A DNA stretch of 64,000 nucleotides from Myxococcota bacterium (GTDB lineage Bacteria; Myxococcota; UBA4151): positions 132 through 64,131 of the forward strand of contig JAYZBQ010000059.1 of the NCBI GenBank assembly GCA_036338695.1, written 5' to 3'. The notes beneath the pieces were generated by a model. That model ran no database searches and was not told where the DNA came from. It saw nothing but the letters and a program-made list of their open reading frames with translations. A program made the position numbers and the translations under genes. Below, piece after piece: positions 1 to 64,000 of the stretch. Every line of letters starts with the position of its first letter. The first letter of the stretch is position 1.

Positions 1-1552
1 TGAAGTCCTCGAAGGCGCCATCCTGCGTGCGAGCGTCCCAATAAGCCTTGGCGACGGTCACGTGGGTGATGGCGTCGTCGAGATCATCCTCAAAGTCTTC
101 GCCGTCACCATCCACGGCGCGCAGGCGACCTAAAATGTAGGTCAACGACGAGGGGTAGTCGCGAGGCTCTGCGTTGACGGTGCCGATCGAGAAGTTTCGG
201 CTTGCGAACCCGTTGATCACCTTGATGCAGTACGACGTGTTGCGGCGGATGCTGTCGCCGCTGAAGTTCGCCGTATGCGAGGTGGCGTTCCATGCGATGT
301 TCACGCGCTGGATGCGCGTCCCGGTGCAGTTGGCGCTTCCGTAGAGGTCCATGTACGTCTGGTAGCCAGCCTGCGCGTTGAATCGAGCCGTGGCGCGAAT
401 CGAGGGTGCGTACTGATCAATGTCGGATGCCAGCGAGCCGATCGCCGAGTTGAGGTTGACCGCCCGCGACGCGTTGGCGTTGCCCGAGTCGGTCGCCGTC
501 ACCTTGACGCAGTAGCTCGTGCCGCGCTTGAGCCGGTTCCAGTTGTTGGTGTTGGTCCACGTGTAGGTAAAGCGGGTGTTGGCGGCGAGGTTTTGAGTGG
601 AGATCACGCTGCCACCCGAGCAGGCGTCTCCGCCTTCTGGGATGCGGCTGTTTTCATAGAGTTGAGCCCTCGCCGTCACTCGGGACGAGAGGTTCCAGGT
701 GGCTCGGAGCTCGGGTGTTGTGTTGTTCGAGACCGTAAAGGCGAGATTTTGGACGGCTGCGCCCATTCCGAAGTTGATCAGCTGCCGCCGCTCAGCCGTG
801 GTGAGGTTGGCGAGCACCTCGGTCGGTAAGTTAACTATGCGCTGCGCCTCCGAAAAACTCGCAGCCTGGTTTCGGTTTTGAGTCGTGAACAGCATGAAGG
901 TGACGGTGGCGTTGCCCGCTACCCTCACGTTGTTCCAGTCGATGTACAGGTTGTCACCGCTGCGCCGGACCGAGCTGGGTGCTCGTCCGCCCGCGTTGCG
1001 GTAGATAAAGGACAGCGAGGGGTCCCCGCCCCCGTTCGAGTAGTCATCGGTCGCTAGCCAGGTGTCGCTCGTGCTCCAGCTCGTGTTTCCGTCTGATGTA
1101 CGAGTAATTCGGGTTGCGCCGTCCGAGCCGAGGTTGCCGTAAATGCGGAAGTTCAGATTCCGTGGGCTTCCGCTGGTGTTGCGGACGTTCCAGATCGTGC
1201 GCCCATAGTTTCGTGAGTCTGGGTTGCCCGACGACGGCACGTACACGCGTGCCTGGACCTGAAACCCGTTGTAGGTTGGGTTGTTCGCGGAGCGAGCACC
1301 TCGGTTGGAGTACTCTCGGTAGTAGTAGGGGTAGCTCGTCGGGCGATACTGGGTGCCGTTGATCGTGGCGCGCCCCCAGCCATCAAAGGCGTCGATCGTG
1401 CCATTGTTCCAGTACCAGTAATAACTAAACAGGTCCCAGTAGTACCGGTCCTGGTCGTAGAATGTCACGTTGAAGTGACTCGCTTGGGCTTGTGATGGCC
1501 AGAGCGAGATCGCCAGGCAACTCATGAGAACAAATCGCAGATGTTTTAGCAC
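1..1552 (-). CDS. Large secreted/surface protein, 3' end beyond window (>517 aa)
   Basis: Absent from the ORF track because it has no stop in the window. Manual translation from GTG at 1552 (AAAGGGG RBS upstream) is open to base 1: MLKHLRFVLMSCLAISLWPSQAQA (Sec signal) then ...DAFDGWG...GNLGSDG...TDDYSNGGGDP..., followed by two Cys-paired beta-rich repeats ending RGTSYCVKV and RNTSYCIKV. Confidence 0.85.
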   Translation of the reverse strand, partial: MLKHLRFVLMSCLAISLWPSQAQASHFNVTFYDQDRYYWDLFSYYWYWNNGTIDAFDGWGRATINGTQYRPTSYPYYYREYSNRGARSANNPTYNGFQVQARVYVPSSGNPDSRNYGRTIWNVRNTSGSPRNLNFRIYGNLGSDGATRITRTSDGNTSWSTSDTWLATDDYSNGGGDPSLSFIYRNAGGRAPSSVRRSGDNLYIDWNNVRVAGNATVTFMLFTTQNRNQAASFSEAQRIVNLPTEVLANLTTAERRQLINFGMGAAVQNLAFTVSNNTTPELRATWNLSSRVTARAQLYENSRIPEGGDACSGGSVISTQNLAANTRFTYTWTNTNNWNRLKRGTSYCVKVTATDSGNANASRAVNLNSAIGSLASDIDQYAPSIRATARFNAQAGYQTYMDLYGSANCTGTRIQRVNIAWNATSHTANFSGDSIRRNTSYCIKVINGFASRNFSIGTVNAEPRDYPSSLTYILGRLRAVDGDGEDFEDDLDDAITHVTVAKAYWDARTQDGAFEDF

Positions 1553-1602
1553 GTAGAGCCCCTTTGCGATGACGATTGGAACGGTGGTTGAACCAATAAA
1601 TC

Positions 1603-1618
1603 AGCAAATTACATGCCT
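1603..1618 (-). promoter_or_regulatory. Sigma54 (-24/-12) promoter for the secreted protein gene
   Basis: Minus strand reads AGGCATGTAATTTGCT: GG-N10-GC spacing, close to the TGGCACG-N4-TTGCW consensus, about 50 nt upstream of the GTG start. Confidence 0.65.
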
Positions 1619-1746
1619 GAAAAGATCTTGGGCGCTCAGCCTTGGAAAATGCCAGTGTCTCGATGGTTTCGGGCAGTGCGAAGAGAGCGTGCGCAAAAAT
1701 TTCGTCCTTATCTGTCGCGTGGGCCTCCAAAAAACGTCGGTCGCCC

Positions 1747-1781
1747 AAAAACGCAAAAGACCCGCCGCAGGGGCGAGTCCT
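1747..1781 (-). terminator. Rho-independent terminator after rpsD
   Basis: Minus strand AGGACTCGCC-CCTGC-GGCGGGTCTT hairpin followed by TTGCGTTTTT, about 30 nt after the rpsD stop. Confidence 0.7.
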
Positions 1782-1808
1782 TCGCGTCGCGGAAGCGTTC
1801 TAAAGGCG

Positions 1809-2429
1809 TTAGACGCGCCCGGAGTAGCGCTCGACGACAGCGATCGGGTCGACGTCCAAGCAGACCTCTTCGGTCTGCGGTTCGCGCACGAAGGTGATCT
1901 TGTTGGGGCCTTCGCTGACATCCAAGAAGCCGGGGATCGGCATGCCGTGTCGGGGGTAGGCACCCTCTTCATTGAGCTGTTTGATCCACGTCGAGCGTTC
2001 TTTGATGGTGACGACGTCACCAGCCGAGAGCACCATCGAGGGGATGTTCGCGCGCCGACCGTTCACGAGGACGTGGTTGTGACTCACGATCTGGCGAGCG
2101 GCTCGGTTGGTCGGCGCAAGCCCTGCGCGAAACAGGACGTTGTCCAAACGGCTCTCAAGCAACGCAAGAAGCTTGGCATCACTGGCTTGCTTCGAGCGCA
2201 GCGCGCGCCGGATAACGTGGCGCAGCTGACGCTCCCGAAGGCCATAATGGAAGCGGAGTTTTTGGGTCTCTTTCAAACGCAGCGCATAATCGCTGGGTTT
2301 GCGAGGGCGGCGGCCCTGCCCATGAATTCCTGGTGGGTACATGCGCACGGTGTCTTTTTGTACGAGGCCTGGGAGTGCCACGCCCAAACGACGCACCTTG
2401 CGAAGTCGAGGTCCGGTGTAACGGCTCAT
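1809..2429 (-). CDS. rpsD: 30S ribosomal protein S4 (Cys-free, zinc-independent type)
   Basis: MSRYTGPRLRKVRRLG, SDYALRLKETQKLRFHYGL, LLESRLDNVLFRAG, ARQIVSHNHVLVNG. Start trimmed to ATG 2429 (206 aa). No N-terminal Cys cluster. Confidence 0.97.
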   Translation of the reverse strand: MSRYTGPRLRKVRRLGVALPGLVQKDTVRMYPPGIHGQGRRPRKPSDYALRLKETQKLRFHYGLRERQLRHVIRRALRSKQASDAKLLALLESRLDNVLFRAGLAPTNRAARQIVSHNHVLVNGRRANIPSMVLSAGDVVTIKERSTWIKQLNEEGAYPRHGMPIPGFLDVSEGPNKITFVREPQTEEVCLDVDPIAVVERYSGRV

Positions 2430-2430
2430 T

Positions 2431-2480
2431 GCGATGCCCTTTCTGGCTCTGGGGCACGGGCTTTTCAGCCCGTGCATCGC
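2431..2480 (-). promoter_or_regulatory. Structured 5' leader of rpsD (candidate autoregulatory RNA)
   Basis: Perfect GCACGGGCT-GAAA-AGCCCGTGC hairpin plus a GCGATGC/GCATCGC pairing that encloses the AAAGGG Shine-Dalgarno next to the ATG. Confidence 0.5.
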
Positions 2481-2557
2481 TGGTTTAAACGCCCGCCCCC
2501 AATAGGCGAGGCGGCGCTGGTTGCCCGGCCGAGCGCATCGAGGCAACAAAAAAGCGG

Positions 2558-3075
2558 CTAGTCGTTTGTCCGGCGGAGCGTCCAGCGCGATGCGACGCCT
2601 TTCGCTAGGGTGCCAGGTAGACCGGATTGGAAGGTCCACGTCCAGTGGTCCTGTGAGTGGGCCCAGGTGAGCCGGACTTGGAACTCGCCGGCGCTGTCAG
2701 GCGCAGGCTCTGATTCAAAGGAGCAGGCGTCGACCTGCTGCAGATCCAGCGCGCCCCAGCCGGGCACGTCCCCGACCAGCGCCTGCTGCTCGAGCGACCA
2801 GTGGAGCGTCTGGCGTCCCAACGAACCCCAAGCGGTATACCCCTCGCTCAACTGTGCGACGGTGCAGTGGATCTCGATGCGCTCACCGTCATCGGTGACG
2901 CTGTAGCCCTGCCATGAGCCGACGAGGCTCAGTGTTTGCCCTTGGTATCGCCTGCATGCGCCTTGTGTTTAGCGACTGCGGCGGCGCCGAGCTTATGCCC
3001 ACCGTAGATGGTGATCCCAAGTCCGAGCCCTGCGACCACTAAGAGCACGAGGAACGGTTTGAATGCGTCTTTCAT
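2558..3075 (-). pseudogene. Frameshifted membrane-anchored hypothetical protein (pseudogene or assembly indel)
   Basis: ATG 3075 with AGGAG RBS gives MKDAFKPFLVLLVVAGLGLGITIYGG... and stops after 48 aa. Adding one A in the AAA run at 2968-2970 joins it to the 2558-2851 frame and gives a 172-aa ORF. Confidence 0.6.
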
Positions 3076-3083
3076 GAGGACTC

Positions 3084-4916
3084 CTAGAGCTGAAGTGGGT
3101 TCCGCGCACGCTCTGCCTGTGCGGCGATGCGCTCTTCCTGGCGACGGCGGATGTTGTCAAGGCTGTCGTTCGGAATTGAGTCGATGAGCCGGCGTGTGTA
3201 GTCCTGCTCGGCTTGCTTGTAGATCTCTTCAGCGGGCCCCATCTCAACGATCTTACCTGCGTTCATGACCGCCATGACGTCGCTCATAAACTTTACGACG
3301 GAGAGGTCGTGGCTGATGAAGATGTAGGACAAGCCCCGTTTCTCTTGCAGCTCTTTGAGCAGGTTGAGCACCTGCGCTTGAACGCTCACGTCGAGCGCGC
3401 TGACCGACTCGTCGCAGATGATAAAGCTCGGATCGATCGCCAGCGTGCGCGCAATGCAGATGCGTTGCCTCTGTCCGCCAGAGAACTCGTGCGGGAAGCG
3501 CCGCAGGTGCTCGCCACCCAAGCCGACCTCTTCGAGCAGCGAGACGCAACGATCACGTCGCTCAGCGGCGCTGCTGCCGATGCCGTGGATCAGCATAGGC
3601 TCGGAGATCAGCGACTCGACCGGCATGCGCGGGTTTAGGCTGGAGTAGGGGTCCTGAAAGATGATCTGAAGATCCTTGCGCACGGCGCGGAGCTCAGCGC
3701 CTTGGAGCTTGGAGAGATCCATCAGGTCACTCTCGGGGCTGGGTCGGAACCGAACCGTCCCGCCCGTCGGCTCCACGAGCCGCAGGATCGCCCGCCCGGT
3801 GGTGGTTTTGCCGCAACCGGACTCCCCGACCAGCCCGAGCGTCTGGCGCGGGTGGACTTTAAAGCTGATCCCGTCGACCGCTCGCACGTAGTCGTAGGTG
3901 CGGCGCATCATCCCCTTCTTGAGGGGAAAGTAGACCTTGAGATCTTCGACCTCGAGGATCGGCGGCTCGTCCGAGTGCGGCATCTTACCCCGCCCAGAGT
4001 TGACCAGCTCGTCAAAGCGTTCCTCACCAAGGTCTTTAGCGACGACCACGGGATTACCGCCTGCGTCCTCTTGGACCTCCATGAAGTCGGTCACCGTCGG
4101 GAGGCGCTTGAAGGTGCTGTCGAGGCGCGGTCGACAGCTCAACAACCCGCGGGTGTACGGGTGCTGGGGGTTTTCAAAGATTTGACCCACCTCCCCGCAC
4201 TCGACCAGCTTACCCCGAAACATCACGGCGACGTCGTCTGCGATCTCACCGATGACCCCGAGGTCGTGTGTGATGAAGAGCACCGCCATACCGCGGCGGT
4301 CGCGCAGCTCACGGATCAGGTCCAAGATCTGCGCTTGGATCGTCACATCGAGGGCGGTCGTCGGCTCGTCGGCGATCAGAAGGCGCGGGTTGCAGCTGAG
4401 CGCCATCGCGATCATCACGCGCTGCTTTTGACCACCGGACATCTCGTGAGGATAGCGGTCGACGCTACGCGACGGGTCCGGAATACCGACCTCATCAAAC
4501 AAGCTGATGGTGCGCTCGCGCGCCTCCTCTTTGCTGATGTCCTCGTGCAGGCGGAGCGCCTCCATGACCTGCTCACCGACCGTGAAGACGGGGTTGAGGC
4601 TGGTCATCGGCTCCTGAAAGATCATCGCCATCTCTTTGCCGCGCATCTTGCGCAGCGCGCTGGCCCCGGTGGTCTGTAGGTCACGCCCGAGGAAGCTGAT
4701 CTTGGCAGCGCTGACCTCTGAGATCGCCTCAGGGAGCAAGCCCATCACGGTCAGCGAAGTGACCGATTTACCCGAGCCGGACTCGCCGACCACGCCCAGC
4801 GTCCTGCCAGCGCGAATGCCGAGTGAGATATCATCGACCGCCTTAACGACGCCATCTTCAGTGTGAAAGTAGGTCTTGAGACCTTCAATTTCTAAGACGC
4901 TTTCCGGGTCGTGCAT
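3084..4916 (-). CDS. Peptide/dipeptide ABC transporter ATP-binding protein with two fused ATPase domains
   Basis: Two Walker A motifs (GESGSGKS, GESGCGKT), signatures MSGGQKQR and FSGGQRQR, ADEPTTALDV, HPYT motif. Confidence 0.95.
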   Translation of the reverse strand: MHDPESVLEIEGLKTYFHTEDGVVKAVDDISLGIRAGRTLGVVGESGSGKSVTSLTVMGLLPEAISEVSAAKISFLGRDLQTTGASALRKMRGKEMAMIFQEPMTSLNPVFTVGEQVMEALRLHEDISKEEARERTISLFDEVGIPDPSRSVDRYPHEMSGGQKQRVMIAMALSCNPRLLIADEPTTALDVTIQAQILDLIRELRDRRGMAVLFITHDLGVIGEIADDVAVMFRGKLVECGEVGQIFENPQHPYTRGLLSCRPRLDSTFKRLPTVTDFMEVQEDAGGNPVVVAKDLGEERFDELVNSGRGKMPHSDEPPILEVEDLKVYFPLKKGMMRRTYDYVRAVDGISFKVHPRQTLGLVGESGCGKTTTGRAILRLVEPTGGTVRFRPSPESDLMDLSKLQGAELRAVRKDLQIIFQDPYSSLNPRMPVESLISEPMLIHGIGSSAAERRDRCVSLLEEVGLGGEHLRRFPHEFSGGQRQRICIARTLAIDPSFIICDESVSALDVSVQAQVLNLLKELQEKRGLSYIFISHDLSVVKFMSDVMAVMNAGKIVEMGPAEEIYKQAEQDYTRRLIDSIPNDSLDNIRRRQEERIAAQAERARNPLQL

Positions 4917-4994
4917 GAACCGTGCTCTCCAACTCGTCCGCTGCCCTATAGCCGCTTTGGTGCGCCCTGAGAAGAACGACCTGAAGCCACCAAC

Positions 4995-5477
4995 CTAATA
5001 GGGAATCCCGACCTTTTTGTAGATGAAGTGGATCAACCAAGCCGGCCCCACGAACAGGAACTGTAGGTCTTCGAGGAAGCTCGGTTTCTGTCCCTCGATG
5101 TGGTGGCCGATGAACTGCGCAATCCACGCCAGCACGAAGGTGATCGTACACACCTGCCAGAGCGAGTATGCGCTCGCCTCGATGGCGACGATGCCCCACA
5201 AACACAGCGCCGTGTAGGCCAACATAAAGACGCTGATGGACAGGCTGAGCCGAACGTAAAAGCCGAACAGCACCGCCAACATCGTGAGCGATCCAAGATT
5301 CGCATAGGGCGCTAAATCAGCCCCGAGAAGCGCCGTGCGACCCGGCATCGGTACAAGCCAAAGCAAGCCGAGCGTCGCAAAGACAATCACCGGCACACAG
5401 ACCCAGTGGATCGCCTTATTAACCGGGTTTTGATGGCTCTCGCCGTAGGCTTCGAACCACTCGTCTGCCGTCCGCAT
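4995..5477 (-). CDS. Mpo1-like / DUF962 family membrane protein
   Basis: MRTADEWFEAYGESHQNPVNKAIHWVCVP...QFIGHHIEGQKPSFLEDL. Start trimmed to ATG 5477. Confidence 0.9.
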   Translation of the reverse strand: MRTADEWFEAYGESHQNPVNKAIHWVCVPVIVFATLGLLWLVPMPGRTALLGADLAPYANLGSLTMLAVLFGFYVRLSLSISVFMLAYTALCLWGIVAIEASAYSLWQVCTITFVLAWIAQFIGHHIEGQKPSFLEDLQFLFVGPAWLIHFIYKKVGIPY

Positions 5478-5541
5478 TCGACCGCTCCCATTCGCTCCGA
5501 GTGTGGCCTGCTCTCCGGTGATGAGCAATACGCCGCGGCGT

Positions 5542-6810
5542 TTATTCTGAGCGCTCATTCGATGCGCGCAGGCGGCGCGCCATCTCGGCGGCGAAGTGAC
5601 GGTAGAACTGGATCGCCATGTCTGGGTGGGTGTCGAGCAGATGTTGAAAGTCGTCGTGTTTGATCGCCAAGACCGCGAGCGGGGTCGCAGCACGCACTTG
5701 CGCTGACGCCATGGCGTCGTCGATCAGCGCCATCTCACCGAACCATGAGCCGGAACCGAGCTGCGTGAGCTCTTTGCCGGAGGCTGTTCGCACCGAGGCG
5801 GTCCCTTTGATCAGGACGAACAGGTAGTGGTTGGGTTCGCCCGCCTCAATCAGGATGGCGCCCTCGCTCACGCGCTGACGAGCGAAGCTGTCGTAGAGCG
5901 TGCGGATCTGAGGCAGGGACAAGCCGGCGAGTAAGGGGTGACGCTGGAGGATCTCGATGCCTGCTCGCACGCGCGCATCGTCGAAAGCTTCTTTGGGTTG
6001 GTCGGCTTGTACCGACTGCGCCGGCGCTGAGCTCGTTTTGCAGCGCTTGAGCCGCTCGGCGACATCTTTGTAGCTAAAGTTCCAGCTCGCCAGCATCTCG
6101 AGCGGCGAGATCGCTTTGTGGAACTGACCTCGGTCCATCAAGATGACCGCTTGCTCAAGGTAGAGGTCTGCGTTGCCCTCTTCGATCGCCGCGCCGTTGA
6201 TGCCCATATCGAGCCGGCGGATCGCGAGATCGCTCATCTGAGCCTGGTGCAAACCACGCGCCGCCAACAGGCAAGCGCCACGAAAGTTGAAGTCATCGGG
6301 CGGTACCTTCTGCAGGAGCGGGATCGCGCGGTCCGCCCGGTTGGCCTCGAGCAGCGCCTTGCCGGCACGGTAGATCTCGCCGGCGCGCTCAAACGCCATC
6401 CCCGCTTTGAGCTTGTCTTTCATCGTGAGCCACAGCTCGGCCGCTTTGGTGAAGCTGCCCGAAGCCTCGTAGCAGATCGCTGCGCGCGCAAACACTTTGG
6501 CGCGCCAATACATCTCCGCAGCGTTCGCCGGGTCACCCGCCTTCTCGTACATCTGCCCGCTGCGCGCATAGTCGCCGAGCTGATCAAAGCATTCGGCCAC
6601 CAAGCGGAAGTGGCGCGCTCGGTGAAAGAGCGTTGCGAGTCGACCGAGCCGGTCTTTGTCGCGGCCGGTGCGCTCGATCAGCAGGTAGCCTAGATCGGCG
6701 CGACTCTTGGTGTAGTGCTCGGTCGCAGCGTCCATGCGGTTTTTCGCAAGGTGCGACTCGATGATTTTAATTTCTTGAGCGTGAGGTTGGTGCTGCATGG
6801 CGTGGACCAT
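5542..6810 (-). CDS. TPR-like repeat protein with C-terminal cyclic nucleotide-binding domain
   Basis: A/Y/G-rich helical repeats (AAEMYWRAK, AAICYEASG, AGMAFERAGE). The C-terminus has LFVLIKG...FGEMALIDDAMASAQVRA (cNMP fold). Confidence 0.8.
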   Translation of the reverse strand: MVHAMQHQPHAQEIKIIESHLAKNRMDAATEHYTKSRADLGYLLIERTGRDKDRLGRLATLFHRARHFRLVAECFDQLGDYARSGQMYEKAGDPANAAEMYWRAKVFARAAICYEASGSFTKAAELWLTMKDKLKAGMAFERAGEIYRAGKALLEANRADRAIPLLQKVPPDDFNFRGACLLAARGLHQAQMSDLAIRRLDMGINGAAIEEGNADLYLEQAVILMDRGQFHKAISPLEMLASWNFSYKDVAERLKRCKTSSAPAQSVQADQPKEAFDDARVRAGIEILQRHPLLAGLSLPQIRTLYDSFARQRVSEGAILIEAGEPNHYLFVLIKGTASVRTASGKELTQLGSGSWFGEMALIDDAMASAQVRAATPLAVLAIKHDDFQHLLDTHPDMAIQFYRHFAAEMARRLRASNERSE

Positions 6811-6837
6811 GGCGAAAAGTGCGTCAGCCGAAAACCC

Positions 6838-8226
6838 CTAGCCTAGGATTTCAAGCCCCTGGCGCGCTGTGACCTGCGCCGCCGGGCGGACGATGCGCTG
6901 GATACCCCCCACGAGGTCATAGTCATGGACCTCTTCGATGGTCAGCTCGACGAGATCGCCCGGGTTGGCCCAGCCGTCGTTGATGTAGGTGATGCCGTCG
7001 ATCTCCGGCGCTTGGCTCATCGAGCGCCCCTGGAGCAACAGCTCCGTCTCTTCGCTCACCCCGTCGACGAGGACTTGGATGGTCTGCCCGACCAGCCGCT
7101 CGTTGTGCCGCCGGTGGATCGACGCCTGAAGTTCCATGATCTTCGCCTGCCGCTCCGCCTTGACCTTCTCGCTGACTTGGTCGGGGAGGGTGGCTGAGGG
7201 CGTGCCCTCTTCTTGGCTGTATCGGAAGACACCGACGCGCTGGAACTCCATCTCTTTGACGAAGTCGTAGAGGGCTTGGAATTCCTCTTCGGTCTCACCG
7301 GGGTAGCCGACGATGAAGCTGGTCCGCATGGTCAGCCCCGGCACCTCTTGCTTGAGCCGGTGCAGGATCGAGCGGATCTTGTCGGGGTGGGTGCCGCGCT
7401 TCATGCGCTTGAGCATGTCCCCGTGGATGTGCTGGATCGGCATGTCGAGGTAGGGGAGCACTTTCGGGTGGTCCCGCATCAGCTCGAGCAGAGGCTCTTT
7501 GATGTTGCGCGGGTAGGCGTACATGAGCCGGATCCAGGCTAACCCGTCGATCTGAGCGAGGCGAGCCACGAGGTCATGGAGCGTCGGTCGCCCGGGGAGG
7601 TCCACCCCGTAGGCTGTGAGGTCCTGCGCCACCAAGATCAGCTCGCGCACGCCGGTCGCAGCGAGTCGCTCCGCCTCGACGGCGAGGTCCTCAATCTCTC
7701 GGCTATTTTGTACCCCGCGAAGTGTCGGGATGATGCAGAACGCACATTTGTTCGAGCAGCCCTCGGCGATCTTCAGGTACGCTGTGTGCCGCGGCATCGA
7801 GTTGACGCGTGGGACGGCGGAGGTCGCCACGAAGTCGGGGTCGGAGACGATCCGCCGAGGCATGTCGCCGGCTCGCTCGAGCACCTCAGAGATTTTGGCG
7901 TACTCGGCGGTCCCTAAGAAGTAGTCGACCTCTGGCATCTCTTCAGCGAGCTGGTCGGCGTAGCGCTGCGCGAGGCAGCCGCTCACGACCAAGGCTCGGC
8001 AGCGGCCATGGTCTTTGTACTCCGCCATCTCCAAGATCGCATCGACGCTCTCTTCTTTGCTCTCGTCGATGAAGGCGCAGGTGTTGACTACAATCGCCTC
8101 GGCGCGGTCGGGTTCGTCGACAACCTGCCAGCCCTTGACCCCCAGAATCGCCAACATGTGCTCGGCGTCGACCCGGTTTTTCGGGCAGCCGAGGCTGACA
8201 AAGTGGACGCGGCGATCGGGGATCAT
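6838..8226 (-). CDS. rimO: Ribosomal protein S12 methylthiotransferase
   Basis: SLGCPKNRVD, NTCAFI, radical SAM CSNKCAFC, QAPEIDG TRAM end. Start trimmed to ATG 8226. Confidence 0.95.
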   Translation of the reverse strand: MIPDRRVHFVSLGCPKNRVDAEHMLAILGVKGWQVVDEPDRAEAIVVNTCAFIDESKEESVDAILEMAEYKDHGRCRALVVSGCLAQRYADQLAEEMPEVDYFLGTAEYAKISEVLERAGDMPRRIVSDPDFVATSAVPRVNSMPRHTAYLKIAEGCSNKCAFCIIPTLRGVQNSREIEDLAVEAERLAATGVRELILVAQDLTAYGVDLPGRPTLHDLVARLAQIDGLAWIRLMYAYPRNIKEPLLELMRDHPKVLPYLDMPIQHIHGDMLKRMKRGTHPDKIRSILHRLKQEVPGLTMRTSFIVGYPGETEEEFQALYDFVKEMEFQRVGVFRYSQEEGTPSATLPDQVSEKVKAERQAKIMELQASIHRRHNERLVGQTIQVLVDGVSEETELLLQGRSMSQAPEIDGITYINDGWANPGDLVELTIEEVHDYDLVGGIQRIVRPAAQVTARQGLEILG

Positions 8227-8381
8227 GGGGACTCCTTGACGACCTACCTTAGCGAGAGATCCGGCAAGACGGTACCGGAAACCACGCAGCCCCAACCGAC
8301 CGCCGGATGGCGCTGAAAACGATGGACCGTTTGTCGATGAGGGACACGAGCCAACTTCGACCTGCTCGCAGCCGGTAGACT

Positions 8382-8397
8382 TGGCGCACCAACTGCG
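8382..8397 (+). promoter_or_regulatory. Putative sigma54 promoter of the T3SS-like operon
   Basis: TGGCGCACCAACTGCG has GG(8383-84)-N10-GC(8395-96) spacing, 30 nt upstream of the sctJ GTG and its GAGGAG RBS. Confidence 0.55.
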
Positions 8398-8426
8398 TTT
8401 ACCTAGCGTCTGCGAGGAGACACATC

Positions 8427-9209
8427 GTGACGCTCTGGCGGTTGTTGGTGATGGCGTGCATGTTGGGGACGACAGCCTGCGCCAAAGAGGTCGTGCAGCA
8501 CAATTTGAGCGAACGACAAGCGACGCAGATCCAGGTGCTGCTCGAGAACGCTGGGATCGAGGCGGTCAAGGTGCGAGATCTTAAGGCGCGTACACCCAGC
8601 TTCTCTATTGAGGTGAGCCCAGGGGAGGCGAGTAAGGCGAGGCGCTTGTTGGTCCGTCATGACCTGCCGCGCCGCGAGAGCCGGGGAATGTCCGAGACCT
8701 TCTCGGCCGACCCAGGGTTGATCCCCACCGCCATGCAAGAGCGGGCGCGGCTGATCGCTGCGCTCTCGGGTGAGGTCGAGAAGAAGCTGCGGATGGTGCC
8801 GGGTGTCGCAGACGCACACGTGACCGTGGTGTTACCCGAAGACGACCCACTGCGTGACGTCGACGCGCCGGCGGAGCGGGCCACCGCGTCGGTCGTCTAC
8901 CGCTACCTCGTGAAGTCGGAAGCTGGCGAGAAGCCCCCGCTTGACGAGGGGGACTGTCGCTCGTTGGTCGCTGCGTCGATTCCGGGCTTGAGCCCGAATG
9001 ATGTCGTTGTCGTCGCCCGGCCAGCCATCGCTGATGTGTTTGAGAAGGTCGAGGGTGACCCGACCGTGAGCTTCCTTGGTGTCCGCGTCCATCCGAGCAG
9101 TCGGGGGCGTTTCCGCGCGGTGGTCTTCGGTCTGCTCGGCGTCTCGCTCCTGAGCTTAGCCGGTTTAGGCCTCGTGGTGATGCGACGGCGGCGAGAGGCG
9201 TCGGTGTGA
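8427..9209 (+). CDS. sctJ: Type III secretion inner-membrane ring lipoprotein (SctJ/YscJ family)
   Basis: Lipobox ...TTAC, HNLSERQATQIQVLL, GLIPTAMQERAR, LRMVPGVADAHVTVVLP, ASVV, SIPGLSPNDVVVV, C-terminal TM followed by RRRR. Confidence 0.85.
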   Translation: MTLWRLLVMACMLGTTACAKEVVQHNLSERQATQIQVLLENAGIEAVKVRDLKARTPSFSIEVSPGEASKARRLLVRHDLPRRESRGMSETFSADPGLIPTAMQERARLIAALSGEVEKKLRMVPGVADAHVTVVLPEDDPLRDVDAPAERATASVVYRYLVKSEAGEKPPLDEGDCRSLVAASIPGLSPNDVVVVARPAIADVFEKVEGDPTVSFLGVRVHPSSRGRFRAVVFGLLGVSLLSLAGLGLVVMRRRREASV

Positions 9210-10105
9210 GTGATCCTGCGCGCGACGCAGCGCTCGTCTGGGCGGTTGGGACGCGCGGGGGATTAGGTCATCTCGAGGGGTTACCTCCCGAGCGAATCGA
9301 GCAGCTAAGCGAAGCGGTACAGAAGGTGCTCGATCTGCCCCGCGAGCAGCGCGTCGCCTTCGCCGGGCGAGAGGCGCGGCGGCTGAGTGCCTCGCGGCTA
9401 CGTCGTGGCCTCGAGGGCATCGACCCGTCCTGGATCGTCGAGGCGCTGCGCGGTGAGGAACCCCATGTGGTGGCTGCTGCCCTGGTCTACTTGCCGACGC
9501 CAGTCCGTCGCACGGTCGTCAAGCTCCTGCCCCGCAAGGTGCGTGAGGCGATGCCCGACCGGAAGACGACGGCGAGCGTGGAGCAGCTCTGGCTGGTTCG
9601 CTGTCGCGACGTTTTAGACCGCCGTATTCAGACGCTGCTTCCGGACCTTCAGCGAGGCGCACAGATCGACGTGGCGGCGCTGGAGCTTCGGCTGCGTGCG
9701 CTGGGCCGGGTCGAGGCGGCGCTTGGCTTGTACCGAGTCGGCCGCTCAGCGCTCGCTCGCTTTATCGCCACGATGGAGCCAGAGGACCGAGCCTTGGTGC
9801 AAGAGGAGCTGAAAGCAGCCGACACGATGGAAGACGTTCGCGTGGAGCGTGCCGAGCGGTTCTGGGGGCGCGGCGCAGGCGTTGATCAAAAGGCAGACGA
9901 TCTCCACCTGCGGGCAGGGCTTTGGCAGCTCGCACATGTTCTGATCGTGGAGCGTTATGCGGCGCATCTGCGCAGCTACTTCTTGTACCTTCCGCGCCGT
10001 TGGGTGCAAGAGCTGGAGCTGATGACGGACAAGGTGCGCGAGCCGGAGGAGGGTTTTGCTGAGCGCCTGCTCACACACCTCGACTGGCTCCCAGGGGATG
10101 CATGA
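9206..10105 (+). CDS. T3SS-associated helical protein, FliG/SctK-like
   Basis: Coupled to sctJ by a GTGA overlap. IDPSWIVEALRGEEPHVVAAAL resembles the FliG-M EHPQ / SctK region. Position between sctJ and sctL matches SctK. Confidence 0.55.
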   Translation: MSDPARDAALVWAVGTRGGLGHLEGLPPERIEQLSEAVQKVLDLPREQRVAFAGREARRLSASRLRRGLEGIDPSWIVEALRGEEPHVVAAALVYLPTPVRRTVVKLLPRKVREAMPDRKTTASVEQLWLVRCRDVLDRRIQTLLPDLQRGAQIDVAALELRLRALGRVEAALGLYRVGRSALARFIATMEPEDRALVQEELKAADTMEDVRVERAERFWGRGAGVDQKADDLHLRAGLWQLAHVLIVERYAAHLRSYFLYLPRRWVQELELMTDKVREPEEGFAERLLTHLDWLPGDA

Positions 10106-10641
10106 TGGCGAGGATCATCAAGGCCGCGAAAGGGGAAGCCGAGCCGAGCCGAGCGCAGGTGGCGCGGCGTGTCGAAGAGGCCGAGGAGCAAGCTGAGGCT
10201 TTAGTACGCCAGGCTGGGCATGAAGGCTATGAGCAAGGTCGCCAGGAGGCTCAGGGCATGCTGGATCAAGTCCAAGAGCTCGAGCGGCAGCTGATCGAGC
10301 AGACGGATCGACGGATTCAGGGGGCCGCTCAGACCCTTGTCGAGGACCTCTTGCGCGCCGAGGTCGCTGACGCGGACGGGTTCCTCGATATGATCAGGCA
10401 CAGCCTGCGCGCCATGCGCCGCGGGCGCGAGATCTTCCTGAGGGTTCACCCGGACCGAGCGCAGTATCTTCAGACGCACCGTGACAGCCTGGTCGCCGTG
10501 CTCGGTCGGGCGCGGACGATCGAGATCCGAGAGGACATCTCGCTGGCGCTCGACGGCTGCGTCGTGGAGACCGACGCCGGCGTGCTCGACGTTGGCCTTG
10601 AGACGCAGCTAAGCGCTTTGTTTGAGGGGGTCGACCGATGA
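10102..10641 (+). CDS. sctL: T3SS stator, FliH/SctL family
   Basis: [10 protein letters not shown] (GxxxG repeat), [32 protein letters not shown]. Confidence 0.85.
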
Positions 10642-12479
10642 GCTATCGCCGCAGTCGGGTGATCCCACGCGCTGAGGTCGAAGAGGGCGCTCGCCTGGGT
10701 GTCCTGCGTGCACGCGCCATCGACCGGGCGCGTGTGATCTTGGAGCGCGCGCAGAACAGCGCCGAGCAGATGCGTCAGCAGCAGCGCGCGCAAGCCGCTC
10801 AAGACACCGAGGTCGAGGCGGGGCGGCGCTTGCTCAAGGCGCTGATTCAGCGTGACACCACCCTGAAGTCGAGTCGGGTGACGGTCGAGCAGATCCTAAG
10901 CGAGGCGACGCAGCGCGTGATCGGACGCAGCGAGCTGAGCCCAGAGGCGGTCGCCACGCTCGACGAGCGCCTCAGTGAGCTTCAGCGGCGTGATCGTGCC
11001 ACGCTGACCCATCCTGAGGAGGACGCACCTCGGACGCAGCCGTGGTTTGATCCGCGGCCGGACGCACAGTGGCGCATTGCGTACAACGACCTGGACTTTG
11101 AGCTCGGCGAGCTCACCAGCGAGGAGGTGAACGAGGAGGCTGAGTCCGGATTTCAGACCGGGCTTCCACGCCTGGCGGATGTCGTGCGTACGGCGCGCCC
11201 TGTTCGCCTGCGCGGCGCAGTCCACGAGCTCACGGGGCTGGTCTTGCAGGCCTCCGTGACGGGGGTGCGCATCGGTGAAGTCTGTGAGGTGAGCGACCCG
11301 GACTCGGGCCGCGTGATCACCTGTGAGGTGGTCGGCTTTCGGGGGAACTTGGTGATGCTGATGCCACTCGGCGAGGCCTCGGGGATCGGGCCGGACTCTG
11401 AGGTGGTTCCGACAGGGCGGCCGCTTGAGGTGCGCGCCGGCTGGGGCCTCTTGGGGCGCGTGCTGGATGGCTTAGGGCGCCCTATGGACGGTGGTCCCGC
11501 GCTTGAGAGCGTCGATGGCTTGGAGCCGTGGTCGATCGATCGCACGGCGCCTGACCCGCTGACCCGAGAGCGAGTCTCCAAGCCGATCTCCATGGGGATC
11601 CGCGCCATCGATGGACTGCTCACGGTAGGAGAGGGACAGCGCATCGGCGTCTTCGCTGGCTCCGGCGTCGGGAAGTCAACCTTGATGGGACAGATCGCAC
11701 GCAATACCGAGGCGGAGGTCGTGGTCGTCTGTCTGATCGGCGAGCGTGGCCGCGAGGTCCGCGACTTCATCGAGGAGAGCCTCGGTGAGGAGGGCATGAA
11801 GAAATCGGTCGTCGTCTGCGCAACGTCCGATACGCCGTCGTTGGTGCGCCTGAAGTCAGCGTTTGTTGCCACGGCGATCGCCGAGTGGTTTCGCGATCAA
11901 GGAGCCAAAGTGCTGTTCATGATGGACAGCTCGACGCGCTTTGCCCGTGCGCAGCGGGAGATCGGACTGGCGCTCGGTGAGCCGCCCGCTCGACAAGGCT
12001 ATCCGCCGTCCGTGTTTGCCCAGATTCCGCGTTTGATGGAGCGCACGGGCAATTCAGCGCTGGGCTCGATCACGGCTTTGTACACGGTCTTGGTCCAAGC
12101 GGGCGATATGGAGGAGCCGATCGCCGATGAGGTGCGCGGGATCCTCGACGGGCACATTATCCTCAACCGCGACCTCGGCGCCCGCAATCACTGGCCGGCG
12201 ATCGACGTGCTGCCCTCGTTGAGTCGCGTGATGAACGGCATCGTCGACGCCGAGCATCGCACCGCTGCTGCTGCGCTGCGAGAGGTGTTGGCTGCCTACG
12301 AGAAACAGCGCGATTTGATCTTACTCGGCGCCTACGAGTACGGCTCGGATGACGCAACCGACTACGCCATCGACCGGATCGAAGAGGTCGAAACCTTCCT
12401 GAGGCAAGGGACGGAAGAGTCGCAAATTCTCGGCGCGACGCGTGAGGACCTTGTCCAGCTCTTCGCTGATCGGGTTTAG
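10638..12479 (+). CDS. sctN: T3SS ATPase (SctN/FliI) with a fused N-terminal SctL-like helical domain
   Basis: Walker [56 protein letters not shown]. About 170 extra N-terminal residues (SRVIPRAEV...[16 protein letters not shown]). Confidence 0.92.
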
Positions 12480-12481
12480 CG

Positions 12482-12958
12482 ATGGCGGACGCCTATCGGT
12501 TGGCTGCGCTGCTCAAGCTGCGCCAGCGCGCCCGGGAGGAGGCTGAGCAACAGCTCGCCGTCGCACAGTCGGCACAGAAAAAGGCGGAGCAGCATGTCGA
12601 GGCGGCGCAGAAGTTTGAGGCTGCTTGCCGCGCACGCGTCGAGGAGGCGAAGGCGCAACTCTACGCCGGCGAGGGGCTGACGATCGGCAAGATTCAGTCG
12701 CGCGAGCAGTACATCAAGAGGCTGGTCGCCGAGCTGGAAGAGGCGCTCGAGGCGGTGGCGCAGGCGGAGCGAGCGCTCGAAGCGGCGCGCCAGCAGGTCC
12801 GCGAGGCCAACGCCGCCATGGTCAAAGCAAAGCAGGACGAAGAAGCCCTGATCAAACACCGCGAGAAGTGGGAGAAGGAACAGCAAGTGATCCAGCGCCG
12901 GCGAGAAGAGGACGAGGCGGACGACATCGCGCAGACGCTCTGGCGCAGTAAAAAGTGA
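12482..12958 (+). CDS. sctO: T3SS stalk, SctO/FliJ family coiled-coil
   Basis: YRLAALLKLRQRAREEAE...LIKHREKW...REEDEADDIA, immediately after the ATPase. Confidence 0.8.
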   Translation: MADAYRLAALLKLRQRAREEAEQQLAVAQSAQKKAEQHVEAAQKFEAACRARVEEAKAQLYAGEGLTIGKIQSREQYIKRLVAELEEALEAVAQAERALEAARQQVREANAAMVKAKQDEEALIKHREKWEKEQQVIQRRREEDEADDIAQTLWRSKK

Positions 12959-13200
12959 GACCTTGGTGGCTGCTCGTCTGGACGCTCGTCAGCTGCCGCT
13001 GTGAGCGAATCGAGACGATCTCGGTTGCAGCGCCGATGGGCGAGGAGGCAGGCCCGAGCGCAACCATCCCGAGCGCTGCGCAGCCACCCGTACCCCGGCT
13101 GGATCGTTTGGTCCACGATGAGGCGAGCGTCGAGCGCAGCGTGCGTGCGCTCAAAGGGATGGGATTAGGCCGTTTGATCGATGGGGGACCGACGCCCTAG
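12955..13200 (+). CDS. Small putative exported/lipoprotein at the end of the T3SS-like operon
   Basis: GTGA overlap with the sctO stop and hydrophobic N-terminus MRPWWLLVWTLVSC. It overlaps the prmC 3' end by 36 nt. Confidence 0.4.
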   Translation: MRPWWLLVWTLVSCRCERIETISVAAPMGEEAGPSATIPSAAQPPVPRLDRLVHDEASVERSVRALKGMGLGRLIDGGPTP

Positions 13201-14037
13201 CGTGACGCGCTCGCGCTGTCCGAGGTCTCGGTGCGTCGCCACGTCATAAAACCCTGCGTCGTGAAAGAGCGAGCGCAGCGCGTCACCTTGTTGATGACCA
13301 TGCTCCATGAGCAGCCAACCGCGCTCGCTGAGATGATCCTTGGATTCCGGGATCAATCGCCGGATCAAGTCGAGGCCATCGTCCCCTGAGAACAGCGCCA
13401 ACTCCGGGTCGTGATGGGCGACTTCCGGGTCGAGCGTCGGTCGCTCGGACCAGCCGATGTAGGGCGGGTTGCAGACGATCAGGTCAAAGCCCACACCGAG
13501 TCCTTGAAGCCCATCGGCGTGCACCCACTCAAGCGTTTGGTCCGGTACGCACTCCCTGGCGTTACGCCGCGCGACCGCCAGCGCCGGCTCGCTGATGTCA
13601 CTCGCCACGACCCGCCATTGCGGTCGCTCGGCCGCCAAACTGATCGCTAGGCAACCGCTCCCTGTGCATAGGTCCAAGACCTTCGCCTCGGTGGGCAGCT
13701 CCAGCTCGAGGCTGAGCGCGACGAGCTGCTCTGAGTCTGCGCGCGGTGAGAGCACGTCGCCGTCAACGAAGAAGTCATGATTCCAGAACCCTTTTCGCTG
13801 CAAGATGCGGCTGACCGGCTCGCGCCGCCCGCGCCGTTGCAAGAGCGGGCGAAAAGCTGCGAGCTCAGGCTCATTGAGCGGTCGGTCGGTCTGCAGGTAG
13901 AGATTGAGACGTTTCATCCCGAGTGCGTGTGCCAGCAGGGTCCCGGCGTCGACCTTGGGTTGGTCGACTCCTCGCTGCGCCAGCCAGGCTTCGCTGACCT
14001 TCAGGATCGAGCCGATGGTGTGGGTTTGAGCGTTCAT
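13165..14037 (-). CDS. prmC: Release factor glutamine methyltransferase
   Basis: RRGRREPVSRI, VLSPRADSE, LDLCTGSGC, NPPY, ALFSGDDGLD. Confidence 0.95.
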   Translation of the reverse strand: MNAQTHTIGSILKVSEAWLAQRGVDQPKVDAGTLLAHALGMKRLNLYLQTDRPLNEPELAAFRPLLQRRGRREPVSRILQRKGFWNHDFFVDGDVLSPRADSEQLVALSLELELPTEAKVLDLCTGSGCLAISLAAERPQWRVVASDISEPALAVARRNARECVPDQTLEWVHADGLQGLGVGFDLIVCNPPYIGWSERPTLDPEVAHHDPELALFSGDDGLDLIRRLIPESKDHLSERGWLLMEHGHQQGDALRSLFHDAGFYDVATHRDLGQRERVTLGRRSPIDQTA

Positions 14038-15398
14038 GCTCCTAATACTTTGCCAGGGTTGAAGAGCAGCTTGGGGTCCATGACCGCTTTGAGCCGATGC
14101 TCAAGCGCCATGCGCGCCGCGCCGGCTTCCCATGGCAACGCGTGACGTTTCGCCAAGCCGATGCCGTGCTCACCGGTGATCGTTCCGCTCAGGTCGATGG
14201 CGATCCGAAAGACGTGGTCTTGGAGCGCCTCGACCTCGGCGCGCTGGGCTTCACGATCGAAGAGGATGTTGACATGGAGGTTACCGTCACCTGCGTGTCC
14301 GTAGGTTGCGACCTCAAAGGGGGTGGCTGACGCAGCCTCGCGGATACGCTCGACCGCCGTCGCAAGCTGACCGCGCGGCACGGCGATGTCTTCGCTGACC
14401 TTGAGCGCCCGGCGGTCGCGCAGCGCCACCGAGAGGTCTCGGCGAGGCGCCCAGATCCGCTCGCGTTGACTCGGTGTCTGAGCCACCATCGTCTCTAGAG
14501 GCTGCGCCGCCTTGGTAAGCGTCAGGAGCTCATCGAGCGACTGATCTTCGGTGCCGTCGGTCTCGAGGATCAGCGCCGCTTGGCACCCTTGGGGCAGCGC
14601 ATGTTGCTCTAGGTTGCTGATCGTGTCGCAGCTGATCTCATCGAGCAGCTCCGCACACCTCGGCATCACGCCGCTGCGAAACAACGCGCCGACAGCCTGA
14701 ACGGCTGCGGCGGTGCTCTCGAAGGTTAGCAGCGCCGTCTGCACGGTTTGAGGGCGAGCGACCAGCCGCATCGTCACCTCGGTGATGAGCCCGAAGGTCC
14801 CTTCCGAACCGAGCAGCAAGCCCGACAGGTTGGTGCCGGCCACCGATTTGATGGTGTCGGCGCCGGTGCGAACGACCTCGCCCTGCGCGCCGACATAGGT
14901 GAGCCCAAGCAGGTAGTGCCCGGTCAGGCCGTACTTGACCGCTTTGGGTCCGCCGGCGTTGGTCGCCACGTTCCCGCCGATCGAACTGATCGCAAGGCTG
15001 TTTGGGTCCGGTGGATAGAAGAGCCCGTGAGCGGCTGCCTCCTCGTCCAACCGAGCGGCGAGCGTCCCTGCCGAGCACGAGACGACCAAATCGTCGGCGC
15101 GCACGATCGGCGCCCCGTTCATGCGCTCAGTCGAGAGCACCACCGATCCGGGGCTAGGGATGCACCCCCCCGCCTTGCCTGTCCCCGCGCCGCGGAACGT
15201 TACGGGCACGCCGAGCTGGTAAAGATGCGCCACCAACTCAGCCGCCTGCTCGGTGGTCTCCGGTCGCACGACGAGTTCAGGGGTTTGCGGCGACAGGCCG
15301 CTCCAGTCGCCTGCGTAGCGAGCGCAGCGCTCAGGGTCGGCGACGACACAGCGTTCACCAAACCGCTGCGCCAACGCTCCGATCAGAGCCGGGCTCAC
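14034..15398 (-). CDS. FAD-linked oxidase (GlcD / D-lactate dehydrogenase family)
   Basis: RGAGTG, FYPPDPNS, IGGNVATNAGG, GSEGTFG, GHAGDGNLH, GEHGIG, NPGK. Confidence 0.92.
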   Translation of the reverse strand: MSPALIGALAQRFGERCVVADPERCARYAGDWSGLSPQTPELVVRPETTEQAAELVAHLYQLGVPVTFRGAGTGKAGGCIPSPGSVVLSTERMNGAPIVRADDLVVSCSAGTLAARLDEEAAAHGLFYPPDPNSLAISSIGGNVATNAGGPKAVKYGLTGHYLLGLTYVGAQGEVVRTGADTIKSVAGTNLSGLLLGSEGTFGLITEVTMRLVARPQTVQTALLTFESTAAAVQAVGALFRSGVMPRCAELLDEISCDTISNLEQHALPQGCQAALILETDGTEDQSLDELLTLTKAAQPLETMVAQTPSQRERIWAPRRDLSVALRDRRALKVSEDIAVPRGQLATAVERIREAASATPFEVATYGHAGDGNLHVNILFDREAQRAEVEALQDHVFRIAIDLSGTITGEHGIGLAKRHALPWEAGAARMALEHRLKAVMDPKLLFNPGKVLGA

Positions 15399-16048
15399 GG
15401 GGTGCCGTCGCGGAAGACTCGGGCGCTGACCTCCAACGAGAGCACGCCGTCGACCACCCGGGGGGCGGTCGCTGAGATGGGGAGGATCTGCCCTGAGCCT
15501 CTCGATTGTTTCGCGATCCGCTCGATCGCATCGAGACGTGCCCGCTGGATGTGCGTCGCGCTCGGCTTGACCTTACCGATGGTGATTTTGCCGGTCGCCA
15601 TGGCGGCGGTGCCCCCTGGGTTGGGGACGCGCAGCGTGATGGTCGCCACGTTGAGCCCAAGCTCTTGGGAGCGCTCGATCTGGTGCGGCGGGAGCTGCGC
15701 AGGGCTCTGCGGCATCACGATCACCTTGTCTTCGCCAGTCACCGCATAGCGCAAGCCGCTGATCGCCTGCGCAAGCCCTTTACGTGCCCGGGCGTCTTCG
15801 GGGCGCAGGGGGCGTGGTTTCGCCGGGATGGTCGCATAGCCTCTCGCCACGAGCGCCAGCTCCTGATGCTTTTCGACCATAAGGTCTGCAGCCGCCGGTT
15901 TATTTCCTGCGTCGGGCTGAGCGGCGGTCACCGCAATCGGAGCGATACCCGCTCCGGCGTCTGGAGTGGTCTTTGGCTGCGACGACGACGTGCAGCTTTT
16001 GCACCCGCTGAGTGCCAGGCAGGCGGTCAGCGCACTGAGTGTTCGCAT
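15395..16048 (-). CDS. Hypothetical lipoprotein
   Basis: MRTLSALTACLALSGC lipobox, followed by the myxobacterial-type DAG linker. Confidence 0.7.
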   Translation of the reverse strand: MRTLSALTACLALSGCKSCTSSSQPKTTPDAGAGIAPIAVTAAQPDAGNKPAAADLMVEKHQELALVARGYATIPAKPRPLRPEDARARKGLAQAISGLRYAVTGEDKVIVMPQSPAQLPPHQIERSQELGLNVATITLRVPNPGGTAAMATGKITIGKVKPSATHIQRARLDAIERIAKQSRGSGQILPISATAPRVVDGVLSLEVSARVFRDGTP

Positions 16049-16059
16049 GATCGGTTCGC

Positions 16060-17088
16060 CTATTTATCGTCCGGTGTGGGGGGAGCGGGCGCCGGGGCGG
16101 GCTCCGGCTGGGGCGCAGGCGCTGGGGCGGGCGCCGGCGTGGGAGCAGGCGCTGGCTGCGCAGCGGCGGGCGCAGCGGGTGCTGCCGGGATCGGCAGCGC
16201 GATGGGGGCCTTGCGGAGGCGCTCGGCGGCGGCGCTGGTCTTTACGCTGCCTGCGGCTGCTGCCGGGCGCGCCGCTTTCTTCTTCTTCTGCGCTTTCTTA
16301 CCGACAGGGATCCGCCACCAGATCGACAGCTGCGGCAGGAAGTCGGCGTCCGGTCGTCCTTCGGGAGCCACGCGATTCATGGGGATCCAGAGCGGGTTGT
16401 AGAGTACGGCGACGCCGATACGTGTCGATTGACCGATCGCTCGGAGGTATTCCATTTTCCCTGTAAAGGTGGGGAGCGGCTCAAGGACTGAGCCGTTGTC
16501 GAGCGTGGTCCCGCCGACTGGTAGGGTGTAGTGCACCTGCAAGGCGACCGCGCTGTAATCGTCGATGACGCGCAAGTAGTCGACGTCCACCCACGGCTGG
16601 TTCACGCCAAAGCGGAGGATGTCCTCGGCTTCGTCCTGGCGCATCCCGGTGATCCCCTTCGTCGCCGCCCGATAGCCCGGCGAGACGGACAAGAAGGTCC
16701 CTTTGTTGACTTTGATGGTCATCGGCATCGAGATACCAAGGACCGTGTAGTCTTGATTTTGACCATCAAAATCGGGTGAGTAGACGAGCTCAGGCGCTAG
16801 CGACAAGATGAAGTTGGGCGTGTTCACCATGCGTGACTTGATGCGCATGTTGGTGATGCCCGTCATGAAGAGCAGCAGCGAGCTCTCGATGGTGAGGTCG
16901 TCCGTGAGCCCAAAGGCCGAGTTACGCCGAATCATCTGAGGCGAGAAGTAGCTCGCCACCAAGGGGAACAAGAAGCTGTCCTTCTCGAGGGTAGCCGCCG
17001 AATTGTAGACGAACGGTCGGTCGTAGCTAAAAGCGGGTTGAATCGGCTGTGCGGCGAGCGCGAGGCTAGCGATGAGGGTCGGCGTCAT
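16060..17088 (-). CDS. Putative outer-membrane beta-barrel protein with Lys/Pro/Ala-rich C-terminal tail
   Basis: Start ATG 17088 with GGAG RBS, signal-like N-terminus, alternating amphipathic strands, C-terminal (PA)n run. Confidence 0.6.
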   Translation of the reverse strand: MTPTLIASLALAAQPIQPAFSYDRPFVYNSAATLEKDSFLFPLVASYFSPQMIRRNSAFGLTDDLTIESSLLLFMTGITNMRIKSRMVNTPNFILSLAPELVYSPDFDGQNQDYTVLGISMPMTIKVNKGTFLSVSPGYRAATKGITGMRQDEAEDILRFGVNQPWVDVDYLRVIDDYSAVALQVHYTLPVGGTTLDNGSVLEPLPTFTGKMEYLRAIGQSTRIGVAVLYNPLWIPMNRVAPEGRPDADFLPQLSIWWRIPVGKKAQKKKKAARPAAAAGSVKTSAAAERLRKAPIALPIPAAPAAPAAAQPAPAPTPAPAPAPAPQPEPAPAPAPPTPDDK

Positions 17089-17167
17089 ATGAAGTCTCCG
17101 TAGGGGCACGCTATCAGCGGTGACCGGCTCGATCAACGCCTACGATGGGTGCGCGGGCGCAGAGTCC

Positions 17168-17204
17168 AAAAACGACGAAGCTCGCCCCACAGGCGAGCGT
17201 CGTT
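17168..17204 (-). terminator. Rho-independent terminator after rplM-rpsI
   Basis: Minus strand AACGACGCTCGCC-TGTGG-GGCGAGC(TT)CGTCGTT followed by TTT. Confidence 0.7.
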
Positions 17205-17227
17205 GGTTTGCGCTGACCGTCGAGGCG

Positions 17228-17617
17228 CTAGCGCTTGCTGAACTGGAACTTCTTACGAGCGCCGGGCTGACCGTATTTCTTACGCTCGACCATGCGAGCG
17301 TCTCGGGTCAGGTGCCCCGCTTTCTTGAGCGCCGGTCGGAAGTTTTCGGTGTCGAGGCTGTTGAGCGCCCGAGCGATCCCGTGCCGCAGCGCGCCCGCTT
17401 GACCGCTTTTGCCCCCGCCATCGCAGCGCGCAACGACGTCGAACTTCTCGCTGGTCTCGGTGACGTCGAAGGGTTGGTTGAGGATGAGCAGATGGACCGC
17501 TCGTCCGAAGTATTGGTTGGCTGGCATCCCGTTGACGGTCACCTTGCCCGTGCCCGGGGTGAGGTACACTCGAGCGGTTGCCGTTTTGCGTCGACCTGTA
17601 GCGTAGATACGAGACAT
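17228..17617 (-). CDS. rpsI: 30S ribosomal protein S9
   Basis: [50 protein letters not shown]. Confidence 0.99.
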
Positions 17618-17620
17618 GGA

Positions 17621-18049
17621 TCAGATCTCCAGCGGCTGCGGAGCTTGACCATCGTGGCTGTGCTCGGCGCCGGTGTATACATGCAGTTTCTTGAGCATGG
17701 CGCGCCCGAGGCGACCCTTGGGCAGCATCCCTTTGACAGCGTTCGTGATCAGGAACGCCGGGTCGGTCTCACGCTTCGCCTTGACCGTGCGGCTATTGAT
17801 TCCGCCCGGGTGGTTGGTGTGCCAGTAGTAGACCTTGTCCTCTTCTTTGTTCCCGGTCACGGCGACCTTCTCGGCGTTGATCACGACGACGTGATCGCCG
17901 CAGTCCACGTTGGGTGTAAAGAAGGGCTTGTGCTTGCCGCGCAGGACGGTCGCAATGCGGGTTGCGGCGCGCCCGAGGACTTTGTTGTCCAAGTCCACGA
18001 CGTACCAGTTACGCTCGACATCTTGCTCGCGAATGGATTCAGTCTTCAT
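17621..18049 (-). CDS. rplM: 50S ribosomal protein L13
   Basis: WYVVD...LGRAATRIA...LRGKHKPFFTPNVDCGD, AVKGMLPKGRLGR. Confidence 0.99.
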   Translation of the reverse strand: MKTESIREQDVERNWYVVDLDNKVLGRAATRIATVLRGKHKPFFTPNVDCGDHVVVINAEKVAVTGNKEEDKVYYWHTNHPGGINSRTVKAKRETDPAFLITNAVKGMLPKGRLGRAMLKKLHVYTGAEHSHDGQAPQPLEI

Positions 18050-18057
18050 TGGCTACC

Positions 18058-18417
18058 TCATTCTTCGTCATCGCTGGCCGCACGGGGTCCCCCCTGAGCC
18101 TGCGAGGTGGCGCTATTGTCAGCCTGAGAACCTTGGGTCAAGGCAAATACGGCGCCGAGCAGACCCGCTGTGGCCAGATGGGCAGCGGCCTGCAGGGCTT
18201 CACTCTGCCCCTGCATCCACAGCAGCGCCTCAAGGGTGAGGACCGCGCTCAAAGCGCAGCCGGCAGCAGAGCTTGGGGATCGGCAAAGGAGCGCCGAGGC
18301 GCCCGCAGCGATGAGCGGCGTCGCCCAAGGTGAGGTCACCCCCAGCAGGTCGAGCAGGCTGGACGGCGCCAGCGCCGTGACGATGAGCACGGCGACGAAC
18401 GGGAACAGCGCCGTCAT
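18058..18417 (-). CDS. Small hypothetical membrane protein
   Basis: ATGA overlap with the truA stop. Several hydrophobic segments. Confidence 0.55.
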   Translation of the reverse strand: MTALFPFVAVLIVTALAPSSLLDLLGVTSPWATPLIAAGASALLCRSPSSAAGCALSAVLTLEALLWMQGQSEALQAAAHLATAGLLGAVFALTQGSQADNSATSQAQGGPRAASDDEE

Positions 18418-19268
18418 GGACTCACTCGCCAAGGCGCTCCAGGCCAGCTTAGCCCGCTGGGCAGCTGCGCCTCTTCTTCTTGGCCGACGGTGTACATCTG
18501 CCAGAGCGTCAGCCCTTTAGCGGGCGCCGTGATCCCCGCGCTGCGCCGGTCACGAGCACTGAGGATCCGGGCGACGTCCGCAGGCGCTGTGTGACCGCGC
18601 CCGACGTCGACCAGCGTCCCCGCAAGGATCCGCACTTGGTGGTGGCAAAAGGCGTTGCCTCGAACGTCGAGCTCGATCAACCACCCAGCCTGTTCGCCAG
18701 GTGGCAGGTCGGGGTGGTCTATGTTGCGCTTGGCGCGGAGATACCAAAGGGCGCGCCGTGCATGCGCTGCTTGGCAATGCGTCGAGCGAAAGCTCTCAAA
18801 ATCCTGCTCGCCGGTCAGCAGTTCAGCCGCTTGATTCATCGCGTCGAGGTTGAGCCGGTGGCGACCTGGGCGTAGCCAGCAGAGGGGCTCGAGCGACGGT
18901 GGTGCGGCCCCGCCGCACCAGATCCTGTAGACATAGCGTTTACCAAAGACCCCCTGTTTCGGGTGCCAATCGGGTTCGACCTCGGCGCTCTCGTAGACGC
19001 GGACCTGCGCTGGGAGTCGCGCATTGAGCGCAATCATGAGGCGCTGCGCGTCGACGCGCGCGTCCCCGGCGAGTAGAGCACGTTGGTCACGAGCGTGAAC
19101 CCCGGAGTCCGTGCGCGAGGCGCCGAGCAGCCGCGGGGTCCCCTCAAACAGGGGCGCGGCGGCGTCCAAGACCGCCTGCGCAACGGACGGGTGTGGCCCC
19201 TGCAGCTGCCAGCCGCAGAAGGGTTGGCCGTCGTAGCCGAGCCGCAGAGCGAAATGAACGTTGCGCAA
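18414..19268 (-). CDS. truA: tRNA pseudouridine(38-40) synthase
   Basis: YDGQPFCGWQ, ASRTDSGVHARDQ, DFESF, GNAFCHHQVRILAG, TAPAKGL. Confidence 0.95.
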   Translation of the reverse strand: MRNVHFALRLGYDGQPFCGWQLQGPHPSVAQAVLDAAAPLFEGTPRLLGASRTDSGVHARDQRALLAGDARVDAQRLMIALNARLPAQVRVYESAEVEPDWHPKQGVFGKRYVYRIWCGGAAPPSLEPLCWLRPGRHRLNLDAMNQAAELLTGEQDFESFRSTHCQAAHARRALWYLRAKRNIDHPDLPPGEQAGWLIELDVRGNAFCHHQVRILAGTLVDVGRGHTAPADVARILSARDRRSAGITAPAKGLTLWQMYTVGQEEEAQLPSGLSWPGAPWRVSP

Positions 19269-19329
19269 TGGTGAACGGCTCCTTATCGTGCAGCACGTCG
19301 AACAGGCGTGAACGAGGGGACCCTTTCAG

Positions 19330-19767
19330 ATGCGATCCGTGACGCTATGTCTAGTTCTTTTGGTGGGCTCCGGCTGCGCAGCACCGGCGGGGTCCGGTAG
19401 CCTAACGGCGCTGATCGCTGATCCCGGCGACGACCGAGTGATCCTCGTTGGCGAGAGCACGACGCTCTCGGGGTTGCGTTCGTGCGATACCGAGGAGACG
19501 GCGACCGGGGGCTTAGGGTACTCTTGGACGCTCCTCGAGAAGCCTGAGGGCAGCGCCGTTGCGCCCGACACGAACCAGCTGGCGTCGGTTCAGTTTGGGA
19601 TCACGGCGGACGTGGCGGGGACCTACCTCTTTCGACTCGTCGTCACCAACGGGAGCCGCTCATCGCAGCCAGAGATCGTCGTTGTCGAGGCGACGACCGA
19701 TGAAGACCGGTTGACGGCGCCAGCGATCACCCCCGAGACCGAGGACCGCTGCGGGAACGCGCTGTGA
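19330..19767 (+). CDS. Lipoprotein with PKD/Ig-like domain
   Basis: Lipobox GSGC, then ADPGDD...LSG...YSWTLLEKPEGS...DVAGTYLFRLVVTNG. Confidence 0.75.
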   Translation: MRSVTLCLVLLVGSGCAAPAGSGSLTALIADPGDDRVILVGESTTLSGLRSCDTEETATGGLGYSWTLLEKPEGSAVAPDTNQLASVQFGITADVAGTYLFRLVVTNGSRSSQPEIVVVEATTDEDRLTAPAITPETEDRCGNAL

Positions 19768-20825
19768 CCTCGACCGGGCTCCGCGTCGCCGTCGTCGGCG
19801 CCACCGGAGCTGTGGGGCGAGAGCTCCTGACGATCCTCGAAGAGCGCCGCTTCCCGGCGGCGTCCGTGCGCGCCTTTGCGTCGGAGCGTTCAGCCGGTGA
19901 GTTTGTCTCGTTTGGTGGCGAGGACATCGCCGTCGAAGCGCTCGATGCGCGAAACCGCAGCGAGTCTTTTGATCTTGCGCTCTTCTCAGCCGGGTCCGAG
20001 TTGAGCTTGAAGCATGCGCCGGAGTTCGCTGCGGCGGGCGCTTGGGTCGTGGACAACAGCTCGGCTTTCCGAGGCGACGAGGGCTGCACCTTGGTGGTTC
20101 CCGAGATCAACAGCCACCGGTTGCGGGAGGCCACAAAGCAGATCGTCGCCAACCCCAATTGTACGACCATCGCTTTGGTGCAGACGCTGTTCCCGCTCGC
20201 CCAGCTGCAGCGGGTCAAGCGCGTGGTGGTCAGCACCTACCAATCGGTGAGTGGAGCCGGTCAAGCGGGTATGGATGAGCTCGAGAGCCAGGTCCGTAAC
20301 CTCCTCAATGGGATCCCGCCGGACATCAAGACCTTCTCCGAGCGCATCGCGTTCAATTGCCTGCCGCTCATCGGCGCCCCCGACGAAGACGGGGTCACCG
20401 AGGAGGAGCGCAAGATCGTTCGTGAGACGCGCCGAATCCTCTCGGATGAGCGGATCGCCATCTCAGCGACGGCGGTGCGGGTCCCGGTGTTTATCGGTCA
20501 CTCGCTCTCGGTCAATGTCGAGTTTGAGGGTGACCTTGACCCTGAAGCGGCGGCGCAGGCTATGGCGGATCACGCCGGTGTTTTGGTGACCGATCGCGAG
20601 AGTCACCTCGCGACGCCGACGACCGCAGACATCGCCGGTGAGGACATGGTCCTGGTTGGACGCTTGCGGCGTGACCGCTCGGTCGAGCACGGGCTGGCGT
20701 ACTGGGTGGTCAGCGACAACCTTCGCAAGGGCGCTGCGCTCAACGCCGTCCAAATTGCCGAGAGCCTGATTCAGCGCGATCTTATGGGGGCGACATCACT
20801 CGACGCCGTGAGGGGGAACGCATGA
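19764..20825 (+). CDS. asd: Aspartate-semialdehyde dehydrogenase
   Basis: VVGATGAVG, DNSSAFR, ANPNCTT, TYQSVSGAG, VRVPVFIGHS, DNLRKGAALNAVQIAE. Confidence 0.97.
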   Translation: MTSTGLRVAVVGATGAVGRELLTILEERRFPAASVRAFASERSAGEFVSFGGEDIAVEALDARNRSESFDLALFSAGSELSLKHAPEFAAAGAWVVDNSSAFRGDEGCTLVVPEINSHRLREATKQIVANPNCTTIALVQTLFPLAQLQRVKRVVVSTYQSVSGAGQAGMDELESQVRNLLNGIPPDIKTFSERIAFNCLPLIGAPDEDGVTEEERKIVRETRRILSDERIAISATAVRVPVFIGHSLSVNVEFEGDLDPEAAAQAMADHAGVLVTDRESHLATPTTADIAGEDMVLVGRLRRDRSVEHGLAYWVVSDNLRKGAALNAVQIAESLIQRDLMGATSLDAVRGNA

Positions 20826-21148
20826 CCGGAGCGGATAAGCGTGAGCACAAACGCGCCGCCATCCCGTTGCTTATCCAGTACCGCTTCTCGCCGTTCGAGC
20901 GCTACGAAACAGACTACTCGGCCAACATCTCGGCAGGCGGCTTGTTCATTCACTGTGACCAACCCCCAGCCAATGTCTCGACGATCCTGCTCCGCTTCCT
21001 CCCGCGCGATGGCTCACGCGTCATCCTCGCCCAAGGGGAGGTCGTGCGTGCGACCGCGAGCGGCCTAGCGGTCAAGTTTTTACAGATCGACCCGGCGGAC
21101 CAAGGCTTTCTTGAGGCGCTGATCGAAGGCGCCGAGGGCGTCGTCTAG
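20822..21148 (+). CDS. PilZ domain protein (TIGR02266-like)
   Basis: DKREHKR (RxxxR), NISAGGLFI, GEVVR, GLAVKF. Confidence 0.85.
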   Translation: MTGADKREHKRAAIPLLIQYRFSPFERYETDYSANISAGGLFIHCDQPPANVSTILLRFLPRDGSRVILAQGEVVRATASGLAVKFLQIDPADQGFLEALIEGAEGVV

Positions 21149-21163
21149 AGGCGCTATCTCGGC

Positions 21164-22759
21164 TTACTTCTTCCCGTAAGCTGTCCACAGCACAACACCG
21201 TCCACCTCGTGCTGGTGCAGGACCGGTCGCCCGGAGAGCGTGAGCGCGAGGTCACTGAACGTTCGCCAGCGCCGCTCGTGGGTGAGGATCACGATCTCCG
21301 CCGACTGCGCGTGGCTGAGCCGCAGGTCCGGTCTTAGGTCACCCCGCCGGATCATGTAGGGCGCTGAGCGGACGTACTCCTTGTGGTTTGGCTCAAAATG
21401 AACTCGAGCGGACGCGGGCTGCTCGTTGAGCCAGCGCGTGAGGCTAGGGTCGAACATGTCGTAATACTGTCGCTCAAAGCCGCGTGTCACGGCGCCCGGA
21501 AGACCGCCAACATGATGACCGTAACTGCTCAGTTCGTGCCCGCTGAAACGGACGGTGTCGATCAGCCCTGTGCTCAGCATCACGGCGGCGAGCGCGACGC
21601 CCCAAGCTGCGGAACCGAAGCGTTGATGCACCACTTGGGTTAGCGCTTGGCGGAGCTGGACAAAGCCGATGCCTGCGGCGACGGCGAACAGCGGAAAGAA
21701 AGGGAGAAACAGTTTAACACCGCCGTATTTGGGGACGGGTGAGAAGGCGACGGTGCCGATCGCCACCACGGCGTGGATCAGCAAGAAGCGCGCAAAGCGA
21801 CCGTCCTCGTCTTGACGCCCAAAGCGACCGACAAGCGCCGCTAAGCCGACCAGACCGCTGACCAAGGTGAGCGTGGGGAGCGCAGCCCACGCGAGCTTGA
21901 ACGGCGCGTGCCATGGGGCGAACGGGCGATCCCAGATCTGCCCCTCATAGAAGAGGTAGATGGGGTAATGTTTGGTGTGAAAGCTGACATAGGCGCCGTA
22001 GCGGCTGATGGTGTCCGTCCACATATGAGGCCAGAGCGCGATCTGGACGGCGAAGCCGACGCTGGGCACCACGATCATCCACAGCGGGACCACGGGCAGC
22101 CTCAACCCGTCCGACTGCTTCGTTGCGGTCCAGAGGTTCTGTATGAGCCAATAAAGGCCGCACCCGATCAAGGCGAAGGGGGCGTTGAGCTTACTCGCCA
22201 GCGCCAAGCCAAAGACCAGCCCCATGATGACGGGCGCCCGCCAGCCCGGTTTCCGGTGCAGGTGCCAGAAGCACAGTAAGAAAGCGCTCGTCGTTGCAGC
22301 GACGGTCATGTCTAAGGTGGGCACGCGCCCATGGAACGCGAAGCGCGGAAAGAGCAGCAAGGCGAGCCCCGCGAACCAGGCGGCGAGTGGCCCAGCACGT
22401 GAGTACGTCAAGCCGAATGTGACCATGATCGCAAGCGCCAACATGGCGCAGATTCCCAGCCTCGACGCCTGCGGCGACGACCACCAACCGAGCAGGTCGT
22501 GACCGAGCAAGCGGCCTGCGCCGATGAGGTATTTGGCGAGCGGTGGATGCTCTCGGTTGTGGCTGAAGTGCGCGTCGATCTGGGTTCGGCGCAGCGCCTG
22601 CGTCGGCTGCGTCAGGAGCTTTTTGCCCCAGCGTACGTAGGCGTGACCTGCGTGTTGGTAAAAGTCGTCGTCGTCGGTGATCCCGACCGTTGGGAGCGTC
22701 GCAACCGCCGCGCTGAAGCTGAGTACCCCGATCAGGAGCAGTTGATGGCGCGGGCTCAT
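21164..22759 (-). CDS. Membrane glycosyltransferase, GT-C fold (ArnT/PMT family)
   Basis: TDDDDFY, EHPPLAK, PRFAFHG, GLALASK, many TM helices. Start ATG 22759 overlaps the upstream stop. Confidence 0.85.
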   Translation of the reverse strand: MSPRHQLLLIGVLSFSAAVATLPTVGITDDDDFYQHAGHAYVRWGKKLLTQPTQALRRTQIDAHFSHNREHPPLAKYLIGAGRLLGHDLLGWWSSPQASRLGICAMLALAIMVTFGLTYSRAGPLAAWFAGLALLLFPRFAFHGRVPTLDMTVAATTSAFLLCFWHLHRKPGWRAPVIMGLVFGLALASKLNAPFALIGCGLYWLIQNLWTATKQSDGLRLPVVPLWMIVVPSVGFAVQIALWPHMWTDTISRYGAYVSFHTKHYPIYLFYEGQIWDRPFAPWHAPFKLAWAALPTLTLVSGLVGLAALVGRFGRQDEDGRFARFLLIHAVVAIGTVAFSPVPKYGGVKLFLPFFPLFAVAAGIGFVQLRQALTQVVHQRFGSAAWGVALAAVMLSTGLIDTVRFSGHELSSYGHHVGGLPGAVTRGFERQYYDMFDPSLTRWLNEQPASARVHFEPNHKEYVRSAPYMIRRGDLRPDLRLSHAQSAEIVILTHERRWRTFSDLALTLSGRPVLHQHEVDGVVLWTAYGKK

Positions 22760-23592
22760 CGGATGGTCCCCCGGAAACAATGATGGCGCTGCCCATCCGC
22801 TCGCGCCCGAACACGCACCTCGAGGAAGCCTTTCACTTGGTGGGTCGAGCGCCGCCAGCCGTCGTTGTTGCCGGCTTTCAGGGAGGCTTTCCCGCCCTCC
22901 CAGCGGAGCTCGACCTGCACGGGTTGGCGATTGCTTGAGCGCGAGGCCGTGTCGCTCAAGCCATGCTCGAACTCGAGCGCGCCGCTCGGGATTTGATCAT
23001 AGCGGATCGTCAACTCGCGATTTTCGGAAGGGGGATGAGCCCAGAGGCAGTCATGGGTTGCCCCGGAGCGGTTGAGGCGAGTCGGTGAGACGTGCATCCA
23101 GTCCGGTAAATGAGCGCAGCGCACCCCCCCGTTGTGGGGTTGACGACACGCTTTGCCAGCAGCTCGCACCGAGGCGCTGAGCAGGTGGTCTTGTGCTCGC
23201 CACAGCGCGCTGCCCGCGGCGCGCGCAAAATGCGTCAGATAGAGCCCTTGCGGACGATCCGCTTTGGGCATCTCCTCAGCATACAGCTCGCCGAGACCTT
23301 GCTCCAAAAATCGGTGGCGCCCGATCACCCACAAGCGCCGGATGCGCCCCCTAGGTTCAGGGAGTGCGAGCCGCACGGTCAGGCCGGCTGCTTGGAGCAC
23401 CTCGAGGCCTTCTGTGCTGCCGCCGTTGTGCAGCAAAACGGTGTCGTCCTTTGCGTGCTTGATCAGGTATTTTGCGGCGGCTTCCCAAGTCGCCTCTGGC
23501 AGCGGTGACGTCGCGCGCTGCCACTCGCTTGCGATCACGACGAAGAGCGAGACCGCAAGGGTTGCGACCAGGATTTTGGGCAAGCTTTTCAT
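22756..23592 (-). CDS. Hypothetical membrane-anchored periplasmic protein
   Basis: N-terminal TM and a Cys-containing beta-sandwich-like C-terminus (CLWAHP). Translationally coupled on both sides. Confidence 0.75.
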   Translation of the reverse strand: MKSLPKILVATLAVSLFVVIASEWQRATSPLPEATWEAAAKYLIKHAKDDTVLLHNGGSTEGLEVLQAAGLTVRLALPEPRGRIRRLWVIGRHRFLEQGLGELYAEEMPKADRPQGLYLTHFARAAGSALWRAQDHLLSASVRAAGKACRQPHNGGVRCAHLPDWMHVSPTRLNRSGATHDCLWAHPPSENRELTIRYDQIPSGALEFEHGLSDTASRSSNRQPVQVELRWEGGKASLKAGNNDGWRRSTHQVKGFLEVRVRARADGQRHHCFRGTIR

Positions 23593-25472
23593 CGCCCCGT
23601 CGTCTCCGCAAAGGCGCTGAGCGCACAGAGATTCCAGAGGATCTTTGCATGGTTGCGTTTGCCGCTTAGGTGTTCGTTACGCAGCTTCTCGACGACCGCA
23701 GGGCGCACGAGGTTATGTCGCCTAAGCAGCGCCGGATCGAGCAGCTCGCCTGACCAATCTTTGAGCGGTCCTCGAAGCCAGGCTGCGAGCGGGATCCCGA
23801 ACCCCTTCTTCGGTCGCTTCACGATCGCCTCGGGGAGGTGCTGCTGGGCTAAGCGACGCAAGGCGACCTTGGTCTGAGTTCCCTTGACTCGAAGACTGTC
23901 GTGACAGCGCGCCGCCTGCGTGACCACGCGATGATCGAGGAAGGGGGCGCGCACCTCCAGGCTGTGCATCATGCTCGCTCGGTCGACTTTTTGCAGGACA
24001 CCCGCCGCCAGATAAGTGCCCGCATACACGCTCGAGAGGCGCTGCAGTTGCGACCCTTGGCTCGATTGCCAGAGTGCTCGACTCGGCTCGTAACGGCTCG
24101 CACCGGCGCGGTCGGGCATGAGCGCATCGAGGACGCTCGGCAGCGCGCCGCCGATCCAGATTTGGTGCCGCTCGGGCAGGGGATGCCCTGCCCCCCCCAG
24201 GAAGCGCTTGAGCTTGTACTCGGCGGTGTAGTGTCCCGTGCCGGTCGGGAGCACCCGGTCCGCCAGCGCATGCCCCGCGCGCCAGAGCCCTTGGGGCGCC
24301 CAGTTGAAGGGGCGCCTGAGCTGCTCTGCGACGAAGGTGGCGTAGCCCAAGAAGAGCTCGTCACCCCCGTCACCCCCTAAGGCCACGGTGACGTGCTCGC
24401 GCGCAAACTGGCTTAGGATGCTGGTGGGGATGATGCTCGGGTCGGCGAAGGGCTCATCGAGCGATGAAAAGATCTTCGGGACGACCTCCAGCAGATCGTC
24501 CGGCCCGATCACCTTGCAGTGATGTCGGACACCTAAGTGATCGGCGACGGCTTGGGCGTGTTCGCTCTCATCGAAGCTCCTTTCACGAAAACCGATGGCG
24601 AAGGTTTTGAGCTGAGCTGGGTCGGTGTGCCGGATGGCGTAAGCCGTGACCAAGCTCGAGTCGATCCCGCCGGATAAGAAGATGCCCAGCGGGACGTCCG
24701 CGACGAGGCGAGCTTGGACGGCGCGATCGATCGCCTGGTCCAGGTCGGTCAAGGCGTCTGTGCTGGTCGCCTCGGCGCCGAAGGGGATCGACCAGTACGG
24801 TCTGCGCTCGACGCCGCCGAGCGGCTCGTCGCGGTTGAGAATCCAGACCTCTCCCGGGCGGACCTTTTCGACGCCTTCAAAGATCCCTTCGCTGTCGGGG
24901 ACGAAGTCGTAGGCGAGGAAGCGCGCGACGGCGTCGCGGTCAAAGCGGTTAAGGGCGTGGTCCTCTGCGTGGAAGGCTTTGAGCTCGCTGGTGAAACCCC
25001 ACACAAGGCCCGGGACCAAACCGGCGTTGACGGCGAAGAGCGGTTTCTGGCCCATTCGGTCGCGCGCCGCCCAGACCAGCCCGCGCTCGGCGTCGTCCAC
25101 GACCACGGCGAACATGCCGTTGAGCTTGTCAAGGCAGTCGGGCCCCCACTGCGCTGCGGCGTGAGCGAGGACCTCGGTGTCGGAGTCGAGCGCGAATTCG
25201 TGTCCTAAGGCTTCGAGCTCGCGTCGTAAGGCTCTAAAGTTGTAGATCTCGCCGTTGAAGCTGATGCGCACGCCTCGAGGTCCGCGCATGGGCTGCTTCG
25301 CCCCATGGACGTCGATGATCGCCAAGCGCCGATGCGCCAATCCGACGTGACCGACGATGTCCACGCCGGAGCCGTCCGGGCCGCGATGGGTCATGCGATC
25401 GTTCATACGTTCGAGCTGGTCGCGTCGGGGCTGAGAGCCGGGCACACCGACCCAAGCGAGGACACCGCACAT
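23589..25472 (-). CDS. asnB: Asparagine synthase (glutamine-hydrolyzing) family amidotransferase
   Basis: MCG N-terminus, HRGPD, HRRLAIID, FNGEIYN, LSGGIDSS, GDGGDELF, EVRAPFLD, KKGF. Confidence 0.95.
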   Translation of the reverse strand: MCGVLAWVGVPGSQPRRDQLERMNDRMTHRGPDGSGVDIVGHVGLAHRRLAIIDVHGAKQPMRGPRGVRISFNGEIYNFRALRRELEALGHEFALDSDTEVLAHAAAQWGPDCLDKLNGMFAVVVDDAERGLVWAARDRMGQKPLFAVNAGLVPGLVWGFTSELKAFHAEDHALNRFDRDAVARFLAYDFVPDSEGIFEGVEKVRPGEVWILNRDEPLGGVERRPYWSIPFGAEATSTDALTDLDQAIDRAVQARLVADVPLGIFLSGGIDSSLVTAYAIRHTDPAQLKTFAIGFRERSFDESEHAQAVADHLGVRHHCKVIGPDDLLEVVPKIFSSLDEPFADPSIIPTSILSQFAREHVTVALGGDGGDELFLGYATFVAEQLRRPFNWAPQGLWRAGHALADRVLPTGTGHYTAEYKLKRFLGGAGHPLPERHQIWIGGALPSVLDALMPDRAGASRYEPSRALWQSSQGSQLQRLSSVYAGTYLAAGVLQKVDRASMMHSLEVRAPFLDHRVVTQAARCHDSLRVKGTQTKVALRRLAQQHLPEAIVKRPKKGFGIPLAAWLRGPLKDWSGELLDPALLRRHNLVRPAVVEKLRNEHLSGKRNHAKILWNLCALSAFAETTGR

Positions 25473-25493
25473 GGTCAGCGCGTCGCAGCGTGA

Positions 25494-26444
25494 TCAGGCG
25501 TCATCAAAACCGACTCGCCGCTTGACCAGATAGGTGCGCTTATCCTGGCTCTCGTAGAAGGTCCTCATCTGCAGGTCCGCCAGGATGCCCATGAGGATCG
25601 ACTGAATACCGATCAGGAACAAGAAGATGGCGAGCAAGATCACGGGGTTCTTATGCACCATCGTCCCGAACACGAACTTCTCGACCAAGGTCTCGACGCC
25701 GCACAGCACCCCGAGCGAACACATCGTCAGCCCGAAGCCGCCGAACATGTAGATCGGCTTTTGTCCGTAATCGCCTAAGAACTTGACCACGAAGAGGTCG
25801 AGCAAGACCTTGAAGGTTCGATTCAGACCGTAGTTCGAGGTCCCGTGCTCTCGCGCACGGTGGAGCACAGGCAGCTCAGTGACACGGGCGCCTTGCCACT
25901 TGGCGTAGATCGGGATGAAGCGGTGCATCTCCCCGTAGAGACGTACGTTCTCGATCACGTCACGCCGGTAGGCTTTGAGCGAGCAGCCGTAGTCGTGGAG
26001 CGGGACGCCGCCGATTTTACCGATCAGCCAGTTCGCCATACGACTCGGCAGTTTGCGCGTGAGCGCTTTGTCCTGACGATCCTTTCGCCAGCCGCTGACC
26101 ACGTCGTAGCCCTCGTCGAGCTTGGCGAGCAGTTTGGGGATCTCGCTCGGAGGGTTTTGTAGGTCGGCGTCGAGAGGGACGATGACCTCACCGGTCGCGT
26201 GGTCAATGCCCGCTTGCATCGCTGCGGTTTGTCCGTGGTTTCGTCGAAAGATCACCGCCTTGTAGCGTGGGTTCTCATGCGCCTGCGCCGCGATCATCTC
26301 AGCGGTGCGGTCCGCCGAGCCGTCGTCGACTAAGATCACCTCAGCGTCGAGTCCAGCGGCGTCGATCACCTCATCGATCTCTTGCACGAGATAAGGCAGA
26401 GACTCTTCTTCGTTGTAGCAGGGGATAACCAGCGAGATTTTCAT
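25494..26444 (-). CDS. GT2 polyprenol-phosphate glycosyltransferase (ArnC/GtrB-like)
   Basis: VIPCYNEE, VDDGSAD, RNHGQTAA, DADLQ, YGEMHRFIP, two C-terminal TMs. Start ATG 26444. Confidence 0.93.
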   Translation of the reverse strand: MKISLVIPCYNEEESLPYLVQEIDEVIDAAGLDAEVILVDDGSADRTAEMIAAQAHENPRYKAVIFRRNHGQTAAMQAGIDHATGEVIVPLDADLQNPPSEIPKLLAKLDEGYDVVSGWRKDRQDKALTRKLPSRMANWLIGKIGGVPLHDYGCSLKAYRRDVIENVRLYGEMHRFIPIYAKWQGARVTELPVLHRAREHGTSNYGLNRTFKVLLDLFVVKFLGDYGQKPIYMFGGFGLTMCSLGVLCGVETLVEKFVFGTMVHKNPVILLAIFLFLIGIQSILMGILADLQMRTFYESQDKRTYLVKRRVGFDDA

Positions 26445-26589
26445 GGGGGGCGCATAACGCAGGATCCAGCGATTGGCTACGGACAAGCGAACGAAGCAAA
26501 ATGCCGACTTTACGCGGTGCTCGGTCAGCCGGGCGTTGACCCGGCCGGCTTTTTGGTGTGCATGGCAAGCGCAAAGGGGAATTGTAGCT

Positions 26590-27213
26590 ATGGGCATAAT
26601 TCGAGCAGGGCTTGCCTTGTTGCTCATCACCGCCGGCTGCCGGATGCCTCAAGGTGGGGTCGCACCGCGCTTGGAGCAGGAGTGGAAGATCTCCATCGGC
26701 AACACCATCAGCGGTGATGACTTTGAGGTGATCGGCGGGACCTGGACGGTCGATAACGGCGCCATCCGCTCGCTCGGCGAGCAGAACAACCACCCGTTGT
26801 GGCTGAAGCGGCGTATCCCGGACGCCTTCGAGATCAGCTTTGAGGCGCGCGCGCAGAGCGCCGCCGTCGACCACAAGATTGAGTTCTGCGGCGACGGGGT
26901 GCGTCACGAGTCAGGTTATATCGCCATCCTGGGCGGCTGGAGTAACTCGATCTCGGTGATCGCACGTCAAGATGAGCACGAGAAAAACCGAAAAGAGCTT
27001 AAGGGGTCCTGGAAGCGTGACCACTGGTACAAACACCGGCTCAGGCGAACGTTTGACGGCCGGAGAGGGCGCATCGAGTGGTTCGTTGACGGTCGCTTGA
27101 TGATGGAGCGCGTCGACAACAAGCCGCTGCGGGGTCCAGGCCACGACCGGATCGCCTTCAACAACTGGAAGACCGACGTGTCGTTCCGAAACATCGTCGT
27201 CAAGCCGCTGTAG
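26590..27213 (+). CDS. Lipoprotein with concanavalin-like beta-sandwich domain
   Basis: LLLITAGC lipobox, [36 protein letters not shown]. Confidence 0.75.
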
Positions 27214-27215
27214 CC

Positions 27216-28493
27216 ATGGATTATTTAGAGATTCACGGCGGACAGCCGCTCGAGGGACAGGTCAAGATCAGCGGCGCGAAGAACGCCACCTTGCCGCTCA
27301 TTGCGGCGACCTTGCTCACAGAAGAGACCGTCCATCTGCGGCGCGTGCCGCACCGCTTAGTCGACGTTCAGACGATGACGCGCCTGTTGGTCGGGCTCGG
27401 ATGCGAGGCGACCCAGCGAAGCGGCGGGCGCTTTGATCTGACCACCCCGGTGATCGAGGAGACGACCGCAAGCTACGACTTGGTCCGGACGATGCGCGCC
27501 TCGGTGCTGGTGCTCGGCCCGCTGCTGGCGCGCCATGGCGAGGCTCGGGTGAGCCTGCCGGGTGGCTGCGCCATTGGCGCACGACCTGTGGACCAACACC
27601 TCAAGGCGATGGAGCGCCTGGGCGCCAAGATTGAACTCGAGGGCGGCTATGTCGTAGCGAAGGCGCCGCGCGGGGGGCTGCGCGGGGGGACGATCGTCTT
27701 TGATATGGTGACCGTCGGCGGCACTGAGAACGCCCTGATGGCAGCCGTGCTCGCGCAAGGTACGAGCATCATTGAGAACGCCGCACGCGAGCCAGAGATC
27801 GTTGAGCTTGCGGATCTGCTCCAGGCGATGGGCGCCCAGATCGAGGGCGCCGGGACGTCGGTGATTCGTGTCGAGGGCGTGCCGCGTCTACACGGCTGCA
27901 CGCACACCGTACGCCCGGATCGGATCGAGGCGGGCACGATGCTCTGCGCGGCTGCTGCGAGTGGTGGTCACATCGAGCTGGACCGTTGTCCGACGCACGC
28001 GCTCGACGCCTTGATCGCCAAGCTACGTGAGGCGGGATGCAAGATCACCACCCTCGGTGATGAGCCTTATGCGCCGGTTCGAATTAAGGCGCCGGCGCGG
28101 CCGCGAGCGGTTGACGTTACGACGGCGGCACATCCTGGTTTTCCCACCGACATGCAGGCTCAGTTCATGGCGGTGATGGCGGTCGCAAAGGGGCGCTCGG
28201 TCATCCAAGAGACGATCTTTGAGAATCGGTTCATGCACGCGCCGGAGCTGCAGCGAATGGGTGCCGATATCGTGATCAACGGGAATCAGGCGGTGGTGCG
28301 CGGGGTGAGTCGCTTGAGCGGCGCGCCCGTGACGGCGTCGGATCTACGCGCCTCGGCGAGTCTCGTGATCGCCGGGTTGGTGGCCGAGGGCGAGACGGTG
28401 CTGCGCCGTATTTACCATCTCGATCGTGGTTATGAGCTGCTCGAGCGTAAGCTTCAGCGGCTCGGTGCCAAGGTTCACCGACGCCACGGATGA
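27216..28493 (+). CDS. murA: UDP-N-acetylglucosamine 1-carboxyvinyltransferase
   Basis: [50 protein letters not shown]. Confidence 0.98.
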
Positions 28494-30064
28494 GCACGTC
28501 GCCTCCGCAACCAAAGCGCCAGGTCGCTAAGAACACGGTGGTCGTGGGTCTGTGGACGGCGGTCAGTCGCGTCTTTGGAGCCGTTCGCGATCTCGTGGTT
28601 GCGCACCTGTTTGGCGCGACCTGGACAGCGGACGCGTTTTACATCGCCCAGACAATCCCGAACGCGTTTCGGCGACTCGTTGGCGAGGGGGCGGTCGCTG
28701 CGGTTTTGGTTCCAACCTACGCCGGTCGGCTCGAGCGCGCGGACGAGGCGACGGCGCGCCGCTACGCTCGTGCGCTGCTCGGGATCTGGATCGCCGTGCT
28801 CGCAGCGCTCATCGTGGTGGGCATACTGGCTGCGCCGCTTCTGGTGAGCCTTTTTGCCGCAGGTTATCGAGACAACCCCGAAGCCTTCGACCTGACGGTC
28901 TCTTTGACTCGCTGGATGTTTCCGTACCTCGGTTTGGTCAGCGTGGTGGGCTTCTTTGGCGGCGTTGCCAACAGCCACGGACGCTTTGGCGCCTCAGCAG
29001 CGAGCCCCGTGGTCTTCAACGTGTTCATCATTTTGGGCGCCATCGTCCCGATGAGCTTTGTCCCGGATCCGATCTACGGATTAGCGGTCGGGGTCGTCGT
29101 CGGTGGGTTGGCACAGCTTGCCCTCCTAAGCGGCGACCTCATCGCAGGAAAGATTGCGATCAAGCCGGTCTGGAAGCCCGAGGATGCGGATCTGAAGGAG
29201 GCTTGGCAGTTGATGCTGCCCCAGCTCTTCGGCATCGCCATCTACCAGATCAACATTATCGTGCTGCGAACCTATGCGAGCTTCCTCCCGGAAGGGTCGG
29301 TGACCCAGTACTACAACGCCTCGAGGCTGCAAGAGCTCGCGCTGGGGGTGTTCGCCGTGGCGATCGCAACCGCAAGCCAGCCGACTTTTGCACGCTTGCG
29401 CGCCAAAGGCGACCGGCGGGCGCTCTCGGAGCTGTTTCAAGGCGCGTTCAACAGCGTCGTCGTGGTGAACGTGGGCGCAGCGACGGGGCTGATCGCCCTT
29501 GGGCTGCCCATCTGCATCGTCTTGTTTGGGCACGGTAAGTTTTCACACGAGGCGGTGGAGCTCACGGCGTGGACGCTGTTTTGGTTGGCGCTCGCCTTGA
29601 TCCCGGTGGCGATCGTGCGCGTCGTGGGGCAGATATTTTATGCTTTCAAGCAGGCGAAGCGCCCGGTGCAAGCGGGGTTCTGGTCGATGGTCGTCAACGC
29701 CATCTCAGGCGCTGTCTTTGCGTATTATTTTGGGATCGCAGGGCTTGGGATGGGGCTGGCGCTCGCTACCAGCGTGCAGGCGTACCTGCTGATGCGCTGG
29801 ATGCTGCCTCAGCTCGAGAGTTGGGTACCGTATGCCCTGAGCAGGGTGGCGGCGAAGTGTGTCCTAGCGGCGCTCATTATGGGCGTTCCCGTCGGGCTGA
29901 TCGGCGCCTGGTTTCCCTACCAGCGTAGTGGGTTCGAGGCCGCGGGTATGCTGGGCGGAATCATCGCCCTTGGTGGGTTCATTTACCTGATCACGGCGAC
30001 CATGTTTGGCGTGGATGAGCTCGCCGGCGTGGCCGAGCGCATCGCTCGTCGGTTTCGGCGTTAG
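28490..30064 (+). CDS. murJ: Lipid II flippase
   Basis: [43 protein letters not shown], polytopic membrane protein. Confidence 0.95.
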
Positions 30065-30834
30065 CTCGACTTCGCCTCGTCCCAGAGCCGCTCGACATCG
30101 TCGACCTGCTCCCAGGTTTGGTCCGCTTGATCTAAGCTCGCTTCGATGTGTTCGATCCGCTGGGTAAACTTCCGGGTCGCCTTGCGCAGCGCTCCTTCTG
30201 GCTCAACCTTGAGATGGCGAGCGAGCTGCGCCACTGTGAACAACAGGTCGCCGAGCTCTTCCTCGATCTGCGCCGCATCACCTCGCTGGGCGGCCTCCTC
30301 GAGCTCGCCGAGCTCCTCGTTGACCTTCTCACGGACGGCGGCGGCGCTGTCCCAGTCGAGCCCGACGCGGCTCACCTTCTCGCCGAGGCGAGCCGCCCGC
30401 TGAAGCGCCGGCGCCGACACGGGGATACCGGCGACGATGCTGCGCGGCTGGTCGCCTTTTTCGCGCCGCTTGATCTCCTCCCATTGCGTGAGCACGTCCT
30501 CGGCGTCCTCGGCGCTTCCGTCGCTGAAGACGTGGGGGTGGCGCCGGATCATTTTGTCGCTGATCGCTTGGATCACGTCGCTCAGGGTAAAGCTGCCGTC
30601 TTCGCTGGCGATGCGGCTCTGGAAAACGATCTGGAGCAGCAGGTCGCCGAGCTCGTCGCATTGCTCGTCACGGTCTCCTCGCTCCATGGCGTCGAGGCAC
30701 TCATAGGCCTCCTCGATCAGGTAGGGCTGAAGACTCTCCATGGTCTGCTTTTGGTCCCATGGGCAGCCGCCTGGATCGCGTAGGCGATCCATGATGGCGA
30801 TGAGCGCTTCGAACTGTTCTCCCGGGGTCGGCAT
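30061..30834 (-). CDS. mazG: Nucleoside triphosphate pyrophosphohydrolase
   Basis: RLRDPGGCPWDQKQT, EEAYE, DELGDLL, RRHPHVF, EEELGDLLF. Start ATG 30834 with AGGAG RBS. Confidence 0.96.
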   Translation of the reverse strand: MPTPGEQFEALIAIMDRLRDPGGCPWDQKQTMESLQPYLIEEAYECLDAMERGDRDEQCDELGDLLLQIVFQSRIASEDGSFTLSDVIQAISDKMIRRHPHVFSDGSAEDAEDVLTQWEEIKRREKGDQPRSIVAGIPVSAPALQRAARLGEKVSRVGLDWDSAAAVREKVNEELGELEEAAQRGDAAQIEEELGDLLFTVAQLARHLKVEPEGALRKATRKFTQRIEHIEASLDQADQTWEQVDDVERLWDEAKSS

Positions 30835-31003
30835 CGGTCTCTCCTGCTGCGTCATGTGACGGAGCGCTCGCCGCGGGTCAACCTGCGCTCGCGCTCGCTC
30901 GCTGATCGCGTCTTTCGATGACCTCAAACCGCTCGCCAATTTGTGAACTGGCGCCGCCACCTAAAGGGCGGTATTTGAGACCCTCAGACTGCTAGGGAGT
31001 GCT

Positions 31004-33439
31004 ATGCTCTCCGATCTTCGTCGACGAGGCGCCGAGCCGACCCCGAGGGTGATCTCGGCGCTGCTGATCTTCTTGGTCATCGGCGGCACGCTGGCGATGC
31101 GCCCAGACCTCACCAGCGCCAAGGTGCAGATCCCGGCTGTCGGTGAGCAGGCGCGGCGCGAGGTGCGCGCTTGGCGATCCCTGCGGGTCCCTGATCGGGT
31201 CGAGACCGAGCGCCGGCGCGAGGCAGCGCAGCGCCAAGTCGAGGCGGTCTACGATTATGAGCCGGATCTGGTGGCGCGCCAGACGCGTCTGCTGCGTGAG
31301 GCGTACTCCGTGCTCGCGATTGAGATGGCGAGCATCGAGCGGCGGCGTCAAGAGCTGCAGGCGAAGCTCGATGAAGGCGCTGACCCGGGCGCGCTCGGTG
31401 GTCTTGACGCGATTAACACGCACCGTAAACGGGTTCAGTTATCGGCGCTGCGGAGCTTGGGCATCGCCGGCGTCCGGGTCGACTTCGATGGCTTGGATCC
31501 GCTCGGTTACAATCGCCCCGTGGCGGATGCGCTTAGCGAGATGTTGCACGCCGTGTATCGACGGCCGGTGGTCGCCGAGCGCGAGCTGGTGAGCCAGCGA
31601 GCGCCCAACGGGATCGTCCTGCGTTCGGGCGCAAGCGGTGAAGATAAACGCCTCTCCGTCGAGGCGCTTGATGACTTACGCGCGCTCCGGCTGCAAGTCG
31701 CAGAGGTGGTGGGGTCCAGGCTTGATCGGCTAGCGAACCGAGCCAAGCTTGAGAAAGTCAGCGGTCGTTCACGCAGCGCGGTGGTCGAGCTGTTGGGGCG
31801 GATGGTGGTGCCCACCGCAAGCTTCAACGCCGCCGCCACGCGGCAAGAGCGCGAGAGCGCAGCTCAGCGAGTTCCCCTGGTGGTGGTGCCGGTGAGTCGT
31901 GGCGAGGTGCTGATCCGTGAGGGTGACACCATCACGCCGGCGCACGTCGCGCTGCTGGGGGCGCTCAATGAGAGCTCAGCGGTGTCGGCTTGGCTGACTG
32001 CCTTGGGCGCCGGGCTTTTGATCGTGTTGTTGGTGATGTGTGTCCACTGGTTCGCCCAGCGCCATATCCAGCGTTACCGCCCGGATGCGCGCGACCTCGC
32101 GTTTATGGTGATCACACTCGTCGGGATGATGACGCTGTGCGCCGTAGGTTCGTCGATCGTCGAGAGCGTTGCGGCCCAGTACACGTCCCTGTCGCTCTCG
32201 ATTTTGAGACCGCTCGTACCGGTGAGCGCCGGGGCGCTGGTGATCGGGTTTGTGCTGAGCGGTGCCTCGACGCTCGTCTTCGTGGTCGTCAGCTCGCCGT
32301 TGCTCGCCTACGCCCTCTACGGAGAGGTCGGGGCGTCGATTCCCATCGCGGTCGCTGGATTCGTGGGGTCGTCGTTGATCGCCGGCGCGCATCGCCGCGT
32401 GGAGTTTTTGCGCGCCGGGTTAGCGGCTGGCTTGGCAGGGTGGCTGTGCAGCTTGGGCTACTCGCTCTTAGTCTCCGGCGCCGTCAGCCAAGAGATGGGC
32501 TATGAAGGCCTGACGTCGATTTTCGGCGGCTTGATCACGGCGATGGTGATCCCGGCGGCGACACCTGGGATCGAGTGGGCGCTCAAGTACATGACGAACC
32601 TGCGGATGGCTGAGCTCGCAACCATGGAGCATCCGGTCCTGCGCGAGCTGGCGATGCGTGCGCCCGGTTCGCACCATCACTCGATGATGGTGGCGGCGCT
32701 GAGTGAGGCAGGAGCCCTTGCGACGGGCCGCAACGCCCTGCTGGTCAAGGTGATGGCGTACTACCACGACATCGGGAAGATGAACCATCCAGAGTACTTC
32801 GCTGAGAACCAGGGGCGCGAGAACCCGCACGACAAGGTGAAGCCCTCGATCTCGGCGCTCATCATCCGCAAGCACGTGACCGAAGGCTTGGAGATGGCGA
32901 AGAAGTACGGCTTCGAGGAGGAGATCCTCGACGGCATCGCAACGCACCACGGGACCCGCGTGATCTCCTACTTCTACAAAAAAGCTCAGGAACAAGCCGC
33001 CGAGGGCGAGCGGGTCGAGCAGGCCGACTACACGTACCCCGGGCCGAAGCCTCAAGACGCGGAGTCAGCGATTCTGATGATCGCTGATTCGATTGAGGCT
33101 GCGGCGCGCAGTTTGCCCGACCCGAACCCGGATCGGTTGCGCGGGTTGGTCCAGAAGATCACCAACAAAATCTTCTCGGAGGGGCAGCTCGACGAGTGCG
33201 ACCTGACCCTACGTGATCTCCACAACCTGGCCCAAGCGTTCCATAAGGTGCTCTGCGGCATCTACCACCACCGTCCGCAGTATCAGGAATCCGCAGCGAA
33301 GGAGCGTCGTGACGTCAGCACGAGTTCGACTCAGCATCAGCGCGAGCCTCAAAACACACCCAAGCCGTCCGTCAGCGTCGATGATCCAGAGGCTACGCCG
33401 GACGACGAAGAGCATCTGCGCCGCTTGGGTACCGGCTGA
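31004..33439 (+). CDS. 7TM-HD family membrane phosphohydrolase (PgpH-like)
   Basis: Large extracellular domain, TM bundle, APGSHHHS, YYHDIGK, HHGT, YPGPKPQ, ADSIEAAARSL. Confidence 0.92.
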   Translation: MLSDLRRRGAEPTPRVISALLIFLVIGGTLAMRPDLTSAKVQIPAVGEQARREVRAWRSLRVPDRVETERRREAAQRQVEAVYDYEPDLVARQTRLLREAYSVLAIEMASIERRRQELQAKLDEGADPGALGGLDAINTHRKRVQLSALRSLGIAGVRVDFDGLDPLGYNRPVADALSEMLHAVYRRPVVAERELVSQRAPNGIVLRSGASGEDKRLSVEALDDLRALRLQVAEVVGSRLDRLANRAKLEKVSGRSRSAVVELLGRMVVPTASFNAAATRQERESAAQRVPLVVVPVSRGEVLIREGDTITPAHVALLGALNESSAVSAWLTALGAGLLIVLLVMCVHWFAQRHIQRYRPDARDLAFMVITLVGMMTLCAVGSSIVESVAAQYTSLSLSILRPLVPVSAGALVIGFVLSGASTLVFVVVSSPLLAYALYGEVGASIPIAVAGFVGSSLIAGAHRRVEFLRAGLAAGLAGWLCSLGYSLLVSGAVSQEMGYEGLTSIFGGLITAMVIPAATPGIEWALKYMTNLRMAELATMEHPVLRELAMRAPGSHHHSMMVAALSEAGALATGRNALLVKVMAYYHDIGKMNHPEYFAENQGRENPHDKVKPSISALIIRKHVTEGLEMAKKYGFEEEILDGIATHHGTRVISYFYKKAQEQAAEGERVEQADYTYPGPKPQDAESAILMIADSIEAAARSLPDPNPDRLRGLVQKITNKIFSEGQLDECDLTLRDLHNLAQAFHKVLCGIYHHRPQYQESAAKERRDVSTSSTQHQREPQNTPKPSVSVDDPEATPDDEEHLRRLGTG

Positions 33440-33815
33440 GGCGCGCACGCAGCCGATCGAGGTGAGCGTTCGGCTCTGTTCGGACGACGAGATCCAGGCG
33501 CTGAACGCCGAGTGGCGGGGTAAAGATCAGCCGACTGACGTGCTGAGTTTCCCGCAGTTTGCTGGGTCGGTACCCGACTGGGCGCCGACGCTCGGCGACG
33601 TGGTCATCTCGGTCGATACGGCGGCGCAGCAAGCGCAAGCTCAGCGGCACAGCCTAAGCGATGAGCTGGTGGTCCTGATCACGCATGGTGTGCTCCATTT
33701 GCTGGGTCTCGACCACCAGTCACCCAAGGAGCGGGCGCGTATGCTGGACGCCGAGACCGACATCCTCAAGCCGCGCGGGCTGGCGAGTGGCTTAATCGGT
33801 CGCGTCCACGACTGA
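33309..33815 (+). CDS. ybeY: rRNA maturation RNase YbeY
   Basis: IQALNAEWRGKDQPTDVLSFP, LGDVVIS, HGVLHLLGLDH. Likely GTG start at 33309 after AAGGAG; start position is inferred. Confidence 0.9.
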   Translation: MTSARVRLSISASLKTHPSRPSASMIQRLRRTTKSICAAWVPAEARTQPIEVSVRLCSDDEIQALNAEWRGKDQPTDVLSFPQFAGSVPDWAPTLGDVVISVDTAAQQAQAQRHSLSDELVVLITHGVLHLLGLDHQSPKERARMLDAETDILKPRGLASGLIGRVHD

Positions 33816-34241
33816 CGCGATCACCTTCATCTCAATCAGGAGATGCGGGTGGGGTAGCTCCGCAACCGCAACGGTCGTACGCGTCGGGCCGGTCGCTGCG
33901 TCGAACCAGCGGTTGTAGACGCTGTTGTAGCCAGCGAAGTCCTTCATGCTGACCAAGAAGGTGGTCAGGTCAATGAGTTGGTCCATCGAGCCACCGCATC
34001 GCTCGACGATGACCTTCATGTTCTGCAGCAGCGCCTCGGTCTGCTCTGCAATGTCCGCCTCAAAGCTGCCGTCTTCGTGGATCACGACGCCGGCGTGGCT
34101 GTTGTCTGGGCGGCGACAGCTCATCCCCGAGATAAAGAGCAGGTCACCGACACGCCGGGCGTGGGGGTAGTGCGCGTAGGCGCCGGGTCGGTCTTCAAAC
34201 CGGAAGGCCTGTCCGGCACCGTTAGAGTTTGACGCAGACAT
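33792..34241 (-). CDS. RidA-family protein, 2-aminomuconate deaminase-like
   Basis: YPHARRVGDLLFISGMSCRRPDN, DFAGYNSVY, GPTRTTVAVAELPHPHLLIEMK. Start ATG 34241. Confidence 0.85.
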   Translation of the reverse strand: MSASNSNGAGQAFRFEDRPGAYAHYPHARRVGDLLFISGMSCRRPDNSHAGVVIHEDGSFEADIAEQTEALLQNMKVIVERCGGSMDQLIDLTTFLVSMKDFAGYNSVYNRWFDAATGPTRTTVAVAELPHPHLLIEMKVIASVVDATD

Positions 34242-35682
34242 TTTTGAGCTCGCTGTAGAAGTTGACGGAGTGGATCCCTCCTTCGCGTCCGATACCGGAG
34301 GCTCCGGTGCCGCCGAAGGGGGTGCGTAGATCGCGTAGGAACCAGGAGTTGAGCCAGACCAAGCCACAGTCCATTGCGGCAGCCACGCGGTGGCCCCGCT
34401 GAAGATCCGAGGTCCAGACCGCAGCGCACAGACCGTAGTCCGTGTCGTTGGCGCGGCGAATCACCTCTTCCTCGCGATCGAAGGGCGCCACGTGGCAGAT
34501 CGGTCCAAAGATCTCTTCTCGAACGCAGCGAGCCTCGTCGCTCAAGCCGGTCAAAATGGTCGGCTCAACCCATGAGCCTGCGTCCCATTCTGCGCCAAGG
34601 CTGGGTACGCCGCCTCCGGTCACGACCGTCGCACCCTCTTCGCGTGCCAGCTCATAGTAGCCGAGCACCTTGTCTCGGTGCTGAGCCGAGATCAGGGGCC
34701 CGATCCCGGTCGATGGGTCCATGGGGGGTCCATAACGCAAAGCCTCTGCGCCTTCTTTGAGGGCTGCGACGAAGCGCTCATAGATGGGGCGCTCCACGTA
34801 GACGCGTTCGGAGCACAAGCAGACCTGCCCGCCGTTCGAGAAGGCGGAGCGCACCGTCCCGGCGACGGCGGCGTCAAAGTCCGCGTCGGCGAAGACGATC
34901 GCCGGGTTTTTGCCGCCGAGCTCAAAGCTCAGGGGCTTGAGCGTCGGGGCGGCGTCCGCCATGATCCGCTGACCGGTTGCGCTCTCGCCCGTAAAGGTGA
35001 TCGCAGCCACCTCGGGGTGTTGTACGAGCGCCTGGCCTGCGGAGTCCGGCCCAAAGCCGTGCACCACGTTGTAGACCCCGGGCGGCATCCCGATCTCGTC
35101 CATGACCTCGGCGAGTAAGGTCGCCGTCGAGGGGGTCTCTTCCGAGGGTTTAACGACGACCGTATTGCCCGCAGCCAGAGCGGGGCCGACCTTCCACGTC
35201 ATGAGCAAGAGGGGCAGGTTCCAAGGGCAGATCACGCCCACAACGCCTAGGGGTTGGCGAACGGCGTAGTTGATCGCTTTCCCTCCGTCTGGGGTGTCTG
35301 AGACATAGCTCTCGTTGGGGATGTTGCGGGTCAGGTCGGCGAAGAGCTGCAGATTCGCAGCGCCGCGCGGGATGTCGACCTTGCGCGCCCATGATACGGG
35401 TTTTCCGGTGTCTTCGATCTCGGCGGCGAGGAAGTCGTCGAACCGTCTTCGGATCCCGTCGGCCGCCGCCGCCAAAAGCTCGAGCCGTTGCGCCTGAGGC
35501 ATACGCCCCCACGGGCCATTGAGCGCCGCTTTGGCTGCGCGCACGGCGCGGTCGACGTCGCCCGCTTTGGCTTCCTGAACTCGCCCGATCGTCGCGCCGG
35601 TCGCCGGGTTGATGTTGGCGAAGTGATCACCCGTCGAGCTGTCACAAAATGCGCCGTTGATGTAGAGCTTGCGATCACTCAT
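34222..35682 (-). CDS. 2-aminomuconic / 2-hydroxymuconic semialdehyde dehydrogenase
   Basis: VDIPRGAAN, PWNLPLLLMTWK, KPSEETP, FTGES, ELGGKN, GQVCLC, EEIFGP, WFLRDLRTPFGG. Confidence 0.9.
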   Translation of the reverse strand: MSDRKLYINGAFCDSSTGDHFANINPATGATIGRVQEAKAGDVDRAVRAAKAALNGPWGRMPQAQRLELLAAAADGIRRRFDDFLAAEIEDTGKPVSWARKVDIPRGAANLQLFADLTRNIPNESYVSDTPDGGKAINYAVRQPLGVVGVICPWNLPLLLMTWKVGPALAAGNTVVVKPSEETPSTATLLAEVMDEIGMPPGVYNVVHGFGPDSAGQALVQHPEVAAITFTGESATGQRIMADAAPTLKPLSFELGGKNPAIVFADADFDAAVAGTVRSAFSNGGQVCLCSERVYVERPIYERFVAALKEGAEALRYGPPMDPSTGIGPLISAQHRDKVLGYYELAREEGATVVTGGGVPSLGAEWDAGSWVEPTILTGLSDEARCVREEIFGPICHVAPFDREEEVIRRANDTDYGLCAAVWTSDLQRGHRVAAAMDCGLVWLNSWFLRDLRTPFGGTGASGIGREGGIHSVNFYSELKNVCVKL

Positions 35683-36524
35683 TCGGGCGCTCCGAGCTTG
35701 GTGATGATGTGCTGGCGCGCCTCCCAGATCTCAGGGAAGGCCCGTTTGCTCAGCGTCCGGCTCAGGTATTCGACCCCGTGAGTCCCCCCTGTGCCGCGCG
35801 TGATGCCGATGATGCGCTCGACCATCGAGACGTGTCGGTACCGCCAAAGCAGCAGTTTTTGATCCAAATCCAAGAGGGATTCAAGGATCGTGTACAGGCT
35901 GTAGCGCTCATCGAGGTTCCGGTAGATGGCTCCGAGCGCTTGTGCCAGCTCTTCGCTGAGCACCCAAGGCTCGTGCGTGTCGCGCTCGAGGACTTCGGCG
36001 GGCACCTCGATCCCCGCTCGGTGCATGTAGGCGACGACGCTGTCCCACAAGCTCGGCTTCTCGATCGCGGCTTTCATCGCCTCGAACCCTAGCGGGTTGG
36101 ACTCGTGATACCGCAGGTACGCTTTGTCTCGGATGCCGAGCGTGTATTCAGCGACCCGGAACTGGTGCGATTGAAACCCGCTGGCCGGATTGAGAAGCGA
36201 CCGAAATCGATCAAACTCGATCGGTGTCATGGTCTCAAGAATGTCGATTTGATGGACCAGGACGTCAAAGATACGCGTCACGCGCTTGAGCGACTTGATG
36301 AAGGGCAGCGGTTGGTCTTTGTTGATAAAGACGACCATGCCGTTGAGCTCATGAAGGATCTGCTTAAACCAGAGCTCGTAGACTTGGTGGATGATGATGA
36401 AGAGCATCTCATCGTGCTGCGGCGGGTCGCTCTGCAGTTCTTGTGAGGCGAGCGGTTCGTGCACTTTGAGGTACGAGTCATAGGTCAACTGTGTGGGTGT
36501 AGGGATGAGCGCATCTTGGGTCAT
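35679..36524 (-). CDS. kynA: Tryptophan 2,3-dioxygenase
   Basis: TYDSYL, HDEMLFIIIHQVYELWFK, ASGFQS, WRYRHVSMVERIIG, GTGGT. Confidence 0.95.
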   Translation of the reverse strand: MTQDALIPTPTQLTYDSYLKVHEPLASQELQSDPPQHDEMLFIIIHQVYELWFKQILHELNGMVVFINKDQPLPFIKSLKRVTRIFDVLVHQIDILETMTPIEFDRFRSLLNPASGFQSHQFRVAEYTLGIRDKAYLRYHESNPLGFEAMKAAIEKPSLWDSVVAYMHRAGIEVPAEVLERDTHEPWVLSEELAQALGAIYRNLDERYSLYTILESLLDLDQKLLLWRYRHVSMVERIIGITRGTGGTHGVEYLSRTLSKRAFPEIWEARQHIITKLGAPE

Positions 36525-36694
36525 CTGAGCACCTCCGTGGCTCCGCTTTCGCGCAAAGCGCGTGCGCTGCCTACCGTCGATCCCGAGAAGACCTACAATT
36601 TGTTGTCCGGTACGGGCGGGCTAGGCGTCGCCGGGTCTTTCGTCTAGGTTTCGGTCTCAGGGGCGGGTCTCGAGCCGCTCTGACGGGGTGCAAC

Positions 36695-37258
36695 ATGACG
36701 ATCTCAGGAGCCAGCGAGGGCGCTAAAGCGGCGGTCGCACGGACCTCGGTTCGAGCCGAGGGGTTGTTGGTCGATGAGTGGCGGGACTTCTGCGCCATTT
36801 TGGATCGCGAGGACATGAGCTTCGAGGCTCGCTTTGCGTTGATCGCCGAGCGCATGGATCAAATTGATCTTGAAGCGTTCCCTGGACATCTCAAGTGCCC
36901 GGTGGTGCAGTGTTATCGCCGCACCGTGATCGGCGCGCGCCACACCGAAACCGAGCCAGGCTTCGAGGCGGTCCTGGCGCATTGGCGCCTGCAGTGTGTG
37001 ACCCCGATCCACGGCCACCCGCCGGTGCTCATGTATCGAGCGCTCAGTGGGCTCTACCGGATGACGATGTATCGCCTAGAGAATGGCGTCCCGGTCCCCT
37101 TTGAGGACCGGATGATCCGTCCTGGCGATTGGTTTCATTACGAGGGCGAGGGCGGCGGCTACGATCATTTCATCCACACCATCGAATGCATCGAGGAAGG
37201 GTGGACGCTGAACTTGTACTCGGATGACGCGCAAAAAGGCATCAAGTACACAGCGTAG
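36695..37258 (+). CDS. Cupin metalloenzyme, cysteine-dioxygenase-like
   Basis: YRRTV...HW...TPIHGH...FIHTI...TLNLYS matches the thiol-dioxygenase pattern (YTR..W..SPIHDH..H...SLHLYS). Confidence 0.65.
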   Translation: MTISGASEGAKAAVARTSVRAEGLLVDEWRDFCAILDREDMSFEARFALIAERMDQIDLEAFPGHLKCPVVQCYRRTVIGARHTETEPGFEAVLAHWRLQCVTPIHGHPPVLMYRALSGLYRMTMYRLENGVPVPFEDRMIRPGDWFHYEGEGGGYDHFIHTIECIEEGWTLNLYSDDAQKGIKYTA

Positions 37259-37304
37259 CCGGCACCAGGCGACTGCCGCAGCCGCGTGCGCGCTGAGGCA
37301 ACGG

Positions 37305-37326
37305 GCGTCACGTGCATGTCACAGGC
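37305..37326 (+). promoter_or_regulatory. Pho-box-like direct repeat upstream of phoB
   Basis: GTCAC at 37307 and 37318 (11-bp period). Confidence 0.55.
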
Positions 37327-37354
37327 TTGCGGCAACACCGGCGCGGGAGCAGCC

Positions 37355-38062
37355 ATGAAGAAGACCATTCTAGTCGTCGAAGATGAGCCGGATCTGGCGC
37401 AGATCGTCGCCTACAACTTGGCGCGGGAGGGCTATCGCACGGTGACCGCCTCCAGCGGTGAGCAGGCGCTCGAGGTGCTCTCCGAGAGCCCACGCCCTGA
37501 TCTGGTGCTCCTCGATCTGATGCTCCCTGGGATGAGTGGGACCGAGGTGTGTCGAGCGATGCGGGCGGACGCTGAGCTCGAGCAGATCCCTGTGATCATG
37601 TTGACCGCACGGGGCGACGAGATCGATCGCGTGGTGGGCTTTGAGGTCGGCGCTGACGACTACGTGACGAAGCCGTTTTCGGTGCGCGAGCTTATGCTCA
37701 GGGTGCGCGCGCAGCTGCGGCGACGAGATGGGGCGGGCGCGCCTGCTGAGGTGGCGACACAGGTGAGCTTCGGGGTCCTTCAGATCGACCGGTCGGCTCA
37801 TCGGGTGCTCGTCGAGGCTGAGGAGGTGCTCTTGACGGCGCTGGAATTTCGACTGCTCGATACGTTCTTGCAGCGCCGTGGTCGGGTCCAAACCCGTGAG
37901 CGGTTGCTCAGCGACGTCTGGGGAATTGACGCAGACGTGACCACGCGCACCGTCGATACGCACGTCAAGCGCTTGCGCCACAAGATCGGTGCAGCCAGCG
38001 CCTACATCGAGACCTTACGCGGTGTGGGTTACCGGTTCATTTCGGAGCTACCGAAGGCGTGA
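37355..38062 (+). CDS. phoB: Phosphate regulon response regulator
   Basis: VVEDE, LLDLMLPG, MLTARGDEIDRV, ADDYVTKPF, TRTVDTHVKRLR, RGVGYRF. Start ATG 37355. Confidence 0.85.
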   Translation: MKKTILVVEDEPDLAQIVAYNLAREGYRTVTASSGEQALEVLSESPRPDLVLLDLMLPGMSGTEVCRAMRADAELEQIPVIMLTARGDEIDRVVGFEVGADDYVTKPFSVRELMLRVRAQLRRRDGAGAPAEVATQVSFGVLQIDRSAHRVLVEAEEVLLTALEFRLLDTFLQRRGRVQTRERLLSDVWGIDADVTTRTVDTHVKRLRHKIGAASAYIETLRGVGYRFISELPKA

Positions 38063-39813
38063 GGCTGAGTTTTCGCGGGCGGCTCTTTTACCTGTTCTTG
38101 CTGCTGTTCGTGCTGGTGGGCAGCTTGGCGGGTTTGATCCTCGAGCGGACGTTGAGTCGGCGGATTGAGGCCGCGGTCAGTGATCAACTCTGGAGCCTCA
38201 CCGGCGTTGCGCGCGCAACGCTCAGCCAGACGGGCTCAAGCGATGACCCCCTGGTCGTCGACCCGGTCGTCGATTCGCTCGCCAAAGAAGCCGGCTTTAT
38301 GCTGGCGGTCGTGAGCTCGAGCGGTCGGCTGATCGGAGACAGTCGCCTCATCCTTCCTCAACTTAAAGGCGCCCCGTCTTTTCGTCAGGACGAACAGATC
38401 CTTGAGGCGGTCGAGACCGGGCGGAGTTTTCGACAGCGAACGCTGTGGCCATTTGAAGAGCGCCTCATCGTCTCGGCGCGCTCGTTCGTGGACCGCTCGG
38501 GGCAGGGGGTGGTCCTCGCTGCCTCCACACGTCGGCAGATCGACGCCCTGCAGGGCGATCTGCGCAACCGCTTGGTCGGAATCGGCCTGTTGGCGTTCGT
38601 TCTCTCGGCGCTTTTTGCGGCGCTCGGTTCGCACGTCATCACCGGTCGTTTGCGCACGGTGGTTCGCCGCCTCAAAGCGCACGGTGAAGATCACGAAGAG
38701 GAGCTGCCGGATCTGCATCGCACGCCCGAGGATTTAGAAGGGCTGACCGCCTCCGTGGATCTCCTGCTGGCTCAAGCGAACGAGCTCGTCGATTCGCTCG
38801 CTGGCGAGCGTGACCGCTTTGGGGCGGTGCTCCAGGCCATGGACGCGGGCGTGATCGTGCTGGACGCCAGCGGCGCGATTGAACTCATGAACCGGCGAGC
38901 GCGTAAGATGCTCAAGCTACCCAAGTCGGCGCTGGGTAGCACTCTTGAAGAGCACACCGAGTTTCCTGCGCTCGAAGCGCTTGCGGATGTCAGCGTGAAC
39001 GAGAGCGTCTCCGAGGAGATTGAGCGCGCTGGGCCGCCGCTGCAGACCTTCTTGGTCAGCGCAACGCCGGTTGCGGCCGGTGGTAAGGTGTTGGTGTTGC
39101 GCGACTTGACGCCGGTTCGGCGCGTCGAGCGGATGCGGCGCGATTTCGTCGCCAACGTCTCGCACGAGCTGCGCACGCCCATCGCTATCATCCAAGCGCA
39201 ATCGGAGACCTTGCTCGAGGGCGCGCTCAGCGACGAGGTCATGGCGAAGCAGTTTCTTAGCTCGATGCAGCGCCAGGCTTTGCGTGTGACGACGTTGGTC
39301 AACGATCTGCTCGATTTGGCTCAGATCGAAGCCGGTCAGCGTGAGCTTGAGCGGGAGGACGTCTCCGTGGTCGCAGCGGCGCGCCGAGCGGCTGACGGGC
39401 TCGCTGAAAAGGCACGCCAGCGAGACCTGCGCCTCGAGATCGACCCGAGCGCCGATGAGGTTGCGTTCGTGAACCCCGGCGCGCTGGAGCAGGTGCTGGT
39501 TAATCTGCTGGAGAACGCCATCAAATACACCAACCCGGGGACGGCGATCGTGCTCAAGGGGCGAGCGGAGTCCAAGAGGCGGCTGCGGCTCGAGGTCTGG
39601 GATGAAGGACCGGGGATCCCTGTTGAGCTGCAAGGCCGTGTGTTCGAGCGCTTCTTTCGGGTGGATAAAGGGCGCTCGCGCGATCTGGGCGGCACCGGGC
39701 TGGGCTTGGCGATCGTCAAGCACTTGGTGTCGCAAATGGGCGGCCGCGTTGGGGTCAGCCAGCGAGAACCCAATGGCGCCATCTTTTGGTTTACAGTGCG
39801 CCTCTCAAAGTAA
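38059..39813 (+). CDS. phoR: Phosphate regulon sensor histidine kinase
   Basis: Two TMs, PAS region, ERMRRDFVANVSHELRTP, NLLENAIKY, FERFFRVDKGRSR, GGTGLGLAIVKH. Confidence 0.88.
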   Translation: MRLSFRGRLFYLFLLLFVLVGSLAGLILERTLSRRIEAAVSDQLWSLTGVARATLSQTGSSDDPLVVDPVVDSLAKEAGFMLAVVSSSGRLIGDSRLILPQLKGAPSFRQDEQILEAVETGRSFRQRTLWPFEERLIVSARSFVDRSGQGVVLAASTRRQIDALQGDLRNRLVGIGLLAFVLSALFAALGSHVITGRLRTVVRRLKAHGEDHEEELPDLHRTPEDLEGLTASVDLLLAQANELVDSLAGERDRFGAVLQAMDAGVIVLDASGAIELMNRRARKMLKLPKSALGSTLEEHTEFPALEALADVSVNESVSEEIERAGPPLQTFLVSATPVAAGGKVLVLRDLTPVRRVERMRRDFVANVSHELRTPIAIIQAQSETLLEGALSDEVMAKQFLSSMQRQALRVTTLVNDLLDLAQIEAGQRELEREDVSVVAAARRAADGLAEKARQRDLRLEIDPSADEVAFVNPGALEQVLVNLLENAIKYTNPGTAIVLKGRAESKRRLRLEVWDEGPGIPVELQGRVFERFFRVDKGRSRDLGGTGLGLAIVKHLVSQMGGRVGVSQREPNGAIFWFTVRLSK

Positions 39814-39871
39814 AGCGCCTTCGTCGGTTCAAGCCCTCGCTCATCGAACAGCGGTCAAGCCTGCCCCCGAT

Positions 39872-39924
39872 TTGTCACCCAACCGCCTGACAAAGGTAAC
39901 GTGCGCTCCCTGCGCATGTCACAG
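39872..39924 (+). promoter_or_regulatory. Pho-box-like phased repeats upstream of the glucosyltransferase
   Basis: GTCAC 39874, GTAAC 39896, GTCAC 39918 (22-bp period). GCATGTCACAG is shared with the phoB promoter. Confidence 0.5.
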
Positions 39925-39974
39925 AGCTTCGACAAGACCGATCACGAGCAAAGAAGCTCAATGGGAGATCGCTC

Positions 39975-41138
39975 ATGTCCTGGTGGTTACTCGGCGCGTT
40001 GACGTTTGGTGTGTGGGGCTTGTTCGTGGCTTTTGCTTGGGAGCGGCGCGCGGTAGAGCCGAAAGATCCGGCGCAAGATCAAGTCGGTGTCACGGTGTTT
40101 AAGCCCTTAAAGGGGGCGGTTCCGGGCTTGCGAGAAAATCTCGAAGCCTTCTGCGCTCAGACGCACCCGAACCTGCAGCTGATTTTGGGCGCCGAAGACT
40201 CGAGCGATCCGGCGCTCGATGTGGCTCGTGCGGTTCAGCGGGCGTATCCTGAGCGCAATATTCTGGTGCTCGCAGGGACGCCGCGCAGCGCGCTCAATCC
40301 GAAGGTCAGTAACCTGCTGCACTTTGAGCGCTTTGCGCGTCACCCTTTTGTGCTGATCTCCGACGCCGACGTCCGACCCCATCGAGACTACGTCAGCAAC
40401 ATGCTCAAGGTGATGAAGGACCCAACCGTTGGGCTGGTCCACAGCCCGCTGATCTGCCGCGCCGACGACAGCGACGCGTCCTTGCTTGAGAGCTTGCACT
40501 TCAACACCTGGGTAAACCTTGCGGTGATAGGGTGTGGACGCTTGGTGGATCAACCGATCGTCGTGGGTAAATCGATGCTCCTAAGGCGCACCGCGCTGCA
40601 GCATATTGGCGGTCTGAGCGCCTTTGGGGATGTGCTCGCAGAAGACTATTTGATCGGTCAGACCATGGCGAGCGCGGGGTGGAGGGTACGCGACGCCGGC
40701 GAGGGCGTGACCGTCCACATGGAGGGGCGCCGCATGGCTCAGTTCCGGGAGCGGATCTGCCGTTGGGCGCAGATGCGATTTCGAATCAACCCGTTCGCCT
40801 ATGCGGGCGAGGTGCTGCTCAACCCCTCTATCTGGTGTTTGATGACGCTGATCGCAGGCTTGATCAAGCAAGAGGGGTGGATGCTCATCGGCGCCATCGG
40901 CTTGCTCGTCAAATGGCATATTGAACGCCGCTTGTTCAGCCGCTGGAGCGGCGTCGAGCTCCGCTGGGGCGATGTCCCGCTGTTGCTGGTCAAAGACCTC
41001 GCCGTTGCGATCGCCTGGGCGCGTGGCCCCTTCATCAGGCAGGTCAATTGGTCTGGGAACCGTCGGCGTGTCACCTGGGGCAGTCGGCTCGAAGCTTTTG
41101 ACAAACCGAAACACGTAACGGCTCGAGTCATGCGGTAG
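39975..41138 (+). CDS. Ceramide glucosyltransferase / HpnI-like glycosyltransferase (GT21)
   Basis: N-terminal TM, FKPLKG, NPKVSNL, SDADV, GKSM, LAEDY, RICRW, C-terminal TMs. Confidence 0.85.
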   Translation: MSWWLLGALTFGVWGLFVAFAWERRAVEPKDPAQDQVGVTVFKPLKGAVPGLRENLEAFCAQTHPNLQLILGAEDSSDPALDVARAVQRAYPERNILVLAGTPRSALNPKVSNLLHFERFARHPFVLISDADVRPHRDYVSNMLKVMKDPTVGLVHSPLICRADDSDASLLESLHFNTWVNLAVIGCGRLVDQPIVVGKSMLLRRTALQHIGGLSAFGDVLAEDYLIGQTMASAGWRVRDAGEGVTVHMEGRRMAQFRERICRWAQMRFRINPFAYAGEVLLNPSIWCLMTLIAGLIKQEGWMLIGAIGLLVKWHIERRLFSRWSGVELRWGDVPLLLVKDLAVAIAWARGPFIRQVNWSGNRRRVTWGSRLEAFDKPKHVTARVMR

Positions 41139-41145
41139 CAAGCCG

Positions 41146-41209
41146 GCGTCACCTAAACGTAACACAGACGGCCCTTGCATGTCGCGTGGGCCCCATCAGC
41201 AAGTCACAA
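41146..41209 (+). promoter_or_regulatory. Pho-box-like array upstream of the lipoprotein/TonB operon
   Basis: GTCAC 41148, GTAAC 41159, GTCGC 41181, GTCAC 41203, all in 11-bp register. Confidence 0.55.
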
Positions 41210-41275
41210 AGGCGGTTCAGTAACGAGCCGTCAAAACACGCGGCGTAGGTCGCATGAGTTAAAGGAAATCAGAGA

Positions 41276-42715
41276 ATGAGTTATCGAAACCCAACCCTTG
41301 CCCTTGTAGGTGCCTTCGCGCTTGCCGGTTGCGCCGATGAAGCAAACGAGCCGAATCAAAACGGCAATAACGACGCCGGGCCGACCACCGGTACGCTGCC
41401 CTCCCAGGTGACCTGTGAGGGGGACGTCTGCCGCGTCGCAGCGCCGGCAAACAACCCTATCGTTGAGGACGTCACCTTTACCGCAGACAAGCGCTGGCTG
41501 CTCCAAGGAGGTGTCTTCATCGGCAACGACACCGATGAGACGACTTTGACGATTGAACCGGGGACGACGCTTTATGGTGAGACCGCCTCGAAAGCCTTCT
41601 TGGTCATTCGACGAAACGCAAAGATCGAGGCGAATGGGACGAAAGAGGCGCCTATCGTCATGACGTCCTCCAAAGAGCCGGGACAGCGCGCCCGCGGCGA
41701 CTGGGGCGGCTTGGTGATCAATGGCAAAGCCACGATTAACACCTGCCCCGAAGGGACCAGCGGAGCCTGCACTGCCGAGGGTGAGGGCGGTACCGGTGCC
41801 TACGGCGGCGACGACGACACGGACAACAGCGGTACGCTCCGATACGTGCGTGTTGAGTTCGCAGGAAATCCCATTACCGAAGACAATGAGCTCAACGGGA
41901 TCGCCTTCCAAGGTGTGGGTAGCGGCACGACGCTCGAGTACATTCAAGTTCACATGGCTGATGACGACGGGATCGAGTTCTTCGGTGGTACGGCAAGCTT
42001 TAAGTACGTGATCACCACAGGGATTGCTGACGATAACCTCGACTGGACCGATGGTTGGCGTGGTAAGGGTCAGTTCTACATCGCCCAGCAATACTCGGAT
42101 GATGGCGACCAGGGTATCGAAGCGGACAATAACGGGGACGCCAACGCAGCGACCCCTCGCTCAAACCCGATGCTCTCCAACCTGACCTTGGTCGGTTCAC
42201 CGGATTCGAGTGATTCGGACATCGGTATTCTTCTTCGAGAGGGCACGGGCGCAAAGATCCACAGCGCGGTGGTCGTCGGGTTCAACGATGCCTGTTTGGA
42301 CATCGACCACCCGGAGACCTGGAATAATGGCGAGCCGGTGCTGGCACACAGTGTGGTCAACTGCGAGAAAGCCTATAAATACGAGAAGTGGGACTGTGAC
42401 GAGGATGAAGCCGCTGAGTGTGCCGAAGCTGGCGTCGTTGAGGGCGACCCGCGCGAGCCGTGGCAGGTAGAAGCCTGGTTTACCGGTGCAGCGGGCAACG
42501 TGAAGGTGGACTGGCCTGAGACCGGGGACCGGAACCTTGTCCTGACCGATGCCTACAATGAGACGACTCCGAACTTTGCTCCGAAAGCTGATGGCGAAGC
42601 TTCAAGCGGCGGTTCCGTTCCGAATGATTCCTTCTTCACGGACGTGACGTTCCGAGGTGCTGTGGATCCAGCGAACGACTGGACGACAGGCTGGACGACC
42701 GCTGCGAAGAACTAA
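41276..42715 (+). CDS. Acidic beta-helix surface lipoprotein (TonB-receptor-associated type)
   Basis: LAGC lipobox, TLTIEPGT, GDWGGLVING, DNSGTLRYVRVEFAG, DDGIEFFGG, DDNLDWTDG, GIEADN, C-terminal WTTGWT. Confidence 0.85.
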   Translation: MSYRNPTLALVGAFALAGCADEANEPNQNGNNDAGPTTGTLPSQVTCEGDVCRVAAPANNPIVEDVTFTADKRWLLQGGVFIGNDTDETTLTIEPGTTLYGETASKAFLVIRRNAKIEANGTKEAPIVMTSSKEPGQRARGDWGGLVINGKATINTCPEGTSGACTAEGEGGTGAYGGDDDTDNSGTLRYVRVEFAGNPITEDNELNGIAFQGVGSGTTLEYIQVHMADDDGIEFFGGTASFKYVITTGIADDNLDWTDGWRGKGQFYIAQQYSDDGDQGIEADNNGDANAATPRSNPMLSNLTLVGSPDSSDSDIGILLREGTGAKIHSAVVVGFNDACLDIDHPETWNNGEPVLAHSVVNCEKAYKYEKWDCDEDEAAECAEAGVVEGDPREPWQVEAWFTGAAGNVKVDWPETGDRNLVLTDAYNETTPNFAPKADGEASSGGSVPNDSFFTDVTFRGAVDPANDWTTGWTTAAKN

Positions 42716-42740
42716 GTTCAAGCGAATTTGATCGACCAGG

Positions 42741-42772
42741 TGCTGGAGGACCCTCGGGTCCTCCAGCATTTT
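42741..42772 (+). terminator. Intra-operon hairpin/terminator after the lipoprotein gene
   Basis: Perfect inverted repeat TGCTGGAGGACC-CTCG-GGTCCTCCAGCA followed by TTTT. Confidence 0.8.
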
Positions 42773-42801
42773 GTCAACTTTGTTACAGGGAGGAAAACGT
42801 T

Positions 42802-43530
42802 GTGTTGACAGTGTTTTCAATATTATTCGCCACACAGAACGCTCAAGTCACTCCGCTCGTTGATGCGCTGGTTCGTCTGCGCTCTGAGGTCGATTCGCTC
42901 GCCGTCGCCGTGGAAGACCAGCGCGCCGCCCAGCGGGCTGAACTTCGAACGCTTCGTGCTCAAGAGACGGATCTGACGCTCGAACTGCAGCGCGAGACGA
43001 CTCGCCTCAGTCAGGCGAAGGCGCTTATGGAGAAGCGAAAAGCCGCCATCGCGTTGGCGGCGTCGGGAAGTGAGCGCTTGCTACCCGGCTTAGAGCAAGC
43101 GCTGATTCAGTTGAAACGAGACGTTCTGGCCGATCTACCGTTCCGACAAGAGGGGCGCGTGCAAGCCATTGAGGAGCTGCTCAGACAACTCAAAGAAGGG
43201 CTGCTGACACCGGCAAAGGGCGTTGTGCGTTACTATGCGTTGATCGAAGACGAGCTGCGCATCGGGCGCGAGAGTTCGCTGCAGCGTCAAGCCGTGCTTG
43301 TGGATGGTAAGCGCTACCTAGCCGATGTCCTCCATCTAGGACGTATGCACATGTACTTTCGGCTGCCGAACGGTGACCTTGGTTGGGCGAACCAGAGCGC
43401 CGCGGGGTTCGAGTTCCGTCGGACTAGCGATCCAGACGATGCGCAGCGTATTGGTCAGTTGTTTGAGCTCTTTGAGCGTCGAGTGCGAACCGGTTGGTTC
43501 GACCTCCCGGTGGAAGGGAACCGACGATGA
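42802..43530 (+). CDS. DUF3450 family periplasmic coiled-coil protein (TtpB-like)
   Basis: Coiled coil, LPFRQEGR, VLHLGRMHMYF. First gene of the Ton motor cluster. Confidence 0.75.
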   Translation: MLTVFSILFATQNAQVTPLVDALVRLRSEVDSLAVAVEDQRAAQRAELRTLRAQETDLTLELQRETTRLSQAKALMEKRKAAIALAASGSERLLPGLEQALIQLKRDVLADLPFRQEGRVQAIEELLRQLKEGLLTPAKGVVRYYALIEDELRIGRESSLQRQAVLVDGKRYLADVLHLGRMHMYFRLPNGDLGWANQSAAGFEFRRTSDPDDAQRIGQLFELFERRVRTGWFDLPVEGNRR

Positions 43531-44909
43531 TCGTTTTGATGATGATGCTCGGCGCACAACCGACTGTTGCAACGGCGGCCGAAAAGGTCGACCTGACATT
43601 GATCTACAAGCGTGAATACACCCTCCTAAAGGCTCAGAAAGAAGCGCTCAAAAAGAGGCTCGCTGGCTTAAGGGGCGGACAGGACTCGGAGCTTGAGAAA
43701 CGCAGGCAGCGTATCGCCTCGTTGCGGGCGAAGTTGGTCGCCGCTCAGCTCGAAGCCGATGGACTCGAGGACTTGATGACCGGCTTTGACCAAAAGGTCG
43801 AGCGAGCCGAAGAGGGGCGTGAGTCCGTTCGCGACACTTTTGCGCGTGCAGCGGCTTTGCTCGAGGTCAAGACCTTAGAGCTCAAAGCGGACCAAGAAGC
43901 GAGTAGGGAACAACTGCTCGCCATGGCGACCGCAGCGACGAATGCGCTCAAAGCGGGGCGCACGGTTCGTCAGGAGCGAGCCACCTACTTTAATCGAGAG
44001 GGTAAAGAGGTTGCAGGGGATGTGTTGCTCTATGGTGCGCTCGCTCGGTTTGCGGTGGATGGCGCCGGAGCCGGAGCTTTGTCGCCTGCAGGAGCGGGGC
44101 GCTGGAAGATTTGGCCGGTGGACGCCAAGGAGTCGATCGCTGCGATTAAACAGAAGGCGACGCCCCCAGGTTTATTGCTCTACGAGCACCCGGATAAAGC
44201 CATGGACCCGTCACCATCGAAGACGGTTATGGGCGAAATGAAGAAGGGGGGCGTCATCGGTTGGGTGATCGTCAGCTTAGGCGTGCTCGGGCTCTTGATG
44301 ATCCTAGTTCGCGTCGGGATTGTCTGGCTTGGAAGATCCCGTGAGGAGGTCGTCCGGCGCGCCATAGCAGAGGCTGAATTGGGACGGGTGGCGCAAGCCC
44401 AAACGATCCTCGGTGAGGGACACGGCGTCGCAGAGCAGGTTTTAGCTGAGGTCATGAGTCGGCTTGACGGCGGTGCCGAGGTGATGCGTCAAGTCGTCGA
44501 GGACAATGTCGCTCGGCAGGAGGCGCGCTTGGCGCGTTTCGGCTCGATGATTCAAGTTTGTGCGGCGGTAGCTCCGCTTCTTGGCTTGCTTGGGACCGTC
44601 ACGGGGATGATCGCGACCTTCGACGTCATTACGGAATTTGGTACCGGAGATCCCAAGTTGCTTTCGGGTGGAATCTCGGAGGCATTGGTGACCACTCAGC
44701 TTGGACTGATCGTCGCCATCCCCTGCCTGCTCCTCGGTCAAATGATGAACGCGTGGGCGGAGCGGACCGTTAGCGAAGCCGAGGAGTTGGGTTATCAGCT
44801 CAGCATGTTGCTCGAGGACGTTGTCGTCCCGTTAACGACAAAGGAGACCGTATCATGCGAGATCTCATCGAACGATGTCTCGATGCCCTCGCCGGCACCG
44901 GCTTTGTAG
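43527..44909 (+). CDS. Long ExbB/TolQ-family protein with periplasmic N-terminus (TtpC-like)
   Basis: ATGA overlap start, GGVIGWVI, APLLGLLGTVTGMIATF, GDPKLLSGGISEALVTTQLGL. Confidence 0.88.
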   Translation: MIVLMMMLGAQPTVATAAEKVDLTLIYKREYTLLKAQKEALKKRLAGLRGGQDSELEKRRQRIASLRAKLVAAQLEADGLEDLMTGFDQKVERAEEGRESVRDTFARAAALLEVKTLELKADQEASREQLLAMATAATNALKAGRTVRQERATYFNREGKEVAGDVLLYGALARFAVDGAGAGALSPAGAGRWKIWPVDAKESIAAIKQKATPPGLLLYEHPDKAMDPSPSKTVMGEMKKGGVIGWVIVSLGVLGLLMILVRVGIVWLGRSREEVVRRAIAEAELGRVAQAQTILGEGHGVAEQVLAEVMSRLDGGAEVMRQVVEDNVARQEARLARFGSMIQVCAAVAPLLGLLGTVTGMIATFDVITEFGTGDPKLLSGGISEALVTTQLGLIVAIPCLLLGQMMNAWAERTVSEAEELGYQLSMLLEDVVVPLTTKETVSCEISSNDVSMPSPAPAL

Positions 44910-45280
44910 GGTTACCGCTGATATTCTGTGCTGCGCTGCTTGGCTATGCGCTGTGCTGGCGGCTCATGCTGGTCATGAGTGGGCGTGTGGGGGGAAGCTC
45001 AGAGGCGCTCCACAGCGTCTGTGCGGCTGCTGCAGCCGTGGCGCCTCTGCTTGGCTTGCTTGGCACGGTCACCGGTATGATCGAGACATTCGACAGCCTT
45101 GGTGAGATGGCGATGCATACGCAAGGCGGCGGTATTGCGGGCGGTATTTCGGAGGCACTCCTCTCGACTCAGCTCGGCCTCTGTGTGGCGATTCCCGGGC
45201 TCACACTCGATCGTCTGCTTTTGCGAGTTGAGGCTCGATTTATGCGTGAAAATGAAGGGTTAAGTCATGGCACGACGTAA
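44855..45280 (+). CDS. exbB: Short ExbB/TolQ proton channel
   Basis: APLLGLLGTVTGMIETF, AGGISEALLSTQLGL. Confidence 0.85.
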   Translation: MRDLIERCLDALAGTGFVGLPLIFCAALLGYALCWRLMLVMSGRVGGSSEALHSVCAAAAAVAPLLGLLGTVTGMIETFDSLGEMAMHTQGGGIAGGISEALLSTQLGLCVAIPGLTLDRLLLRVEARFMRENEGLSHGTT

Positions 45281-45668
45281 GAAGCGCGGCGGCGCTGATG
45301 TGGATATGTCGCCGCTGATCGATATGGTCTTCATTCTTCTCATCTTCTTTATGGTCAGCACGACCTTTGTCAAAGATATGAAGGTCGAACTTGATCGCCC
45401 ATCAGCCTCTAGCGCTCGAAGAGCTTCAACCAAGTCGATTCGGATTCAGATCGCCAAGGGGGGGAGGATCCACTTGGACGGTGTCCCCGTGAAGGCTTGG
45501 ATGCTTCAGAGTCGTCTCAAAGAACGGTTAGAGGGTGCGACCGACAAGAGCGTTTTGGTGATCACGGATCGACGCATCGCAGCTGAGAAGCTTGTGGAGG
45601 TTGTGGATCAATGTCGGCTGGCAGGCGCCGCTGATGTTGGCGTCGCAACTGATCTCGAGGCCGGCTAA
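45267..45668 (+). CDS. exbD: Biopolymer transport protein ExbD
   Basis: DMSPLIDMVFILLIFFMVSTTF, VVDQCRLAGA. Confidence 0.92.
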   Translation: MARRKKRGGADVDMSPLIDMVFILLIFFMVSTTFVKDMKVELDRPSASSARRASTKSIRIQIAKGGRIHLDGVPVKAWMLQSRLKERLEGATDKSVLVITDRRIAAEKLVEVVDQCRLAGAADVGVATDLEAG

Positions 45669-46291
45669 TGAGGATCGCTCGACACATGGTGGCGCTGGTT
45701 GTTGGCTTGGTAACGGGCTTGGGCGCGCTGGTTATGCTGGCGGTCCTGGACCAGCCGATACCCGTTAAGCATAAAGCAAAAACGAACAGCGCTGTCGCGA
45801 TGCAGGTCAAGCGAACGAAGCCAAAGAAGCGCAAGCCGAAGCCGAAGCGACGTAAGCCCAAAAATAAGCCGAAGCGGTCCCTGAAAGCCCCGCCGCCCAT
45901 GGCGAGCGACTTATCCGACGTGGCGCTTTCCGGCGGAATGGATTGGGGGCTTGAGAGCAGCGGTGAGGATTGGCTCAATCAGCGCTCCACCAAAGATTTG
46001 GTGATGTCAGAGGGGAGCGTCGACGCGCCGCCACGGCCGTCGGAGCGCGTGCCTCCGGAGTATCCAGAAGAAGCCCATGCGCTCGGTACGGAGGGGAAAG
46101 TGACCCTGAGTTTGCTGATCTCAAAATCTGGGTCCGTTGAGCGCATTCGCGTGGTCAATGCAGCTCCCAAGGGAATCTTCGAGGATGCCGCAAAGGCTGC
46201 CGTGCGCCAGTGGCGATTCGAACCGGGTCGTTATCAAGGTGACCCCGTGCGTGTGTGGGCACGCCAGGTAATCCACTTTAAGGTGATGTGA
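45668..46291 (+). CDS. tonB: Energy transducer TonB
   Basis: N-terminal TM, K/P-rich linker, PEYPEEA...EGKV...FEDAAKAAVRQWRFEP. Confidence 0.9.
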   Translation: MRIARHMVALVVGLVTGLGALVMLAVLDQPIPVKHKAKTNSAVAMQVKRTKPKKRKPKPKRRKPKNKPKRSLKAPPPMASDLSDVALSGGMDWGLESSGEDWLNQRSTKDLVMSEGSVDAPPRPSERVPPEYPEEAHALGTEGKVTLSLLISKSGSVERIRVVNAAPKGIFEDAAKAAVRQWRFEPGRYQGDPVRVWARQVIHFKVM

Positions 46292-47415
46292 TGATGACGC
46301 TGATGTTCTCGTTGCTGGTGCTCGCCGGCCCAGCGGCTGATGGTGATGAGATCGATCACCTCGCCCTCGCTGCGCTGCTCATGCGCGATGGACACGCCGA
46401 GCGGGCGCAGATCGAGCTAGCCAAGGTGAACCCTAAGGGCGAGGAGGTTGATCGTTTCCAGCTTTGGTTGCTCAAAGGGATTGCTTCGCTTCGGCTCAAG
46501 CAGCCCCAGTCAGCGTTGGTCTTTCTGAGCCGCGCGCTCGAGGTCAAAGAGGACCCTCAGGTGCATCTGCTGAGGGCACAAGCGGGCGCACAACTCAAGC
46601 GTTGGGACGTGGTCGTCGAGGCGTTGGATGGTGCCGGTTCCCTCAGTTTCCGAGATCCTAAGTTGCTCATCATGAGGGGAACTGCGCTGCTAAAGCTCAA
46701 GCGTTTTGGAGAGGCTTACGCCCTCACGGAGCGGCAGCTTCAGCACCATCCGGCAGCGATCGGGTTGGTGACCATCCAAGTGCAGGCTCTTATTGGGCTT
46801 CAACTGTACAACTCGGCTGCTGAGCGAGCTCTTTCGATGGTCACTCGAGCAGAGTTAACGCCTCGTGACGGGCTGCGCTTGGTTGATTCCTTGCGTCGAG
46901 CGAAGCGGCTCGATCAAGCCCTGCGTTGCGTCGAGGCATTGACCATGAGGTTTCCAGACGACCGAGAGGTGGCGCTCTTGCACGCTCGGCTGCTGCTCAA
47001 GGCGAAAAGGGTACAAGCTGCTGCGAATCGACTCGAGCGAGCTGCTTGGGTCGACCCCTCGCTCGCCTCTGACGCCGCCGAGCTTTTCCGGCGCGCAGGT
47101 AATTGGACTCGAGCTCGGGCTTGGAATGCACGGATCCAGGACCCAGCGACGAAGCTGAATCAGCGTCTTGGGCTGCTTGTTTCGGCTGAGCGGTTTGATG
47201 AGGTCATGGCACTGCGTCACCGTTTGCAGCGACTCGGTCTCGGTAACGATGACAAGGTGCGCTATGCGCTTGCCTTTTCAGCGTTTCGAACAGGCGCCTT
47301 TGATCAAGTAGACTCCCTCCTTGAGGGGATCATGTCGGAGTCGGTCTTTGAGCAGGCTATTGAGCTGCGTCGAGCGGCGAGTCGGTGTCAGGTTGACCCG
47401 GCGGGTTGTCTCTAA
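46288..47415 (+). CDS. Periplasmic TPR protein (TtpD-like)
   Basis: Signal peptide and helical TPR-like repeats, directly after tonB. Confidence 0.75.
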   Translation: MMMTLMFSLLVLAGPAADGDEIDHLALAALLMRDGHAERAQIELAKVNPKGEEVDRFQLWLLKGIASLRLKQPQSALVFLSRALEVKEDPQVHLLRAQAGAQLKRWDVVVEALDGAGSLSFRDPKLLIMRGTALLKLKRFGEAYALTERQLQHHPAAIGLVTIQVQALIGLQLYNSAAERALSMVTRAELTPRDGLRLVDSLRRAKRLDQALRCVEALTMRFPDDREVALLHARLLLKAKRVQAAANRLERAAWVDPSLASDAAELFRRAGNWTRARAWNARIQDPATKLNQRLGLLVSAERFDEVMALRHRLQRLGLGNDDKVRYALAFSAFRTGAFDQVDSLLEGIMSESVFEQAIELRRAASRCQVDPAGCL

Positions 47416-50400
47416 TGGTCTCGTTGTATGTCGTTTTTGCAGCGCAAGTTAGCGGCGTGGTGCTGCTGCCTGATCGCGAAGGCCCTCAACCAGGCGCTGA
47501 GGTCCGCATGGGCAGAGCCGTTGCCGTAACCGACTCTGACGGCGGCTTCGCGTTGGATGTCGACGACCCCGCACAGCCGGTGGTCCTGCGCGTGGGGGGC
47601 CGTCAATGGACGCTCGGCACCATACCACTCAATCAGGAGGTGCCGACCGAACTCACGATCACGCTGCCGGTCGGTGACGCCGAGCCGCACGTCGAGGTGA
47701 AAGCCCTCGAGGCGCGCAAAATTCAAAATGCAAGCGAGGTGCAACTTGCGGTGCTCAAGCTGACGATTTTCGATCGAAATCAGAAGACGCCGATCGCGGG
47801 TGCGCGCGTGGTGGTGCGCGGAAGCAGTCACGAGGCGACGACTGATTCGCAGGGCATCGCTCGCCTACAGGTTCCGGCCGGTGACGTGGGTATTGCCGTC
47901 ATCGCACGCGGGTTTACGACAGAGCACCAGAGCGTGCGGGTGGAAGCGCAGGGGGCGACCACAGAGGTTCTGTTGGAGCCATCTGGTGTCACCCTCGACG
48001 CCTACACCGTTGCGGCGCCTCGTCTTCAAGGGAATGCGCTCGCGCTGTTGGAGGAGCGCCGTCAGTCGGCGAGTGTAGCGGATCTGTTAGGTGCGGAGCA
48101 AATGAGCCAGTCCGGCGACGGCGACGCGGCATCGGCAATGCGCCGAGTCACTGGAGTGACCTTGGTGGGGGGGCGCTTTATCTACGTTCGCGGGCTCGGT
48201 GAGCGGTATGCATCGACTTTGCTGGATGGCGCGCCTTTGCCCAGCCCTGACCCTGAGCGCCGTGTGGTTCCGCTTGATCTTTTTCCGACCGATTTTATCG
48301 GCAGCATCGCGGTGCAGAAGACGTTTAGTGCAGATCTTCCAGGTAATTTTGGTGGTGGCTTGGTCCAGATTCGAAGTCGGGAGGTCCCCAAGCAGCTGCA
48401 GGCTTCGGTGTCGTTGTCGATGGGTTGGCACCTCGGCACGACCAACGAGTTGTTGCTGATGGGTGACCAAGGCCCAACTGACTGGCTTGGTTTCGATGGA
48501 GGGCACCGAAGTTTGCCCCCTGAGGTCGCTCAGGCGAGCGCCGCTCAGCCGCTCTTGCAGACGGATATGTTCTCTGATCGCGGTTACACCGCAGCGGAGC
48601 TCGAGCGACTGGGCGAGGCGATGCCGAATCGTTGGGGTACCCAGATGAAAAAGGCACCCCCGAATTTAGGTATGTCGGCCACACTCGGCGATGGCTTCAA
48701 AATTTTTGGTAAACAAGGCGGCTACATGCTCGCCTTCACGCACGGTAACGCCTGGACCCGAACGGACCGTCTCATGAACATCTTTACGATGGGCACGACG
48801 GGGTTGGAACTGGCGCACCGCTATCAGTTTGAGGGCAGCAACAGAAACATCCCGATGGGTGGATTGGTGGCGCTTGGCTGGCAACCGCGAAAGGGTCACA
48901 AGCTGAGCCTCAACAGCCTTCTCGTGCGGATTAGCGATGATGAGATCATGCGCTACTCGGGGCGAAATCGGGACGTCGCCACGGACATCCGTATTACTCG
49001 TTATCGGTTTCTCGAGCGGACGGTTTTGTCAGAGAACTTGCGCGGTGAGCATCGGTTGTCCCTGGGGACATTTGATTGGCGCTTAAGCGGCGGCTTTGCG
49101 GCTCGCTCCGAGCCTGATCGGCGTCAGCTGCGTTACGATTATGAGCCAGGGGTTGATGAGTGGTATCTCTCGGGTCGACCCGATGGGAACCGACGGGTTT
49201 TCTCTGATCTTTTTGAACTTCACCTTGGCGGCGCGGCGAACCTCAAACTCAAGCTCAAGGGGTGGGGTAAGGACGCCTCTCAGCGCATGGGGCTGACTTT
49301 TGACTCGAAGGATCGTGATGTAGACACTCGCCGTTACCGCTTTATGCAAAAGGGCGAACTCAGCCGTTCGGCTGAAGTTCAGCGGCTCGCTCCTGACGCG
49401 ATCTTTTCGCCCGAGAACATCGGTTCTGATGGGTATCAGATCCAAGAGACGACACTGGCGACCGATAACTATCGAGGCGTTCAGTTTATCGGGGCAGGTT
49501 ACTGGCTTGCTGACATCCGGCCAACGAAGAACTGGCGTCTGCTGACAGGTCTTCGGCTCGAGTACGGGTTGCTGAGGATGGAGACCTTTGAACCCTTCAA
49601 TCCGAACGCAACGCCCATCACCAGTGAGCTCAAAAATATCGATTGGTTACCCTCCGCCACGGCGACCTACTCGATCAGTAAGCAGCAGTTGCTTCGGTTG
49701 GCGCTGGCTCGCACAGCCTCGCGACCGGATATTCGAGAACTCTCACCTGCGACCTTCAATGCGGTGACCGGGGGGCGGCAAATTTATGGAAATCCGGATC
49801 TAAAGCGCGCCATCATCAATCACTTCGATCTACGCTATGAATGGTTCCCTCAACGTGGCGACGTCGTCAGCTTCAGCCTGTTTGGAAAATACTTCGAGCA
49901 GCCGATCGAGACCGTCGTGATCCCGAGCGCTCAACTCTCGGTCAGTTTTGATAACGCAACATCGGCGACGAACATGGGATTGGAGGTCGAGGCGCGCCGC
50001 TCGTTGGCAAGCCTAAGTCCTGCGTTCAAGGGCTTCACCGTCGCCGGCAATGCGGCTCTAATTCAATCGAATATTGTCGTGCCTGAAGGCACGATCCAAA
50101 CCAATACCAAGCGACCGCTTCAGGGGCAGAGTCCTTACGTCCTTAACGGTCAGGTGATCCATCAAGCCGGTAAAAAGAACCGGCGCGTCACCACTTCGAT
50201 CATCTACAATATTTTCGGTCGGCGCATCTCTGAAGTGGGCGCGCTCGGAGCCCCCGATACCTACGAGGAGCCATTTGCGCAGCTCGATCTCGTCACCAGC
50301 GCCAAGTTGCCCCATCAGTTCAAGATCGGGCTCAAATTCAAGAATATCCTGGATCCAAAGGCTGAGTATCAACAAGGAGCAGAGACCGTTGTTAGTCGCC

Positions 50401-50447
50401 GTAAGGGGCGGGCAATCGGGCTTAGTATCTCGAGGAGTTTCAAATGA
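47415..50447 (+). CDS. TonB-dependent receptor with N-terminal carboxypeptidase-regulatory-like domains
   Basis: Two TDS.G Ig-like modules, plug YVRGLGERY...VPLDLFP...GNFGGG, GNPDL, RPLQGQSPY, barrel ending GLSISRSFK. TAATG overlap start. Confidence 0.92.
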   Translation: MVSLYVVFAAQVSGVVLLPDREGPQPGAEVRMGRAVAVTDSDGGFALDVDDPAQPVVLRVGGRQWTLGTIPLNQEVPTELTITLPVGDAEPHVEVKALEARKIQNASEVQLAVLKLTIFDRNQKTPIAGARVVVRGSSHEATTDSQGIARLQVPAGDVGIAVIARGFTTEHQSVRVEAQGATTEVLLEPSGVTLDAYTVAAPRLQGNALALLEERRQSASVADLLGAEQMSQSGDGDAASAMRRVTGVTLVGGRFIYVRGLGERYASTLLDGAPLPSPDPERRVVPLDLFPTDFIGSIAVQKTFSADLPGNFGGGLVQIRSREVPKQLQASVSLSMGWHLGTTNELLLMGDQGPTDWLGFDGGHRSLPPEVAQASAAQPLLQTDMFSDRGYTAAELERLGEAMPNRWGTQMKKAPPNLGMSATLGDGFKIFGKQGGYMLAFTHGNAWTRTDRLMNIFTMGTTGLELAHRYQFEGSNRNIPMGGLVALGWQPRKGHKLSLNSLLVRISDDEIMRYSGRNRDVATDIRITRYRFLERTVLSENLRGEHRLSLGTFDWRLSGGFAARSEPDRRQLRYDYEPGVDEWYLSGRPDGNRRVFSDLFELHLGGAANLKLKLKGWGKDASQRMGLTFDSKDRDVDTRRYRFMQKGELSRSAEVQRLAPDAIFSPENIGSDGYQIQETTLATDNYRGVQFIGAGYWLADIRPTKNWRLLTGLRLEYGLLRMETFEPFNPNATPITSELKNIDWLPSATATYSISKQQLLRLALARTASRPDIRELSPATFNAVTGGRQIYGNPDLKRAIINHFDLRYEWFPQRGDVVSFSLFGKYFEQPIETVVIPSAQLSVSFDNATSATNMGLEVEARRSLASLSPAFKGFTVAGNAALIQSNIVVPEGTIQTNTKRPLQGQSPYVLNGQVIHQAGKKNRRVTTSIIYNIFGRRISEVGALGAPDTYEEPFAQLDLVTSAKLPHQFKIGLKFKNILDPKAEYQQGAETVVSRRKGRAIGLSISRSFK

Positions 50448-51178
50448 CCGCCTGCTACAATTCGCAGCTAGATTGCTCGTCGGTTTGTGCGGGCTCGTGG
50501 GCGGGACGTTGGATTCTGATTGGGCTCGACGGGGCGCTCGAGCGCTCATTACGAGCGTGTTTAGAGCCACAAGGCATGCTGGTACTTGCCGCACCGAGAC
50601 TCCTCCCTGAAATGAGGATGACGGCGTTGCCGCAGACCATTGTTTGTTCCGTCAACGCGCTCAGCGACGCAGGTTCGGACGTACTCAAGGCGTTGACGGG
50701 CTCAACGGGTGTCGCCGTGTTGGTCGTCGGTGATATGAGCCCGAGTCGGCGCTTGTCCGTGTTGCTTCAGGGTGTTTCTGAGATCGTCTCGCCCGACGTT
50801 CTGGCTGGTGAACTCTACGTAAGGGCTCAGCGCTTCTTTTGCAGCGACGACGTCGTCTCGAGACCCCCTCCAAGCAACCGTGGTCCTGTGATCGAGTTGG
50901 GTGAGTTGGCGATCGATCGGGTGGCGCACCGTGTTTTTGTTGGTGACGATGAAGTACATTTCTCAACCTTGGAATACCGGTTGATGAACGACTTCGTGGA
51001 CCATTGCGATGAGCTTCGAACGCGCCAGCAGCTATTGGCTGATGTGTGGTCAGCCCCGGGGGATGCCTCAAGGACGGTCGATACACACGTTCGCCGACTG
51101 CGGGTTAAGTTGGGACGTTGCGGCTGGATGATCCAGACCGTGCGTGGCTTGGGATATCGATTTTCGGCACGGTCCTAG
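50444..51178 (+). CDS. OmpR/PhoB winged-helix regulator with degenerate receiver domain
   Basis: C-terminus IDRVAHRV...LEYRL...LLADVW...RTVDTHVRRLR...RGLGYRF. The N-terminus lacks the acidic pocket, phospho-Asp and KP motif. Confidence 0.8.
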   Translation: MTACYNSQLDCSSVCAGSWAGRWILIGLDGALERSLRACLEPQGMLVLAAPRLLPEMRMTALPQTIVCSVNALSDAGSDVLKALTGSTGVAVLVVGDMSPSRRLSVLLQGVSEIVSPDVLAGELYVRAQRFFCSDDVVSRPPPSNRGPVIELGELAIDRVAHRVFVGDDEVHFSTLEYRLMNDFVDHCDELRTRQQLLADVWSAPGDASRTVDTHVRRLRVKLGRCGWMIQTVRGLGYRFSARS

Positions 51179-51179
51179 C

Positions 51180-52466
51180 GTGTTTCGCTGCGCGCTGAGT
51201 ATCACCCTAGGTCTTCTTGGCTGCGGCTCCACGCCTAGCGATGAGTTTGCGCCTGCCGTATTGGCACGAGCTCATCAGGCGGATCGTTGTGCGCGCCCTA
51301 GCTTGTTGCGGCTTCGTTATACGAGGATGGCGAGGGCAAGCTACGCCTACATGAGGGCTGCTCGATCGGTGCTGGTCGCTCGCAGGCAACTCGCGGCAGA
51401 GACACAGCCTCTGCCGGATCTCGGTCGCGGTCTAGGGCCAGGTGACCCTCACCTGGAAAACTTCGGCGTCATGCATAGTGCCGGCGGTCCTGTTGTGACC
51501 TTCAACGATTGGGATGCCGCAGGCGCTCATAATTTCGCGTGGAGCCTCGAGCGGCTAGCGCTCAGTGTAGGCTTGACCACAGAGCGCTACGGTTATGCTG
51601 ATGAGGACCTAAGGCGCGTCATTCGACAGACGCTGTCCGGTTATCGAGCCGGACGATGTGGTCAAGAAGAGGCGCCTGCCTCTGAGGCGGTCGACCAGCT
51701 CCTTCGGTTGGCGTCTGAATCAGATGGTGGCTTGAGCAAATACACCGAGTTAGGTCGCCTTCGGTGGGGTGTGACGTCTTCGGGGCGACAAGCGGTCGTT
51801 CCGCTTCCGTCTGCGCTCGCCGATCACGTGATCGATCAGGTCAGCCGACATCTTGAACACAGCTTGGTCGATATCGGTGTCCTACTTGGTCGTGGGATTT
51901 CCGGATTAACCCGTTTGCGTTTGTTGGCACTGACTCGAGACGGGCTCACCTTGCGCCTGGTCGAGTTCAAAGAGTTAATCCCGCCGGGCGACGTGCAGGT
52001 TAAGCAGGATGTGCTGCTCACCGGTGACATCATGACTCAGTCGTTAGCGGTGGCGCGCCGTCTGTGGCCTGAGGGCGTCGGTTTGGGGTGGCGCATCGTC
52101 GAGGTGCTTGGCCAGCCGATGTGGTTGCGTGAGATGCTCCCGGGGGAGAAGGGTTTTGAACATGATGAACTCGGACTTCATACAGGTTCGCCCGAGGGAC
52201 TCGCTGAGCTGGGCGAGACGCTTGCCTGGCGGCTGGGACGAGCTCACCACGAGTCGACGTCAGTATGCCCCCCAGCGTTCTTGAGCGCGCACGTTGAGGG
52301 GCTCGTGAATGCGCTGACCCAGCAGCATCGTGACCACGGGGCGTTCAAGGCTGCGTTTACACGCCATGGGCTTGGGCTTGGAGCGCCAACTTGCGAGAGC
52401 AGCCCAAGCGCGGAGCGACGACGTCTTCTGGGGCTCGATGTTTTTGAAAGCGAGATGATGCGATGA
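51180..52466 (+). CDS. DUF2252 family (kinase-like) protein with lipoprotein signal
   Basis: GTG 51180 MFRCALSITLGLLGC, RYTRM, GDPHLENFG, FNDWD, GISGL, EFKE, LGRAH. Confidence 0.75.
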   Translation: MFRCALSITLGLLGCGSTPSDEFAPAVLARAHQADRCARPSLLRLRYTRMARASYAYMRAARSVLVARRQLAAETQPLPDLGRGLGPGDPHLENFGVMHSAGGPVVTFNDWDAAGAHNFAWSLERLALSVGLTTERYGYADEDLRRVIRQTLSGYRAGRCGQEEAPASEAVDQLLRLASESDGGLSKYTELGRLRWGVTSSGRQAVVPLPSALADHVIDQVSRHLEHSLVDIGVLLGRGISGLTRLRLLALTRDGLTLRLVEFKELIPPGDVQVKQDVLLTGDIMTQSLAVARRLWPEGVGLGWRIVEVLGQPMWLREMLPGEKGFEHDELGLHTGSPEGLAELGETLAWRLGRAHHESTSVCPPAFLSAHVEGLVNALTQQHRDHGAFKAAFTRHGLGLGAPTCESSPSAERRRLLGLDVFESEMMR

Positions 52467-53389
52467 TGATCGTTTGGGCAGCTGTTGGTCTGCAGGTTTT
52501 GACCGGGGCCGAGGTCACGGGTGATGGAGACTCGGAGCGTGCGCAGTTGGTGATGCCACGTTTGCGGCTCGCCTATGACGAACGGTTAGCCCTCGTTGAG
52601 GTCGAGGCGATCCGCAGCATCTCGAGCGGTAGCCTGTTTGGGGTAGCTGGCGACAGTCAGTTGATCCGAGTGCGCCGTGCGGAGCTGCGGTTCGGTGAAC
52701 ACGATCGTTGGATGGTACGAGCCGGTTTGGTGCGTATTCCTTGGCTCGAGGTTTCAAATGTCGCTTGGACCTCGAGCGATAGTCAGCCCCATGGCTGGGT
52801 AGAGTACGAGTTGATGGATGCCACCGACTTAGGCGTAAGCTTCGAGGGGTGCACTGCCAATCGATTGTGCGGTCATATCGCCGCCGTCGCCGGCGAGGGA
52901 GCGCATCAGCGGGAACTCAATGACAGCCCTTCGGTTCACGGCGCGACGACCTTTGAGAGGCATTCTCTGCTTCTGAGTTTAGGGGCGGTGTATGGTATGA
53001 GAGGGGTGAGCCGTGCGCGCGATCATCGGGCGATGGCATTGGCTACATGGAAAGCACCGCGGTACTCAGCCTTCGCGTCCTGGATCGAGGGTTGGGGGCG
53101 CGGCGATGATGGCTCCGTTCGCTGGGTGCTCACCGAGGTCGGTGGTTCGACGTCTTTCGGCGTGTATACGGTTGCTGCTCGGCTCCGTTACACGGACTTG
53201 AGTCGGCAACTCGCAGATCGCTGGCAATTCGTTTCTAGCCTACAGCTTGAGCGTCAAGTGCGAGGACCGCTGGCAGCCCGTATTTGGCTCGATCAGCGAC
53301 AACGAGGGGCTGCCTCTGAGCAAGCCGATCTCGGTCAATGGCGGTGGCGTGCAGGGGCGGGTCTGAGCTTTCGTAGGCAGCCATCATGA
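52463..53389 (+). CDS. Putative porin-like outer membrane protein
   Basis: PRLRL, IRVRRAEL, VRAGLVRIPW, DLGV, GEG; amphipathic strands, as in OprO/P-like porins. Confidence 0.55.
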   Translation: MMIVWAAVGLQVLTGAEVTGDGDSERAQLVMPRLRLAYDERLALVEVEAIRSISSGSLFGVAGDSQLIRVRRAELRFGEHDRWMVRAGLVRIPWLEVSNVAWTSSDSQPHGWVEYELMDATDLGVSFEGCTANRLCGHIAAVAGEGAHQRELNDSPSVHGATTFERHSLLLSLGAVYGMRGVSRARDHRAMALATWKAPRYSAFASWIEGWGRGDDGSVRWVLTEVGGSTSFGVYTVAARLRYTDLSRQLADRWQFVSSLQLERQVRGPLAARIWLDQRQRGAASEQADLGQWRWRAGAGLSFRRQPS

Positions 53390-53958
53390 GGGTTCTTCGT
53401 TTCCTCGCTCTCGGTTGCGTCGGGTTGGGTTGCGGCGCACAGCCCAACGCGAACTCGCCCGCTCGTGACTACAATTACACTCACTGGCTTGATGCAACTG
53501 AGCAGACCTCGCAGTGGACTCTTGACTGGGTGGAAGAACCTGATTTTCAGTTGGCGCTCGTGCAGGGAAAGGGCACGGATCGGGTCGTTATCGAGCGCCT
53601 CGGCGATACACCCGCCAATTCGGCCGCTTTTTATGTTGCGGACGGCAGCCTGCTCGAGCCTCAATTTGATCACCTGACCGCGTTACCTAATACAAGTGTT
53701 GCCACGGGGGAATTGGTGGCGCTGCGTGAGGATGACGGGACGCCTGGGCAGGAACTCGAAGCGTGTCAGGACGGCGTGATCTCGTGTGCTGTTCTCGGGT
53801 TTGGGATCTCCAATTCAAGCGGTGAAGCGGTGTGGTTACTTGACGCCCAGCTGCGTGTACTCGATCGAACAGCCTATCCCGGCGGGTTATCGAGCGGGCA
53901 ATGCTGGATCCGCCGTGAGCGCTTGTGGCGCGTCGAGTCTTGCGCTGCCGGGCCTTGA
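53386..53958 (+). CDS. Lipoprotein with lamin-tail-like domain
   Basis: GLGC lipobox, DRVVI..., FGISNSSGEAVWLLD...LDRTAY. Confidence 0.6.
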   Translation: MRVLRFLALGCVGLGCGAQPNANSPARDYNYTHWLDATEQTSQWTLDWVEEPDFQLALVQGKGTDRVVIERLGDTPANSAAFYVADGSLLEPQFDHLTALPNTSVATGELVALREDDGTPGQELEACQDGVISCAVLGFGISNSSGEAVWLLDAQLRVLDRTAYPGGLSSGQCWIRRERLWRVESCAAGP

Positions 53959-54006
53959 CGCACCCCTGGTGAGTATGAGCCGATAACAGGTCACCAAGGA
54001 GGGGTT

Positions 54007-55599
54007 ATGCCGCGCATCCCGTCACGCCCAACGGTCGCACCTCCGACCGCAACGCCCAACCAGCCGAACACGCCGCTGTCGCGTGAAGGCGGCACCTCGG
54101 ATCGGTTCGAGGCGGGGTCAAAGGCGGTGTTTGAAGCCTACTTTACGCCCTATGAGCCGGCGCAAAAGGCTGAGCTTGCGGCGCTCGATACCCTCCTCGC
54201 TGCGCGTCGCGCAGACGAGACGGTCTATCCCGACGGTGAGAACCCTTATCGGATCGATTACGCGGTCTACAACCTGCGCAGCAAGGCGGTCATCAAGCGT
54301 TTGATTGAGGCAGCCGGCAGCGGCGTTGACGTGCGCGTGCTGGTCGAGGCCGATCAGATCTCGCCTGAGCGGCCTTGGAATACGGTCGATGAGCAGTTTG
54401 AAGAGGCGGGCTTGCAGGTGATGCGCAGCGACAAAAATACCTCGCTTGCGGAGCGGGAGGCGGCGACGCTGGTGGGGATCGACTCAAACCATCTGATGCA
54501 CCTCAAAGCGCGCGTGCTCAACTGGAAGAATCCGGAGACGGGTCAGCCCGAGCAGCTGGTGCTGTCGGGTTCGATGAACCCGGGCGATGGTGCGGCGCGT
54601 AACGACGAGAACTTAAACGCCATTCGAGACCCGCGCATCGCCAAGCTCTATGAAGAGAAGGTCGACGCGGTGCTTGCTCATCGGCGCACGGACAACGTCT
54701 GGAACCCTGACCAGGCGATCAATGTCCTGTTCACCCCGGCTAAATCGGGTCCGCGCCCCATCGAGAAGCTCTTTGAGTGGATCGACCAAGAGCAAGAGCA
54801 GATCCTGATCAACGTCTTCGATATGAAGGACGTCATTGACCCGGCGTCGAAGAAAAAGCTCACCGAGAAATTGATCGAGGCGAAGGATCGAGGCGTCGAC
54901 GTCGTCGTCGTGACGGACCGCAAGAAGAGCGATGGGCGTGACGCGCAGGGCAACCGCGTGGAGATGTACGGACACTTTGCCAGCAACTCCTGGGTCGATG
55001 AAGACCTCGAGCGCGCGGGGATTCCGGTGTACGAATTTCAGAATGAGTCGGGTCAGTACAACGCAGTCCACGGCAAGGCCGCCATCTTTGGTCGATCGCA
55101 AACGAAGGTGCTCACCGGAGCAGGTAACTGGACGCGCGGCTCGATCGGCAGCGGGAACAAGCGCGCGCGGAACGAAGAGTCCTTTATCTTTGTCGACTCG
55201 GGGCGGCTCGACGGCAACCGCACCGGGCGTCGCTACATGAGCAACTTTTTGTATCTGCTGCGCCACTATGACCACCAAAACACAGAGCACGCGCCTGCTG
55301 AGGAGCTCATCGCTAAGCTCCAGAGCCGTCCGGGCTGGCCCCGCGTGGATTTTGACCCCGTCCGGCTGTTGCCCGCTGATTTTGAGGGCGAGGCGGTGTT
55401 GACGGGCGATCACCCTGCGCTGGCAGAGGGGCTCCGGGTACGCACGGGGAATTCCCCGGGCGCCTTGCTTCAGCCTGCGCTTGAGCTGCCGTTTGGCAGC
55501 CAGATCACCTACGACGTGGCCGACCCCCAAGGCGCGGTGGTCAGCGATGACCTGACGTTGACGGTCCTGCCACGAGGCGATGAGGTGGCGCGACCATGA
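54007..55599 (+). CDS. Phospholipase D/nuclease superfamily protein with two variant HKD motifs and a CBM20-like C-terminus
   Basis: MHLKARVLN...SGSMN...NDEN and VHGKAAIFG...TGAGNWT...NEE. C-terminus VLTGDHPAL...LPFG...Y. No signal peptide. AAGGAGG RBS. Confidence 0.85.
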   Translation: MPRIPSRPTVAPPTATPNQPNTPLSREGGTSDRFEAGSKAVFEAYFTPYEPAQKAELAALDTLLAARRADETVYPDGENPYRIDYAVYNLRSKAVIKRLIEAAGSGVDVRVLVEADQISPERPWNTVDEQFEEAGLQVMRSDKNTSLAEREAATLVGIDSNHLMHLKARVLNWKNPETGQPEQLVLSGSMNPGDGAARNDENLNAIRDPRIAKLYEEKVDAVLAHRRTDNVWNPDQAINVLFTPAKSGPRPIEKLFEWIDQEQEQILINVFDMKDVIDPASKKKLTEKLIEAKDRGVDVVVVTDRKKSDGRDAQGNRVEMYGHFASNSWVDEDLERAGIPVYEFQNESGQYNAVHGKAAIFGRSQTKVLTGAGNWTRGSIGSGNKRARNEESFIFVDSGRLDGNRTGRRYMSNFLYLLRHYDHQNTEHAPAEELIAKLQSRPGWPRVDFDPVRLLPADFEGEAVLTGDHPALAEGLRVRTGNSPGALLQPALELPFGSQITYDVADPQGAVVSDDLTLTVLPRGDEVARP

Positions 55600-56435
55600 C
55601 ACGGATCCATCCACATACCTTGCAGCAGCCTGCTGCGCCGCAGCCCAGGCAAGCGCCTGCGCATCAGGCGGACGAGCCGGCACCGCCGGGCGCATCGAGC
55701 GCACCCTTAAAGGACGGCTTCGACCGCAGCGCACCGCCGCAAGAGGCGCTGGGGGCGGCGCCGATGAACGAGTCGAGCCGTCTCCAACTCGAGCGGCAGC
55801 TGCGCACGAGCGCTGAGCGCGTCGCGAGCGTCTTCCCCGAACCCATGCGCCCCGCCGTCCAAGACGCGCTCGACGTCTCGATCCGCCGTATTGGTGAGGC
55901 GAAAGCATCGGGGCAGATCGATGCTTTGGAAGCAAACCAGGCGACCGAGATGATGCGCGAGTTGTTCGAAGGATTGACCGATCTGCGCACGGGCGACGCG
56001 CAGGTGACGGTGCGCCCGAACGACAACGCAGGCGTCAGCGTCTGGCGTCTTCGAGGCGTTGACGGTGATGAGTTTCAGGTCACGGCGCGTCGGCGCGTCG
56101 ACGCCTTCGGCGAGGCGCGTATCAGCTTCCGTCAGGTGCTCGACGACGATCAGCGCCTGCCAGGTCGTCATCGCGTGAGCTTGCGCGTCGACCTCGAGCG
56201 CTTCGGTCAAGCCTCGGTGGACATGCAGTTTGGGGGATCGAGTCTCGATAAACGGATCCATGGGCTGATGAAAAACCCAGACGGGACGGTTTTTGAGACG
56301 CCGTCGGGGAAGCAACTGGCCGACCATCACTTTCGCGATCAGCTGCCCGATCACATCGAAGACCCCGAGGTCTTTGCGCAGCTCGTCGAGGGGTTCAGCC
56401 GTGGCATCATGCAGCCGCTTGAGCAGCTTCCGTGA
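55596..56435 (+). CDS. Hypothetical protein with Pro/Gln/Ala-rich N-terminal leader
   Basis: ATGA-coupled to the PLD gene, 279 aa, codon usage typical of the host. Confidence 0.75.
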   Translation: MTRIHPHTLQQPAAPQPRQAPAHQADEPAPPGASSAPLKDGFDRSAPPQEALGAAPMNESSRLQLERQLRTSAERVASVFPEPMRPAVQDALDVSIRRIGEAKASGQIDALEANQATEMMRELFEGLTDLRTGDAQVTVRPNDNAGVSVWRLRGVDGDEFQVTARRRVDAFGEARISFRQVLDDDQRLPGRHRVSLRVDLERFGQASVDMQFGGSSLDKRIHGLMKNPDGTVFETPSGKQLADHHFRDQLPDHIEDPEVFAQLVEGFSRGIMQPLEQLP

Positions 56436-56833
56436 TGCCGACCGAATTTGTCTTTCGCTCGTTTTCCGATGGGACCGCAGAGGCGGTGGGGACACCCGAC
56501 GGCGTCCCGGAGCAGATCGCCCAACTCTTGGTGACCGAGGCGGCGCGACAGGTGTCGGTGCCGGGGCTGTGGCAAGGGGTCATGACGCACGCTGAGGATC
56601 AGACCTCGATTGAATTGAGCCGGCTCGGTGATGAAGATCAAGCGGTAGCGGTGGTTCGCGCCCGGCGCTTGAACGGCGACCTCGAGCTCGACAGCGCCCA
56701 CGTGGACGCTGGGCAGTACCCGGCAGTCGCAACGACCGAGTCCCTCGCCTCAGCCGCTGCGCTGGAGCTTGAGCGCCTACCGGATGAGCGCTGGCATCGT
56801 CTCGTCTTGGTGCTCGAGCACCCTAGAAACTGA
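56432..56833 (+). CDS. Small acidic hypothetical protein
   Basis: Start overlaps the upstream stop. 133 aa, D/E-rich. Confidence 0.65.
   Translation: MMPTEFVFRSFSDGTAEAVGTPDGVPEQIAQLLVTEAARQVSVPGLWQGVMTHAEDQTSIELSRLGDEDQAVAVVRARRLNGDLELDSAHVDAGQYPAVATTESLASAAALELERLPDERWHRLVLVLEHPRN

Positions 56834-64000: not shown

Follow-up and report, generated by a model that had tools for sequence, protein, structure and literature searches.

Type III secretion systems (T3SS) without needle and secretin have been described in the Myxococcales, for which Abby and Rocha (2012; PMC3459982) speak of a "Myxo" type. Myxococcus xanthus has two systems, one of which is the predation-linked, "needle-less" T3SS*, a member of the Myxo type that is given as mxan_2434-2464 in PMC10433427 and PMC12075869. 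In the account of PMC3459982 the Myxo systems are said to be without FliG, in that of PMC12403147 FliO is reported in non-flagellar T3SS of Myxococcota, and a recent preprint, in its treatment of the families, groups FliG and SctK as structurally similar (bioRxiv 10.1101/2025.03.14.643159). Here we describe a T3SS-related operon of a Myxococcota bacterium, which was noticed in a stretch of 64 kb (hereafter the window) and resembles the Myxo type overall. It shares with that type the phylum, the export apparatus, the ATPase, SctJ, SctL and SctQ, and secretin and the needle protein SctF were not found here either. It differs from it in the placement of its genes, in several components, and in its host, which also has a complete flagellum. 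Because its ATPase shares a clade with the ATPases of contiguous gate clusters, apart from the cell's own FliI, we read the operon as one part of a T3SS of the Myxococcota type whose genes are scattered and which has neither secretin nor recognisable needle, and we hold this reading with high confidence.

The operon consists of six ORFs on the forward strand, joined by four overlaps of 4 nt and one gap of 2 nt, and is flanked on the reverse strand by rimO (6838-8295) and prmC (13165-14037). The first gene, sctJ (8427-9209; 260 aa), encodes an inner-membrane ring lipoprotein matching Pfam YscJ_FliF (E 1.7e-18; 67.6 bits, cut-off 24.4) and scoring 128.8 bits with NCBIfam TIGR02544, under the cut-off of 161.95; its translation shows a signal/Cys region at the N-terminus and, at the C-terminus, a transmembrane helix followed by a cytoplasmic tail of eight residues. 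Only two YscJ_FliF genes are present in the genome, this one and fliF. After a FliG-like ORF2 (9206-10105; 299 aa) comes sctL (10102-10641; 179 aa), coding for the stator or spoke protein, with matches to Pfam FliH (4.6e-10) and T3SS_SCTL (6.1e-7) and 62.8 bits with TIGR02499, which is below the cut-off of 78.7. It is followed by sctN (10638-12479; 613 aa) and by sctO (12482-12958; 158 aa), the FliJ-like central stalk (Pfam YscO-like 1.3e-15, FliJ 1.9e-4). The last ORF (12955-13200; 81 aa) overlaps the end of the convergent prmC by 36 nt and has an L-V-S-C lipobox in its translation, so that a lipoprotein is predicted; it is 52–55% identical to counterparts at loci L010 and L011, has no match at L013 or at 11 other loci, and thus appears in the closest relatives only, with no Pfam or NCBIfam family match. 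The tightly coupled six-gene operon between rimO and prmC of the original prediction is therefore borne out by ORF coordinates and Pfam identities. The same is true of its statement that the window holds no sctQ, gate, needle, secretin or flagellar genes, since a family scan of 42 other ORFs of the window returned no T3SS or flagellar family. A MotA_ExbB match at 43494-44909 belongs to a TonB/ExbB receptor cluster.

Upstream of sctJ, the block GGTAGACTTG ... GCGTTTACCTA (8370-8412, forward strand) is conserved in the alignment of orthologues and marks a putative promoter region. The sigma-54-like motif inside it, TGGCGCaccaaCTGC at 8382-8396, deviates from the strict consensus, which has no match in the 64 kb, and a relaxed pattern gives three matches in the window against 1.29 expected, a count reached or exceeded in 14 of 100 shuffles. 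The blocks on either side of the motif are conserved in four of five aligned orthologous upstream regions; the GG and -12 (TTGC) elements are not conserved among the five. The sigma-54-type promoter proposed earlier was not upheld by these results. A sigma-70 scan of 8370-8412 found nothing.

The gene between sctJ and sctL occupies the position of sctK and fliG. ORF2 alone gives a weak Pfam hint, FliG_M at E 0.0017 (19 bits, under the cut-off of 25), which a profile of its family raises to a strong FliG match: the top 11 matches in the Protein Data Bank are all FliG (best E 2.3e-10), the two matched stretches span the FliG M and C domains, and hhalign pairs ORF2 with the genome's own FliG at 92% probability (E 5e-7). 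Structure prediction agrees, with an AF2 model of pLDDT 85.6 whose best Foldseek match is FliG 3hjl, a VIA structure ranking in which ranks 1–8 are all FliG (Z 9.8–5.6), and a middle domain that fits 4fq0_D at an rmsd of 2.0 Å over 78 residues. FliG_C or FliG_M is matched by 29 of 30 sampled relatives, some of them above the Pfam cut-off (for example FliG_C at 45.6 bits). Of 41 genomes from the phylum, 21 encode FliG-like homologues, and the pair of sctJ and FliG-like gene is found at all ten Myxococcota loci fetched for it, three of which have the full five-gene set. In genome G037, where the T3SS genes form a contiguous cluster, a FliG-like ORF also lies between sctJ and sctL (E 4e-32), which sets both G037 and the present genome apart from the Myxo systems as characterised in PMC3459982. 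Of the EHPQ motif region, just E84 and P86 are conserved. By profile and fold comparison, ORF2 is clearly homologous to FliG and is conserved across the phylum, which adds to what is known of these systems.

The resemblance to SctK (YscK/OrgA/PscK) lies in the position between sctJ and sctL, in the all-helical fold and in a weak match of residues 151-293 to PscK 6uie_B (rank 27, Z 4.4, rmsd 3.6 Å, 102 residues aligned). Unlike SctK, ORF2 matches FliG first in both sequence and fold, and the SctK families of Pfam (YscK, OrgA_MxiK, HrpB4) have no match to it at E ≤ 0.1, nor to any of the 30 sampled relatives at E ≤ 0.01; the SctK partner SctD was not found here. Of the earlier label "FliG/SctK-like", it is the FliG side that has become firm. 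That the fliG position is taken by a true homologue of FliG, in a gene order parallel to fliF-fliG-fliH-fliI-fliJ, also raises the alternative of an operon that supplies accessory ATPase and ring parts to the flagellar gate of the same cell (FlhA, FlhB, FliP, FliQ and FliR), and the flagellar flhA is indeed the only FlhA-type gene of the assembly. In comparison with the flagellar operon, SctJ lacks the C-terminal tail by which FliF binds FliG, as only eight residues follow its transmembrane helix, the N-terminus of ORF2 is shorter than that of FliG, and genes for stator, rod, hook or filament are not linked to the operon. Against the alternative, the flagellar loci have their own FliF, FliG, FliH and FliI, and the genome has a dedicated second gate. 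In genome G006 the module occurs together with only a single FHIPEP match and a single ATPase of the FliI/YscN type, and the gate genes there are closer to the non-flagellar than to the flagellar paralogues.

The ATPase speaks against a flagellar role in the same way. The core of SctN (residues 186-613; 11193-12479) matches Pfam ATP-synt_ab (1.2e-87) and T3SS_ATPase_C (3.2e-20), reaches 562.5 bits with the NCBIfam FliI/YscN subfamily (cut-off 379.5) and falls just under the cut-off of the SctN equivalog TIGR02546 (602.2 against 604.75 bits). SctN is 70–73% identical to non-flagellar orthologues across the phylum and 43–45% identical to FliI. In a tree of 47 ATPases with two F1 outgroups, built without reference sequences from M. 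xanthus or the injectisome families, it stands in a clade of 21 rows (support 100/99) with the gate-linked copies of G014 and G037, whereas the genome's own FliI belongs to a separate clade of 17 rows (support 97/99). Its neighbours in the tree come from gate-linked clusters in Myxococcota genomes of 9.0 and 9.4 Mb. We therefore consider the service to the flagellar gate very improbable.

A second feature of SctN is its N-terminal extension of 185 residues (10638-11192), in which the original prediction had seen an SctL-like part fused to SctN. The SctN part is confirmed by ATPase families and tree; the SctL-like part is weak, as it comes down to one Pfam HrpE match (E 1.6e-6; 28.6 bits, cut-off 23.5) that has no counterpart at E ≤ 0.01 in the L013 orthologue, while BLASTP against SctL finds nothing and hhalign gives a probability of 0.25%. 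The AF2 model predicts a long helix at 11-94 (pLDDT 82–96), a second helix at 102-124 and a low-confidence linker after it (below 50 for 128-176), and it has no SctL-type C-terminal globular domain. The extension occurs in only 12 closely related proteins and is 32% identical to that of the L013 orthologue, compared with 68% for the whole protein. This predicted helical extension, restricted to this family of genomes, is a second addition to knowledge and a difference from the Myxo type.

The original prediction was of a minimal module without export gate, possibly a reduced or split machine. In the whole assembly (3.36 Mb, 93.6% complete) we found a full flagellar set on contigs C48 and C76 (FliF, FliG, FliH, FliI, FliM, FliO-like, FliP, FliQ, FliR, FlhB and FlhA) and, besides it, a second, non-flagellar gate, so that the genome is not gate-less. 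Contig C45 carries sctQ (TIGR02551 93.7 bits, under the NCBIfam equivalog cut-off), a fliO-like gene, sctR, sctS and sctT, with SctR (C45:4417-5031) present in addition to the flagellar FliP; contig C74 carries sctU (15543-16559, 385.5 bits), additional to the flagellar FlhB, and then two small genes. The fliO-like gene in the gate operon is another point in common with the Myxococcota systems as presented in PMC12403147. Orthology to the contiguous cluster of G037 is evident in SctR (64% against 39.5% for FliP), SctU (42% against 35% for FlhB) and SctV (58% against 38% for FlhA). The absence of gate genes from the window and from the ten loci fetched around the sctJ and FliG-like pair, together with an assembly in which sctV is missing, would fit a self-sufficient ring-plus-ATPase machine of T3SS origin that works without SctRSTUV. 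This possibility is largely refuted, and hardly any likelihood is left to it: the same genome has the non-flagellar sctQ, sctR, sctS, sctT and sctU, sctV is found in the relatives, G006 and G037 have the same module genes adjoining gate genes, and the ATPase clade contains gate-linked copies. "Split" was thus the right half of the earlier description, and the minimal module lacking a gate was not. This comes close to the outcome that the original prediction had named as its refutation, save that the missing genes are scattered and do not make up one canonical cluster.

The remaining gate gene, sctV, was not found in this 93.6%-complete assembly, where the sole FHIPEP match is the flagellar FlhA and the flanks of the relatives' sctV have no counterpart. 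All five same-family genomes have at least two FHIPEP matches, that is, sctV is present, and the second copy is solitary at all five fetched loci. In cluster tables, a 708-aa SctV that is 94.8% identical to a same-genus copy is placed on a contig of 3,734,807 bases and a 480-aa form on one of 3,709,877 bases. For contigs of both sizes the tables also record the FliG-like protein, the extended ATPase and FlhA, and for the larger one SctL, SctR, SctS and SctU. From this placement on contigs of about 3.7 Mb, and not from read sequence, we infer that the species has sctV.

There are consequently at least four loci in the lineage: the operon, sctQ/fliO-like/sctR/sctS/sctT, sctU with two small genes, and the solitary sctV; the Myxo type has one conserved "short" or "long" locus. 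Core genes in several separate loci are also a trait of the Chlamydiales injectisome, a functional non-flagellar T3SS, as outlined in PMC3459982; that system has secretin and needle, injects eukaryotic cells, and differs in phylum and ATPase clade. The dispersal, the missing sctV, the 480-aa SctV copy and the equivalog cut-offs missed by SctJ, SctL, SctN and SctQ could also be taken for decay, namely a T3SS under loss in a small-genome marine lineage. We judge this improbable, as every ORF of the operon is intact, dN is 0.07–0.21 across the five main operon genes and far under the saturated dS, the terminal branch of SctN is short (0.021), a full-length SctV is on record on the other large contig, and the scattered layout is kept in five of five family genomes. 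At the level of sequence comparison, it is established that these T3SS genes exist, differ from the cell's own flagellar paralogues, are under purifying selection and are orthologous to the contiguous Myxococcota cluster.

The predicted absence of needle and T3SS secretin holds genome-wide for the families searched. A search of the assembly for SctF (PF09392) gave nothing at E ≤ 0.1, and SctD and SctI were not identified by family search, a further difference from the Myxo type. A C-terminal motif of a 365-aa protein beside sctU recurs in 72-aa ORFs belonging to the G037 cluster; among these ORFs, one weakly matches a chain of a needle-chaperone entry (E 0.0067). The genome has three secretin genes and none is near C45, C59 or C74: one lies beside pilM and is PilQ-type with an AMIN domain, the second is next to GspE- and GspF-type genes, and the third adjoins an FHA-TadA-like ATPase. 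Contig C95 carries a candidate Tad/Kil-like pilus locus.

If the operon is part of a scattered T3SS, the products of the four loci would form one apparatus, in which SctRSTUV and the FliO-like protein may build the gate inside the SctJ ring. We propose that ORF2 is an adaptor joining this ring to the SctQ pods, possibly by way of the face with which FliG contacts FliM. The SctN hexamer, with SctO forming its stalk, would be carried on spokes of SctL, and, more speculatively, the helical SctN extension could pair with SctL to give the ATPase a second stalk chain of its own. Substrates might be delivered to the periplasm only or handed to another envelope machine, for which a Tad/Kil-like pilus is conceivable by analogy with Myxococcus xanthus. 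A role in predation may be suggested on the same model.

A wider evolutionary scenario is possible, though we regard it as doubtful. An early-branching needle-less Myxococcota T3SS may have kept a genuine FliG at the fliG/sctK position, working without SctD, and this FliG-like protein may be a living intermediate between the FliF-FliG-FliM and SctD-SctK-SctQ connections, while the ATPase of the marine family may have gained its own stalk helix in place of one chain of the SctL dimer. If this were true, the family would therefore be a natural system showing how a rotor protein turns into a static adaptor, with a flagellum in the same cell.

Six ORFs lie on one strand of the window between rimO (6838-8295) and prmC (13165-14037), both on the minus strand; four of their junctions are 4-nt overlaps and one is a 2-nt gap. 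The first gene is sctJ (8427-9209, 260 aa, YscJ_FliF 1.7e-18), followed by ORF2 for a FliG-like protein (9206-10105, 299 aa), whose sole family match is FliG_M with E 0.0017, then sctL (10102-10641, 179 aa, FliH 4.6e-10 and T3SS_SCTL 6.1e-7), sctN with an N-terminal extension (10638-12479, 613 aa, ATP-synt_ab 1.2e-87 and T3SS_ATPase_C 3.2e-20), sctO (12482-12958, 158 aa, YscO-like 1.3e-15) and a small ORF (12955-13200, 81 aa) without family match. Against the family cut-offs, SctN scores 562.5 bits for the FliI/YscN subfamily (cut-off 379.5) and 602.2 for the SctN equivalog (cut-off 604.75). The 42 other window ORFs that were scanned are housekeeping, regulatory and Ton-system genes, and T3SS, flagellar and Tad families are absent among them. 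Thus the gene content of the operon is as originally predicted. When the genome carrying the window (G000) is compared with two loci of the same genus, the five main operon genes have dN values of 0.07-0.21 and the small ORF has 0.26-0.42, and dS is saturated (>1.8 or not computable); the low dN under saturated dS indicates that the operon genes are maintained. In a more distant family member (G005), a 1142-aa Ser/Thr protein kinase gene (L013:8226-11654) comes directly after sctO and replaces the small lipoprotein ORF. Elsewhere in the window, positions 41276-51178 form a block of lower G+C (0.58 vs approximately 0.63) with genes for DUF3450, ExbB-like, TonB_C and TPR proteins, a TonB-dependent receptor and a winged-helix regulator, and 58681-62445 (minus strand) encodes a 1254-aa protein made of DUF4215 repeats.

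The motif TGGCGCaccaaCTGC at 8382-8396 had been proposed as a sigma-54 promoter. The strict sigma-54 consensus has no match in the window, and a relaxed pattern has three against 1.29 expected, a count of at least three being reached in 14 of 100 shuffles. Among five aligned orthologous upstream regions, one lacks the GG and three have GAGC or TAGC as the -12 element; it is two flanking blocks, rather than the sigma-54 elements, that are conserved in this alignment. With no strict match, a relaxed count that shuffled sequence equals and poorly conserved elements, the sigma-54 assignment is not retained. A sigma-70 scan gave no site upstream of sctJ.

The operon had further been read as a minimal T3SS-like machine without export gate (SctRSTUV). 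The G000 assembly comprises 3.36 Mb in 99 contigs, is 93.6% complete and holds the window on contig C59. Its flagellar gene set is complete and lies on two contigs. C48 carries fliE, fliF, fliG, fliH and fliI, followed by an unassigned ORF of 224 aa and a fliK-like gene. On C76 are a MotB-type gene, fliL, fliM, a fliO-like gene, fliP, fliQ, fliR, flhB and flhA, together with an flhF-type GTPase gene, a gene for a MinD/ParA-type ATPase, rod and ring genes, flgM, flgK, flagellins, fliW, fliD and fliS. There are two FliI/YscN-type ATPases in the genome, the window copy and flagellar fliI. A second, non-flagellar set of gate genes is found on two other contigs. The 7.3-kb contig C45 bears five gate/platform genes, encoding SctQ (370 aa from its true start MEQGF…, TIGR02551 93.7 bits), a FliO-like protein, SctR (C45:4417-5031), SctS (92 aa) and SctT, and a second SctU/FlhB is encoded at C74:15543-16559 amid unrelated genes, the next ORFs being of 142 aa, 142 aa (opposite strand) and 365 aa. 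Since this second sctQ/R/S/T/U set places an export gate in the genome and outside the window, the reading as a gate-less minimal T3SS machine is largely refuted. Directly upstream of sctU and on the same strand, C74:12525-15524 holds three tandem AIM24-family genes and a metallo-beta-lactamase-fold gene, and the gene for a 901-aa DUF4215-repeat protein (C74:8861-11566) lies upstream of the solitary sctU at a distance of 4 kb.

Comparison with related loci, whose record titles are those of Myxococcota, shows to which system these dispersed genes are close. In G037, a 9.4-Mb genome of the phylum, sctJ, an ORF2 homologue (E 4e-32), sctL, sctN, sctO, sctQ, sctR, sctS, sctT, sctU and sctV are all contiguous. 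The C45 and C74 proteins are closer to this cluster than the flagellar paralogues of G000 are: SctR matches it at 64% and FliP at 39.5%, and SctU at 42% and FlhB at 35%; for a same-genus copy of SctV the value is 58%, against 38% for FlhA. Of the 41 Myxococcota genomes sampled, 21 (G000 included) have an ORF2 homologue. The sctJ-ORF2 pair is present in all ten fetched loci (ten genomes) and the full J-ORF2-L-N-O set in three, with an ATPase 7 kb off in one locus, and flagellar gate queries had no match in any of the ten. In G006, which is 100% complete and has one match to FHIPEP (the FlhA/SctV family) and one ATPase, the module has sctQ, sctR, sctS, sctT and sctU within a few kb, and sctV is on a separate contig.

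The phylogeny of SctN leads to the same grouping. The maximum-likelihood tree covers 47 of 57 listed ATPase places, with two F1 subunits as outgroup; the ten places outside it are G002 C593 and C255, G003 C36, G005 C80, G009 C6, G017 C112, G019 C179 and C584, G033 C93 and G035 C113. The window ATPase belongs to a clade of 21 rows (support 100/99) in which the gate-linked copies of G014 and G037, both other Myxococcota, are basal, and FliI of G000 falls in a separate 17-row clade (97/99). The window ATPase hence groups with gate-linked copies and apart from the genome's own FliI. The ATPase lies within 25 kb of an FHIPEP gene on the same contig in 2/21 rows of the window clade vs 12/17 of the FliI clade, so that a detached sctV is common for this system; the further split into four loci is a feature of the family of genomes to which G000 belongs. 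In many Myxococcota genomes of 5-11 Mb, a second ATPase of FliI/SctN type lies no more than 25 kb from an FHIPEP gene and is placed in the 17-row FliI clade.

A search of the G000 assembly for FHIPEP found a single gene, flagellar flhA, and no sctV. All five same-family genomes have at least two FHIPEP matches, and in 5/5 fetched loci the non-flagellar copy is solitary, with no matches to other T3SS queries there. The sctV neighbours in the same-family genomes G001, G004 and G005 have no orthologues in G000, a pattern of synteny that fits a deletion and an assembly gap alike. The 90% protein cluster around the same-genus SctV contains a member of 708 aa that shares 94.8% identity with the G001 protein and lies on a contig of 3,734,807 bases. 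A 480-aa member of this cluster, on a contig of 3,709,877 bases, covers residues 229-708, and this shorter call could reflect a frameshift, an alternative start or an assembly error. According to the cluster tables, the FliG-like protein, the extended ATPase and FlhA are likewise encoded on contigs of exactly 3,734,807 and 3,709,877 bases, and SctL, SctR, SctS and SctU are recorded for the 3,734,807-base contig. Equating contigs by their identical base counts, we infer that sctV is probably present in the species and unassembled in G000.

Within the families searched, the described absence of a needle and of a T3SS secretin was borne out. The family search of the G000 assembly gave no T3SS needle family, SctD and SctI were not recognised, and the three secretins of the genome all sit with other systems, namely a pilM-pilQ locus, a GspD/E/F locus and a Tad-like locus. 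In the last of these (C95:17442-22033; L100:9443-14034), the secretin gene runs off the contig end, and its neighbours encode an FHA-fused TadA/CpaF-like ATPase of 686 aa and a double-FHA protein of 635 aa, a domain content that is reminiscent of the M. xanthus Kil system. Near sctU, a 365-aa Gly-rich protein is encoded at C74:17535-18632 (L034:9536-10633). Its last ~35 residues (…ISNILKTMHDMSMTSIRNIR) are common to three identical 72-aa ORFs (L036:5053-5271, 7400-7618 and 7833-8051) and one 188-aa ORF (L035:8720-9286) of the G037 cluster. For the 72-aa ORF there is a weak match (E 0.0067) to 7y6c_F, one chain of a needle-chaperone entry, and its shared C-terminal motif presumably resembles the C-termini of needle and rod proteins. 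Neither the 72-aa nor the 365-aa protein has a Pfam match that would give it a needle or rod identity, and the C-terminus of the latter has no Protein Data Bank match. The proteins sharing the C-terminal motif could be subunits of needle or rod type in a T3SS that has been called needle-less.

The second gene of the operon, ORF2, codes for a homologue of FliG. A profile built on 18 members of its family retrieved FliG as all of the top 11 solved structures (best E 2.3e-10), with the middle and C-terminal domains as separate stretches, and hhalign of the family against FliG of G000 gave 92% probability. The AlphaFold2 model (pLDDT 85.6) has full-length FliG 3hjl as its first Foldseek match (E 9.9e-3, probability 1.00). 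In a wide VIA search, ranks 1-8 are FliG chains (Z 9.8-5.6), the middle domain superposing on that of FliG with an rmsd of 2.0 A over 78 residues, and PscK (SctK) appears first at rank 27 (Z 4.4), with no SctK chain higher. An exhaustive profile search collected 1348 representatives at E<=0.001, 114 of them at E<=1e-30; of 30 sampled, 29 have FliG_C or FliG_M and none matches the SctK family. Flagellar genes follow the order fliF-fliG-fliH-fliI-fliJ and injectisome genes the order sctJ-sctK-sctL … sctN-sctO, and the J-ORF2-L-N-O order equals both. The 2012 account of Abby & Rocha describes Myxo systems as lacking FliG (PMC3459982), whereas a FliG homologue is conserved here between sctJ and sctL. 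The listing of T3SS*, the needle-less system of M. xanthus (mxan_2434-2464), in the Kaimer review has no SctK (PMC10433427), and a preprint groups the FliG and SctK Pfam families as structurally similar (bioRxiv 10.1101/2025.03.14.643159). In the literature searched, no FliG-like gene is described in a myxobacterial T3SS, though figures and supplements of PMC3459982 may show unannotated genes there; the only "FliG-like" paper found concerns chlamydial FliF (PMC4768692).

The ATPase had been described as an sctL-like::sctN fusion. SctN residues 1-185 are confined to close relatives (12 proteins) and evolve fast, being 32% identical to the L013 orthologue vs 68% for the whole protein. In the model, a long helix spans 11-94 and a second one 102-124, and the linker after them is of low confidence. 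BLASTP and hhalign found no significant similarity of the extension to SctL, and the best match of its profile among solved structures, ATP synthase subunit b, is not significant (E 6.7). The lone Pfam HrpE match may reflect a charged helix. What stands of the fusion is an SctN with an extension and one HrpE match, and its likeness to SctL is weakly supported. A long tblastn match that aligned the extension to SctL of G037 vanished with the extension alone as query and was discarded as an extension artefact. Speculatively, the extension might act as a stalk-like helix pairing with SctL.

The operon is therefore best read as part of a non-flagellar T3SS of Myxococcota type, scattered and without a secretin, in a genome that also encodes a flagellum, and the tempting false lead of a gate-less minimal T3SS is removed. 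Needle-less T3SSs of this type can be scattered, with the ATPase/ring operon far from sctV, sctU and sctQRST, and locus-based detectors will consequently under-call such systems or call them "incomplete". The conserved FliG homologue bears on the origin of the injectisome sorting platform from the flagellar C-ring, and it is this proposed adaptor, along with the ATPase extension, that merits specialist attention. In M. xanthus, T3SS* is described as cooperating with the Kil Tad pilus to lyse prey (PMC10433427, PMC12075869). By analogy, a similar function may apply to the present system, a possible orthologue of T3SS*, and a flagellum, a T3SS and a Tad/Kil-like locus in one genome of 3.4-3.7 Mb would fit a motile predatory lifestyle.

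Follow-up and report, generated by a model that had tools for sequence, protein, structure and literature searches.

An SctL-like stator domain joined in frame to the type III secretion ATPase in a small class of Myxococcota

In flagella and injectisomes, the ATPase-stator unit of the FliH2-FliI type exchanges between cytosol and machine. Rotary ATPases feature heterodimeric peripheral stalks, composed of E and G subunits in the A/V-type enzymes, and of b and b′, or of a b-delta fusion, in some of the F-type; a stalk fused directly to a catalytic subunit is not known among them. A Myxo group of non-flagellar type III secretion systems (NF-T3SS), including the T3SS* of M. xanthus, is reportedly described in the 2012 work of Abby and Rocha. 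In the FliH2-FliI complex, according to PMC9114704, the two stator chains grip the ATPase in two different ways: the two FliH C-domains contact two different FliI sites, so the asymmetry was already there in the ancestral homodimer. In the same paper, FliH/SctL is indicated as homologous to b plus delta (Pallen 2006, cited in PMC9114704). No natural stator-ATPase fusion of the kind described below was found in literature searches.

The window, a stretch of 64,000 nucleotides from a Myxococcota assembly, contains an operon where such a fusion is present. Its host class is a small, uncultured, marine group of myxobacteria-like organisms. The features of the locus are the following:

8427..9209, + strand: sctJ, inner-membrane ring lipoprotein, first in the five-gene operon (PF01514 YscJ_FliF, E 1.7e-18)
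9206..10105, + strand: 299-aa protein in the SctK position; its aa 72-127 weakly resemble a FliG middle domain (PF14841 FliG_M, E 0.0017, under cut-off)
10102..10641, + strand: free-standing sctL, 179 aa (PF02108 FliH, PF06635 T3SS_SCTL, BLASTP to M. xanthus SctL)
10638..12479, + strand: fused sctL′-sctN ORF, 613 aa, start overlapping the sctL stop (ORF list, Pfam/TIGRFAM HMMs, codon-position GC, independent contigs)
10638..11111, + strand: SctL′ domain, aa 1-158 (PF06188, TIGR02499, profile matches to separate sctL genes, multiple alignment)
11112..11153, + strand: acidic linker, aa 159-172, predicted disordered, in nearly neutral evolution (pLDDT, within-genus identity and omega)
11154..11222, + strand: ATPase N-terminal helix and Arg-rich segment, aa 173-195, canonical stator-binding region (ortholog invariance, FliI alignment)
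11223..12476, + strand: SctN/FliI-type ATPase body, with beta-barrel, Walker-A core and C-terminal domain (PF02874, PF00006, PF18269, TIGR01026)
12482..12958, + strand: sctO, FliJ-like central stalk (PF16789 YscO-like, E 1.3e-15; TIGR02473 FliJ, E 2.3e-9)
12955..13200, + strand: small conserved lipoprotein-like ORF, 81 aa, with L-x-x-C-R-C, last of the operon in genus 1 (conservation)

The locus resembles the Myxococcus-type "needleless" NF-T3SS: the nearest ATPases are from Myxococcota (63–76% identity over the ATPase part), and the local order, a protein with a FliG-like N-terminus followed by sctL, sctN and sctO, is the same in M. xanthus. There, however, a single 223-aa sctL and a 437-aa sctN are separate genes, while the class described here features an extra, fused copy along with a shortened free SctL, and its T3SS genes are dispersed over several loci. 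Synteny at sctJ, which scores E 2e-37 against TIGR02544 SctJ, under the curated cut-off, is maintained in the four loci L029-L032. For the 299-aa protein, the top five PDB matches of a five-ortholog profile are all FliG (E 0.028–0.5), and M. xanthus encodes, upstream of its sctL, a 720-aa protein with a similar N-terminus (33% identity across 90 aa, E 0.002).

The fusion is real, kept under purifying selection and, among the loci compared, restricted to the class. As the sequence-only reading had indicated, the ATPase frame runs for 613 aa without an intervening stop; it begins at an ATG that shares bases with the TGA ending the 179-aa sctL (ATGA), and such an overlap, ATGA or GTGA, is present in 5 of 5 orthologs. 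By alignment to the solved FliI and EscN, the extension beyond a normal ATPase measures about 155–165 aa, residue 188 of the fusion falling on residue 24 of FliI and residue 34 of EscN. Codon positions show the same high-low-high GC pattern along the entire ORF. Reads revealing an indel or stop near 11100–11160 had been named as a refutation: contigs of four independent studies cross the junction gap-free. Two of them (X2, X3) cover 10400–11500 with 2–3 substitutions, while X7 spans 10775–11337 and X8 11046–11360, each with 0 differences; the lone insertion, at 11273, lies in one 270-nt contig of depth 2 with loose ends. Two RNA runs (X19, X20) contained 0.17 and 0.06 of the words. Same-length fusions, which the earlier reading had proposed to look for in relatives, do occur: the frame is open in 6 of 6 class genomes (588–649 aa), and other assemblies supply seven further metagenome proteins, six with 613 aa and one with 618 aa.

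Outside the class the fusion is absent from the 75 nearest loci. Sixteen long T3SS ATPase frames from elsewhere in the phylum were rejected as fusions: in each, the start is a normal one, some 165 aa ahead of Walker A, and what precedes it is G+C-rich read-through; these were the ones examined of 21 frames of at least 537 aa, among 150 of 484 matches listed. The alignment of free SctL, used to look for other, longer fused forms, revealed none, which is weak evidence.

The C-terminal part of the fused protein, aa 173–613, is by its sequence a complete SctN/FliI-type T3SS ATPase. ATP-synt_ab_N (PF02874) is found at 199–260, ATP-synt_ab (PF00006; 293 bits, E 1.2e-87) at 320–529, with the Walker A motif GSGVGKS at aa 341–347, and T3SS_ATPase_C (PF18269) at 536–605; TIGR01026 scores 562.5 bits against a cut-off of 379.5, and T3SS ATPases in the PDB are matched with E values of 1e-124 to 1e-83. 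In the full-length AF2 model, built from nine sequences, the ATPase part has a pLDDT of 47, too low for the placement of SctL′ on it to be read. The TIGR02546 SctN score (602.2) falls just below its cut-off of 604.75, with FliI_clade2 at 585; context favours the non-flagellar type over a flagellar FliI, because of the sctJ and sctO neighbours and of the separate flagellar FliH-FliI pair and flagellar cluster in the genome. Seventeen of the 20 ATPase positions 174–193 (T174 to G193) are invariant in 9 of 9 full-length orthologs, and dN within the genus is 0–0.02 over aa 173–195. This segment aligns to FliI residues ~10–30, and the stator-binding function of the N-terminal helix/Arg region is described in PMC9114704.

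The acidic linker, which had been noticed as joining the N-domain to the ATPase, is confirmed as a poorly conserved stretch of 14 aa (159–172); the 17 residues originally marked at the junction are residues 155–171 (nt 11100–11150). The pLDDT is below 50 over 159–179, and within the genus amino-acid identity in the linker is 0.21–0.36, with an omega of 0.65–0.72 where computable. The N-domain shows a dN of 0.2–0.5 within the genus, with saturated dS; omega is 0.15 in its helix (where computable) and 0.02 in the ATPase, values to be read considering that synonymous sites are saturated in most comparisons.

Resemblance of the N-domain to FliH/SctL, on which the earlier interpretation depended, is supported by two independent HMMs and by profile matches to the standalone SctL genes of relatives. 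PF06188 (HrpE/YscL/FliH) matches residues 4–150 with 33.3 bits for the domain alone and 28.6 in the full protein (cut-off 23.5; E 5.6e-8), and 6 of 8 orthologs at E <= 0.1; TIGR02499 matches with E 8.6e-7 and 29.2 bits, far under its curated cut-off of 78.7. An HMM of the N-domain recognizes, in 35 of the 75 non-class loci, the separate sctL that lies ahead of sctN (E 1.3e-9 to 1e-2), 22 of them below E 0.001, with HMM positions 4–127 aligned, which shows the fused domain to be homologous to these SctL proteins. In a different search, 12 weak matches outside the class have E 0.003–0.009. A standalone 197-aa protein (P0019) shows 37% identity to the fused domain over residues 24–133.

Other results count against this relationship. 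Fused domain and free SctL, compared directly, show no significant similarity (hhalign probability 0.2, BLASTP E 64), and BLASTP against M. xanthus SctL gives E 27. The best E values in the PDB profile search of the N-domain were about 1–2, for ATP-synthase b and V-type E subunits; ESM Atlas scores of 0.78–0.80, below 0.9, are leads only and, taken with those from the PDB, point towards b, E and G subunits. Foldseek with the N-domain model gave no match at E <= 0.001, the representative-library search gave 7 matches, chiefly pieces of the same protein, and scanning genome contigs with the single N-domain sequence confirmed 0. Given the weak PDB, Foldseek and Atlas results, part of the N-domain HMM signal could derive from coiled-coil composition.

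Comparison of the two stator sequences shows that each lacks what the other retains. The free SctL is a clear orthologue of M. xanthus SctL, judging from BLASTP (E 9e-17), and scores 39.9 bits with PF02108 FliH (cut-off 24.1) and 29.6 with PF06635 T3SS_SCTL (cut-off 23.3); its top PDB match is FliH 5b0o_E (E 0.049). In the alignment, it keeps N-terminal motif 1 (ARIIKA; aliphatic/basic) and the full ATPase-binding C-domain; standalone SctL proteins also have a linker and a motif 2, both missing here. SctL′ keeps motif 2, which precedes the coiled coil, and a full-length helix, with a mere remnant of the C-domain. Its layout includes the 13-residue motif 2, a helix at ~11–95, the sequence RVIGRSEL, a helix at 102–118 and short strands at 121–157; about 20 alignment columns are absent from the C-domain, as is the conserved end ...GC..ET..GT.DA.L.TQL. 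Family-HMM matches of the N-domain end at position 162 of 191 (PF06188) and 144 of 166 (TIGR02499), and SctL′ is without a complete C-terminal globular ATPase-binding domain. At the sequence level, then, the losses in the two proteins are complementary. The observation that the N-domain starts like the upstream SctL stands as regards similarity to the SctL family; the equivalence of RIIK and RVIPR does not, each aligning to a different N-terminal motif of standalone SctL. SctL′ is a truncated, fast-evolving paralog, and not a copy of its neighbour.

A multimer prediction with the protein encoded by 10102–10641, proposed earlier as a check, was run and passes its controls: free SctL and SctL′ score ipSAE 0.77, 0.77 and 0.76, while the best control scores 0.00. 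Of 157 solved complexes 116 attain this ipSAE mark, as do 2 of 215 mismatched pairs. At least 90% of contacts recur between the runs, the partner has a pLDDT of 83 or more, and the predicted interface is an in-register parallel helix pair, with SctL′ residues 20–118 facing SctL 15–100. Free SctL and SctL′ are thus predicted to form a heterodimeric stator through a parallel coiled coil; the complex score expresses model confidence and is not a measurement and, FliH dimers being already solved, the pass may reflect memory.

The explanation which best accommodates these data, with a probability of about 0.6, is that the stator was duplicated and became an obligate heterodimer, one chain of which is tethered to the ATPase. 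sctL would have been duplicated in the ancestor of the small Myxococcota class; one copy, SctL′, would have fused in frame onto the N-terminus of SctN, the other remaining a free gene immediately upstream, translationally coupled by the ATGA overlap. The two copies would afterwards have lost complementary parts, the C-domain of SctL′ being possibly reduced to a remnant because the 14-aa acidic tether holds SctL′ on the ATPase. The pair would form a heterodimeric stator spoke through the parallel coiled coil, the intact C-domain of free SctL binding the ATPase at its invariant N-terminal helix and Arg cluster, and the N-termini of both chains reaching the SctQ/FliG-like platform. The (SctL)2-SctN heterotrimer would thus become an SctL : SctL′-SctN heterodimer, still with two stator chains per ATPase, one of them non-dissociable. 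A stator:ATPase ratio fixed at 1:1, as suggested by the sequence-only reading, would hold for free SctL, but not as a total, for which the canonical two chains per ATPase apply.

Compared with FliH2-FliI and (SctL)2-SctN, the system described here has the same families (PF06188/PF02108 for the stator, TIGR01026 for the ATPase), a long coiled-coil stator, the preserved N-terminal helix and Arg cluster of the ATPase, the order sctL-sctN-sctO and, should the heterodimer model be right, the same number of stator chains (two) for each ATPase. It differs in having one chain covalently bound to the ATPase, and two complementarily degenerate paralogs instead of a homodimer. As in the stalks of rotary ATPases, a duplicated stalk would have given two unlike chains, one fused to a head-binding module; sequence similarity, in this case, is sub-threshold. 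We infer that the heterodimer forms, with the stoichiometry indicated, and functions in a dispersed Myxococcus-type non-flagellar T3SS. A second FHIPEP (SctV) gene was found in five other class genomes and not detected in that of the window, so that this assembly does not by itself establish a complete machine.

An unlikely alternative, the strongest of those considered, is that SctL′ domains pair with each other, bridging two ATPase protomers, while free SctL forms its own homodimer on the N-terminus of the ATPase in the usual manner; each ATPase would then have three stator chains, or the spokes an altered geometry. Canonical SctL/FliH proteins are homodimers, as reported in PMC9114704, the C-domain of free SctL is complete and both canonical binding determinants are kept on the ATPase. 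Yet complementary N- and C-terminal losses are hard to explain for two self-sufficient homodimers, the predicted heterodimer passes its controls, and six fused domains pairing mutually would presumably generate 3-fold instead of 6-fold spokes.

Slightly less probable still is a role of the N-domain mainly as a built-in regulator, folded back on the ATPase and suppressing, like FliH, its activity or hexamerisation until docking. The linker is indeed short (14 aa), and PMC9114704 reports that FliH keeps the ATPase activity of FliH2-FliI suppressed, and that the extreme N-terminus of FliI controls hexamerisation. The domain, however, keeps an 85-residue helix and a pre-coiled-coil motif typical of platform-binding stators, and pairing with free SctL is predicted over the whole length. 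Such regulation would be compatible with a tethered heterodimer, and is not exclusive of it.

It is improbable that a second, normal-length ATPase is also made, by internal initiation or linker cleavage, with the fusion as one isoform in the manner of SctQ/SctQc. T3SS genes with internal starts are known (SpaO/SctQ; PMC4443714), and in the window GGAGG precedes the GTG at 11127 (codon 164), from which translation had been considered as a possible refutation of the fusion. This GGAGG directly abuts the GTG, with zero spacing, leaving it no Shine-Dalgarno at a workable distance, and four other orthologs have neither a start codon nor an SD-like motif at that position; the sole conserved in-frame start (codon 183) sits within the invariant helix, and the linker sequence is unconserved. 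Finally, an assembly or annotation artefact, merging two genes by a frameshift error, has hardly any chance of being the answer: the window does come from a 99-contig assembly and one database protein (P0013, 459 aa) begins within the linker, but the contigs of four studies agree, the frame is kept in all six class genomes and seven further full-length proteins, and P0013 itself differs from the others by several local scrambles of a frameshift-like kind.

More tentatively, and with odds somewhat short of even for the whole, the tethered heterodimer may be seen as an asymmetric homodimeric stator that duplicated and then degenerated in complementary ways, one of its chains staying permanently on the ATPase. 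If so, it would be a natural experiment showing that a T3SS is able to work although stator and ATPase never dissociate. It would also directly parallel the E/G and b/b′-delta stalks and, taken together with the FliG-like protein in the place of SctK, mark a sorting-platform architecture intermediate between flagellum and injectisome. Such a natural variant could reveal how tightly the motor must be bound to its anchor, and would test the need for ATPase release from the stator during secretion. A naturally stabilised complex of fixed stoichiometry may be easier to purify and image; it would also offer a case of evolutionary subfunctionalisation mirroring heterodimeric rotary stalks, and extend the little-studied, early-branching Myxococcota T3SS.

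The 81-aa lipoprotein-like ORF closing the operon, for which family searches gave no match, is kept in 4 of 4 aligned genus-1 loci, where C14-R15-C16 and DEASVER are invariant.

The ATPase gene of the window (which comes from one of six genomes forming a small Myxococcota class) is a single uninterrupted frame of 613 aa, as the sequence-only reading had claimed; its ATG shares an ATGA with the TGA of the 179-aa gene just upstream, which encodes free SctL (10102-10641). The frame, and the domains recognized by Pfam in its product, are:

10638-12479, + strand: fused sctL′-sctN ORF, 613 aa
residues 4-150: PF06188, HrpE/YscL/FliH (the N-domain, SctL′)
residues 199-260: F1-type beta-barrel
residues 320-529: ATP-synt_ab
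residues 536-605: T3SS_ATPase_C

PF06188 is found with E 1.6e-6 when the whole protein is scanned, and with 33.3 bits (E 5.6e-8; cut-off 23.5) when the N-domain is scanned alone. Among NCBIfam models, the FliI/YscN subfamily reaches 562.5 bits on the 613-aa protein versus a cut-off of 379.5; TIGR02499 SctL matches the N-domain alone with E 8.6e-7, under its curated cut-off. By alignment to solved structures, residue 188 corresponds to FliI residue 24 and EscN residue 34: about 155–165 residues are therefore surplus. In AF2 models the N-domain is made of two helices (11-95 and 102-118) and three or four short strands (121-157), and residues 159-179 are disordered; the acidic stretch cited in the sequence-only reading spans residues 155-171.

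The likeness of this domain to SctL/FliH, proposed there, stands in the PF06188 match and in the sctL genes of relatives, but the domain and the neighbouring free SctL give no significant match when compared directly (hhalign probability 0.2; BLASTP E 64). PDB, Foldseek and ESM Atlas yielded only sub-threshold hints for the N-domain, toward ATP-synthase b, E and G stalk subunits. To collect relatives, one genome per species was scanned for the nearest ATPases, giving 80 loci, nearly all Myxococcota or Myxococcales by record title; an HMM built from columns 1-165 of the N-domain alignment was run against the six-frame open segments of all 80. In the five class genomes, the match shares its frame with Walker A. 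In 35 of the 75 non-class loci it falls in a separate frame of about 223–290 aa, without Walker A, directly upstream of sctN (E 1.3e-9 to 1e-2, 22 of them below 0.001). HMM positions 4-127 cover residues ~35–165 of these standalone proteins; in Myxococcus xanthus a 223-aa sctL is followed by a 437-aa sctN and then by sctO. Since its HMM matches the separate sctL upstream of sctN in relatives, the fused domain is, judged from sequence, a diverged SctL.

The codon-position G+C pattern is uniform across the entire fused ORF, and 20 public runs, produced by 14 studies of metagenomes from marine, seawater, estuary and salt-marsh sites, contain the 1.1-kb junction stretch. Contigs from four different studies were compared across the junction: two cover all of 10400-11500, gap-free and with 2–3 substitutions, and two more are identical to the window over 10775-11337 and 11046-11360. 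An indel separating two genes, considered in the sequence-only reading, does not appear in them; the sole insertion near the junction belongs to a depth-2 contig of 270 nt with loose ends. Translation from an internal GTG finds little place either: the GTG at codon 164 directly touches its GGAGG, with no usable Shine-Dalgarno spacing, and is missing from four other orthologs. No conserved in-frame start with a usable Shine-Dalgarno was found in the linker of the window or of these four.

Residues 1-190, used as query in a word-index search, retrieved 13 proteins: six of 613 aa, one of 618 aa (N-domain 38% identical), the others being contig-end fragments or error-ridden calls. Some database proteins, P0013 (459 aa) and P0003/P0004, seemingly start in the linker or stop early and are locally scrambled when set against the 613-aa forms (as in ...MMDEPRALPAAQ...); their look is that of frameshifted or chimeric assemblies rather than of natural short isoforms. 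Relatives thus carry fusions of the same length, and the N-domain lies in an open frame of 588–649 aa in all six class genomes, which in the genome collection make up one family with two genera. Within genera, dN is 0.2–0.5 for the N-domain versus 0.03–0.045 for the ATPase, non-synonymous change being 5–10 times faster in the former; N-domain dN is far under dS, which is saturated. Where it could be computed, omega for the helix is 0.15; the linker has 0.65–0.72 and the ATPase 0.02.

Outside the class, none of the 75 nearest loci carries a stator-ATPase fusion. The N-domain query on 401 sampled genomes of the phylum retrieved the six class genomes and otherwise just 12 weak matches (E 0.003–0.009). 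T3SS-ATPase open frames of at least 537 aa were surveyed in this sample among the matches listed (334 further matches lie outside the survey): 16 of the 21 listed were fetched and none is a fusion; in all 16 the extra length is G+C-rich read-through ahead of a normal start. No description of a natural stator-ATPase fusion or SctL heterodimer was found in a full-text literature search whose scope mostly excludes subscription journals; Abby & Rocha 2012 (PMC3459982), in the sections available, describe Myxococcales systems with no mention of such a fusion.

Free SctL clears the FliH and T3SS_SCTL Pfam cut-offs, matches M. xanthus SctL through the C-domain (E 9e-17) and is, by similarity, its clear orthologue. 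Five standalone Myxococcota SctL proteins were aligned with the free and fused copies. The standalone layout comprises a G-K-V-I-K motif (motif 1), a linker of ~20 aa, (K/R)-x-P-I-I-E-R-E before the coiled coil (motif 2), a long helix, an I-I-G-x-x-L motif and the C-domain. Free SctL retains motif 1 and the whole C-domain, and lacks ~37 columns (linker, motif 2, helix start). SctL′ retains motif 2, the helix, RVIGRSEL and the '..HP' strand; missing from it are motif 1, the linker and, in the C-domain, a portion together with the conserved end. Each motif is a run of aliphatic and basic residues preceding the coiled coil, a make-up like that of the SPOA-binding adaptor peptide of OrgB, an aliphatic/basic string before the coiled coil in the available text of Notti et al. 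(PMC4443714); SctQ binding here is putative. For OrgB and FliH only a single adaptor peptide has been described, whereas standalone Myxococcota SctL features two tandem motifs, GKVIK and, ~25–30 residues on, (K/R)xPIIERE (loci L098, L060, L115, L063 and, from M. xanthus, L128, with sctL upstream of sctN).

The C-domains of the two FliH chains in FliH2-FliI differ in conformation, according to the accessible part of PMC9114704. The ATPase segment 173-193, counterpart of the FliI stator-binding segment, hardly varies: 17 of 20 positions are identical in all nine full-length orthologs. A two-chain prediction was run for SctL′ (1-172) and free SctL, with three controls. It agrees with the heterodimeric stator suggested from sequence: ipSAE is 0.77, 0.77 and 0.76 versus 0.00 for the best control, values that may in part mirror memory of solved FliH dimers. 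The ipSAE mark is attained by 116 of 157 solved complexes versus 2 of 215 mismatched pairs; runs share at least 90% of contacts, with partner pLDDT of at least 83. The predicted interface is a parallel, in-register helix pair (SctL′ 20-118 with SctL 15-100), with additional contacts between SctL′ 149-154 and SctL 166-173. The prediction supports binding of SctL′ to free SctL. Because of this prediction, and of the ATGA coupling of sctL to sctL′-sctN in all five orthologs, the favoured model is a SctL : SctL′-SctN unit in which each ATPase is predicted to have two different stator chains, one of them tethered. In the stator spoke, free SctL would pair with an SctL′ chain covalently held on SctN.

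The operon reads sctJ, a 299-aa protein, sctL, sctL′-sctN, sctO and a small lipoprotein-like ORF. Its neighbours are housekeeping genes of the opposite strand, and its synteny is kept in both genera. Other ORFs of interest are:

9206-10105, + strand: 299-aa protein, where injectisome operons have sctK
12955-13200, + strand: 81-aa ORF, overlapping the sctO stop
16060-17136, - strand: 358-aa ORF, without Pfam match

The 299-aa protein has a weak FliG middle-domain signature at aa 72-127 ('GEEPHVVAAALVYLPTPV'); FliG accounts for all top five matches in a PDB profile search (E 0.028–0.5). In M. xanthus a 720-aa protein is encoded upstream of sctL; the 299-aa protein also resembles its N-terminus (E 0.002), and may be a FliG-to-SctK intermediate of an early-branching T3SS. 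The 81-aa ORF, kept in all four genus-1 loci aligned, features a lipobox-like L-x-x-C with R-C directly after it, and a DEASVER...LGLG motif that is conserved; a family search gave no match, and it may encode a small T3SS-associated lipoprotein. The 358-aa ORF contains a K-rich stretch and, after it, a long low-complexity C-terminal tail (PAPAPAP/AAPAAPA); a 217-aa lipoprotein-like ORF comes after it, the synteny of both being kept in loci L029, L030 and L033.

Beyond this operon, non-flagellar T3SS genes are dispersed over several loci. In each of the five class genomes other than that of the window, a second FHIPEP gene (SctV-like, 708–741 aa) stands alone beside an FHA-sigma54 activator; only flagellar FlhA was found in the window's genome (assembly 93.6% complete).

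C74:15543-16559: second sctU, window's genome
C45:3756-3959: third FliMN_C protein, window's genome
L034 11124-13280 and L035 8458-10581: second FHIPEP, examples
C76:55000-75000 (L007) and C48:430000-446950 (L003/L009): flagellar loci, window's genome

The same genome has a full flagellar cluster (MotAB, FliLMNOPR, FlhBA, FlhF/FleN-like, FliA, FlgFGAHI), plus a separate pair, FliH (273 aa) and FliI (444 aa). Among cultured myxobacteria flagella are uncommon; the lineage that has this complete set of flagellar genes is labelled Myxococcota, and its genome measures 3–4 Mb.
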